Shown: positions 1-33,288 of the stretch, piece after piece | Layout: the number at the start of each line of letters is the position of its first letter | How positions within the stretch are numbered: position 1 is the first letter of the stretch | DNA from: Gemmatimonadota bacterium | GTDB taxonomy: Bacteria > Gemmatimonadota > Gemmatimonadetes > Gemmatimonadales > GWC2-71-9 | Direction of reading: 5' to 3' | Length of the DNA: 33,288 nucleotides | NCBI GenBank assembly: GCA_003222235.1 | Contig: QHVD01000193.1 | Coordinates: 1-33,288 of the forward strand | The notes under the pieces: generated by a model | Databases searched by the model: none | Seen by the model: the letters and a program-made list of their open reading frames with translations, nothing else | What the model was told of the DNA's origin: nothing | Position numbers and translations under genes: made by a program

Positions 1-239
1 CGCTCAGGGTCGCGGTCGACCTGAACGCGGTCCCTCCGCTGGGTATCGAGGGAGTGGATGTGCAGGACGCGGGCGCCGCGAAGGAAGGGGTCACGGTCTT
101 CGGGGCGTTCGGGGTCGGGAACTTCAAGACCAAGCTTCACAAAGCCTGCGTCGCGCGCCTCTTCACGCGGAACGACCTCGTGTTGGACGCGGAGACAATC
201 GCGGACGTGGCGCGGGAACTCGTCGCGCAGCCAGCCTGA
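1..239 (+). CDS. NAD(P)-dependent methylene-tetrahydromethanopterin dehydrogenase (MtdA/MtdB family), C-terminal fragment entering from the left edge
   Basis: Frame 3 is open from the window edge to TGA 237-239. The translation ..NAVPPLGIEGVDVQDAG..FGAFGVGNFKTKLHKACVARLF..DAETIADVARELVAQPA resembles the C-terminus of MtdA/MtdB as I remember it. The H4MPT gene context fits. Confidence 0.55.
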   Translation, partial: LRVAVDLNAVPPLGIEGVDVQDAGAAKEGVTVFGAFGVGNFKTKLHKACVARLFTRNDLVLDAETIADVARELVAQPA

Positions 240-245
240 GCGGCC

Positions 246-1292
246 ATGCCGCGAGTCCTGGGCGTCGACCCCGGCACCGTCAGCGTCGACGTCTGCGGGC
301 TCGACGACGGTACGCTCTGCCTCGACCGCTCCATCCCCACGACCGAAGCGCTCGCTGATCCGGACGCGTTCGTCGCGCTGCTCGCGAGCGCGGGCCCCCT
401 CGACTTGGTCGCCGGCCCGTCGGGCTACGGCCTGCCCCTGATCCCGGCGGCGGCGGCCACCGAGGAGGACTTGAGGCTCGCCTTCCTCGCCGCTCCAGGC
501 GAGGCGGGCGGCATTGGGGGGCTGCGCCATCTCCATGCTGCGCTCGCCCGATCGGGGCTCCCCGTGGTGTACACTCCGGGGGTGATTCACCTGGACACGG
601 TCCCGAGCCATCGCAAGCTGAACCGCGTGGACATGGGCACGGCGGACAAGGTCGCGGTCGCGGCGCTCGGCGCCGCAGACCAATCACAACGGCTCGGCTG
701 CCCGCCAGACGAGACGTCCTTTGTGATGCTCGAGCTGGGCGGCGCGTTCAGCGCGGCGGCTGCGGTACGCGACGGCCGCATCGTGGACGGCCTGGGAGGC
801 ACGAGCGGACCGATCGGCTGGCGCTCGCCCGGCGCGCTCGACGGCGAGGTGGCCTACCTCGCTGGCGAGGTCACGAAGGCGATGCTGTTCCGCGGCGGAG
901 CCCAGTCGGCGGCCGAAGCAGATCCATCGCGCCAGACCCTGGCACTCGACGCGTTCGTCGAAGGAGCGCTGAAGGCGGTGCGGAGCCTCCTCGTGTCGGT
1001 CCCCGCCCCTCGGGAGATCCTGCTGTCGGGACGCGCGCTGGCGGAGCCAGGCGTGCGGGAGCGGCTCGACGCCGGGCTCGAGAGCATCGCGCCCGTACGC
1101 CGGCTGCAGGGATTCGCTCGGGTCGCCAAGGCGGCGGCGCAGGGAGCGGCAATACTCGCCGACGGCCTGGCCGGCGGCCGCTGGCGCGATCTGGTGGACA
1201 CGCTGCGTCTGCGTTCGGCCCGGGGCACGGTGCTCGAGCACCTCGTGGTCATTACCCCCGCTGCAGCGCGCCGCCGACTGGGGCTCAGCTGA
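246..1292 (+). CDS. ASKHA-fold (actin/Hsp70/sugar-kinase-like) protein, DUF1464 / predicted butyrate-kinase-like, of the type found in H4MPT/MFR islands
   Basis: 348-aa ORF with an ATG start. The N-terminus has the LGVDPGTVSVDV phosphate-1 motif. Coding-like composition. Lies 7 nt after the mtd stop. Confidence 0.55.
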   Translation: MPRVLGVDPGTVSVDVCGLDDGTLCLDRSIPTTEALADPDAFVALLASAGPLDLVAGPSGYGLPLIPAAAATEEDLRLAFLAAPGEAGGIGGLRHLHAALARSGLPVVYTPGVIHLDTVPSHRKLNRVDMGTADKVAVAALGAADQSQRLGCPPDETSFVMLELGGAFSAAAAVRDGRIVDGLGGTSGPIGWRSPGALDGEVAYLAGEVTKAMLFRGGAQSAAEADPSRQTLALDAFVEGALKAVRSLLVSVPAPREILLSGRALAEPGVRERLDAGLESIAPVRRLQGFARVAKAAAQGAAILADGLAGGRWRDLVDTLRLRSARGTVLEHLVVITPAAARRRLGLS

Positions 1293-2328
1293 CGCTGCGC
1301 TGCGCCAGCCAGGCAACCGCAACGGCGGGCGCGCAGTCCGTAACCCTGTCTCGCTCGGCCTGTTTGGCCGGCACCAAGCATCCGAAATCGACGCATTGGC
1401 GGCCCTGACGGCGGGCCAGCTCCGCCGCCACGAACCGGCCCACGCCGGCGACGGCAACGGGTACGTCATCGGCGAGAACCTCGCGCGACAGCAGGCGCTC
1501 CCACCCATCCTCAATGCGTCTCGACTGCGCCCGTGCGAGCCAACCCGCCGCCCGCTGCCAGGCGGCGAGCGGCGCCGACTCGACGTCGCGCCCGATCATG
1601 CGCGCCAGGCGCCGCGCGCTACCCGCGACACTCTTCTCTCCGCCGTCCGCCGCCGGATGTTGGTCGGCGCCCTCGGGCAACTGCCCCGTGAGCCGGTAGA
1701 CGTCGGCCGCCGTCGCGAAGTGCTCGGCCATCATGGGTAGCCACTCACCCCCGAAGGGAACCCGTTCGGCGAGAGCGATGACCGGGGTGCGGACCACTCC
1801 GGTATAGAGCAGCTCCCCGGCGCGCAGACGCTCCGCATCGTCGCCGCCGCGCGCCAAGACCCGCCCGCCGCGCACGGCCACGAGGTCCGTCGTCGTGCTC
1901 CCGATGTCGACGAACAGCGCCGCCTCCACTCGGGCGGCGACGACCGCCGCGCTCGCCATCCAGTTGGCCGAGCCGATCCGCGAAGCCGCGGCAGCCGTCC
2001 GGCCCGCATCTACGAAGCCGTCCGCGCCGGCGTAGAAGCAAAGCGCAGCATCGGGCAGGCGCTCCCGCAGCGCAGTGACGAGGCGGGCCACGCCTGCGTT
2101 ACGGCTCGGAAACAGATCCACCATCTCTCCGGTGATTGTCACGGCGTGGAGCGGCGCTTGCCCCACGACCGAGAGCACGCGCTCCAACGCCGCGTGCAGA
2201 TGCTCGATCCCCTGCCACAGAGGGCAGGCTACCTGCAGGACACGCTCGACGACACCCGATGCGTCGATCCGCGCGGCCTTCACATGTGCGCCACCTAGAT
2301 CCCACCCGATGACCGGCTCAGTCCCCAC
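1285..2328 (-). CDS. H4MPT-linked C1-transfer pathway protein (hydantoinase/oxoprolinase-like ASKHA fold, orf9-like)
   Basis: 347-aa ORF. N-terminus is VIGWDLGGAHVKAA, and there is a later VDIGSTTTDLV motif typical of the hydantoinase A family. Overlaps the upstream ATP-grasp gene by 11 nt. Confidence 0.7.
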   Translation of the reverse strand: MGTEPVIGWDLGGAHVKAARIDASGVVERVLQVACPLWQGIEHLHAALERVLSVVGQAPLHAVTITGEMVDLFPSRNAGVARLVTALRERLPDAALCFYAGADGFVDAGRTAAAASRIGSANWMASAAVVAARVEAALFVDIGSTTTDLVAVRGGRVLARGGDDAERLRAGELLYTGVVRTPVIALAERVPFGGEWLPMMAEHFATAADVYRLTGQLPEGADQHPAADGGEKSVAGSARRLARMIGRDVESAPLAAWQRAAGWLARAQSRRIEDGWERLLSREVLADDVPVAVAGVGRFVAAELARRQGRQCVDFGCLVPAKQAERDRVTDCAPAVAVAWLAQRSVS

Positions 2329-3325
2329 GATCCGTTTCCAGCGAAAGCGTCACGCTCGTCGTTGCCTCGGGCCTGCGCCAGCCGTCGGCAGCGCCTCCCG
2401 TTCGCAGCAGGTCGAGTACCATCGCCGCCGTGTTGATGTCGAGTGCGCGCCGCAGCCCGCAATAGGAGGTGGTGAGCCGCGGGTTGACTTCCAGGACCAC
2501 CGGGCCCTCCTTCGCCAGCACCAGGTCGACACCGACGTACCCCCAAAGGCCCGGAATCGCCACCGCGATGCGCTCCGCCAACTCTGCGAGGCGTCCCGCC
2601 TGATCGGCGACGCCGTTGACCGTTATCCCCGCGAGCGCCGGGCGCCCGTCCGTGATGCGGACGTGCTGCCGATTGCACGAGAGCAACAGCGCGCGGCCCT
2701 CGCAGCACAACAACGACAAGCTCAGCGCACACCCCTCGATCCAGGGCTGCGCGACCAGGTGACCGGAGCGCATGGCGAGGCGATCACTCGCCGCACGCCA
2801 ATCCGGCACGATCACCGCGCCGTCGCACCCCGCCCCGTCGTCAGGCTTGACGATCCAGGGTCCGGGCATCGCGGGGGGGGGCACTGGGTCGCCTTCCCGG
2901 AACGTCGGGACGGTGGGAACGCCCGCCGCGCGCAAGGCGAGGGCGGTAGCGTACTTGCTCGCCGTGAGGCGCACGGCGCCGGGGCGGGAGGCGAGCAGGA
3001 TCTTGCCGAGCTGGAGCGTCTCTCGCGTCAGGCGTTCCAGCGCTCCCTCGGTTTCCGGCGCAATCGGCCAGGCCGCGTCGCCGGCCCGAGCGCCGCGCGC
3101 ATACAACTCGAGCGCGCCCTCCCCGGGCGCGGGGACGATCGCACTGACTCCCGCGAGCGGCGGGAGTCGCGGGTCGCGGCTCGCGAGGACTCGCACGCCG
3201 GGGAGCGGGGTCAGGTCATCGAGCAACGCGCGCAGCATCATATCGCCTTCTCGCGCCAGGCTCGGCGGCAGCGGCTCGGCGACGAGCCCGCCCCCGGACA
3301 CCCATTCGAAGACGAAGATCTTCAC
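2318..3325 (-). CDS. ATP-grasp ligase (MfnD / tyramine-glutamate-ligase-like)
   Basis: 335-aa ORF starting MKIFVFEWVSGGG. Contains WIVKPDDGAGCDG and a C-terminal LEVNPRLTTSY ATP-grasp motif. Confidence 0.6.
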   Translation of the reverse strand: MKIFVFEWVSGGGLVAEPLPPSLAREGDMMLRALLDDLTPLPGVRVLASRDPRLPPLAGVSAIVPAPGEGALELYARGARAGDAAWPIAPETEGALERLTRETLQLGKILLASRPGAVRLTASKYATALALRAAGVPTVPTFREGDPVPPPAMPGPWIVKPDDGAGCDGAVIVPDWRAASDRLAMRSGHLVAQPWIEGCALSLSLLCCEGRALLLSCNRQHVRITDGRPALAGITVNGVADQAGRLAELAERIAVAIPGLWGYVGVDLVLAKEGPVVLEVNPRLTTSYCGLRRALDINTAAMVLDLLRTGGAADGWRRPEATTSVTLSLETDRGD

Positions 3326-3328
3326 CCG

Positions 3329-4249
3329 CTAGCCCACCGCCTCAGTGGGCTTGGCGACGCGCCTCGAGAGAAAGTCGTCGGCCAGGCGCTCGGCAATGTC
3401 GATCCGCGTCACGCTCTGGAGACCTTTCCAGGCCGGCACGCCGTTGACTTCCAGCACCAGCAGTCGACCGTCACGATCGCGTACTAGGTCCACGCCGGCG
3501 TGATCGGCGCCGACGGCGGCGCAGGCGCGGACAGCGAGCCGTGCGAGGTCGGGCTCGAGCGCCGCCGCCTCGCAGCGCCCCCCCTGCGCCACGTTGTTGA
3601 CCCAGGTGGCCCCGCGCCGGACCATGGCCGCGACCGCCACCCCCGCGATGACGAAGACCCGCCAGTCGTGCCAGTCCCCGTCATGCGCGCCGGTTTCGAT
3701 GTACTGCTGGAGGTACCAGACGCCGTTACACTCAGCGGCGTCCGGGATGTCGGTCCCCGGCTCCAGGCAGCGGAGGCCGACACCCTGCGAGCCGAACAAC
3801 GGCTTGACGACGACGGCGTGCCCTGCCGCGGTCTGGCGCAGCAAGAAAGCGCGGGCTCGCGCCGGCGACTCGGTCACGCAGGTGGGCGGTGTGGGTACCC
3901 CTGCGTGACCGAACAGGAAGCTCGTCATCCCCTTGTCCACCGTCCGCTCGATGGCCCGGGCGTCGTTGTAGACCGGAACCCCCAGCTCCCGCAAGGCGTG
4001 CAGCACGTCGAGGCGCAGCACGACTTGCTCCAGCGTTCCAGCCGGAATGCCGCGCACGAAGACACCGTCCGGCACTCGTTTCTCGAACCCAGGGATGAAC
4101 AGCCCGCGGCAGCCGCGGGTCAGATCGATCCTGCAGGCCCGCAGGCTGACGAACTGGACCCTGGCATTACGCGCACCCAACGCCCGCCTCAAGCGCGACC
4201 CGTGCCAGCCCGGGGCGTCGTCAGTGACGATGGCTACATGAAGTGTCAC
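3329..4249 (-). CDS. RimK-type ATP-grasp alpha-L-glutamate ligase (MptN-like, H4MPT or MFR glutamylation)
   Basis: 306-aa ORF with VVVKPLFGSQGVGL and LLVLEVNGVPAWKGL motifs typical of the RimK family. Confidence 0.7.
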   Translation of the reverse strand: MTLHVAIVTDDAPGWHGSRLRRALGARNARVQFVSLRACRIDLTRGCRGLFIPGFEKRVPDGVFVRGIPAGTLEQVVLRLDVLHALRELGVPVYNDARAIERTVDKGMTSFLFGHAGVPTPPTCVTESPARARAFLLRQTAAGHAVVVKPLFGSQGVGLRCLEPGTDIPDAAECNGVWYLQQYIETGAHDGDWHDWRVFVIAGVAVAAMVRRGATWVNNVAQGGRCEAAALEPDLARLAVRACAAVGADHAGVDLVRDRDGRLLVLEVNGVPAWKGLQSVTRIDIAERLADDFLSRRVAKPTEAVG

Positions 4250-5339
4250 GCCGCCGCCTCGATCCCCGTCCGCTCAAGCAGGGCGCACCGCCGACGGACC
4301 AGGGCCACGGCCCGTGCGCGGTCCGACGCCGCAGCATGCACCGTGCATACCGGCTCCCCGGGAGCCACCCACGTTCCCGGGTGGGGGAGGTCGCGGCACC
4401 AGCGCGGAAAGCGGAACGCGGCAGTCACATGCCCGCCGGCGGGCGCGTACACGACCGCGTGCGCTCGCACGGCCCGCGGACGCGCTGTGCGATCGGGAAG
4501 CTCGCCCTCGCAAGCGCGCAGATGCCAGTCGAACAGACCCTGCGGGTAATCCGGATCGTAGAGCTCAACCGTGGCGGTCGGACGGGGGTTCACCTCGAGG
4601 GCGAGCCAGCGACGCCCGCGGAGTAGAAAGTCCAGGCCGTTCAATCCCACCAGCCCCGTGGCGGCCACGAGGGCGTCGAGCTTGGCCCGGAGCTCGGATT
4701 CCACCACCGCCGGCAGCGCTACCCCGCCGACGGCGCCGCCGTACAAGAACGGCAGATCGCGTCGCACGGACGCGGTCCACTGCTCATTGAAGCCGATGAC
4801 CGAGGCACGTCGGCCATCGGCGAGGAACAGCGCAGAGAGGCTGCGGCCATCCGGCGCACATGGGCGCCTCCCGCACCTCCGGGGTGCTTTACCAGCCAAC
4901 CGGCGGGGGCAAGGCGGGCGGGGCGGGCTTGGGGGGGAGGGGGGGCCGTGAAACGCGTCTCGGGATAGCGGATGCCCAAGCGATCGAGCAGGGGAAGGAA
5001 GCGTCGCACATCCTTCACGGCGGCAACTACCGAAGGCTCGTTGCCGTAGAGCCGCCGCCCGCGAGCGAGCCGCCCCAGCAAGCCGGTCCGGCCCTCGAAG
5101 CCGGAGCCGTAGACGAGGCCCGCACAGCGGCCCCAGGGCGCAAGCTCCGCCGCCGCTGCGAGCAGCGCGCGCGTGTCGAATCGCAGTCCCTGTCTCGCCA
5201 CCACAGAGCGGCACCGGCGCGCGAGCCCGCGGGTATCCCGATCCGCGAAACAGTCGAGCACGACCACGGGAATCCCGCTCCGCGCCGCCGACGCCGCGAG
5301 CGCGCGGCCCGTTACCGCAGCGATGAGAAAGGGCTCCAT
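4246..5339 (-). pseudogene. Third ATP-grasp ligase of the island, reading frame interrupted near 4845-4860
   Basis: The N-terminal part, in the frame of ORF 4719..5432, runs from ATG 5339 (MEPFLIAAVTGRALA...WLVKHPGGAGGAHVRR). The C-terminal part, in the frame of ORF 4246..5622, reads DGRSLSALFLADGRRASVIGFNEQW...LDFLLRGRRWLALEVNPRPTAT. The span is 1094 nt, i.e. 3n+2. Confidence 0.6.
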
Positions 5340-5482
5340 GGCGGTGCCGGTCAAACATACGCACCGAGATATCCTTGTCCATGATTCGACCGCGCGCATT
5401 GCCCGTACGTATTCTCGCCGACTTCTCATCACGCATTGCCATATGGGCGGATGGCCACATCTTAGCAGGGTAGAGGAGACTC

Positions 5483-5788
5483 ATGCCGACCATCGTAACG
5501 GGCAACTGCGAGAGATGCCGCTTCACCGACTGCGTGGCCGTGTGCCCCGTCGCGTGCTTCCACGGCGACGACCAGATGCTGTACATCGACAACAACGTCT
5601 GCATCGACTGCGGCGCCTGCATTCCGACCTGTCCGGTGCAGGCGATCTACGAGGAGGCCGACCTGCCGGGCGAGTTGCGGGTCTGGATCGCCATCAACGC
5701 GGAGCGCGCTCCCAATCTCCCGAGCATCACCGAGAAACAGGAGCCGCTGCCGGGGGCGGAGGCGCGCAAAGCCGACCTGGGGTTCTGA
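5483..5788 (+). CDS. fdxA: 7Fe ferredoxin ([3Fe-4S][4Fe-4S], Azotobacter FdI type)
   Basis: 101 aa. Contains [14 protein letters not shown] and [12 protein letters not shown] cysteine motifs. GAGGAG sits 5 nt upstream of the ATG. Confidence 0.85.
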
Positions 5789-5792
5789 TCGG

Positions 5793-7217
5793 ATGAGCGC
5801 CGGCTCGGAGCAGCATCCCCTCAGGGTCGCCATCGTGGGCTCCGGGCCGAGCGGGTTCTACGCCGCGGAAGGCCTGCTCAAATCGGGACGGATGGTTCGC
5901 CTCGACATGTTCGAGCGACTGCCGGCCCCCTTCGGCCTGGTGCGCCACGGGGTGGCCCCCGACCATCCCAAGCTCAAAGAGCCGATCCGCATCTACGACC
6001 GGATCGCCCGCGTCCCCGAGTTCAGGCTCCTCGGCAACGTCACAGTGGGCCGCGACGTGAGCGTCGAGGAGCTGAGAGCGGCTTACCACGCCGTGCTGTT
6101 CTGCTGCGGGGCCGAGAGCGATCGCCGGCTGGGCATCCCCGGCGAGGACCTGCCGGGAAGCCACACGGCGACCGAGTTCGTCGGCTGGTACAACGCGCAC
6201 CCCGACTACCGGGACCGCGAGTTCGATCTCAGCCAGGAAGTGGCTGTCATCATCGGCCAGGGGAACGTCGCCATAGACGTGTGCCGGATCCTGGCGAAGA
6301 CGGTAGACGAGCTCAAGCATACCGACATCGCCGCGCACGCCCTCGAGTGTCTCGCCGCGAGCCGGATCCGGGAGATCCACCTGATCGGACGCCGGGGGCC
6401 CGCGCAGGCCAAGTTCACGACTAAAGAGTTCCGGGAGCTCGGCGAGCTGGCAGACTGCGACCCCGTGGTCGATCCGGCGGACCTGGAGCTCAATACCGAG
6501 AGCCTGGCCGAGCTCGAGGACCGGGCCGGCTCGGTCGCCAAGAAGAACCTGGAGGTGCTCAAAGGGTTCGCCAGCCGGCCCGCCCGCCCAACCCGCCGGC
6601 GGGTGTTCCTGCGGTTCCTACTGAGCCCGGTGGAACTCCTTGACGACGGCGGGGGCGGGGGCGGCGGGGGGCGCCTGGAGCAGGTGGTGTTGGAACGGAA
6701 CCGGCTCGAGGGTGGTCCGTTCCGGCAGACCGCGCGCGCGACGGGGGAACGGCTGACGCTGGCGTGTGGGCTGCTGTTTCGCAGCATCGGGTACAAGGGC
6801 GTCGCCATTCCGGGAGTGCCGTTCGATCCGCGCCAGGGCGTCTTCCCTTCGCGGGACGGCCGCATCGTGGACGAGGCTGGCGCCGTGATCCCGGGGCTGT
6901 ACGCCGCGGGGTGGATCAAGCGCGGCCCCACCGGGATCATCGGCACCAACCGGGCGGACAGCATGGCAACCGTGAATTCGCTGCTCGCCGACCTTCCCAC
7001 CCTGGACACCGGCCCAAAGCTCGGGGCGGAGGGGCTGGCAGGCCTCCGGCCCGGGCAGGGACCGCGGGTGGTGAGCTACGCCGACTGGCTCGTCATCGAC
7101 GGGGCGGAGGTGCAGCGCGGAGCGTCCAAGGGCAAGCCGCGGGAGAAGTTCACTCGCGTCGCGGAGATGCTGCGGCTGCTGGACCGCCCCTTTCGTGAGA
7201 AGCCGACAGAGCCATAA
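5793..7217 (+). CDS. fprA: FprA / adrenodoxin-reductase-type NADPH:ferredoxin oxidoreductase
   Basis: 474 aa. Has [14 protein letters not shown] (FAD site), [31 protein letters not shown] (NADP site) and [14 protein letters not shown]. Close in pattern to mycobacterial FprA. The start is 4 nt after the fdxA stop. Confidence 0.85.
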
Positions 7218-7234
7218 CTAGCTATACTTCGCCA

Positions 7235-7594
7235 ATGGCGGAGATTATGACGTTGATCGGAGGGCGCTCCAGCAAGCAGGGCACGACGCTGTGCGCCAGC
7301 AAGCTGGGGGCGGCGTACGCCGAGATCTCCTCGACCCTGGAGATGAACGTCGAGGACATGGCGCGCCTGGGACTCAGCAACAACAGCAAGGTGAGATTGC
7401 GCACGCCGGCGGGCGAGGCCATCCTGCGATGCAAGGGTCGGGAGACGAAGGATCTGCCGCCCGGAATTCTGTTCATGACGTACGGACCGCTGTCGAGCCA
7501 ACTGATGGCGGGTGACACAGCCGGCAGCGGCATGCCGATTTCCAAGAATCTGGACGTCGAGGTCGAGCCAGTCCGGGACGAGAACGGGCCTTGA
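7235..7594 (+). CDS. fwdD: Formylmethanofuran dehydrogenase subunit D (small molybdopterin-dinucleotide-binding beta-barrel)
   Basis: 119 aa. Contains LIGGRSSKQG..EMNVEDMARLGL..KVRLRT..GILFMTYGP..AGSGMP, the FwdD/FmdD pattern. Sits immediately upstream of fwdB. Confidence 0.75.
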   Translation: MAEIMTLIGGRSSKQGTTLCASKLGAAYAEISSTLEMNVEDMARLGLSNNSKVRLRTPAGEAILRCKGRETKDLPPGILFMTYGPLSSQLMAGDTAGSGMPISKNLDVEVEPVRDENGP

Positions 7595-7607
7595 GGAGGG
7601 TCGGGTG

Positions 7608-8954
7608 ATGGGCGAGAACCTGAAGGTCGTCCGGGACGCCACCTGCACGTTCTGCGGGTGCGTGTGCGACGACATGCACCTCACGGTGGACCTCGATCAG
7701 AAGCGCATCATGAAGGCCGAGAACGCCTGCATCCTTGGCAAGGCGTGGTTCAGGGAGCATGGTATCGAGGAGCGTCCGCTCGCGCTCATCGGCGGCCGCA
7801 CGGCGACCACCGAAGAAGCGGTCGAGGCGGCTGCGCAGATCCTGGCCCAGGCGCGCTTCCCTCTGATCTACGGGCTGTCCGACACGACGTGCGAGGCTCA
7901 GCGGGTGGCGGTCGCGATCGCCGACATGATCGGGGGGACGGTGGACACGACGACCTCCGTCTGCCATGGCCCGTCGGGGATCGCTTTCGAGGGCGTGGGC
8001 GAGAGCACCGCCTCCCTGGGCGAGATCAAGAACCGGGCCGACCTCGTCGTGTTCTGGGGCGGCAACCCGGCGGAGGCGCACCCCAGGCTCTTCTCGCGCT
8101 ACGCGGTGACCCCCAAGGGCATGTTCATCCCCAACGGGCGGAAAGACCGCACCGTCGTGCTCGTGGACGTGCGGCGTACTCCCAGCACTCCTGCGGCCGA
8201 CATCTTCATCCAGGTGAAGCCGCGCAGCGATTTCGAGGTGCTGTGGGCGTTGCGCGCTCTGGTCAAGGGACGCAAGGTCGATCCCTCGATCGAGCGGCGG
8301 ACGGGCGTGTCCCTCGCGGTCCTGGAGGATCTGGTCGCCCGCATGAAGAGCTGCCGTTTCGGGGTTTTCCTGTTCGGGATGGGGCTCACGATGAACCGGG
8401 GCCGGCACTTCAATTCGGGCGCGTTGCTGGCGCTCGCCACCGATCTCAACGAGTTCACCCACTGGGTGGCGAAGCCGGTCCGCGGCCACGGCAACGTGAC
8501 CGGCGCGGACAACGTCGTGTCCTGGCAGACCGGATTCCCGTTCGGCGTCAACTTCAGCCGCGGCTATCCCCGCTTCAATCCTGGTGAGTTCACCTCGGTG
8601 GACCTGCTCACCCGGCGCGAGGCCGATGCGGCCTTGATCATCGCGAGCGACCCTGCCGACAATTTCCCCAAGGCGGCGATCGAGCATCTGCGGCGCATTC
8701 CCGTGATCACACTGGATCCCAAGGCCACGCCGACGACGCAATTGGCGCAGGTGGCGTTCACGACCGCCACCTACGGGATCAACGTGTCGGGAACCGTCTA
8801 CCGCATGGACGACGTGCCGATCACGCTGCGTCCCGCCTTCGAGTCCCCGTACCCGAGCGACGAGCAGGTGCTGACCGCCATTCGCGACCGGGTGCGCGCG
8901 CTGCTGGGAGGAAACCGGCTGCCGGCGGGCGCCCCGGTCGCCGCCGCCTCGTAG
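7608..8954 (+). CDS. fwdB: Formylmethanofuran dehydrogenase subunit B, archaeal-type (FeS and Mo/W-pterin motifs retained)
   Basis: ATG 7608 is preceded by GAGGAGGG. Motifs present: CTFCGCVCDD..NAC, TSVCHGPS, GEIKNRADLVVFWGGNPAEAHPR, PVRGHGNVTG, RFNPGE, EADAALIIASDP and GTVYRMDDVPI. ORF-track entry 7512..8954. Confidence 0.85.
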   Translation: MGENLKVVRDATCTFCGCVCDDMHLTVDLDQKRIMKAENACILGKAWFREHGIEERPLALIGGRTATTEEAVEAAAQILAQARFPLIYGLSDTTCEAQRVAVAIADMIGGTVDTTTSVCHGPSGIAFEGVGESTASLGEIKNRADLVVFWGGNPAEAHPRLFSRYAVTPKGMFIPNGRKDRTVVLVDVRRTPSTPAADIFIQVKPRSDFEVLWALRALVKGRKVDPSIERRTGVSLAVLEDLVARMKSCRFGVFLFGMGLTMNRGRHFNSGALLALATDLNEFTHWVAKPVRGHGNVTGADNVVSWQTGFPFGVNFSRGYPRFNPGEFTSVDLLTRREADAALIIASDPADNFPKAAIEHLRRIPVITLDPKATPTTQLAQVAFTTATYGINVSGTVYRMDDVPITLRPAFESPYPSDEQVLTAIRDRVRALLGGNRLPAGAPVAAAS

Positions 8955-8979
8955 AGCCTGGCGTCCCCGGAGGAATACC

Positions 8980-10671
8980 GTGGGATCGCCGCTGCGCATC
9001 GTCAACGGTCGGGTATACGACCCCGCCAACGGCGTCAACGGCGCGGTGCAGGATGTGTGCGTCCGCGACGGGAAGATCGTGGCCGACGTGCCACCCGACG
9101 CGAAGCGCATCGACGCGGCCGGCATGGTGGTGATGCCGGGCGGCATCGACATCCACTGCCACATCGCCGGCCCGAAGGTCAACCTCGCCCGCAAGGTGCA
9201 GCCCGAGACCCACCAGGACGACGTGCAGCTCCGCACCCGGCTCACCCGATCGGGCACCGGCGGCACGGTTCCCTCCACGTTCGCGACGGGCTATCGCTAT
9301 GCGACGCTCGGCTACACGACCGCCATGGAAGCGGCCGTGACGCCTCTCGGAGCGCGGCACACGCTGGAGGAATTCCACGACACGCCCGTCCTCGACAAGG
9401 GCTTTTTCGTGCTGGTGGGCAACAACCTGCTGCTCTACCGGCTGCTCCAGGAGGGACGGCGCGAGGAGCTCCGGCACGCGCTCGCCTGGTGGCTGAAGGT
9501 GACCAAGGCGTATGCCCCGAAGCTCGTGAATCCCGGGGGGGACGAGATGTGGAAGGGCCAGCGCAACGCCAACATCACCAGCCTCGACGACAAGATCGGG
9601 TCCTTCGACCTCACCCCGCGCCGGGTGATCGCCGCGTTCATCGAGGCCGGGAACGAGCTGGGGCTCCCGCACCCCGTGCACATCCACTGCAACAACCTCG
9701 GCCACTCGGGGAACGTCGAAACGACGCTCGAGACGATGCGGCTCGCCGAAGGGCGGCGGGCGCACATCGCGCACATTCAGTTCCACAGCTACGGCGCCGC
9801 CGCCGGCAAGAGCCAGAGCAACCCGACGTCGCGCGCGCGGGACATCATCGAGTACATCAACACGCACCCCAACATCAGCGCCGATGTCGGCGCGGTGATG
9901 TTCGGGCCCGCCACCATCATGACCGGGGACGCCCCGCTCGCCTACATGCTGCGCCGCTTCGGAGGCAACAAGTGGGTGAACGCCGACACGGAAAACGAGA
10001 GCGGGTGCGGCATCGTCCCCTTCAGATACCAGGATCGGGTATACACGAACGCCCTGCAGTGGGCCATCGGGCTCGAACTGCTGCTGCTCTCCGAAGACCC
10101 CTGGCGCATGGTGTTCTCCACCGATCACCCGAACGGCGGGTCGTTCATGAGCTACCCGCGGCTCATTCGCCTGCTGATGGACCGCGGGTACCGCAAGGAG
10201 CAGATGGCCCACGTGAACCAGAAGGCGCTCGACCGGAGCGCCCTGCGCGACTGCCAGGAGCGGGAGTACTCGCTGTCGGAGATCGCGATCATCACGCGCG
10301 CCGGGCCGGCCCGACTGCTCGGGCTCACCGACAAAGGGCACCTCGGGGTCGGGGCGGACGCCGACGTGACGATCTACGAGGAGGATGAGGACAAGGAGAA
10401 GATGTTCTCGGCGCCGCGGTACGTGATCAAGGACGGCGAGCTCATCATCGAAGACCACGAGCTGCGCGCGGACCACCAGGGGCGCCTCCTGCACGTCGCG
10501 CCGGATTACGATCCCCAAATCGAGCAGGTGATCGAGCCGTTCTTCGAGGACTTCTACACCATCCGGTTTGCGAACTATCCGGTGGACGACCGCTACGTGC
10601 CCAATGGCCAGATCATCCCCACGACGCCATCGGTGGCGGCCGCCCCCGCGACCGCCGGCACACGGACGTGA
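8980..10671 (+). CDS. fwdA: Formylmethanofuran dehydrogenase subunit A (amidohydrolase; FwdA/FhcA)
   Basis: 563 aa with a GTG start after GGAGGA. Has the PGGIDIHCHIAGP metal-binding HxH motif, with FwdA/FhcA-like sequence throughout. Confidence 0.9.
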   Translation: MGSPLRIVNGRVYDPANGVNGAVQDVCVRDGKIVADVPPDAKRIDAAGMVVMPGGIDIHCHIAGPKVNLARKVQPETHQDDVQLRTRLTRSGTGGTVPSTFATGYRYATLGYTTAMEAAVTPLGARHTLEEFHDTPVLDKGFFVLVGNNLLLYRLLQEGRREELRHALAWWLKVTKAYAPKLVNPGGDEMWKGQRNANITSLDDKIGSFDLTPRRVIAAFIEAGNELGLPHPVHIHCNNLGHSGNVETTLETMRLAEGRRAHIAHIQFHSYGAAAGKSQSNPTSRARDIIEYINTHPNISADVGAVMFGPATIMTGDAPLAYMLRRFGGNKWVNADTENESGCGIVPFRYQDRVYTNALQWAIGLELLLLSEDPWRMVFSTDHPNGGSFMSYPRLIRLLMDRGYRKEQMAHVNQKALDRSALRDCQEREYSLSEIAIITRAGPARLLGLTDKGHLGVGADADVTIYEEDEDKEKMFSAPRYVIKDGELIIEDHELRADHQGRLLHVAPDYDPQIEQVIEPFFEDFYTIRFANYPVDDRYVPNGQIIPTTPSVAAAPATAGTRT

Positions 10672-11498
10672 CCCTCACCTTGACCCTGCGTACCGCACCC
10701 ACGGTACCGCTCGAGGCAGATGTCTTGAGTCCGGACCGTCTGTCCGGCGTGTCGGCGCTCGAGGCCGCGAAGCTCACCGTCGTCCACGGCAACCAGCGCG
10801 CCGACCTGGGCGAGTTCTTCCAGGTCGGGGGCGCCGCCGACGGTGAGCTCCACCTCACGGGCGACCTGGCCCAGGTGAAACAGATCGGCACGGGCATGGC
10901 ACGGGGCCGGATCGTGGTGCACGGATCCGTGGGCATGCACCTCGGCGCGGGCATGACCGGCGGGGAGATCGTCGTGGAGGGCGACGCCGGCGACTGGGTG
11001 GGCCCGGAAATGTCGGGAGGACGGATCGTCGTCAAGGGGAACGCCGGTCACATGCTCGGCAGCGCCCGCCGCGGCAGCCAGATCGGCGTGCGCGGCGGGG
11101 AGATCGTCGTATTCGGGAACGCGGGCAACGAGGTCGGCAACGGCATGCGCCGCGGGCTGATCGCGATCGGCGGCGACGCCGGCGACTTTGCGGGGGTGAA
11201 CATGCTCGCGGGGACCATCGTGGTGCTCGGACGCCTTGCGTGGAGGGCCGGCGCGGGGATGAGGCGCGGCTCGATCATCTCCATGCATCCCGCAGAACTG
11301 CTGCCCACGTTCAGCTACGCCTGCGACTACGCCCCCGAGTTCCTGCGTGTCTGCCTGCGCCACGTACGCGGGCTGGGCCTGACCATCGCCGACTCGCACG
11401 TGAACGGCCGGTACCAGCGCTGGTGCGGCGACGGAATCGAGCTGAACCGGGGCGAGGTGCTGATCCTCGATTCCGCGGGGACCGCGTCGCGGAGCTGA
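10668..11498 (+). CDS. fwdC: Formylmethanofuran dehydrogenase subunit C (FwdC/FhcC, GXGXG-repeat beta-helix)
   Basis: 276 aa. Shows repeated G.MxgGxIvVxGnaG units. The start overlaps the fwdA stop (GTGA). Confidence 0.9.
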   Translation: MTLTLTLRTAPTVPLEADVLSPDRLSGVSALEAAKLTVVHGNQRADLGEFFQVGGAADGELHLTGDLAQVKQIGTGMARGRIVVHGSVGMHLGAGMTGGEIVVEGDAGDWVGPEMSGGRIVVKGNAGHMLGSARRGSQIGVRGGEIVVFGNAGNEVGNGMRRGLIAIGGDAGDFAGVNMLAGTIVVLGRLAWRAGAGMRRGSIISMHPAELLPTFSYACDYAPEFLRVCLRHVRGLGLTIADSHVNGRYQRWCGDGIELNRGEVLILDSAGTASRS

Positions 11499-11556
11499 CG
11501 CGACGCCGCCAGCGCCCCGGAGAATTGGCTCTCGTCCGAGGACGGAGGGGTTGACG

Positions 11557-12465
11557 ATGCTTGTGCGCGGCGTGCTCATCGAAGACACGTTCGCCGAGGC
11601 GTTCACCATGCGCGTGGCGCGGCTCGTCATCACGGGCGGCACGCCGCGCTGGGCGCGAGAGGCGGGGCTCAAGCTGACCGGCTTCGCGACTTCGGTGATC
11701 GGGTGCAAATGCGAGGCGGGGATCGAGCGCGAGCTCTCCGAGACCGAAACGCCCGACGGGCGGCCGGGGGTGAGCGTGCTGTTCCTGACGATGGACAAGG
11801 AGAGCCTCCCACAACAGCTGATCTCGCGGATCGGCCAGACGGTGCTGACCTGCCCCACGACGGCGTGCTTCGACGGGCTCCCGGACGGACCCGACCGGCT
11901 GCCGGTGGGCAAGGCGCTGCGGGTGTTCGGCGACGGGTTCCAGGGGAGCAAGGTGATCGGCGGCAAGCGGTACTGGCGGGTGCCGGTGATGGAGGGGGAG
12001 TTCCTGGTGGAGGAGACGTTCGGCATGCAGAAGGGGGTGGGCGGCGGGAACTTCCTGATCCTCGCCCGGGATGCCGATGCTGCGCTCGCGGCGGCCGAGG
12101 CCGCGGTCGACGCGATGGCCAACCACCCGGGCGTGGTCCTCCCGTTTCCCGGCGGCGTGGTGCGGAGCGGTAGCAAGGTGGGCTCGAAGCGCTACAAGAA
12201 AATGGTCGCGACGACGAACGACGCCTTCTGCCCCACGCTCCGGGCGCTCACCGAATCCCAGCTTCCCGAGGGCGTGAACAGCGTGCTCGAGATCGTGCTC
12301 GATGGGACCGACGCCCCCGCGATCGCAGCGGCGATGCGGTTGGGAATCGACGCCGCCTGCCGGCCGGGCGTGCAGGCGATCACGGCCGGCAACTACGGCG
12401 GCAAGCTCGGGCCGCATCACTTTCACCTGCGCCGCATCATGGGAGGCGAGTCGCAGGCCGCGTGA
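11557..12465 (+). CDS. ftr: Formylmethanofuran:tetrahydromethanopterin N-formyltransferase (Ftr/FhcD)
   Basis: ATG 11557 lies 6 nt after GGAGGGG; the ORF track opens at TTG 11551. Contains IEDTFAEAF..RLVITG..TGFATSVIGC..E, a typical Ftr N-terminus. Confidence 0.9.
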   Translation: MLVRGVLIEDTFAEAFTMRVARLVITGGTPRWAREAGLKLTGFATSVIGCKCEAGIERELSETETPDGRPGVSVLFLTMDKESLPQQLISRIGQTVLTCPTTACFDGLPDGPDRLPVGKALRVFGDGFQGSKVIGGKRYWRVPVMEGEFLVEETFGMQKGVGGGNFLILARDADAALAAAEAAVDAMANHPGVVLPFPGGVVRSGSKVGSKRYKKMVATTNDAFCPTLRALTESQLPEGVNSVLEIVLDGTDAPAIAAAMRLGIDAACRPGVQAITAGNYGGKLGPHHFHLRRIMGGESQAA

Positions 12466-13448
12466 GTGACGTCCTCGGTGGGATGCGCCGCGTGCCGCTG
12501 GGCGTCAATGACCGCGCCTGGGAGATTGCGGACATCATGGTGGCGAACGCGGACGCGATGCGGGTCGCGTCACGCACCCTGGGGAACGGCGCGCGCGTGA
12601 TCGACGCCGGCATCAATGCGCCCGGGGGCTACGCGGCTGGCGCGGCCATCGCCGAGATGTGCATGGGAGGGCTCGGGGACGTGGACTACGCCCCGGTGCC
12701 GATCGGCGGGGAGACCTGGCCTGGCGTGCGGGTATGGACCGATCACCCGGCCGTGAGCTGTATGGCGTCGCAGTACGCCGGCTGGACGATCCAGGTGGGA
12801 AAATACTTCGCCATGGGCTCGGGACCGCTGCGCGCCCATGCCCGGGTGGAGAAGGAGCTGTTCGAGAAGTTGGGCTATGCCGAGACGGCCCGGCGCGGGG
12901 TGCTGGTGCTCGAGACCCGCAACCCGGCGACCGAGGAGGTGGCGGCCTGGGTGGCGCAGAAGGCGGGACTCGCTCCCGACCGGCTCACGTTCGTCGTGGC
13001 GCCGACGGCGAGCCTCGCCGGCGGAGTACAGATCGCCGCGCGGATTCTCGAGACGGGGCTCCACAAGATGGACGCGCTGGGCTTCGACCTGAAGAAGGTC
13101 GTGAGCGGCATCGGGACCGCTCCGCTCCCCCCGGTCGCGAAGAACGACTTGCGGGGCATCGGCCGCACCAACGACTGCATCCTCTACGGGGGACAGGCCC
13201 GCTACACGGTGCACGCCGACGACGCCGAGCTCGCCGAGCTCGTGCCGAAGATCCCGGCCGCGGCCTCAAAGGACTATGGCACCCCGTTCTACGAAATCTT
13301 CAAACGCTACGGCGGCGACTTTTACAAGATCGACCCGCTGCTCTTCAGCCCCGCCGAGGTGTGGCTGACGAGCGTGGAGAGCGGCAAGACGTACCACGCG
13401 GGGTATCTGAACCCCGAGGTGCTGCACGCGTCGCTGCTCGAGACCTGA
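12462..13448 (+). CDS. mch: Methenyl-tetrahydromethanopterin cyclohydrolase
   Basis: 328 aa. Contains SCMASQYAGW and YFAMGSGP signatures. GTGA overlap with ftr. Confidence 0.9.
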   Translation: MSDVLGGMRRVPLGVNDRAWEIADIMVANADAMRVASRTLGNGARVIDAGINAPGGYAAGAAIAEMCMGGLGDVDYAPVPIGGETWPGVRVWTDHPAVSCMASQYAGWTIQVGKYFAMGSGPLRAHARVEKELFEKLGYAETARRGVLVLETRNPATEEVAAWVAQKAGLAPDRLTFVVAPTASLAGGVQIAARILETGLHKMDALGFDLKKVVSGIGTAPLPPVAKNDLRGIGRTNDCILYGGQARYTVHADDAELAELVPKIPAAASKDYGTPFYEIFKRYGGDFYKIDPLLFSPAEVWLTSVESGKTYHAGYLNPEVLHASLLET

Positions 13449-13462
13449 GGCCCCCCCGCGCC

Positions 13463-14467
13463 ATGGCCAACCAGTCCACGGACCCTGCAGGAAGCAACCT
13501 CGATCGACGTCGCGGCGTCGATCGTCGAGCACCTCATCCGGCGGTTGGCGCCGACGTGAGTGCGCCGGCGGCGGAGCCCGCCCGGTCGGGGCTCGCTCCG
13601 GCGGCCGACGTGGCCGCGGCCGCCCAGCTGGCCTGCCTGCTCGAAGCGACCGCCCCCAAGCCCGGCAACGTCTCGCCTACGGCCTCGTTTCACGACGCGA
13701 CCTACGGGGACTTCCTGGCGAGCGCCGTGGCGATCGGTCCGGCGCTCGCCGCCGCCGGCGAGCGGCCGCTCGGTGCCACGATCTACGCCGCCGTCGAGGC
13801 CACCACCCGGTGGACGCGCTCCAACACGAACCTGGGCCTCGTGTTGCTACTCGCGCCCCTGGCCCGGGCCGCCCTCAGGCCCGGGTCCGCACCGCTCAGA
13901 GCCAAGCTTGCCGCCACGCTCGCCGAGACCACCGTAGCGGATGCGCGCGATGCCTACGCCGCGATCCGGCTTGCCGCGCCGGGAGGGCTGGGACGCGCTC
14001 CCGAGCAGGATGTCGCCCATACCCCCACGGTGCCCCTGGGCGCGACGATGGCGCTCGCCGCGGAGCGCGACGCGATCGCGCGCGAGTACGTCACCGAATT
14101 CCGGGCCACGTTCGAGGTCGGGGTCGCCGCGCTCCGCCACGCGCTCGGCAGCGGCCTGGGCTGGCCGGAGGCGACGGTTGAGGCGTACCTCGCGCTGCTC
14201 GCCGCGGCACCCGACACGCACATCGCCCGCAAGCTCGGCGCCGCCGAAGCCGCCGCCGTGCAGCGCCGGGCGCAAGAGGTGCTCGCGGCCGGAGGGGTCC
14301 GCACCCCGGCAGGGCGCGACGCGATCACGGCGCTCGACCGCGAGCTGCGCCACGAGCGTAACCGGCGGAATCCCGGCGCGACGGCGGATCTCACGGGAGC
14401 GGCGATCTGCGTCGTGTTACTGGAAGGCGGCTGGCGGCGCGGTGGAGGGACTGATGGCAGCGCGTAA
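13463..14467 (+). CDS. Triphosphoribosyl-dephospho-CoA synthase (CitG)-like protein of H4MPT islands (orf7-like)
   Basis: Contains LEATAPKPGNVSP, TNLGLVLLLAPLA and NPGATADL motifs of the CitG/MdcB family. The start is uncertain: ATG 13463, or GTG 13556 which gives a more typical length of about 303 aa. Confidence 0.75.
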   Translation: MANQSTDPAGSNLDRRRGVDRRAPHPAVGADVSAPAAEPARSGLAPAADVAAAAQLACLLEATAPKPGNVSPTASFHDATYGDFLASAVAIGPALAAAGERPLGATIYAAVEATTRWTRSNTNLGLVLLLAPLARAALRPGSAPLRAKLAATLAETTVADARDAYAAIRLAAPGGLGRAPEQDVAHTPTVPLGATMALAAERDAIAREYVTEFRATFEVGVAALRHALGSGLGWPEATVEAYLALLAAAPDTHIARKLGAAEAAAVQRRAQEVLAAGGVRTPAGRDAITALDRELRHERNRRNPGATADLTGAAICVVLLEGGWRRGGGTDGSA

Positions 14468-14957
14468 GCAGTTCAAGATCGCCGTCGCGAAAGACAACCT
14501 CGTGTTCGCGTCGGCCCACTTCATCACGTTCTCCGGGCACCGCTGCGAGACGCTGCACGGCCACAACTACCGCACGCGCGTCGTCGTGGAGGGCGGCCTC
14601 GATCCCGAGGCCCACTTCGTGCTCGACTTCTCCGAGGTAAAACAGATCACGAAGCGCCTGACGGATGAGGTCGACCACAAGGTGCTCCTCCCGCTCCAGA
14701 ACCCAAAGATCGAGATTCGGGAGGAAGGCGACACGGTGACGGTCGCCGTGGGCGGGAAGCCGCGCTACGTGTTCCCGAAGGGTGATTGCGCGCTTCTGCC
14801 CATCCCGAACACGACGGTGGAGATGCTGGCGGAGTATCTCGCGGGACGGGTCGCGAGGGCGCTCGCGTCGTCGGAGGGGGTCGACTTGCGGGCGATCGAA
14901 GTCGAGGTCGAGGAGAACTTCGGCCAATCCGCGACCTACCGCGAGTCGCTGGAGTGA
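14454..14957 (+). CDS. 6-pyruvoyl-tetrahydropterin synthase (PTPS/QueD)-related protein
   Basis: 167 aa. Has FASAHFITFSGHRCETLHGHNY, the Cys plus His zinc/catalytic pattern of the PTPS family. ATG 14454 overlaps the end of the preceding gene. Confidence 0.8.
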   Translation: MAARKQFKIAVAKDNLVFASAHFITFSGHRCETLHGHNYRTRVVVEGGLDPEAHFVLDFSEVKQITKRLTDEVDHKVLLPLQNPKIEIREEGDTVTVAVGGKPRYVFPKGDCALLPIPNTTVEMLAEYLAGRVARALASSEGVDLRAIEVEVEENFGQSATYRESLE

Positions 14958-15694
14958 CGTTCCCGCGCCTCGATGTCGGCCCTGCCCAGCCCGGCGTCGT
15001 GCAGCGCGGTCGCCACCAGAGCGCCGTCACACCCGGCGTCCGCGAGGCCCACAAGATCGCGCCGAGAGCGGACGCCGCCCCCCGCGAGCAGCTCGACCTC
15101 GGGATGCGCCTCTCGGAGCGCTCCCAGGAGCGGGAGATCGAGGCCGAGACCCGTGCCGACGCGGGCGAGATCGATCACGAGGATCGCGCCCGCGCCCGCA
15201 TCGATGGCGGCCCGCACGAGCTCGAGCGGCGTTCCGCCGTGCGGCGCACCGGGAAGCACGATGGGCTCGCCGCCGCGGAGATCGAGGCTGAAGACGATCC
15301 GCTCCCGGCCGACCGAGGTCGCGATGTCACGCAGCGCATCGAAGGAGGACAGCGTCTCGAGCCCGACGACGACGCGCTCGGCGCCGTGCGTCAACACGTC
15401 ATGCGCCCGCCGCGGAGTCGTCACCGCCGCATCCACCAGCAACCGGCCGCCGGCCACGGCGAGGGCATCGAGCAGTGCCTGCTGCGGCGCGCCGCCGGCG
15501 ATGGCATCGAGATCGGCCACATACCACTCGTCGCGGCCCAGCCGGTCGCGGAATGCGCCCGCGAGTGCGAGCGCATCCCCCGCCCGCTCCTCGGGCAACA
15601 GCACCGAGTGTACGGGAGCGTAGCCCTCCCGCCGACCGCCCTCCGCGCGCACCGCACGGCCGGCCATGAGGTCGAGGACCGGAATCACGCGCAT
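14936..15694 (-). CDS. HisA/HisF-family TIM-barrel protein (H4MPT/MFR-island type)
   Basis: 252 aa. Starts MRVIPVLDLMAGRAV and has a C-terminal GGGVRS..D..L...G.DGALVATALH phosphate-binding motif. Its 3' end overlaps the convergent PTPS-like gene by 22 nt. Confidence 0.75.
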   Translation of the reverse strand: MRVIPVLDLMAGRAVRAEGGRREGYAPVHSVLLPEERAGDALALAGAFRDRLGRDEWYVADLDAIAGGAPQQALLDALAVAGGRLLVDAAVTTPRRAHDVLTHGAERVVVGLETLSSFDALRDIATSVGRERIVFSLDLRGGEPIVLPGAPHGGTPLELVRAAIDAGAGAILVIDLARVGTGLGLDLPLLGALREAHPEVELLAGGGVRSRRDLVGLADAGCDGALVATALHDAGLGRADIEARERHSSDSR

Positions 15695-15751
15695 GTCAAC
15701 TTGTCGGGTGGGCGCAACGTAGGAGAGGAGTGCGCGACGGTGGGGCTGCTC

Positions 15752-15859
15752 CTAGCGCCGTTCCAACTTTTCGGGACTAATCGCAGAACCGGGATAGTCG
15801 TGACCAGAGAGCTCATTCGGCGAAGGGGAACTAGGCGCGAAAAGTTGGAACGGCACTAG
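15752..15859. repeat. 108-bp element bounded by 22-bp inverted repeats (21/22 match), MITE-like or operator/structured-RNA candidate
   Basis: Left arm 15752-15773 is CTAGCGCCGTTCCAACTTTTCG. Right arm 15838-15859 is CGAAAAGTTGGAACGGCACTAG. Both outer ends are CTAG. The element lies in the divergent intergenic region 15695-15890. Confidence 0.6.
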
Positions 15860-15890
15860 CGGCCGAATTCGCCCGAGAGACGACCACGGT

Positions 15891-16511
15891 ATGAACCCCG
15901 ACTCCGGCGTCGTCCGGACGGTCGTAAAGGTTGGCGGCGGCCTGCTGAGCCGCGCCGGCGCCTTCGACCGGGTCACCGAGGCGCTGACCGCCTTCACGCG
16001 GGGCCGCCGGGTGCTGATCGTCCCAGGTGGCGGCCCATTCGCCGACGCGGTGCGGCAGATGTTCAAGCGCATCAAGATCGGCGAGGACGCGGCGCACTGG
16101 ATGGCGGTGCTCAGCATGGACCAGTACGCCCACGCCCTGGCCGCCCGCATCCCAGGGGCGGTCCTGCTCCACGAGCAAGCGGACATCGCGGCGACCATCG
16201 CTGCCGGGCGACTGCCGGTGCTCGCGCCCTACCGCTGGCTCGAGTTGGCCGACCCGCTCCCCCATTCCTGGGAGGTCACGAGCGACAGCATTGCCGCCTG
16301 GGTGGCCGGCGCGCTCGCTGCCCGCCGGCTGGTGCTGATCAAGCCCGCCCGCGGCGACACGAAGCAGCTCGTGGACCCGCTGTTCCTGCGCACCCTGCCG
16401 GCGACCGTCGAGCACGTGATCATAACCGCCGACGATCTCGGGCAACTGGACGTGGCGTTAGACGAAGGCGGTGGATTGAGCCGCGGACGCAGGGTCCGCC
16501 AGGGCCCGTAA
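15891..16511 (+). CDS. Amino-acid-kinase-fold protein (aspartate/glutamate/uridylate kinase family; orf20-like, candidate kinase in MFR or H4MPT biosynthesis)
   Basis: 206 aa with VVKVGGGLL and LIVPGGGPFAD motifs. The last ~18 codons overlap the convergent mfnB gene and look non-conserved. Confidence 0.65.
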   Translation: MNPDSGVVRTVVKVGGGLLSRAGAFDRVTEALTAFTRGRRVLIVPGGGPFADAVRQMFKRIKIGEDAAHWMAVLSMDQYAHALAARIPGAVLLHEQADIAATIAAGRLPVLAPYRWLELADPLPHSWEVTSDSIAAWVAGALAARRLVLIKPARGDTKQLVDPLFLRTLPATVEHVIITADDLGQLDVALDEGGGLSRGRRVRQGP

Positions 16512-17177
16512 CCGGGCGACGCGGGCGCGCTGGATCCGCCCCGTCCGCCCACCGACGCACGCTGCGCCCCGCACCCCCACGATGTCGGCGCCGAGCTCCC
16601 GTGCGGTGGCGAAGTCCGTGCCCTGGAGGCTGCCCGCGAGCGCGGCAAACACGCCGGCCGCGTGCGCGGCAGCGACCCACAGGCCCACGGTGCCCGGCGG
16701 GAGCAAGTCGAACAAGGCCCGGTCTTTGAAGGCTGTGTCGAGCAGCGCGCCGGTCGCGCCCGTTTCTCGAGCCACGGCGACCAGCGCCCCGGGCGGGAGG
16801 GCCCGCGCGCGCCGCCAGTCAGCGTAGGCGACCAGCACCACGCCCGTCCCGGCCCCCGCCCCGCGACGCACCGCGGCGGCTAGCCGGCGCGCCGATGGTG
16901 CGGACGCGACGCCCGGGAACCCGACCTTCACGAACGCCGCGCCCAGGCCCGCGGCGAGGTGCGCCGCAGTTTCGACGGCACGCTCGGTCGCGCAGTCGCC
17001 GAGCGCCGCGCTGACCGGCCGGCGGACGCCCACGGCGCTCCGGATCGCACGCAACACGTCCGGCGCCACGGCGCCGAGTGCGCCGTGCCGCGGCTCTTTC
17101 GCGTCTATGATGTCGGCGCCGCCAGCGAGCGCGGCGCGCGCTTCGGCCGCATCGGCGACGCTCACGAGCAGACGCAT
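16458..17177 (-). CDS. mfnB: (5-formylfuran-3-yl)methyl phosphate synthase (MfnB, DUF556)
   Basis: 239 aa. Starts MRLLVSVADAAEARAALAGGADIIDAKEP..GALGA, followed by a KVG lysine region, matching the MfnB pattern. Confidence 0.8.
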   Translation of the reverse strand: MRLLVSVADAAEARAALAGGADIIDAKEPRHGALGAVAPDVLRAIRSAVGVRRPVSAALGDCATERAVETAAHLAAGLGAAFVKVGFPGVASAPSARRLAAAVRRGAGAGTGVVLVAYADWRRARALPPGALVAVARETGATGALLDTAFKDRALFDLLPPGTVGLWVAAAHAAGVFAALAGSLQGTDFATARELGADIVGVRGAACVGGRTGRIQRARVARLRALADPASAAQSTAFV

Positions 17178-17238
17178 TCTCGGCCGCTCCCTTGTGGCTG
17201 TCCCAAAACCGCCGATAGGTTAGGGTTCCGGAGGCCCG

Positions 17239-18066
17239 ATGTCAAAACGACAGCTGGAGGAGGAGGCGCAGACGGCGGTCCACGGCGCAGAGGACGTCGC
17301 CGCGAGCCCGACGCTCGCCGGGAAGGTCGTGCTGGTGACCGGCGCGTCGAGCGGCATCGGCCGGGCTATCGCGCTCGCCTGCGCGGAGGCGGGCGCCGAT
17401 GTGACGGTGACGTATCGGACGCGCCAGCAGGGCGCCACGGCGTTGGCAGGCGCGATTCAGCAACTCGGCCGGCGCGCGCACGTGGTGCAGGCCGACACCG
17501 CCGAGCCGCAAGACGTCGAACGGCTCGCGCGCGACGCCCGCGTCGCGTTCGGTCGCGTGGACGCCTGGATCAACAACGCCGGCGCCGACATCCTGACGGG
17601 GAGCACGGCGAGCCGCTCGCGCCTCGAGAAGCTCGACCTGCTCCTCGCCGTGGACCTCCGGGGCACGATCCTCGCCTCATGGGCGGCGGTCGAACTGATG
17701 CGGGAGCAGCCGGTGGGCGGCGTGATAATCAACATGTCGTGGGACCATGTCCTGGTGGGCGGCATGAAGGGAGAGTACGCCCAGGTGTTTTGCGCGGCCA
17801 AGGGCGGCGTATACAGCTTCAGCCGCGCGCTGGCGCGCTCGGTCGCCCCGCACATCCGTGTGAACGTGCTCGGCCCCGGCTGGGTCGAGACGGCATACGG
17901 CAGCGCGCTGGACTCCGAGGTAAAGCGGCGCATCACCGAGACCATTCCGTTGGGTCGCTGGGCGACTCCCGAGGACGTCGCGCATGCGGCGGTCTACCTG
18001 GCCTCGGACGCGGCTTCGTACATCACCGGGCAGATGTTGATGGTCAACGGGGGGAGCGTGGTTTAG
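17239..18066 (+). CDS. Short-chain dehydrogenase/reductase (SDR) with a non-classical active-site spacing
   Basis: 275 aa with the VLVTGASSGIGRAIA Rossmann motif and NNAG. The active-site region reads NMSW...GEYAQVFCAAKGG, which is Y-x7-K, with Phe where YxxxK would place the Tyr. Confidence 0.8.
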   Translation: MSKRQLEEEAQTAVHGAEDVAASPTLAGKVVLVTGASSGIGRAIALACAEAGADVTVTYRTRQQGATALAGAIQQLGRRAHVVQADTAEPQDVERLARDARVAFGRVDAWINNAGADILTGSTASRSRLEKLDLLLAVDLRGTILASWAAVELMREQPVGGVIINMSWDHVLVGGMKGEYAQVFCAAKGGVYSFSRALARSVAPHIRVNVLGPGWVETAYGSALDSEVKRRITETIPLGRWATPEDVAHAAVYLASDAASYITGQMLMVNGGSVV

Positions 18067-18090
18067 GCTCTCCAAAACAGGAGACGACTG

Positions 18091-18450
18091 ATGGCTGGCA
18101 CAGAACCCACGTATAGCGACGCGCAGATCGAAGAAAAGCTCAAGGAATTTCCGGGCTGGTGGTACGAGGATGGATGGATCCGCCGCAACTACAAGACGGA
18201 CGGGTGGCCGACCACCCTGATGCTGGTGAACGCCATCGGGTACCTCGCCGAGGCCGCCTACCATCACCCGGATCTCGCGGTGACGTGGGGCCGCGTCATC
18301 GTGAAGCTCAAGAACCACGCCGCCGGCGGCGTCACCGACAAAGACTTCGAGCTGGCACGGAAGATCGAGGAGCTGGTGCTGTGGCGGCCGAAGGGCGGCG
18401 CACTCGAGGGGACGCCCAACAAGTTCGTGCGCTCCGGCGACCCCCGGTGA
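18091..18450 (+). CDS. Pterin-4a-carbinolamine dehydratase (PCD/DCoH family)
   Basis: 119 aa. EAAYHHPDLAVTWGRVIVKLKNHAAGGVTDKD fits the catalytic pattern E-x3-H-H-P-x5-W-x9-H-x8-D. AGGAG lies upstream of the ATG. Confidence 0.85.
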   Translation: MAGTEPTYSDAQIEEKLKEFPGWWYEDGWIRRNYKTDGWPTTLMLVNAIGYLAEAAYHHPDLAVTWGRVIVKLKNHAAGGVTDKDFELARKIEELVLWRPKGGALEGTPNKFVRSGDPR

Positions 18451-19895
18451 CGGTGGAGCCGGCGGCGGAGCGCGAGCCCCGGCGGGTCCTGTTCGTCACG
18501 GGAAAGCTCGCCGAGCCGGCGCTCCGCCGCACGCTCGCCGAGATGGCGCCGGCCTTCAGCTGCGACGTGGCGGTCATGAAGATCACCGTGGCCGCCCTGA
18601 TGACCACTCCCTGGATCGCGCGGTTCCTGGATGTGCCCGCCGGCGCCGATCTCGTTCTGATCCCTGGACTGAGCGAGGGCGATCCCGCGGTGATCGCAGA
18701 GAAGGTCGGTGTGCGGGTCGAGAAGGGCCCCAAGGACCTGCGCGAGATCCCCGAGTACTTCGGGCGCGCGGCGACCATGCGGGCGTACGGGGCGTACGAC
18801 ATCGAGATCGTGGCCGAGGTGAACAACGCGCCCCGGCTCCCGCGCGACGCGCTGCGCCGCGAGGCCGAGTATTACCGCGCGAGCGGCGCGGACGTGATCG
18901 ACATCGGATGCACCCCGGGGCGCGCGTTCCCCGCCCTCGCCGAAGTCGTGCGCGAGTTGCTCGCCTCGGGGATGCGGGTGAGCATCGACTCCTTCGAGCC
19001 CGCCGAGATCCGAGCGGCCGTGGGGGCGGGCGCCGAGCTCGTGCTGAGCGTCAACGGCTCGAACCTCGCCGTGGCGCGAGACCTCGCCGGCACGCGGGCC
19101 CGCGTCGTGGCGATCCCCGACTTCGGCCAGGGGATCGAGACGCTCGAGCCGACCATCAGCGCGCTCGAGCGCTGGGGCGTGCCCTACCTGATCGACCCCG
19201 TCATCGAGCCGGTCGGGTACGGCTTCATGGCGTCGCTCGAGCGCTTCGCCGAGGCGCGCCGGCGTTACCCCGACGCCCCGCTGTTCATGGGGATCGGCAA
19301 CATCACCGAACTGACCGCGGCCGACACGACGGGGGTGAACGCCCTGCTCGTGGCCATCTGCCAGGAAATCGGTGTTCGGGCAGTGCTCACCACGGAGGTC
19401 ATCCCCTGGGCCCGGGGGGCGGTGCGCGAAGTGGACATCGCCCGCCGGCTGATGCATCACGCGGTGACGCGCAAAACGCTTCCCAAGGGCATCGACGACC
19501 GGCTCGTCACGCTCAAGGACCCGCAGATCCTCGCCTACACCGAAACGGAGCTGCGCGAGCTGCAGCGGGCCGTCACCGACCCGAACTTTCGCATCTTCAC
19601 CGACCGGGACGCGATCACGGTGTTCAACCACGAGCGCTTCGTGCGCGGCACGGAGCTCCACGAGATCTTCGCGCAGCTGGGCGTGGACGAGCCGACTCAC
19701 GCGTTCTACCTCGGCCGCGAGCTGATGAAGGCGAAGCTCGCCGTCACTCTCGGCAAGACCTACCGGCAGGAGGGCGCGCTGCAGTGGGGCTACCTCTCGC
19801 CCCCGGACGACCGCGGGCCGGAGCACGTGCGCCTCACCCAGCGCTCGGCCCGCTCGCGGGGGGGGGCCCGCCGCAAGGCGAAGGACGGCGCGTGA
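18447..19895 (+). CDS. Dihydropteroate-synthase-like protein of the H4MPT pathway (MptH-like pterin-binding barrel with N- and C-terminal extra domains)
   Basis: GTG 18447 overlaps the PCD stop (GTGA). Contains GADVIDIGC, SIDSF and MGIGNITELT pterin-binding-domain motifs, followed by a C-terminal extension. Confidence 0.8.
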   Translation: MTVEPAAEREPRRVLFVTGKLAEPALRRTLAEMAPAFSCDVAVMKITVAALMTTPWIARFLDVPAGADLVLIPGLSEGDPAVIAEKVGVRVEKGPKDLREIPEYFGRAATMRAYGAYDIEIVAEVNNAPRLPRDALRREAEYYRASGADVIDIGCTPGRAFPALAEVVRELLASGMRVSIDSFEPAEIRAAVGAGAELVLSVNGSNLAVARDLAGTRARVVAIPDFGQGIETLEPTISALERWGVPYLIDPVIEPVGYGFMASLERFAEARRRYPDAPLFMGIGNITELTAADTTGVNALLVAICQEIGVRAVLTTEVIPWARGAVREVDIARRLMHHAVTRKTLPKGIDDRLVTLKDPQILAYTETELRELQRAVTDPNFRIFTDRDAITVFNHERFVRGTELHEIFAQLGVDEPTHAFYLGRELMKAKLAVTLGKTYRQEGALQWGYLSPPDDRGPEHVRLTQRSARSRGGARRKAKDGA

Positions 19896-21391
19896 GCGCG
19901 ACGCCGCTCGTCGAGGAGCTCGTTCCCGCCCCCGACCCGCTCGAGGCATGCGCGGGGTTGGCGGATCTCGGCTTCCTCGTGCTCCTCGACAGCGCCGCCG
20001 ACCCCGAGCACCTGGGGCGCCACTCCTTCCTCGCTGCAGGCCCGTTCACCGCCGTGCGCTCGAAGGGCGCGCTCACCCAACGGCTGGTCGACGGCCGCTG
20101 GACCCGGGTCGGTGAGGATCCGCTCGAGCACACGCGACTGCTGCTCGCGCCCTGTGCCGCCGAACCCGTCGCCGGGATCCCGCCCTTCCAGGGGGGCGCC
20201 GCCGGTTACCTCGGCTACGACTGGGGCGCAATGCTCGAGCGCATCCCGCGGCCCCGCCACGACGACCTCGCGATCCCAGACGTGCTGCTGGGACTGTACG
20301 ACTGGGTGATCGCATGGGACCATCCCGCCCGGCGCGCGTGGCTGGTCTCGACGGGGATGCCCGAGCAGGGCGCCGCGCGAACCGAGCGAGCGGCGCGCCG
20401 ACTGGCGTTCGTGAAACAGAGGCTGGCGGACGGCCGGACGGGCGGACGGGCGGACGGGAAAGGGGAAACGAGAAACGGGAAACGGGGCTCACTGGAGCAC
20501 CACGTTTCCCGTTTCCCCTTTCCCGTTTCCCGTGACGCGTGCGCCCCCTCGTATCCGGTGCCCGACGTGCCCGGCGTGCGCTCCAACTTCACCCGCCCCG
20601 GCTATCTCGAGGCGGTCGCCCGGGTCATCGAGTACGTTGGCGCCGGAGACATCTTCCAGGCGAACCTGTCGCAGCGACTGCACGCCCCCCTCGTGGGCGC
20701 GCCATTCGAGCTGTACCGCCGCCTGCGGCGCCGGAACCCCGCGCCGTTCGCCGCGTTCCTCGACTTCGGGGACGTCGTGGTGGCGAGCTCGTCGCCGGAG
20801 CGGTTCCTCCGCGTCCACGACGGCCGCCAGGTCGAGACGCGCCCCATCAAGGGCACGCGGCCGCGCGGCGCGGGTCCCGAGCACGACGCGGCACTCGCCC
20901 TGGCGCTCGCCGAGAGCGAGAAGGATCGGGCCGAGAACGTGATGATCGTGGACTTGCTGAGGAACGACCTGTCGCGCGTGTGCCGGCCCGGCTCGGTCCG
21001 CGTCCCCGAGCTGTTCGCACTCGAGCACTACGCGACGGTGCACCACCTCGTCTCGACGGTCGTTGGCGAGCTCGCTGCCGAGCACGGCCCGGTGGAGCTG
21101 GTGCGGGCGGCCTTTCCGGGAGGCTCGATCACCGGAGCGCCCAAGGTGCGCGCGATGCAGATCATCGCGGAGCTCGAGCCCACGCAGCGCGGCGTCTACT
21201 GCGGCGCGATCGGCTATCTGAGCGTCACCGGCGCGCTCGATACGAGCATCGTGATCCGCACCTATCTCGTGCTCGAGCGCGACGTGTATTTTCAGGTCGG
21301 CGGCGGCATCGTGGCCGATTCGGACCCCGAGCAGGAGTACCGGGAGACGCTCGACAAGGCCCGCAGCCTGATCGCCGCCCTGACGCCATGA
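19892..21391 (+). CDS. pabB: Aminodeoxychorismate synthase component I (PabB), carrying an in-frame palindromic insertion
   Basis: GTG 19892 overlaps the upstream stop. Contains GDIFQANLSQR, SSSPERFL, RPIKGTRPRG, AENVMIVDLLRND, GGSITGAPK and VGGGIVADSDP chorismate-binding motifs. Confidence 0.85.
   Translation: MSATPLVEELVPAPDPLEACAGLADLGFLVLLDSAADPEHLGRHSFLAAGPFTAVRSKGALTQRLVDGRWTRVGEDPLEHTRLLLAPCAAEPVAGIPPFQGGAAGYLGYDWGAMLERIPRPRHDDLAIPDVLLGLYDWVIAWDHPARRAWLVSTGMPEQGAARTERAARRLAFVKQRLADGRTGGRADGKGETRNGKRGSLEHHVSRFPFPVSRDACAPSYPVPDVPGVRSNFTRPGYLEAVARVIEYVGAGDIFQANLSQRLHAPLVGAPFELYRRLRRRNPAPFAAFLDFGDVVVASSSPERFLRVHDGRQVETRPIKGTRPRGAGPEHDAALALALAESEKDRAENVMIVDLLRNDLSRVCRPGSVRVPELFALEHYATVHHLVSTVVGELAAEHGPVELVRAAFPGGSITGAPKVRAMQIIAELEPTQRGVYCGAIGYLSVTGALDTSIVIRTYLVLERDVYFQVGGGIVADSDPEQEYRETLDKARSLIAALTP
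20435..20458. repeat. Tandem octamer repeat (CGGACGGG)x3, identical 24-mer also at 32267-32290
   Basis: Direct reading: CGGACGGGCGGACGGGCGGACGGG. Degenerate extra units flank it at both loci. Confidence 0.8.
20455..20532. repeat. 78-nt palindromic element (30-nt arms, 27/30 complementary, 18-nt loop) inside pabB
   Basis: Left arm 20455-20484 is CGGGAAAGGGGAAACGAGAAACGGGAAACG. Right arm 20503-20532 is CGTTTCCCGTTTCCCCTTTCCCGTTTCCCG. Confidence 0.8.
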
Positions 21392-22062
21392 TCCTGCTCA
21401 TCGACAACTACGACTCGTTCGTCTACAACCTGGACCGCTACGTGCGCGAGCTGGGCGAGAAGACCGTTGTACGACGCCATGACGCCACGTCGTGCGAGGA
21501 GATTCAGGCGCTCCGGCCTTCGCATATCATCATCTCCCCCGGGCCGTGTTCGCCCGGCGAAGCGGGGATCTCGACGGACGTGGTGCGGCGGTTCGGGGCG
21601 ACGACGCCGATCCTGGGCGTCTGCCTCGGCCACCAGTGCATCGGCGCCGCCTACGGCGCGGGGATCGTCCGGGCCGGACGGCCGATGCATGGCAAGGCGT
21701 CGTGCATCCGCCACGACGCCCGCGGGCTGTTCGCGGGGCTGCCGAACCCGTTCCGGGCCGCCCGCTACCACTCACTGGTGATTGCGCGAGACCACGTGCC
21801 GCCCGAGCTGCGCGTCACCGCCACCGCCGAAGACGGCGAGATCATGGCGGTGGAGCACGTCCGCCACCCCGTGATCGGCCTCCAGTTTCATCCCGAGTCG
21901 GTGCTCACCGAGCACGGATATCTGCTGCTCGACCGCTTCCTCCACAGGGCGGGGGCGGGGGCGGCCGCGTCGCGGGCGGAGCTCCCCGACCGGGCGGACG
22001 GCGCGCGGGCGCCAGCATCGGGGCCTGCGTTCGTCGCGCCACCGGTGGAGCTGGTCCGGTGA
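21388..22062 (+). CDS. pabA: Aminodeoxychorismate/anthranilate synthase component II (glutamine amidotransferase, PabA)
   Basis: Starts MILLIDNYDSFVYNL. Contains PILGVCLGHQ (catalytic Cys) and GLQFHPES. ATGA overlap with pabB. Confidence 0.9.
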   Translation: MILLIDNYDSFVYNLDRYVRELGEKTVVRRHDATSCEEIQALRPSHIIISPGPCSPGEAGISTDVVRRFGATTPILGVCLGHQCIGAAYGAGIVRAGRPMHGKASCIRHDARGLFAGLPNPFRAARYHSLVIARDHVPPELRVTATAEDGEIMAVEHVRHPVIGLQFHPESVLTEHGYLLLDRFLHRAGAGAAASRAELPDRADGARAPASGPAFVAPPVELVR

Positions 22063-22640
22063 TCATCGAGTCGATCCTCACGACGATGGACCCGGCGGGC
22101 AAGGTGAATTTCGCTCCGATGGGCGTTGAGTGGGGCGACGCCGAGATCGTCATCAAGCCGTTCCTCGAGACCACCACGTTCCGCAACTTGCGCGAGACCG
22201 GCGCGGCCGTCGTGAACCTGACCGACGACGTGATGCTCTTCGCCCGGGGGGCGACGTCCGACGTCCAGTTTCCCGCGGCCCCGGCGAGCGTCGTGCGCGG
22301 TGTCGTGCTCGAGGCCGCCTGTTCGTGGCGCGAAGTGGAAGTGCGGTCCATGGACGCTACGCCGCCCCGGGCGCGCGTCGTCACGACGGTCGTGCACCGG
22401 GGAGTCCGCCGGGAGTTCCTCGGCTTCAACCGGGCGCGGCACGCGGTGCTCGAGGCGGCGATCCTCGCGACGCGCACCCACCTGCTCCCCGCCGAGCAGA
22501 TCCGCGAGGAGTTCGCGCGGCTGCAGGTGATCGTGGACAAGACGGCGGGACCGCGGGAGCGCGACGCCATGGCGCTGCTGACCGAGTACGTGCGCTCGGC
22601 GCCGACGGCGGCCCGCGCCGAGCAGGCCGCTCCGCGGTGA
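22059..22640 (+). CDS. DUF447-family protein (flavin-binding split-barrel-like, orf21-like of H4MPT islands)
   Basis: 193 aa starting IIESILTTMDPAGKVNFAPMGV. GTGA overlap with pabA. Confidence 0.7.
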   Translation: MIIESILTTMDPAGKVNFAPMGVEWGDAEIVIKPFLETTTFRNLRETGAAVVNLTDDVMLFARGATSDVQFPAAPASVVRGVVLEAACSWREVEVRSMDATPPRARVVTTVVHRGVRREFLGFNRARHAVLEAAILATRTHLLPAEQIREEFARLQVIVDKTAGPRERDAMALLTEYVRSAPTAARAEQAAPR

Positions 22641-23611
22641 GCGACGCGGCTCCGGTGGTGGTCGAGGCGCCGGCGCGCCTCCACTTCGGGGTCCTGGACT
22701 TGCGCGGCGACCTCGGGCGCCGCTTCGGCGGCATCGGCGCCGCGGTGCCGGTCCCGTCGTTGTTGCTCGAGGCGCGGCGCGCCCCGGCGCTCGCAGCCGA
22801 AGGGCCGGACGCCGAGCGCGCGCTCGCGTTCGCACAGCGGTTCGCCGCGTACCACCGCCTCGACGCGCGCGTGCGCTTTTGCCTGCATCGCACGATTCCC
22901 GCCCACGCCGGGCTCGGCTCGGGGACCCAGCTCGCGCTCGCGGTGGCGCGCGCCACGGCCGAGTTGTACGGCCTGCCCACCGATCCAGCGGCGCTCGCGC
23001 GCGGGGTGGATCGCGGCCGCCGCTCCGCGGTCGGCACCTGGACGTTCGCGGCCGGCGGGTTCGTGCTCGAAGGGGGGCACCGAAGCGACGGCGACGGGGT
23101 CGCGCCGCTCGTCGTGCGCCTCCCGATTCCCGCATCGTGGCGCTGCGTCGTGGCGGTCCCTCGGGGCACACCGGGGCTCGCCGGCGACGAGGAAGCCGCA
23201 GCCTTCGCGCGCCTTCCCCCGGCTCCCGCACGCGAGGTGGAGCGCGTCGCGCACCTCGTGCTGCTGCAGCTCCTCCCCGCGCTCGCGGAGGGCGATCTCG
23301 CGGACTTTGGGGCCGCCCTGGCGGAAGTGCAACGCATCACCGGTCGCTGGTTCGCGCCCGTCCAGGGCGGCGGGTTCGCGCCCGGCGAGACGGGGCAGCT
23401 CGTGGAGCGGCTGCGCGAATGGGGAGCGGTCGGCGTGGGGCAAAGCTCCTGGGGACCCGCCGTTTACGGGATCGTAGGGGACGCGCGCGACTCGCAGGCC
23501 CTGGCGGAGCGCGTGAGGGGAATCCTCGACGCCGGCGGAACGGTGTACGAGAGCGGCTTCAGCTCAGTCGGGGCGCGCGTCTGGCGGGGTGACCCGCGCG
23601 TTTCACCCTGA
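22637..23611 (+). CDS. mptG: Beta-ribofuranosylaminobenzene 5'-phosphate synthase (GHMP-kinase fold)
   Basis: 324 aa. Has APARLHFGVLDL and the IPAHAGLGSGTQLALAV GHMP motif. GTGA overlap with the DUF447 gene. Confidence 0.8.
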   Translation: MSDAAPVVVEAPARLHFGVLDLRGDLGRRFGGIGAAVPVPSLLLEARRAPALAAEGPDAERALAFAQRFAAYHRLDARVRFCLHRTIPAHAGLGSGTQLALAVARATAELYGLPTDPAALARGVDRGRRSAVGTWTFAAGGFVLEGGHRSDGDGVAPLVVRLPIPASWRCVVAVPRGTPGLAGDEEAAAFARLPPAPAREVERVAHLVLLQLLPALAEGDLADFGAALAEVQRITGRWFAPVQGGGFAPGETGQLVERLREWGAVGVGQSSWGPAVYGIVGDARDSQALAERVRGILDAGGTVYESGFSSVGARVWRGDPRVSP

Positions 23612-23634
23612 AATCTCGGGCTTTCCGGGGATGA

Positions 23635-23663
23635 TTGACAGTCGCGTGCAGCATGGATATAAC
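23635..23663 (+). promoter_or_regulatory. Sigma-70-like promoter candidate for the xox operon
   Basis: TTGACA (23635-23640), a 17-nt spacer, then TATAAC (23658-23663). Located in the only clearly lower-GC intergenic stretch, about 165 nt upstream of the xoxF ATG. Confidence 0.4.
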
Positions 23664-23825
23664 CACTATCCCTGGCAGCAATCCCACTCGGACGGAGGGA
23701 GACCGGCGATGGCTCTGGCCTGTTGGGAACGTGGCCCCCCGTAATGACGCGCGAGGGTCTCGAAGCTGACGGGCAAATGACGCGAACCACTCTTCACCAC
23801 GCTCATCCTCAACATGAGGTCAGCT

Positions 23826-25607
23826 ATGAATCGCTTCAAACTGCTGTCCGGCGGACTCGCTGCGAGTCTCTTGGTGCTCGTAGCAGCGTCTGCCGTCGCT
23901 CAGTCGCTGGAGAGTCCTCCGGCTGGGCAGTGGTGGTCCACGGGTCGAACGTACGACCTGCAGCGGTATAGTTCCCTCAGCCAGATCAACCGGACGACTG
24001 TGAAGAACCTCAAGGCCTCGTGGACGTTTTCGACCGGCGTCTTGAACGGTCACGAGGGAAACCCGCTGGTCATCAACAACGTGATGTACGTGCACAGCGC
24101 CTTCCCGAACATCGTGTACGCGCTCGATCTGACCAAGCCGGGCGCGCCGATGATCTGGAAGCACGTGCCGAGCCAGCCCGCCGAGGCGAAGCCGATCGCG
24201 TGCTGCGATCTCGTGAACCGCGGCGTCGCTTACCATTCGAGCGGCAAGCTGTTCATCGAGCTCTTGGCGGGCGACCTGCTGGCGCTCGATGCGAAGACCG
24301 GCAAGCAGATCTGGCGGGTTCCGCACGCCGACTACAAGACCGGCTCGACGATGACCAACGCCCCACTCGTGGTGAAGGACATCGTGATCGCGGGGATCTC
24401 GGGCGGCGAGTTCGGAGTCCGCGGCCGCGTCAGCGGGTTCGACGTCAACACCGGCCAGAAGAAGTGGACGATGTACAGCACCGGGCCCGACGCTGAAGTC
24501 GGGATCGAAGGCAACGCCAACGAGAACTACGCGTCGCATCGCGGGAAGGACCTCGGCGTCAGCACGTGGCAGGGCGACGAGTGGCAGCGCGGCGGCGGGA
24601 CCACGTGGGGTTGGTATTCGTATGACCCCGAGCTGAACCTGTTCTACTACGGCAGCGGCAACCCGGGGAGCTGGAACCCGGATCAGCGTCCCGGCGACAA
24701 CAAGTGGTCGATGACGATATGGGCCCGCAACCCCGAAACCGGAAAGGTCAAGTGGGCCTACCAGATGACGCCGCACGACGAGTGGGACTACGACGGCGTC
24801 AACGAGATGGTCCTCGCCGACCTGACGATCGGTGGCAGGCCGGTGAAGGCGCTCGTGCACTTCGACCGCAACGGCTTCGGCTACACGCTCGACCGGACCA
24901 ACGGCAAGGTGCTGGTCGCCGAGCCCTTCGGGCCGGTGAACTGGGCCTCGAAGATCGACCTCACGACCGGCGTCCCGGTACGCAACGCGACGTACGGGAC
25001 GACCTCGAAGAAGAACACCGAGGGTATCTGCCCGGCCGCCATCGGCTTCAAGGACCAGCAACCCTCGGCGTTCTCCCCGCAGACGAAGCTCTTCTACGTG
25101 CCGACGAACAACATCTGCATGGATTACGAGGGCGTAGAGGTGAAGTACTCGGCCGGCCAACCCTACGTCGGCGCGATCGTGCGCATGTATCCGGGCCCCG
25201 GCGGCAACCGCGGCCGGTTCATCGCGTGGGATCCGACGGTCGGCAGGGTCAAGTGGGAGATCAAGGAGAACCTCGCGGCGTACGGCGGCGCCCTGGCGAC
25301 GGCCGGCGGCGTGGTGTTCTACGGGACGATGGAAGGCTGGCTCAAGGCGGTTGATGCCACCACCGGCACCGAGCTGTGGAAGTTCAAGTGCCCGTCGGGC
25401 ATCATCGGCAACCCGATGACCTACCTGGGGCCCGACGGCAAGCAGTACGTCGCCGTGCTCTCCGGGGTAGGCGGCTGGGCGGGGGCCGGCATTGCGCTCG
25501 GCATCACTCCGGACGATCCCACGGCCGCCCTTGGGGCCATCGGCGCGTTCGGGGACTACACCAACATCAGCAACGCGGGCGGCACGCTGCTCGTGTTTGG
25601 CCTGTAG
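23826..25607 (+). CDS. xoxF: PQQ-dependent methanol dehydrogenase, lanthanide-type (XoxF)
   Basis: Signal peptide MNRFKLLSGGLAASLLVLVAASAVAQ. Has the vicinal-cysteine IACCDLVNRG motif. PHDEWDYDGVNEM carries the extra Asp (DYD) diagnostic of XoxF, where MxaF has Ala. ATG 23826 has GAGG 6 nt upstream; the ORF track opens at ATG 23814. Confidence 0.9.
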   Translation: MNRFKLLSGGLAASLLVLVAASAVAQSLESPPAGQWWSTGRTYDLQRYSSLSQINRTTVKNLKASWTFSTGVLNGHEGNPLVINNVMYVHSAFPNIVYALDLTKPGAPMIWKHVPSQPAEAKPIACCDLVNRGVAYHSSGKLFIELLAGDLLALDAKTGKQIWRVPHADYKTGSTMTNAPLVVKDIVIAGISGGEFGVRGRVSGFDVNTGQKKWTMYSTGPDAEVGIEGNANENYASHRGKDLGVSTWQGDEWQRGGGTTWGWYSYDPELNLFYYGSGNPGSWNPDQRPGDNKWSMTIWARNPETGKVKWAYQMTPHDEWDYDGVNEMVLADLTIGGRPVKALVHFDRNGFGYTLDRTNGKVLVAEPFGPVNWASKIDLTTGVPVRNATYGTTSKKNTEGICPAAIGFKDQQPSAFSPQTKLFYVPTNNICMDYEGVEVKYSAGQPYVGAIVRMYPGPGGNRGRFIAWDPTVGRVKWEIKENLAAYGGALATAGGVVFYGTMEGWLKAVDATTGTELWKFKCPSGIIGNPMTYLGPDGKQYVAVLSGVGGWAGAGIALGITPDDPTAALGAIGAFGDYTNISNAGGTLLVFGL

Positions 25608-25652
25608 GCTAGAGCTGGTGTAGGCCACCGCACCATTCCACTGGCAGATGGG

Positions 25653-25690
25653 CACCCGGTGCCGGAGCGAAGCGGCTCCGGCACCGGGTG
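25653..25690 (+). promoter_or_regulatory. Perfect 16-bp intercistronic stem-loop between xoxF and xoxJ
   Basis: CACCCGGTGCCGGAGC, loop GAAGCG, then GCTCCGGCACCGGGTG. There is no downstream U-tract, so it is not a classical intrinsic terminator. Confidence 0.6.
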
Positions 25691-25734
25691 TAGTACATTC
25701 GGTGAATCCAGTCGCACCCACGTGCCGGAGAGCG

Positions 25735-26556
25735 ATGAGACCGATCAAGCTCCTTGGACCAATCGTCCTGGCCGCCGTCGTGGCCGGCATGACGCAGAGC
25801 GTCCCTCCCCGGCCGCTCACCGACCTGAGAATCTGCGGCGACCCCTACAACATGCCCTTCTCGAACGACCGCGAAGAGGGGTTTGAGAACAAGATCGCGC
25901 ACGTCGTCGCGCAGGATCTGAACGCCACCGTGATCAACTACTGGTGGCCGGAGCGGCGCGGGTTCCTGCGGAACTCCATCCTCGCCGGGTTCTGCGACGT
26001 GCTCATCAACGTTCCCGTCGGCCTCGATCCCGTCGCGACGACCAAGGCGTATTACCGCTCCACCTACTACTTCGTGTACCGCACCGATCGTGGGTTGAAC
26101 CTCCACTCGCTCGACGATACGCTGCTCAAGCACCTGAAGATCGGCGTGAACATGATCGGCTACGACTACACCAACACGCCACCGGCGCACGCGCTGGGCT
26201 CCCGGGGCGTCGTGGGCCTCGTCGGCTTCGGGAACTTCCTGAACCCGGACCCCAAGGCCGACCATCCCCAGGACATCGTCGACGCCGTCGCGAAGGACTC
26301 GATCGACGTGGCGATCGTGTGGGGCCCCAAGGCCGGCTACTGGGTGAAGCGGGAAGCGGTGCCGCTCACGATGGTCCCGCTCCCGGACTCGGACGCCGTC
26401 TCCGGCATGCCGTTCGCGTTCGACATGGCGATGGGCGTCCGGCACCGGGACAAGGCGCTCAAGGCACAGCTCGACTCCGTGATCGATCGCCGGCGGGGCG
26501 AGATCGTCGCAATCCTGCGCGACTACAGCGTGCCAATGCTCGAGCCGCACCCGTAG
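25735..26556 (+). CDS. xoxJ: MoxJ/XoxJ-like periplasmic substrate-binding protein associated with quinoprotein dehydrogenases
   Basis: ATG 25735 follows GGAG. Has a signal peptide, then LRICGDPYNMPFSN..GFENKIAHVVAQDL..YWWPERRGFLRNS..CDVLINVP. Confidence 0.8.
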   Translation: MRPIKLLGPIVLAAVVAGMTQSVPPRPLTDLRICGDPYNMPFSNDREEGFENKIAHVVAQDLNATVINYWWPERRGFLRNSILAGFCDVLINVPVGLDPVATTKAYYRSTYYFVYRTDRGLNLHSLDDTLLKHLKIGVNMIGYDYTNTPPAHALGSRGVVGLVGFGNFLNPDPKADHPQDIVDAVAKDSIDVAIVWGPKAGYWVKREAVPLTMVPLPDSDAVSGMPFAFDMAMGVRHRDKALKAQLDSVIDRRRGEIVAILRDYSVPMLEPHP

Positions 26557-26602
26557 CCGCGGGGCGCCGCAGCACTCGACGGCCAACCCGGGAGACCGAG
26601 AC

Positions 26603-27076
26603 GTGAAGAAGAGTCGGCAGCTGCTGAGGAGCGGCGTGTTGGGGACGTGGCTCGCGGGTGCGGCCATCATCGCGTGGGGGGGGGCGCCGCAGAGCGCGCC
26701 CCGGAGCGCCGCGCCCACGCCATCGGCGCGGGACACCGGGCCGGACAGCCTCCTCGTTTCGGACTCGATCTATCAGGGATGGAAGTGGTTCCACGTGTAC
26801 TGCTATCGCTGCCATGGCGAGGACGCGATCGGCGGAGTCAACCCTGCTGCCCCCGACCTGCGCTGGGTGCTGAGCCCGTCCGGGGCGGCCTATCCGCGGG
26901 ACTCCTTCGAGTACACCGCGCTGAACGGCCGCCTCGACAAAGGGATGCCGGCGTGGAAGGTCCTGCTCGACACATCGGCCGTGAAAGAGCTATACCTCTA
27001 CGTCAAGGCGCGGAGCGACGGCTGGCTCAAGCCGGGACGACCGCACCGCGAGTTGGACCTCAAGAAGAGCCCGTGA
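26603..27076 (+). CDS. xoxG: Periplasmic mono-haem c-type cytochrome (XoxG-like electron acceptor)
   Basis: 157 aa with a GTG start after GGGAG, a signal peptide and a single CYRCHG haem-binding site. Positioned after xoxJ. Confidence 0.7.
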   Translation: MKKSRQLLRSGVLGTWLAGAAIIAWGGAPQSAPRSAAPTPSARDTGPDSLLVSDSIYQGWKWFHVYCYRCHGEDAIGGVNPAAPDLRWVLSPSGAAYPRDSFEYTALNGRLDKGMPAWKVLLDTSAVKELYLYVKARSDGWLKPGRPHRELDLKKSP

Positions 27077-27834
27077 GCACGGGCGGGACACGTCTCGCTC
27101 TGAAAGCGGCGTTGGCGGGCCTGCTCGCGGCCGCGGCAACCCCTGCCGGCGCCACCGCACAAGAGCGCCTCACCCGCGAGCTGGTGCTCGCCGCCTTGAA
27201 GGACGCCACGCCCGACCACCCCGCCGACTTCACGGGCCGGGACCTCTCCGGGCTCGACCTGAGCGGGATCGACTTCAAGCGGGCGAACCTCTCCAGGTGC
27301 CGGCTCGTGGGGACGAAGCTCGCGAAGGCGCAGCTCTTCTCCGTCACGCTCTCCGACGCCATGGCGACGGGAGCGGATTTGAGCGGGGCGAACCTCGACG
27401 TGGCCGTCATGTACCGCGTGGACATGCGCCATGCGATCCTGCGCGACGCGAGCCTGTTCGCGACCATCGCGGACGACGGCGACTTCTCGGACGCGGACCT
27501 GACACGCGCCCGCATCGTCTCGCCCATGTCCCACGCGACTTTCGCCCGCGCAAAACTGACCCAGGCGAACCTCGGCGCCGACCCCGGGAACCAGTCGATG
27601 GGGGTCATGCGCACGGACGCCACGGGGGCCGATTTCACCGGTGCCGATCTCTCGGGCGCGAACCTGCGCAAGGCCCTGATGATCCGAGCCGATCTCACCG
27701 GCGCCGACCTGACGGACGCCGAGGTGAGCGGGGCCGATCTGACGGGCGCCATCCTGCGCAACATCCGGGGACGCGAGCGGATTCGCGGGCTCGACCGAGC
27801 CCTCCACGTCGATCAGGCCGTCTTCAACGACTGA
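27073..27834 (+). CDS. Secreted pentapeptide-repeat protein
   Basis: GTG 27073 overlaps the cytochrome stop (GTGA). Signal peptide ends ...AATPAGATAQE. This is followed by many A(D/N)LxX-type units (ADLSGANLDVA, ADFTGADLSGANLRKA, ADLTGADLTDAEVSGADLTGA). Confidence 0.85.
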   Translation: MSTGGTRLALKAALAGLLAAAATPAGATAQERLTRELVLAALKDATPDHPADFTGRDLSGLDLSGIDFKRANLSRCRLVGTKLAKAQLFSVTLSDAMATGADLSGANLDVAVMYRVDMRHAILRDASLFATIADDGDFSDADLTRARIVSPMSHATFARAKLTQANLGADPGNQSMGVMRTDATGADFTGADLSGANLRKALMIRADLTGADLTDAEVSGADLTGAILRNIRGRERIRGLDRALHVDQAVFND

Positions 27835-27847
27835 ACAGGAAGCGGCG

Positions 27848-28813
27848 ATGATCCTCGCGCAGTACCGCACCTCGCTGCTGCTGCCGCTCGCCCTCGCCAG
27901 CGCCGTCTCCCGGCGGGCGCGCGATCCCCTGCTGTACTGCAGCAACGAAGTGAGCAACACCATCAGCGTGATCTCCCCCAAGACCAACACGGTGATCGCC
28001 ACGATCCCGGTCGGCAAGCGGCCGCGCGGCATGGCCCTCAGCCCGGATCGACGCACCGTGTACGTCGCTCTGGGTCAGGACGACGCCATCGGCGTGATCG
28101 ACGTGACGAAGGCCGCGATGAGCCGTACCATGCCGGCGGGACGGGACCCGGAGCTCGTGGCGGAGAGCCCCGACGGCAAGACCCTCTACGTGTCGAACGA
28201 GGAGATCGCCCACGCCTCGGCCGTAGACGCCGCGACCGGGAGGATGCTGTTCTCAACGCCCGTCGGCGTGGAGCCGGAGGGGATCGGCGTGTCACCCGAC
28301 GGCTCGAAGGTCTACGTCACTGCGGAGACGAGCAGCACCGTGAGCGTGCTCGACGCCAAGAGCGGCCGCCTGCTCCGCACGATCCGCGTGGGCGAGAACC
28401 CCCGCACCGTGGCGTTCACGCCCGACGGGCGTCGGGCCTACGTGACGGCGGAGGCCGGAGGCAACGTCACCGTGATAGACGTCGCGACCGACTCGATCGT
28501 CGCCCAATTCCCCATCCGGGACGGCAAGACGAAGCCGGTGCGAATCGCGTTCACGCCCGACGGCCGTTACGCCTACCTGACCGAGGGCGCCGCCAGCACG
28601 GTGAGCGTGCTCGACGTGGCCACGGGCAAGGTGACCGACACGATCCCCGTCGGGCGGCGCCCCTGGGGCCTCGCCTTGTCGCCCGACGGCCGCCGTATCT
28701 ACACGGCCGACGGGCGCTCCAACCAGGTGTCGGTGATCGATGCAGCGACGCGCAAGGTGCTCGCCACGATCCCGGTAGGCGACCGGCCGAACGACCTGCT
28801 CTACATCCCCTAA
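27848..28813 (+). CDS. YVTN-family beta-propeller repeat protein (PQQ-dependent-catabolism-associated type)
   Basis: 321 aa with a signal peptide. Shows about seven repeats of the form ..I.VG..P.G.A.SPDG...YV.N..S..VSVID.... Confidence 0.85.
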   Translation: MILAQYRTSLLLPLALASAVSRRARDPLLYCSNEVSNTISVISPKTNTVIATIPVGKRPRGMALSPDRRTVYVALGQDDAIGVIDVTKAAMSRTMPAGRDPELVAESPDGKTLYVSNEEIAHASAVDAATGRMLFSTPVGVEPEGIGVSPDGSKVYVTAETSSTVSVLDAKSGRLLRTIRVGENPRTVAFTPDGRRAYVTAEAGGNVTVIDVATDSIVAQFPIRDGKTKPVRIAFTPDGRYAYLTEGAASTVSVLDVATGKVTDTIPVGRRPWGLALSPDGRRIYTADGRSNQVSVIDAATRKVLATIPVGDRPNDLLYIP

Positions 28814-29355
28814 CCGAGCCGGGTCCGGGCGAGCCAGGAGCCCGAGTGCCGGGTCCGCACCCAGCCGTCGACTCCCCAGTGGCGGCCAGCGCGGCTCGCC
28901 ATGATGGCGACGAGACTCACCAGCAGCGTGTAGTGAAACCCCTGCTGCGCCGACCCCTGCCACTGCACGGCCAATCCGTAGTTCAGGACCAGAAACATGC
29001 CTATCCCCGACGCCATGGCCGTCAGGCAGCCGAAGACGAGTCCCAGGCCGACTGCGGTCTCCCCGAAGGCCGTGAGCTGGGCGAAGAGGTTGCTGTGCGG
29101 GATCACGACCTTCTGCATGAACTCCCGGAACAAGGCGACGGGGTTACCTTCGGCGTATTTCGCGACGAGAATCGGCATCAGGTGAATCCAGCGGTCCGAA
29201 GCGCTGGGGACGGGGAGAAAGCCCCACAGCAGGATCACGGAGAGCTTGGTGAAGAGCGCCTTCACGAACCACAGCCCGATGGCGATCCGTAGAAACGCCA
29301 GCCAGCGCTCGGGCGAGCGCAGCGGGGGGGAGGACACACTCGCCTGGGAATCCAT
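28810..29355 (-). CDS. DoxX-family integral membrane protein
   Basis: 181 aa with four hydrophobic segments. Contains LRIAIGLWFV...FGETAVGLGLVFG, a DoxX/DoxD-like pattern. Confidence 0.7.
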   Translation of the reverse strand: MDSQASVSSPPLRSPERWLAFLRIAIGLWFVKALFTKLSVILLWGFLPVPSASDRWIHLMPILVAKYAEGNPVALFREFMQKVVIPHSNLFAQLTAFGETAVGLGLVFGCLTAMASGIGMFLVLNYGLAVQWQGSAQQGFHYTLLVSLVAIMASRAGRHWGVDGWVRTRHSGSWLARTRLG

Positions 29356-29442
29356 CAGCTCGTTACGTCTCCGGGGCCCGGGTCAGCGTGGAAGATGGGG
29401 CCGGCCCGGCGGGCGGGCAACGGATGTCCCGCGGCGCGAGAC

Positions 29443-30782
29443 TCACTTCCCGACGCAGAAGCTCGCGAACACACGGTCCAGCACGTCGTCCGGTGTCACG
29501 ACCCCGATCAGGTCGTCGAGCGCGCCCACCGAAGCGCGCAAGTGGGTTGCGGCGGCGGCGGCATCCACGCCCTCCGTCCGCGCGCTCCAGAACGCGTCGA
29601 TCTCCGCGAGCGCGCGTTGCAGCGCCATGCGGTGCCGCGCGCGCGTCACCACCGGCTCCACGTCGCCGATGCTGAGCAGCCGGCCGAACGCCGCTTCGGC
29701 GAGCCTGCGCTTCAGCTCGGCGAGCCCGGCGCCGGTGACGACCGACACGGCGAGGCGGTCGGGCGGACGGGCGCTCGAGCGGTCGGCGAGATCGATCTTG
29801 GTCTCGACGAGCACCGCCGGGGCCCCGCAGCACGCCAGGAATTCGTCGCGCACCGAACGGTCCCACTCCTCGCGTCCCGCACCGTCGGCTGCTTCACAGA
29901 ACAGGATGAGGTCCGCGGCGCCAAGGTATCTGCGAGAAACCTCGATCCCGAGCTTTTCGACCCGGTCCGTGCTTTCGCGCAGCCCCGCTGTGTCCACCAG
30001 GCGGAACGGGAAGCCCTCGACCACGGCGTGCGCCTCGATGGCGTCGCGCGTGGTTCCTGGAATCTCCGTTACGATCGCGCGCTCGTTGCCGAGCAGCGCG
30101 TTGAACAGGGAAGACTTTCCGGCGTTGGGCGGGCCCGCGATCACGAGCAGGGCTCCCTCTCGCAGCCGCTCGCCCTCGGGTGCGGTCGCTGCCAGCCCGG
30201 CGATCCGATCGCGCACCGCGCGCCAGGCGCGCTGCACCCGCTCCGCACCGACGGGGCCCTCGTCCTCTTCCGGGAAGTCGATCTCGTAGGCGATCAGCGC
30301 CTCGAGCTCGAGGAGCGGCGAGACAGTCCGCGCTCGAGCTGCTGCAGCGCGTGTCGGCGCTGCGCGGGCGACCCCGCGTCGATCAGGTCGGCGGTCGCTT
30401 CGGCCTGGACCAGGTCGAGCTTCCCGTTCAGGACCGCGCGCCGAGTGAATTCCCCGGGTGCGGCGAGCCGCGTGCCGGCGGCCACCAGCGCCGCCACCGC
30501 TTCGGCCGGCACGAGCAGCCCGCCGTGCGTCGAAATCTCGACCAGGTCCTGCCCGGTGTAGGAGCGCGGCGCCGGAAAGCAGGCCGCGAGCACGTCATCG
30601 ACGAGCTCCGCGGTGATCGGATGCAGGAGGTGCGCGCGGCGCGCGGTCCGCGGGGGCGTGCGAGAGAACGGCCGCAGGCAGCGACTCGCGACGTCGAACG
30701 CGCCCGCCCCCGACAGGCGGATCACGGCGACGGCGGACCGGCCGGGGGGCGTGGCGAGCGCCACGATGGGATCAGAGAGCAC
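29443..30782 (-). pseudogene. mnmE: tRNA modification GTPase MnmE (TrmE), reading frame interrupted near 30300-30325
   Basis: The N-terminal ORF 30294..30782 reads PIVALATPPGRSAVAVIRLSG. The C-terminal ORF 29443..30237 reads IAGPPNAGKSSLFNAL, TEIPGTTRD, DTAGLR and ends FCVGK. The C-terminal frame continues upstream as LLELEALIAYEIDFPEED. The span is 1340 nt, i.e. 3n+2. Confidence 0.85.
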
Positions 30783-30784
30783 GG

Positions 30785-32463
30785 CTACGTGCGCCGCCCC
30801 TGCTCGCGCAGGCGCCGCCGGGCGATGAGGTACTGCTGGGGAATGCTGAACAGGTTCTGGACCGCGTAGTAGAGGTTCAGCCCCGAAGCGAAGTCATGAA
30901 GACCGGCATGAAATACACCATCGTCTTCGTCTTCGGGTTGGGCGGCACCCCGATCTGCCCGATCTTGGACAGCGCGAACATCGACACCCCCATCACGATC
31001 GGGATGATGTAATACGGGTCGGCCCGCGACAGATCGGGGAGCCACAGAAACGGCACGCCCCGGAACTCGATCGTGTTCGCGAACACGAAGTACAGCGCGA
31101 ACAGCACCGGCATGGGGAGCAGCATCGGCAGGCAGCCGCCGAACGGATTGACGTTGTGCTCCTTGTAGATCTTCATCATCTCGCGCTGCAGGCGGTCTGG
31201 CTCCTTCTTGTAGCGCTCCTGAGTCTCCTTGATGAGCGGCGCCACCGCCTGCATCCGGATGCTCGACTCCATCGCCTTCTGGTTCAGCGGCCAGAGCAGC
31301 GCGCGCACCATGATGCCGAAGATCACGAGCACCCATCCGTATGCGAGGCTCAGGCGGTCGTGCATCCAGATCAGGATGTTCACGACGAGCGCCGAGACCG
31401 GCTGGATGATCGGTCGCAGAAACCCGCCGTAGGGATTCGCGTCGTCCAGATCGTGCCCCAGGTGCGCGAGCCGGCGGTATTCCAGCGGCCCCACATACAG
31501 CCGGTAGCGGAAGTCCCCCGCCGGCGGCACGGGGAGCGTGAGCGCGAGCGACACCCGCGTCTCGGTGCCCGCACGGCCGCCCAGCAGGGACGACGACGTC
31601 ACTTCCACCGGGCCGCCCACGGCGATGCCTCCGCCGAACTGCGGCGCGTTCTCTTCGGACGCGAGCGCCGCAAGGAGGAAGTACTTCGACTTGACGCCCG
31701 CCCACTCGAACGGGCCGTCGAGGAGCTTCACGCTTCCGGGCTTGAAGGACTGGAACGACGTGCTCTGCGTCCTGCCCGCCTTGGTCACCACCCCGAAGTG
31801 GTGGAAGTCGTCCATCGAGTCGGCCTCGACCGAGCGTAGTCCGTCGCCCAGCCCCACGAGCAGCACGGCACCCTGCGACCCGAGCCCCGTCACGTTGCCG
31901 CGCACCTCGAAGTGGTACTCCCCCGGCAGAAAGACGTAGTCGAGAGTCACCCGGGCCCCGCCGCGCACGGCCGTGAAGGTCAGGGGCACGCTCTCCGTCC
32001 CCGTGTCGGGAACCCGCACGAGCCGGGCGTTGGGCGTGAAGCTCCAGTCGGCAAGCGAGACCGTGTCCGCCCCGAGGAGGATCGAATGCGCGAGCAACGG
32101 CCGGCCCGGCGGCACGAGCTGCACGGGGCGCCCCGAATCGCCGGCTGCAAAGGACCGATACTCAGGGAGCTCCGCCAGGACGAGCCGCGCTCCCGCGGTG
32201 CTCAAGCCAAGGCGGTAGCGCGACGACGTCACCCAAACCGTCTCCGCGGGAACGCCGACGGACGCTCGGACGGGCGGACGGGCGGACGGGGCGGACGGTA
32301 GCGTTGGAGCGGCGGCCGATTCCGCCACGGCCGGCATCCGGGTGGTGTCCCCAACCGCCCGCCCGCCTGTCTGCCTGACCACCTTTTTCGGCGGAGACAA
32401 GATGCTCGGCAGCACTGCCACGATAAGCATCAGAACGATTGCCAGAATGACGCGTCGCTCCAC
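30785..32463 (-). pseudogene. yidC: Membrane protein insertase YidC, reading frame interrupted near 30885-30900 (last ~40 codons in another frame)
   Basis: ORF 30877..32463 carries the N-terminal TM, the periplasmic domain and LLWPLNQK..MQ..P....Q..YK.....Q.E.M.YKE..NP..GCLP.L. The conserved tail FASGLNLYYAVQNLFSIPQQYLI is encoded in the frame of ORF 30785..31705. The span is 1679 nt, i.e. 3n+2. Confidence 0.85.
32267..32290. repeat. Tandem octamer repeat (CGGACGGG)x3, second copy of the 24-mer at 20435-20458
   Basis: Direct reading. Lies in the region of yidC that encodes the low-complexity linker PSAPSARPPVRAS. Confidence 0.8.
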
Positions 32464-32470
32464 GGGACTC

Positions 32471-32695
32471 CTAGGGCACGGGGTCGTACCCGCCTCGGTG
32501 CAGCGGGTGGCAACGGAGGATGCGCTTGATGCCGAGCCAACTTCCCTTCAGCGCTCCGTAGCGCTCGACCGCCTCCAAGGTGTAGCGCGAGCACGACGGC
32601 GTGAAGCGACACTGGAACACCCGATGCGAGACGGTCATCTGGTATCCACGTATCGCGAGCATCACCGCGAGCCGCGGCCAGCGACCGGGGCTCAC
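32471..32695 (-). CDS. yidD: Membrane protein insertion efficiency factor YidD
   Basis: 74 aa with YQ..VS....[34 protein letters not shown]...GGYDPVP. GTGA overlap with the rnpA stop. Confidence 0.9.
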
Positions 32696-33000
32696 GTGAT
32701 CCGGCCCACAACGGCGGTCAATTCGGCGCGGAGGACTGCGAACGGGGCGGCGTAGGCGCTGGGCTTGGCGCGCACCACGATATCTACCGGGGAAAGCACG
32801 GGAAGCGCGTGGCGTCTAAGAATCTCTCTCAAGCGGCGGCGCAACCGATTCCGGGCCGGCGCCGTGAACCGGAACCGAGGGACGACGATCCCTGTCCGCG
32901 GGCGGCCCGTGGCGTTGGGGCGCCAGGCCAAGTCGAGATGCGGGGTGTGCAACCGGCGACCCTGATCCCAGCAGGCTTTGAGCTCCGAGCCGCGCGCCAG
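32692..33000 (-). CDS. rnpA: Ribonuclease P protein component (start codon unresolved)
   Basis: Contains [29 protein letters not shown]...[20 protein letters not shown], the RnpA pattern with the RNR motif. The frame is open up to 33243, but there is no ATG/GTG/TTG between the rpmH stop (33030) and the conserved block. CTG at 33000 is used here as the minimal boundary. Confidence 0.7.
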
Positions 33001-33029
33001 CCGGGCACGGCGCGGAAACCGCTCGACCG

Positions 33030-33191
33030 TTAGCGACTCCGGTGCTTGGATGGCAAGCGGAGCGCGAGGCGCTTGCGCCCCTTTCTCCGCCGGCGGGAGA
33101 GGACGGCGCGGCCCCAAACAGTCTTCATGCGCGCCCGGAAGCCGTGCTTGTTGACGCGCCGCCGATTGCGCGGCCGATAGGTCGGACCCAT
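33030..33191 (-). CDS. rpmH: 50S ribosomal protein L34
   Basis: Translated by hand, since it is below the ORF-track length cut-off: [59 protein letters not shown] lies 4 nt upstream of ATG 33191. Confidence 0.9.
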
Positions 33192-33273
33192 GGACTCCTC
33201 GACTAGGCTGGGAAACGTACACCGGTTTCGCGGGACGGGTCAAGGTTGCGAAAACCGCGCGCCCGCCGTTGAC

Positions 33274-33282
33274 TTTTCCACA
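33274..33282 (+). promoter_or_regulatory. DnaA-box-like 9-mer upstream of rpmH
   Basis: TTTTCCACA fits the relaxed DnaA box TTWTNCACA. Its location upstream of rpmH is where dnaA/oriC regions commonly lie. This is a single copy at the window edge. Confidence 0.3.
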
Positions 33283-33288
33283 AGCGAG

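What the first reader, a model, noticed from the sequence alone, without database searches (positions are those of the whole stretch)
5483..7217. 7Fe ferredoxin plus FprA-type NADPH:ferredoxin reductase as the first two cistrons of the fwd-ftr-mch operon
Seen: fdxA (5483-5788) and fprA (5793-7217) are 4 nt apart. fprA ends 17 nt before fwdD. All following genes up to 14957 are on the same strand, with gaps of 58 nt or less, or with overlaps. None of the polyferredoxin subunits (FwdF/G/H) that wire the archaeal enzyme is present in the window.

Established knowledge: archaeal Fwd receives or delivers electrons through ferredoxin-like subunits. FprA-type enzymes exchange electrons between NADP(H) and 7Fe ferredoxins.

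Inference: the pair could be the dedicated electron conduit of the Fwd-like enzyme (formyl-MFR to Fd to NADP+). I am not aware that such a three-component arrangement has been described.
Basis: inference. Interest (0 to 1): 0.7.

Follow-up and report, generated by a model that had tools for sequence, protein, structure and literature searches.

The report
NADPH-linked formylmethanofuran dehydrogenase operon in bacteria
A soil bacterium (Gemmatimonadales) carries a true, redox-active formylmethanofuran dehydrogenase in one operon with a 7Fe ferredoxin and an FprA-type NADPH:ferredoxin reductase, and this pairing recurs in dozens of uncultured methylotroph genomes, suggesting a previously unrecognised enzyme system that burns the last C1 intermediate straight to CO2 while making NADPH.

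Summary
fdxA (5483-5788) and fprA (5793-7217) head a ten-gene same-strand block: fdxA-fprA-fwdDBAC-ftr-mch-citG-like-PTPS-like.

The B subunit is not the inert FhcB scaffold of classical methylotrophs. It matches archaeal redox-active FwdB (PDB 8rja_B, 2e-118) far better than FhcB (7e-14). It keeps the four N-terminal Fe-S cysteines and the SVCHG active site. No FwdF/G polyferredoxin is in the window.

I anchored on FwdB in species-representative genomes. FprA lies directly beside fwdDBA(ftr)C in 50 of 58 informative loci, and FdxA+FprA in 40. The pair sits upstream in Gemmatimonadales and Betaproteobacteria and downstream in Gamma- and Alphaproteobacteria.

Best reading (inference, about 0.6): formyl-methanofuran -> FwdB W/Mo-pterin -> [4Fe-4S] -> 7Fe Fd -> FprA FAD -> NADP+. 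This would be a bacterial analogue of the F420-coupled Fwd of Ca. Ethanoperedens.

Caveats:
- Ten loci have FprA without FdxA.
- Eight lack both.
- Two keep FprA in an Fhc-only cluster.
- No biochemistry exists, and every relative found is from a MAG or metagenome.

No paper I found describes the arrangement. An earlier study labelled this Gemmatimonadetes cluster "fhc".

The parts
5340..5482 (.). 143-nt divergent intergenic region between a minus-strand ATP-grasp gene (H4MPT/methanofuran cofactor biosynthesis block) and fdxA. It is the presumed promoter region of the operon.
   Evidence: Sequence read. A GAGGAG Shine-Dalgarno sequence lies 6 nt before the fdxA ATG. The only sigma-70-like match points to the minus strand.
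5483..5788 (+). fdxA: 101-aa Azotobacter-type 7Fe ([3Fe-4S][4Fe-4S]) ferredoxin.
   Evidence: Cysteine pattern C9xxC12xxxxC17xxxC21P ... C40xxC43xxC46xxxC50P. PDB 1frk/1axq A. vinelandii FdI, E 2e-27. Pfam Fer4 plus DUF3470. NCBIfam FdxA_Protbact scores 110 bits, below its cut-off of 135.
5793..7217 (+). fprA: 474-aa FprA/adrenodoxin-reductase-type NADPH:ferredoxin oxidoreductase.
   Evidence: PDB 1lqt (M. tuberculosis FprA) 2.9e-118 and 1cjc (adrenodoxin reductase) 3.2e-109, both full length. The motifs [28 protein letters not shown] and GWIKRGPTG are conserved here and in relatives.
7235..7594 (+). fwdD: 119-aa molybdopterin-dinucleotide-binding cap subunit.
   Evidence: Pfam Molydop_binding 1e-11. 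PDB 8rja_D 3.8e-12 and 5t5i_D 6.5e-9. NCBIfam FwdD scores 58 bits, below its cut-off of 175.
7608..8954 (+). fwdB: 448-aa W/Mo-bis-pterin catalytic subunit. It retains the N-terminal [4Fe-4S] cysteines and the SVCHG / RGHGNVTG active-site motifs.
   Evidence: TIGR03129 scores 500 bits against a cut-off of 328. PDB 8rja_B 2.4e-118 and 5t5i_B 3.8e-111, against FhcB 6s6y_B at only 6.7e-14. Motifs are shown in the alignment.
8980..10671 (+). fwdA: amidohydrolase subunit, the site where formyl-methanofuran and formate interconvert.
   Evidence: TIGR03121 scores 694 bits against a cut-off of 393. Pfam Amidohydro_3 1e-45.
10668..11498 (+). fwdC: GXGXG-repeat subunit.
   Evidence: TIGR03122 scores 261 bits against a cut-off of 131. 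Pfam GXGXG.
11551..12465 (+). ftr (fhcD-like): formylmethanofuran:H4MPT formyltransferase.
   Evidence: Pfam FTR and FTR_C at 1e-57 and 2e-62. NF002554 scores 441 bits.
12462..13448 (+). mch: methenyl-H4MPT cyclohydrolase.
   Evidence: Pfam MCH 1.6e-123. TIGR03120 scores 413 bits.
13463..14467 (+). citG-like triphosphoribosyl-transferase homologue. The start is uncertain: ATG 13463 or GTG 13556.
   Evidence: tblastn with the CitG-family gene of L002 gives 75% identity over 271 aa at 13652-14464. Possible starts were read.
14454..14957 (+). PTPS/QueD-like gene, the last gene of the same-strand block.
   Evidence: Pfam PTPS 5e-24. tblastn with L002 PTPS gives 82% identity at 14454-14951.

Best explanation
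The block 5483-14957 is one operon. It encodes a bacterial, redox-active formylmethanofuran dehydrogenase (FwdDBAC, probably with Ftr as a formyltransferase partner, as in Fhc) together with its own electron-acceptor module.

Proposed path:
1. Ftr transfers the formyl group from formyl-H4MPT to methanofuran/methylofuran.
2. FwdA hydrolyses it to formate inside the complex.
3. The W/Mo-pterin of FwdB/FwdD oxidises the formate to CO2.
4. The two electrons leave through the FwdB [4Fe-4S] cluster to the 7Fe ferredoxin FdxA. FdxA stands in for the archaeal FwdG/FwdF polyferredoxins.
5. FprA (FAD) collects the electrons and reduces NADP+.

Net reaction: formyl-MFR + NADP+ + H2O -> CO2 + MFR + NADPH.

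With E0' of about -530 mV for CO2/formyl-MFR and -320 mV for NADP+, the reaction runs only in the oxidative direction. It gives a strong thermodynamic pull and yields NADPH without free formate.

What is shown: gene identities, retention of catalytic and Fe-S residues, absence of FwdF/G, tight spacing, and conserved linkage across phyla. What is inferred: co-transcription, physical electron transfer, direction, and NADP+ as final acceptor. Where FdxA is missing, FprA may dock directly or use an unlinked ferredoxin.
For: 1. FwdB is of the catalytic type. PDB 8rja_B scores 2.4e-118 and 5t5i_B 3.8e-111, against FhcB at 6.7e-14. The CTFCGCVCDD...C and SVCHGPS motifs are kept.

2. The motif separates the two classes. 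83 of 85 Fwd-type B subunits have [ST][VIA]CHG. None of 32 co-resident FhcB-like paralogues has it.

3. The only ferredoxin motifs in 33 kb are in FdxA. The enzyme therefore has no built-in polyferredoxin.

4. FprA is full length, with NADP(H)-site GRRGP and FAD motifs. FdxA is the 7Fe type. From established knowledge (memory), this is the class that M. tuberculosis FprA reduces.

5. Spacing is 4 nt and 17 nt. No terminator-like or promoter-like site lies between the genes.

6. Linkage from the FwdB side. FprA is adjacent in 50 of 58 informative species-level loci: 22 upstream and 28 downstream of the fwd genes. FdxA+FprA is present in 40. The loci come from Gemmatimonadota and Alpha-, Beta- and Gammaproteobacteria.

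7. Linkage from the FprA side. All six neighbourhoods of FprA homologues (70-84% identity) that I looked up lie in fwd/fhc clusters.

8. Gaps and co-inheritance. Estimated median gaps are 30-45 nt. FprA identity tracks FwdB identity (Spearman 0.94), consistent with inheritance as one module.

9. In L007 the Fwd+Fd+FprA set sits next to a separate Fhc set that is followed by an NAD-type formate dehydrogenase. That is two parallel routes, each with its own electron outlet.

10. Precedent. Ca. Ethanoperedens Fwd carries an added reductase subunit that redirects electrons to F420 as a thermodynamic pull (PMC11493965, PMC11656701).
Against: - There is no biochemical, transcript or protein evidence for this locus.
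- Ten Gemmatimonadales loci have FprA but no adjacent FdxA, so the ferredoxin step is not obligatory in cis.
- Eight informative loci lack both genes within 10 kb: five Gemmatimonadales, one further Gemmatimonadota locus and two Chloroflexota. No alternative carrier was seen in L048 or L076.
- In L003 and L004 fprA sits in fhcB-fhcA-ftr-fprA-fhcC-mch, with only a Cys-less B subunit within 10 kb. FprA may therefore have a role that does not need catalytic FwdB.
- FdxA and FwdD score below NCBIfam equivalog cut-offs.
- The FwdB-FprA identity correlation is also what shared species phylogeny would produce.
- The promoter/terminator scan is weak for a Gemmatimonadota genome.
Confidence: 0.6

Rival explanations
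1. FprA (with or without FdxA) serves the C1/H4MPT-methanofuran module in a non-catalytic or different way. Options include reductive activation or oxygen-damage repair of the W/Mo or Fe-S centres, or supplying low-potential electrons to a cofactor-biosynthesis step. It would not be the stoichiometric electron sink of formyl-MFR oxidation.
For: L003 and L004 retain an intact fprA (71-73% identity) inside an Fhc-type cluster whose B subunit lacks the catalytic Cys. The operon is embedded among H4MPT/methanofuran biosynthesis genes: ATP-grasp ligases, MfnB, citG-like, PTPS-like. Eight Fwd-type loci manage without a linked FprA.
Against: The adjacency follows fwdDBAC itself and not the biosynthesis genes. 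In Gamma- and Alphaproteobacteria the pair follows fwdC directly and is followed by the Fhc set. A catalytic FwdB without FwdF/G needs some acceptor, and none other is encoded nearby. The architecture of L003/L004 is what a deletion of fwdD..fwdC from the L017/L025/L026 arrangement would leave.
Confidence: 0.17
2. The system runs in reverse. NADPH -> FprA -> Fd -> Fwd reduces CO2 to formyl-methanofuran for C1 assimilation.
For: Archaeal Fwd works in this direction in methanogens (PMC11656701). FprA-type enzymes normally pass electrons from NADPH to ferredoxin (established knowledge).
Against: E0' of CO2/formyl-MFR is about -530 mV. The cited review says even H2 (-414 mV) cannot drive it. NADPH at -320 mV would be about 40 kJ/mol uphill, and no bifurcating module is present. 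The context is an oxidative methylotrophy island with XoxF-type methanol dehydrogenase.
Confidence: 0.04
3. fdxA-fprA is a housekeeping redox pair that merely happens to lie next to the fwd genes, through vertical inheritance of a chance neighbourhood or hitch-hiking.
For: 7Fe ferredoxins and FprA-type reductases are common general-purpose proteins. All relatives are MAGs, and many are related Gemmatimonadales.
Against: Adjacency survives rearrangement. The pair is upstream in 22 loci, downstream in 28 loci, and sits between an fhc and an fwd set in several. It also survives transfer between phyla. All six FprA-anchored look-ups landed in fwd/fhc clusters.
Confidence: 0.04
4. The B subunit is catalytically dead despite its motifs. 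The complex would be an Fhc-type hydrolase releasing formate, and the pair would be unrelated to it.
For: Butterfield et al. 2016 labelled this Gemmatimonadetes cluster 'fhc' (PMC5103831). Aerobic methylotrophs characterised so far use Fhc (PMC6926001, listed; PMC10100899).
Against: All four Fe-S cysteines, the Cys-His pair and the RGH motif are conserved, together with a separate FwdD cap subunit that Fhc lacks. In many loci a genuine Cys-less FhcB-like paralogue coexists, so the two types are kept distinct.
Confidence: 0.08

Closest known systems
Archaeal tungsten/molybdenum formylmethanofuran dehydrogenase FwdABCDFG (M. wolfeii, PDB 5T5I)
   Same: Orthologous A, B, C and D subunits. FwdB matches at 3.8e-111, with the same Fe-S cysteines and Cys-His active site. 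FwdD matches at 6.5e-9.
   Different: No FwdF or FwdG polyferredoxin. The host is a bacterium in an aerobic-methylotroph context. ftr and mch are in the same operon. The electron partner is a soluble-type 7Fe ferredoxin plus a flavoprotein reductase.
Fwd of Ca. Ethanoperedens thermophilum with an added F420-reductase subunit (PDB 8RJA; Lemaire et al. 2024, PMC11493965)
   Same: Best structural-database match for FwdB (2.4e-118) and FwdD (3.8e-12). Same logic: an oxidative Fwd whose electrons are steered by an extra reductase to a higher-potential nucleotide-type cofactor as a thermodynamic pull.
   Different: The acceptor there is F420, reached through a bound subunit wired by FwdF/G-type clusters. 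Here the predicted acceptor is NADP+, reached through an unrelated adrenodoxin-reductase-family flavoprotein and a 7Fe ferredoxin. That host is an anaerobic archaeon.
Formyltransferase/hydrolase complex FhcABCD of Methylorubrum extorquens (PDB 6S6Y; Hemmann et al. 2019, PMC6926001)
   Same: Homologous A, B, C subunits plus Ftr (FhcD). Same pathway position in bacterial H4MPT-linked formaldehyde oxidation.
   Different: FhcB lacks the pterin and acts as a scaffold, and the product is free formate (PMC10100899). It matches the window's B subunit only at 6.7e-14. Fhc has no D subunit and needs no electron acceptor.
M. tuberculosis FprA / mitochondrial adrenodoxin reductase with their ferredoxins
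   Same: Same fold and motifs over the full length (2.9e-118 and 3.2e-109). A 7Fe ferredoxin as partner of FprA is established knowledge (from memory).
   Different: Those systems pass electrons from NADPH to ferredoxin to feed P450s and similar enzymes. Here the predicted physiological flow is the reverse (Fd -> NADP+), and the pair is dedicated to a W/Mo enzyme.
NAD+-dependent Mo/W formate dehydrogenases (FdsABG type)
   Same: A Mo/W-bis-pterin CO2/formate site coupled to a pyridine nucleotide. In L007 such an enzyme follows the Fhc set next to the Fwd-Fd-FprA set.
   Different: The diaphorase there is a NuoE/F-type FMN/Fe-S module fused or bound to the catalytic subunit. The substrate is free formate, not formyl-methanofuran.

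Membership tests
Formylmethanofuran dehydrogenase (Fwd/Fmd), catalytic type | B subunit with a Cys/Sec-His pair that ligates W/Mo-bis-pterin, plus a conserved Arg | tested here: met
   SVCHGPS and RGHGNVTG align with the archaeal FwdB structures 8rja_B and 5t5i_B. TIGR03129 scores 500 bits against a cut-off of 328.
Formylmethanofuran dehydrogenase (Fwd/Fmd), catalytic type | N-terminal four-cysteine [4Fe-4S] motif in FwdB | tested here: met
   CTFCGCVCDD ... NAC aligns with the cysteines of archaeal FwdB.
Formylmethanofuran dehydrogenase (Fwd/Fmd), catalytic type | Separate FwdD subunit (molybdopterin-dinucleotide-binding cap), FwdA amidohydrolase and FwdC | tested here: met
   FwdD: Pfam PF01568 1e-11 and PDB 8rja_D 3.8e-12, though its NCBIfam score of 58 bits is below the cut-off of 175. 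FwdA scores 694 bits and FwdC 261 bits, both above their cut-offs.
Formylmethanofuran dehydrogenase (Fwd/Fmd), catalytic type | Polyferredoxin electron-transfer subunits FwdF/FwdG, as in the archaeal holoenzyme | tested here: not met
   No other ferredoxin-type cysteine motif in any frame of the 33-kb window. FdxA is an Azotobacter-type 7Fe ferredoxin, not an FwdG orthologue.
Formylmethanofuran dehydrogenase (Fwd/Fmd), catalytic type | W or Mo content and formyl-MFR dehydrogenase activity | not testable with these tools
   Needs purified protein.
Formyltransferase/hydrolase complex (Fhc) | B subunit without a pterin ligand (scaffold only), and no D subunit | tested here: not met
   The window's B subunit has the Cys-His pair, and a D subunit is present. 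FhcB 6s6y_B matches only at 6.7e-14. Cys-less FhcB-like paralogues exist as separate genes in related loci.
FprA / adrenodoxin-reductase family NADPH:ferredoxin reductase | Two-domain FAD/NADP fold with GxGxxG (FAD), GxGxxA plus an Arg-Arg 2'-phosphate site (GRRGP), and the GVAPDHxK and GWIKRGPTG motifs | tested here: met
   Full-length alignment to 1lqt and 1cjc. The motifs are conserved in ten relatives. Residue roles are from established knowledge (memory).
FprA / adrenodoxin-reductase family NADPH:ferredoxin reductase | NADP(H)-dependent electron exchange with a ferredoxin | not testable with these tools
   Needs an enzyme assay.
Azotobacter-type 7Fe ferredoxin (FdxA) | CxxCxxxxCxxxCP ... 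CxxCxxCxxxCP pattern and the C-terminal DUF3470 extension | tested here: met
   Pattern read. Pfam DUF3470 1.2e-6. A. vinelandii FdI structures at E 2e-27 over residues 4-93.
Azotobacter-type 7Fe ferredoxin (FdxA) | NCBIfam equivalog score (FdxA_Protbact, cut-off 135 bits) | tested here: not met
   110 bits. It is a divergent member by NCBI's threshold.

The most novel reading that the evidence does not exclude
A previously unrecognised, widespread bacterial enzyme system, an NADP+-reducing formylmethanofuran dehydrogenase (FwdDBAC-Ftr + 7Fe ferredoxin + FprA), is the terminal C1-oxidising step in abundant uncultured soil and marine methylotrophs and methanotroph-like lineages (Gemmatimonadales, relatives of USC-gamma, Burkholderiales, Ca. 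Oxydemutatoraceae). It would bypass free formate, yield NADPH directly, and provide a thermodynamic pull suited to trace-level C1 substrates. Genes now annotated 'fhc' in these organisms would be mis-assigned.
Probability: 0.5. Interest if true: 0.8.

Novelty: new variant of a known kind. Interest (0 to 1): 0.72.

Why it matters
The accepted view holds that aerobic methylotrophic bacteria end the H4MPT pathway with the non-redox Fhc hydrolase, and that separate formate dehydrogenases then oxidise free formate. Redox-active Fwd is regarded as essentially archaeal and ferredoxin- (or F420-) linked.

If the present reading holds, many uncultured but environmentally abundant bacteria oxidise formyl-methanofuran directly to CO2 and capture the very low-potential electrons as NADPH. 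They would do so through a module (7Fe Fd + FprA) never before associated with a W/Mo-pterin enzyme.

That would have four consequences:
- It changes the reductant and energy budgets used in models of soil methanol and methane sinks.
- It corrects widespread 'fhc' annotations.
- It adds a third acceptor type (NADP+) to the modular electron-transfer repertoire of Fwd enzymes.
- It offers an oxygen-exposed, NADP-coupled CO2/formyl-carrier catalyst of biotechnological interest.

The hypothesis can be tested directly by expressing a ten-gene operon.

Tried and rejected
1. My first fwdB coordinates (7609) were out of frame. The corrected start is ATG 7608.

2. I first took 13941-14957 as one gene. 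tblastn showed a citG-like gene (to 14467) and a PTPS-like gene from about 14454.

3. The 520-aa 'FprA-FwdD fusion' P0022 in L001 looked like a Rosetta-stone fusion. The junction is a read-through of the intergenic spacer, which includes FwdD's own SD and GTG start. The assembly has other fragmented genes. I do not use it as evidence.

4. I looked for an alternative electron carrier in FprA-less Chloroflexota loci (L048, L076). Only DUF11, VIT1, DUF2193, MtdB-like and cofactor-biosynthesis genes turned up.

5. I looked for a cultured host. tblastn of FwdB against PLSDB plasmids gave only a 27%-identity Fhc-like gene in Azospirillum. A second protein search with a gammaproteobacterial FwdB gave 120 best hits, all from MAGs or metagenomes.

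6. Eight literature searches found no description of FprA/FdxA linked to bacterial Fwd. The 'FprA' hits in methanogen papers refer to the unrelated F420H2 oxidase.

7. The promoter/terminator scan was uninformative beyond the absence of sites.
Full report
**1. Observation**

The window has 70% GC. Codon-position GC separates real genes from the many spurious ORFs.

On the + strand, fdxA (5483-5788, 101 aa) is followed after 4 nt by fprA (5793-7217, 474 aa). After a further 17 nt comes fwdD (7235-7594).

The block continues as follows:
- fwdB 7608-8954. ATG 7608 is preceded by GAGGAGG. My first guess at the coordinates was out of frame.
- fwdA 8980-10671.
- fwdC 10668-11498.
- ftr 11551-12465.
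- mch 12462-13448.
- a citG-like gene, about 13463-14467.
- a PTPS-like gene, about 14454-14957.

All gaps are 52 nt or less, or are overlaps. The one uncertainty is the citG-like start: with GTG 13556 instead of ATG 13463, its gap would be 107 nt. Upstream, a 143-nt spacer (5340-5482) separates fdxA from a divergent block of ATP-grasp/RimK-type cofactor-biosynthesis genes.

**2. What the two genes are**

FdxA has the cysteine spacing of Azotobacter-type 7Fe ferredoxins. It also has their C-terminal DUF3470 extension. It matches A. vinelandii ferredoxin I structures at 2e-27. It scores below NCBI's equivalog cut-off (110 against 135 bits), so it is a divergent member.

FprA aligns over its whole length with M. 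tuberculosis FprA (2.9e-118) and adrenodoxin reductase (3.2e-109). The FAD motif GSGPSG, the GVAPDHPK motif, the NADP-domain motif GQGNVAIDV, the GRRGP motif and GWIKRGPTG are all present. They are conserved in relatives.

**3. What the downstream enzyme is**

This is the point that gives the finding its weight. Classical methylotrophic bacteria have Fhc. Its B subunit has lost the pterin and serves as a scaffold, and the product is free formate (PMC6926001; PMC10100899). Such an enzyme needs no electron partner.

The window's B subunit is not of that kind:
- It matches the archaeal catalytic FwdB structures at 2.4e-118 (8rja_B, Ca. Ethanoperedens) and 3.8e-111 (5t5i_B, M. wolfeii). It matches M. 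extorquens FhcB only at 6.7e-14.
- It keeps the N-terminal Fe-S cysteines (CTFCGCVCDD...C), the SVCHGPS Cys-His pair and RGHGNVTG.
- A separate FwdD cap subunit is present.

Across related loci, 83 of 85 Fwd-type B subunits carry [ST][VIA]CHG. None of 32 co-resident FhcB-like paralogues does.

A six-frame search finds ferredoxin-type cysteine motifs only in FdxA. The archaeal FwdF/G wiring is therefore absent. A redox-active Fwd without its usual electron-transfer subunits needs another outlet.

**4. Context**

The window is a methylotrophy island:
- H4MPT/methanofuran biosynthesis genes: ATP-grasp ligases, MfnB (4-HFC-P synthase), a DUF6513/pterin-binding protein, and a chorismate-binding enzyme.
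- A XoxF-type PQQ dehydrogenase at 23814-25607 with accessory genes.

The closest relatives are Gemmatimonadales MAGs. L010 (isolate SMAG_U229) is 98% identical in FwdB.

Butterfield et al. 2016 described this kind of Gemmatimonadetes contig. They detected its pathways in soil proteomes. They labelled the genes 'fhc' and did not mention ferredoxin (PMC5103831).

**5.

*From the FprA side.* I looked up six homologues of 70-84% identity. All lie in fwd/fhc clusters, with different gene orders:
- fprA-fwdD-B-A-C-ftr-mch (L002).
- fwdD-B-A-ftr-C-fdxA-fprA, followed by a second Fhc set and an NAD-type formate dehydrogenase (L007-L009).
- fhcB-fhcA-ftr-fprA-fhcC-mch (L003, L004).

*From the FwdB side.* A scan of one genome per species returned at least 573 relatives. 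I kept the best 80 loci, at 72-98% identity. They come from:
- Gemmatimonadota.
- Alpha-, Beta- and Gammaproteobacteria, including USCg_Taylor, Ca. Methylophosphatis and Ca. Oxydemutatoraceae.
- Chloroflexota.

I ran tblastn with the window's eight proteins against these loci:

| Result | Loci |
|---|---|
| FprA immediately adjacent, upstream of fwdD (Gemmatimonadales, Betaproteobacteria) | 22 |
| FprA immediately adjacent, downstream of fwdC (Gamma-/Alphaproteobacteria) | 28 |
| Both FprA and FdxA absent within the flanks | 8 |
| Contig too short to decide | 22 |

So FprA is adjacent in 50 of 58 informative loci. FdxA accompanies it in 40 of these. Ten Gemmatimonadales loci have FprA alone.

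Estimated intergenic gaps have medians of 30-45 nt. FprA identity tracks FwdB identity (Spearman 0.94). Shared phylogeny would also produce that correlation.

Adjacency that survives inversion of order and transfer between phyla is strong evidence for a functional link. In several Gemmatimonadales the fprA-fwdDBA(ftr)C unit sits as an insert inside an fhc operon (L012, L017, L021, L025, L026).

**6. Mechanism**

Shown:
- The identities of the genes.
- Retention of the catalytic and Fe-S residues.
- Lack of FwdF/G.
- Tight spacing with no terminator-like or promoter-like site between the genes. The scan is a weak test.
- Conserved linkage.

Inferred: electrons from formyl-methanofuran oxidation at the FwdB/D W/Mo-pterin pass through the FwdB [4Fe-4S] cluster to FdxA, then to the FAD of FprA, then to NADP+.

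The CO2/formyl-MFR couple is about -530 mV (PMC11656701). NADP+/NADPH is -320 mV (established knowledge). The oxidative direction is therefore strongly exergonic and the reverse is not feasible without bifurcation.

The direct precedent is the Ca. Ethanoperedens Fwd. Its added reductase subunit sends electrons to F420 as a thermodynamic pull (PMC11493965). That enzyme also happens to be the best PDB match of the window's FwdB and FwdD.

Because ftr is embedded in or beside the fwd genes in almost all loci, the complex may resemble Fhc in containing Ftr. That is speculation.

**7. Complications**

- FdxA is dispensable in cis (ten loci). In those loci FprA may dock directly or use an unlinked ferredoxin.
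- Eight loci lack both genes. I saw no substitute carrier in two Chloroflexota loci.
- L003 and L004 keep an intact fprA with only a Cys-less B subunit within 10 kb. Their arrangement is what deletion of fwdD..fwdC from the L017-type layout would leave. It leaves open an Fwd-independent role, or an Fwd encoded elsewhere in those genomes.
- The L001 'FprA-FwdD fusion' is a read-through in a fragmented assembly. I discount it.

**8. Comparison with the known, and novelty**

Bacterial FwdB homologues acquired from archaea have been reported (149 in a GTDB survey; PMC10100899). fwdD homologues have been noted in NC10, Firmicutes and Synergistetes, but were said to be absent from Proteobacteria (PMC5020050).

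Reviews of Fwd electron-transfer modules list polyferredoxin/ferredoxin, Hdr supercomplexes and the F420 reductase. The only bacterial relative they mention is Fhc (PMC11656701).

Eight full-text searches found no paper connecting an FprA-type reductase or a 7Fe ferredoxin with Fwd. The library is incomplete, so this shows that I found no description, not that none exists.

I rate the finding a new variant of a known kind: a modular Fwd with a new, NADP-directed acceptor module in aerobic-type bacteria.

All 80 genome loci are from MAGs. No cultured carrier was seen.

**9. Verdict**

- Confidence in the NADP+-reducing Fwd-Fd-FprA model: about 0.6.
- Interest: 0.72.

Noticed in passing
window 4246-5339 (minus strand), break near 4848-4854: The ATP-grasp_3 gene next to the divergent promoter is split between two reading frames. 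Its 380-aa orthologue in L002 is intact. This is either an assembly frameshift or a pseudogene.
   Followed up: partly
L003, L004, L007, L012, L013, L015, L017-L019, L023-L028, L031, L043, L054, L060, L062, L063, L072, L073, L078, L079, L081, L082, L085, L087, L089 (second B-type gene in each): FhcB-like paralogues of two subtypes (24-32% and 36-38% identity to FwdB) lack the catalytic Cys-His. Most still keep the N-terminal CxxCxxxC...C Fe-S motif, and they are about 420-465 aa. M. extorquens FhcB is 361 aa. They may be Fe-S-containing intermediates between Fwd and Fhc.
   Followed up: partly
L007 4500-20811 (also L008, L009): One locus carries both routes side by side: fwdD-B-A-ftr-C-fdxA-fprA, then fhcB-A-D-C followed by an NAD-type formate dehydrogenase (a NuoF-like 560-aa protein plus an FdsA-like 920-aa protein).
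   Followed up: no
L003 5961-13248 and L004 6099-13286: fprA is embedded in an Fhc-only cluster (fhcB-fhcA-ftr-fprA-fhcC-mch), followed by an EthD-domain gene. No Cys-type FwdB lies within 10 kb. No explanation so far accounts for this.
   Followed up: partly
L001 4420-5982: A 520-aa gene call joins FprA and FwdD in frame, reading through the spacer and FwdD's own SD/GTG. Neighbouring genes in this contig are fragmented, so an assembly artefact is likely. A real fusion is not excluded.
   Followed up: yes
window 6645-6670 (FprA residues about 285-292): A run of eight glycines (GGC/GGG tract) is inserted in a surface loop of FprA. L010 has a different 7-residue insert at the same place. All other relatives I examined lack it.
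   Followed up: partly
window 23814-28813: A XoxF-type PQQ methanol/ethanol dehydrogenase is followed by an unassigned 302-aa ORF, a pentapeptide-repeat protein and a YncE-like beta-propeller. With the H4MPT genes this makes a compact methylotrophy island of the kind described for Gemmatimonadetes by Butterfield et al. 2016.
   Followed up: no
L048 11344-15524: In a Caldilineaceae MAG a 4-kb insert separates fwdB from fwdA. It carries a DUF11 protein, two unassigned ORFs and a VIT1-family iron/manganese transporter.
   Followed up: partly
L029-L089 (record titles): Cys-type fwdB with fwdD is present in many MAGs labelled Alpha-, Beta- and Gammaproteobacteria, including USCg_Taylor. This is contrary to the 2016 statement that fwdD homologues are absent from Proteobacteria. 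Some bin labels ('Enterobacteriaceae', 'Mycobacterium sp.') look like mis-assignments.
   Followed up: no
L076 1905-3449: A DUF2193 protein ('conserved in archaea', E 1.5e-198) lies upstream of the mtdB-like and fwd genes in an Ardenticatenia MAG. This hints at a larger block of archaeal origin.
   Followed up: no

Follow-up and report, generated by a model that had tools for sequence, protein, structure and literature searches.

A putative redox-active formylmethanofuran dehydrogenase operon adjoining ferredoxin and NADPH-ferredoxin reductase genes in a soil Gemmatimonadales bacterium

Gene content and subunits of the locus

The window (the whole stretch of 33,288 nucleotides that was analyzed) derives from a soil bacterium of the Gemmatimonadales with a genome of 70% GC. 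It carries an oxidative methylotrophy island with an XoxF/MxaF-type PQQ methanol dehydrogenase and cytochrome c, which make the hosts of this locus look aerobic. The island is rich in cofactor-biosynthesis genes. Polyglutamate ligase-like ATP-grasp/RimK genes and mfnB are present in the window, and the furan cofactor is probably methylofuran. Contaminant archaeal DNA was ruled out, because yidC, mnmE, and the PQQ methanol dehydrogenase share the window and GC content is uniform at ~70%. Eight genes of the island form a putative operon:

fdxA, 5483 to 5788, + strand: ferredoxin with 7Fe ([3Fe-4S][4Fe-4S]), similar to Azotobacter FdI, which would accept electrons from FwdB
fprA, 5793 to 7217, + strand: adrenodoxin-reductase-type NADPH:ferredoxin reductase, FAD-dependent, which would connect ferredoxin with NADP+
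fwdD, 7235 to 7594, + strand: domain-IV "cap" subunit of the Mo/W-bis-pterin site
fwdB, 7608 to 8954, + strand: predicted catalytic Mo/W-bis-pterin and [4Fe-4S] subunit, 448 aa
fwdA, 8980 to 10671, + strand: binuclear-metal amidohydrolase (site of formyl-MFR hydrolysis/synthesis)
fwdC, 10668 to 11498, + strand: beta-helix scaffold with an Fhc-type C-terminal segment
ftr/fhcD, 11551 to 12465, + strand: formylmethanofuran:H4MPT formyltransferase
mch, 12462 to 13448, + strand: methenyl-H4MPT cyclohydrolase (PF02289, 1.6e-123)

The operon was called from short intergenic gaps alone, which range from -4 to 52 nt between fdxA and mch. The fdxA gene sits 4 nt upstream of fprA, fprA ends 17 nt before fwdD, and mch, the last gene, overlaps ftr by 4 nt. 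A promoter and terminator scan of positions 4,900 to 15,200 gave nothing above shuffled expectation. The order fwdD-B-A-C-ftr described in the original prediction agrees with the open reading frames and with Pfam and profile matches, and mch then comes next. Genes for Mo/W cofactor biosynthesis or molybdate/tungstate transport were not found within the 33-kb window. A polyferredoxin gene (FwdF/FwdG) is likewise missing from the operon and the window, which has only the 101-aa 7Fe ferredoxin.

The 119-aa FwdD-like reading frame predicted directly upstream of the B subunit is real. Its product matches Pfam Molydop_binding (PF01568, 1e-11) and archaeal FwdD chains (8rja_D, 3.8e-12; 5t5i_D, 6.5e-9; range down to 6.5e-8), and fwdD adjoins fwdB in 77 of 80 related loci. 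For fwdB, the longest reading frame begins at GTG 7512, overlapping fwdD, and ends at 8954. The true start is likely ATG 7608 (or GTG 7605); ATG 7608 lies 13 nt past the fwdD stop and is preceded by a GAGGAGGG Shine-Dalgarno sequence. Codon-position GC in fwdB is typical of a real gene (GC3 = 0.89).

FwdB scores 501 bits on TIGR03129 (cutoff 328) and matches 8rja_B over its full length (2.4e-118) and 5t5i_B (3.8e-111), whereas its match to FhcB 6s6y_B is partial in length (6.7e-14). The archaeal matches far exceed what chance would give. Identity is 43–46% to solved archaeal FwdB and 25–28% to canonical bacterial FhcB. The protein is thus archaeal in style, as had been proposed, and unlike canonical FhcB it retains the Cys-His pair and the arginine of the active site. 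The motifs on which the proposal was built are present: CTFCGCVCDD and NAC (7644–7673 and 7722–7730), TSVCHGPS (7953–7976), GEIKNRADLVVFWGGNPAEAHPR (8019–8087), PVRGHGNVTG (8475–8504), RFNPGE (8571–8588), and EADAALIIASDP (8619–8654). Three of these regions carry the active-site residues:

7644 to 7730, + strand: [4Fe-4S] ligand cysteines Cys13, Cys16, Cys20, and Cys41, by alignment to Methanothermobacter wolfeii FwdB
7953 to 7976, + strand: Cys119-His120 (TSVCHGPS), metal-ligand cysteine and catalytic histidine, by alignment
8475 to 8504, + strand: Arg292 (PVRGHGNVTG), equivalent of catalytic Arg288

In the alignment, Cys13, Cys16, Cys20, and Cys41 correspond to the FeS ligands Cys9, Cys12, Cys16, and Cys35 of M. 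wolfeii FwdB, and Cys18 is an additional cysteine with no ligand position. Cys119-His120 align with Cys118-His119, and Arg292 aligns with Arg288. A metal-ligand Cys (or Sec) with the catalytic His behind it, and the catalytic Arg, define FwdB enzymes; the defining residues are given in Hemmann et al. (2019; PMC6926001). The comparison that had been suggested as a check therefore returned an exact match to the archaeal catalytic residues, with the arginine in addition to the FeS cysteines and the Cys-His pair. No residue of the set known from the archaeal Mo/W-bis-pterin and [4Fe-4S] enzyme is missing from FwdB and FwdD. These intact residues, the adjacent FwdD, and the archaeal-like identity support the original prediction of a Mo/W-dependent FwdDB, and the redox competence of FwdB is predicted from its sequence.

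FwdA scores 694 bits on TIGR03121, matches both 8rja_A (3e-148) and FhcA 6s6y_A (3.7e-114), and has the His59-x-His61 motif. Ftr has PF01913 and PF02741, scores 441 bits on NF002554, and is about equally close to archaeal Ftr and to FhcD (both near 1e-92). FwdC scores 261 bits on TIGR03122. Its alignments to archaeal FwdC stop at residue ~218, whereas the alignment to Methylorubrum extorquens FhcC reaches residue 266 (up to 262 in FhcC) and includes the helix-loop-helix that docks FhcD in FhcC. A single-sequence AF2 model of FwdC has helices at 213–218 and 222–235, with pLDDT <50 there and a mean pLDDT of 55. With this Fhc-type segment, a putative docking site for Ftr, the complex resembles a hybrid of archaeal Fwd and bacterial Fhc or an intermediate form.

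Distribution of the clade and the FdxA-FprA pair

The tight clade to which the window FwdB belongs counts more than 6000 protein clusters and at least 573 species-level genomes. Its members come from Gemmatimonadota, from Alpha-, Beta-, and Gammaproteobacteria (USC-gamma among them), and from Chloroflexota. Named members in two top-120 lists and in the best 80 loci are all MAGs. A second homologue search, started from a gammaproteobacterial member for a cultured representative, again gave named matches from MAGs only. Matches in a protein search of PLSDB were all either canonical FhcB, useful as a contrast, or unrelated formate dehydrogenases, and no cultured organism with the window type emerged. 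Among the ten nearest 50%-cluster representatives of FwdB, the single one with a name is from Pirellulales.

The four FeS cysteines are kept in 116–121 of 121 sequences (the window FwdB and 120 close homologues). Cys-His and Arg are likewise invariant in the 120 homologues, and the FeS, Cys-His, and Arg residues are also invariant in FwdB of eleven related loci from three phyla. This invariance argues for selection on the redox site. In a neighbor-joining tree, the phylogeny called for in the original prediction, 100% bootstrap supports the monophyly both of the window clade and of the canonical FhcB clade; the node joining the window clade to the archaeal clade has 30% bootstrap, and we make no claim on the donor lineage.

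Canonical FhcB differs at these positions. The M. extorquens protein has no FeS domain, Ser62 replaces Cys118, and His119 and Arg288 are missing; the complex lacks FwdD, and its product is formate (Hemmann et al., 2019; PMC6926001). The original prediction described this protein correctly but extended the description to other FhcB proteins. FhcB of Azospirillum and Paraburkholderia keeps the four FeS cysteines and has lost only the Cys-His/Arg site, and the Arg288 position is Gly in canonical FhcB. In at least four related loci (L004, L018, L088, and L089), an intact B subunit and a degenerate one are both present, the second belonging to an fhcB-fhcA-ftr set beside the intact set. The retention of both sets argues for separate roles.

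The two genes upstream of fwdD encode a ferredoxin and a ferredoxin reductase. FdxA has Pfam Fer4 families and DUF3470, and its match to Azotobacter vinelandii FdI (2e-27) preserves each of the nine cysteine positions. It matches NCBIfam FdxA_Protbact at 4.9e-32, yet its 110 bits fall below the model cutoff of 135 bits. FprA matches Mycobacterium tuberculosis FprA (1lqt) over its full length at 2.9e-118 and adrenodoxin reductase (1cjc) at 3e-109. The pair lies beside the fwd cluster on the same strand in 35 of 43 informative loci, upstream in 14 and downstream in 21; its side flips between lineages, and it stays next to the fwd cluster. Azospirillum and Paraburkholderia have neither the pair nor fwdD at their canonical Fhc loci. 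The remaining eight informative loci have no FdxA/FprA nearby (though L010 among them has a frameshifted FprA), and the pair is also missing from P0279, which represents another bacterial lineage with intact FwdDB. FdxA and FprA are thus not obligatory.

Proposed reaction and alternatives

An archaeal-type, apparently metal-dependent dehydrogenase, present in place of or alongside the usual cofactor-less bacterial hydrolase, adjoins a ferredoxin and an NADPH-ferredoxin reductase here, which makes direct oxidation of C1 units to CO2 probable. Judged from the predicted proteins, fdxA-fprA-fwdD-fwdB-fwdA-fwdC-ftr-mch may well encode a bacterial redox-active formyl-methanofuran (methylofuran) dehydrogenase that passes electrons to ferredoxin and on to NADP+, and we hold this reading with moderate confidence. 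C1 units would then probably be oxidized straight to CO2 without release of formate. Ftr would transfer the formyl group from formyl-H4MPT to the furan cofactor, and FwdA would hydrolyze it to formate inside the complex. Formate would move to the FwdBD metal center and be oxidized to CO2. Two electrons would exit through the [4Fe-4S] cluster of FwdB to FdxA, and NADP+ would receive them from FprA. The net reaction would be formyl-H4MPT + NADP+ → CO2 + H4MPT + NADPH, with no free formate. Thermodynamics favors this direction: electrons would run from a couple near -0.53 V to the FdI [3Fe-4S] cluster at about -0.42 V and on to NADP+ at -0.32 V. The "different energetic wiring" of the original prediction is overstated, since formyl-MFR + NAD(P)+ → CO2 + NAD(P)H equals the sum of Fhc and formate dehydrogenase; the acceptor and the lack of free formate do differ.

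Some points count against the dehydrogenase reading. Archaeal Fwd enzymes are oxygen-sensitive, whereas the hosts of this locus look aerobic. FwdF/FwdG and, in the window, Mo/W genes are absent. FprA enzymes are best known for working from NADPH to ferredoxin, and bootstrap to the archaeal clade is 30%. As the hosts look aerobic, the enzyme might be a naturally oxygen-tolerant formylmethanofuran dehydrogenase.

In another reading, which we consider unlikely, the dehydrogenase is redox-active but FdxA and FprA are not its partners. Its electrons would go to another ferredoxin or to a quinone-linked system, and the pair would serve, for example, reductive cofactor biosynthesis such as dihydromethanopterin reduction. 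The loci that lack the pair are consistent with this, as are the many cofactor-biosynthesis genes of the island and a weak match of FdxA to the ferredoxin domain of the archaeal dihydromethanopterin reductase model TIGR02700 (30 bits). However, where the pair occurs it always directly adjoins the fwd genes on the same strand, on either side, while other island genes are shuffled, and canonical Fhc islands, whose cofactor needs are the same, do not have it.

It is less probable still that the complex functions as Fhc, converting formyl-methylofuran to formate, with the cofactor motifs of FwdB and FwdD as an inherited and structurally retained relic. The ftr gene in the cluster and the Fhc-like C-terminus of FwdC would fit this function, the window holds only one Fwd/Fhc gene set, and Gemmatimonadetes genes were labelled "fhc" by earlier authors (PMC5103831). 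A relic is difficult to reconcile with the strict conservation of Cys-His, Arg, the FeS cysteines, and a separate FwdD in three phyla and at least 573 species-level genomes, at 72–98% identity, when these residues decay fast wherever dehydrogenase function is known or presumed lost. In several genomes a separate degenerate Fhc set is kept alongside.

Operation in the archaeal direction, from CO2 to formyl-methylofuran for C1 assimilation, is very improbable: Fwd enzymes are reversible in principle and M. tuberculosis FprA reduces ferredoxins with NADPH, but a couple near -530 mV is out of reach for NADPH (-320 mV) and for the FdI [3Fe-4S] cluster (about -420 mV), both of which are too positive, the operon has no bifurcating or energy-coupled module, and the context is oxidative methylotrophy with XoxF/MxaF-type methanol dehydrogenase and mch. 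For CO2/formyl-MFR, the potential has been given as about -0.53 V (PMC11656701). The CO2 fixation in reverse that the original prediction had raised is accordingly unlikely with an NADPH-linked FprA and 7Fe ferredoxin as partners.

The preferred reading, a dehydrogenase that oxidizes the formyl group with NADP+ as final acceptor, can be extended to the clade more tentatively. Ftr-FwdABCD with FdxA/FprA could be a widespread system, found so far only in uncultured bacteria, that oxidizes formyl-H4MPT to CO2 in parallel with Fhc and is a surviving evolutionary intermediate; we regard this as possible, with less confidence than the function of the operon itself. In relatives with both sets, Fhc may release formate, for example for assimilation, and the Fwd-type enzyme may carry dissimilation to CO2. 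Parallel operation in the same cells would make formyl-methylofuran a branch point between dissimilation and assimilation. In evolutionary terms, the complex may represent a stage in the descent of bacterial Fhc from archaeal Fwd at which the dehydrogenase had yet to be lost.

Significance and known systems

In the textbook model of bacterial methylotrophy, based on M. extorquens, the H4MPT pathway ends at Fhc, a cofactor-less hydrolase that releases formate. A large environmental clade that includes abundant soil Gemmatimonadales and the atmospheric-methane oxidizer group USC-gamma would depart from this model, with a full archaeal-type dehydrogenase gene set and a ferredoxin/NADPH reductase of its own. 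If the enzyme is active, a direct step from formyl to CO2, with NADPH or reduced ferredoxin as product, has to enter the C1 flux models of these organisms, C1 oxidation in the hosts requires Mo or W, and a formylmethanofuran dehydrogenase (FMD) from an aerobe would be of interest for enzymatic CO2 capture. Automatic labels such as "fhc" and "formylmethanofuran dehydrogenase subunit B" mask two proteins that probably differ in function, and the two B-subunit types can be told apart by the Cys-His/Arg residues together with the presence of fwdD. A three-step path from Fwd to Fhc has been proposed (Hemmann et al., 2019; PMC6926001), and an active enzyme would provide it with a living intermediate.

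Bacterial copies of archaeal-type FwdB and FwdD have been reported before. The fwdD gene was described in NC10, Firmicutes, and Synergistetes and stated to be absent from Proteobacteria (Chistoserdova, 2016; PMC5020050), whereas we find it in many Alpha-, Beta-, and Gammaproteobacterial, Gemmatimonadota, and Chloroflexota MAGs. Hakuba Actinobacteria have fwdDBA-ftr-fwdC with Cys118 (Merino, 2020; PMC7325909), and 149 bacterial FwdB representatives have been regarded as horizontal transfers from Archaea (Wells, 2023; PMC10100899). In our literature search, neither biochemical work on a bacterial FMD nor any account of FdxA-FprA linkage to fwd genes came up; the residues of bacterial Fwd/Fhc may have been described before. 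Accessible papers on bacterial fwdD/fwdB do not describe the coexisting degenerate Fhc set or the Fhc-type FwdC. This set, the FwdC C-terminus, and the FdxA/FprA linkage also go beyond the original prediction.

Compared with archaeal FwdABCD(FG) (M. wolfeii, 5T5I; FMD, 8RJA), the window has all four subunits A, B, C, and D, the [4Fe-4S] cysteines, Cys-His, and Arg288 of FwdB, a separate FwdD cap, and the HxH motif of FwdA. It differs in its bacterial and apparently aerobic host, in having a 7Fe ferredoxin and an FprA-type reductase instead of FwdF/FwdG polyferredoxin and FwdE, in the presence of ftr in the operon, in the Fhc-type C-terminal segment of FwdC, and in its cofactor, probably methylofuran. 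The closest solved relative, 8RJA, is an archaeal FMD from an ethane-oxidizing consortium; this enzyme has a reductase attached and runs oxidatively (PMC11656701). By analogy, the window complex would likewise be expected to be oxidative, with a dedicated reductase.

Like Fhc of M. extorquens (6S6Y), the window complex would act last in formaldehyde oxidation by the H4MPT route; ftr/fhcD in the cluster and the FhcC-like C-terminus of FwdC are further common features. Fhc binds methylofuran as a prosthetic group by a polyglutamate tail, and the ATP-grasp/RimK-type ligase genes and mfnB of the window are indirect evidence for a similar arrangement. Relatives of the window also share the B-A-ftr-C order of fhcBADC, with fwdD added. 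It differs from Fhc in that FwdB retains the FeS domain, Cys-His, and Arg, and in that fwdD is directly upstream. The window FprA and ferredoxin have strong full-length homology to the M. tuberculosis FprA/7Fe ferredoxin system and A. vinelandii FdI. Those systems pass NADPH electrons to P450s or have other roles, whereas the window pair forms part of a putative formylmethanofuran dehydrogenase operon, and its proposed electron flow is opposite to that of the M. tuberculosis system.

The fwd operon and its surroundings

Eight co-directional genes run from fdxA to mch, and neighboring genes are separated by gaps of -4 to 52 nt:

5483-5788, plus strand: fdxA, 7Fe ferredoxin
5793-7217, plus strand: fprA, NADPH:ferredoxin reductase
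7235-7594, plus strand: fwdD, pterin-site cap (PF01568 at 1e-11; matches archaeal FwdD structures)
7608-8954, plus strand: fwdB, catalytic subunit
8980-10671, plus strand: fwdA
10668-11498, plus strand: fwdC
11551-12465, plus strand: ftr
12462-13448, plus strand: mch

These coordinates bear out the predicted order fwdD-B-A-C followed by ftr, and the 119-aa ORF proposed as FwdD is recognized as such by its domain match and by archaeal FwdD structures (best 3.8e-12). The automatic ORF start of fwdB is a GTG at 7512, within fwdD; the start is more sensibly placed at the ATG at 7608, which is preceded by a GAGGAGGG ribosome-binding site.

The window is a bacterial segment (GC approximately 70%) with yidC and mnmE, and it encodes a PQQ methanol dehydrogenase with its own cytochrome c. 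Genes for H4MPT and methanofuran/methylofuran are dense (mch, ftr, CitG-like, PTPS, ATP-grasp/RimK ligases, MfnB, PabAB-like, DUF447, and a GHMP-type synthase). The MfnB gene (16458-17177, minus strand) encodes 4-HFC-P synthase, the opening step for the furan moiety of methanofuran/methylofuran, and a PabB/PabA-like aminodeoxychorismate synthase pair (19895-21391 and ~21394-22062, both plus strand) is presumably the pABA supply for H4MPT. An ORF with pentapeptide repeats in its C-terminal part (26647-27834, plus strand) comes after the genes for the PQQ methanol dehydrogenase and its cytochrome c; it overlaps the latter, which makes its start site ambiguous. The mnmE (trmE) gene is broken into two minus-strand ORFs in different reading frames (29443-30237 and 30294-30782), one with the N-terminal domain and the other with the GTPase/helical part; this is a frameshift, due to assembly error or a pseudogene.

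The catalytic site of FwdB and its distribution

[quoted passage not shown] The window FwdB matches solved archaeal FwdB chains over their full length (8rja_B, 2.4e-118; 5t5i_B, 3.8e-111), while its match to Methylobacterium extorquens FhcB (6s6y_B) is partial (6.7e-14). Its identity is 43% to Methanothermobacter wolfeii FwdB, 46% to the enzyme of an ethane-oxidizing consortium (8rja), and 25-28% to canonical FhcB of cultured Azospirillum and Paraburkholderia. All motifs quoted in the original prediction are present where it placed them. In a MAFFT alignment with M. wolfeii FwdB, the FeS positions are occupied by Cys13, Cys16, Cys20, and Cys41, the metal site by Cys119-His120, and the Arg288 position by Arg292; as far as sequence goes, these aligned residues support an intact archaeal-type redox site. 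They do not vary among 120 close homologs, nor among the FwdB proteins of eleven related loci, which come from Gemmatimonadota, Chloroflexota, and the Alpha-, Beta-, and Gammaproteobacteria. The full set is kept in only 17 of about 130 full-length representatives of the family (50%-identity clusters), and the Cys-His position is degenerate in most; retention is therefore informative and not the default.

Canonical FhcB from Azospirillum oryzae (L082:5956-7308) and Paraburkholderia caribensis (L081:~6001-7269) has the four N-terminal [4Fe-4S] cysteines and has lost Cys-His and Arg288, which is the pattern of most cluster representatives. M. extorquens FhcB, without the FeS domain too, is therefore an extreme case rather than the rule. 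The original prediction described M. extorquens FhcB as devoid of the cysteine motifs, which holds for that protein (PMC6926001); the lack of an FeS site does not extend to FhcB in general. Planctomycete-type relatives are orphan genes with a degenerate Cys-His and no fwdD. Several family proteins of 570-606 aa (P0121, P0122, P0127, P0133, P0145, P0164, and P0255) appear to be FwdD-FwdB fusions by their N-terminal extension of ~140-165 residues; the Molydop_binding domain is confirmed for P0122 (L087:6001-7821) only, and at least one of these proteins, P0122, has Gly at the catalytic Cys position.

Window-type FwdB forms more than 6000 90%-identity clusters (E <= 1e-100), with matches in at least 573 stretches of one-genome-per-species GTDB contigs. 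The best 80 of these loci are all from MAGs, including many Gemmatimonadales, USC-gamma ("Chromatiales bacterium USCg_Taylor"), Ca. Methylophosphatis, Ca. Oxydemutatoraceae, Burkholderiales, Alphaproteobacteria, Caldilineaceae, and Ardenticatenia. No cultured carrier was found among the named homolog matches, and the enzyme is common in uncultured methylotrophs. The closest public sequence to the window is a Gemmatimonadales MAG contig (L001; 98% identity at FwdB). Across the phyla of the best 80 loci FwdB identity is 72-98%, and in the neighbor-joining FwdB/FhcB tree the window clade is monophyletic (100% bootstrap), which fits horizontal spread under strong constraint. In one Caldilineaceae MAG (L039:9344-13407), fwdB is separated from fwdA by an insert of ~4 kb, which holds genes for a VIT1-family iron/manganese transporter, a DUF11 protein, and two unknown proteins. 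Intact FwdD-FwdB also occurs in a second bacterial lineage, represented by P0279 (49% identity), whose locus also encodes an MtdB-type Mpt_N protein and Mch.

In four related loci, the immediate neighbor of fwdD-B-A-ftr-C is a second gene set, fhcB'-fhcA'-ftr', which in two of these loci also includes fhcC':

L004:12874-16680: second, degenerate Fhc-type set
L018:3584-7431: second, degenerate Fhc-type set
L088:17358-21368: second, degenerate Fhc-type set
L089:5127-6832 and 17726-20672: second, degenerate Fhc-type set

The B subunit of this second set shares 28-37% identity with the window FwdB and keeps the FeS cysteines; Cys-His is missing in all four and Arg in three. Three of these copies cluster with canonical FhcB (100% bootstrap, neighbor-joining). 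fprA accompanies the fwd cluster in L004, L088, and L089, and fdxA was detected in the latter two; neither occurs in the region of L018 examined. Keeping intact and degenerate forms together in one genome argues for different jobs. The window's 33 kb contain the intact set and no second Fhc set.

The fdxA/fprA pair and predicted electron flow

FdxA is an Azotobacter-type 7Fe ferredoxin (2e-27; nine of nine cysteines conserved), and FprA is an FprA/adrenodoxin-reductase-type NADPH:ferredoxin reductase (2.9e-118 to Mycobacterium tuberculosis FprA). In a tblastn survey of 80 loci, the pair adjoins the fwd genes on the same strand in 35 of the 43 loci with enough flank; L010 has a frameshifted copy besides these. 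The pair is 5' of fwdD in Gemmatimonadales and Betaproteobacteria and 3' of fwdC in Gamma- and Alphaproteobacteria, and linkage that persists despite this switch of side is good evidence for a functional tie. The pair is not universal, since it was not found near some members of the survey, including Chloroflexota loci and one Gemmatimonadales subgroup. Azospirillum and Paraburkholderia have neither the pair nor fwdD in their canonical Fhc loci, and FdxA/FprA is absent from the P0279 locus. There, a PF02441 flavoprotein gene immediately 3' of fwdA (L083:11043-11630) may encode an alternative redox partner or an Afp-type dihydromethanopterin reductase. The window fprA encodes an eight-glycine run (6648-6671), a low-complexity insertion in a surface region that has no counterpart in the L010 homolog.

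The subunit set, conserved catalytic and cluster residues, operon structure, and conserved neighbors are read from the DNA, and we infer the reaction steps. Ftr would transfer the formyl group from formyl-H4MPT to methylofuran, FwdA would hydrolyze it, and the formate would be oxidized at the Mo/W centre of FwdBD, with electrons passing from the FwdB [4Fe-4S] cluster through FdxA and FprA to NADP+. The [3Fe-4S] cluster of FdI lies near -0.42 V and NADP+ at -0.32 V. With the formyl-MFR/CO2 couple at about -0.53 V (PMC11656701), the oxidative direction is downhill. CO2 fixation in reverse, also proposed originally, would need energy input, and no gene for such input is present. The proposed difference in energetic wiring fails for energy yield, as the stoichiometry equals that of Fhc plus formate dehydrogenase; it would apply to channeling, with no free formate and with NADPH or reduced ferredoxin as product.

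Relation to known Fwd and Fhc systems

Bacterial homologs of FwdB and FwdD were known before. Automatic annotation already names window-type proteins "formylmethanofuran dehydrogenase subunit B", and homologous Gemmatimonadetes genes were named "fhc" (Butterfield et al., 2016; PMC5103831). fwdD was reported from NC10, Firmicutes, and Synergistetes and stated to be missing in Proteobacteria and Planctomycetes (Chistoserdova, 2016; PMC5020050). Serpentinite Actinobacteria have fwdDBA-ftr-fwdC with Cys118 (Merino et al., 2020; PMC7325909), and 149 bacterial FwdB representatives were counted and attributed to transfer from Archaea (Wells et al., 2023; PMC10100899). A 2024 review of formylmethanofuran dehydrogenases lists distant Fhc as the sole bacterial relative (PMC11656701). 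The accessible literature searched yielded no description of the FdxA/FprA module, of the Fhc-type FwdC, or of an Fhc set lying beside the fwd cluster.

The window FwdA scores 498 bits against archaeal FwdA and 386 bits against FhcA, and is thus closer to the archaeal protein. Alignments of FwdC with archaeal FwdC end at residue ~218, whereas that with M. extorquens FhcC extends to 266. The stretch aligned only to FhcC spans FhcC residues 216-246, a C-terminal segment of two helices that docks FhcD and takes the place of the archaeal beta-hairpin (Hemmann et al., PMC6926001); a single-sequence AF2 model of this segment gives helices at low confidence. The Fhc-like FwdC C-terminus and ftr in the operon suggest that Ftr is part of the predicted complex, as in Fhc. 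The proposed steps from Fwd to Fhc are dehydrogenase loss, recruitment of Ftr through FhcC, and a site that anchors methylofuran (Hemmann et al., PMC6926001); the window enzyme looks as if it had taken the second step, perhaps the third, and not the first.

The predicted redox-active enzyme would be surprising against the M. extorquens model, and the hypothesis is directly testable. By its gene content, the window system is a putative bacterial hybrid of Fwd and Fhc, a variant within a known kind of enzyme, whose electron-transfer module differs. With archaeal Fwd the complex shares the FwdB residue set, FwdD, and the nearer FwdA, but archaeal FwdC is without the Fhc-type C-terminus. With Fhc of M. 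extorquens it shares an FhcC-like C-terminus, whereas Cys118, His119, Arg288, the FeS domain, and FwdD are lost in that Fhc.
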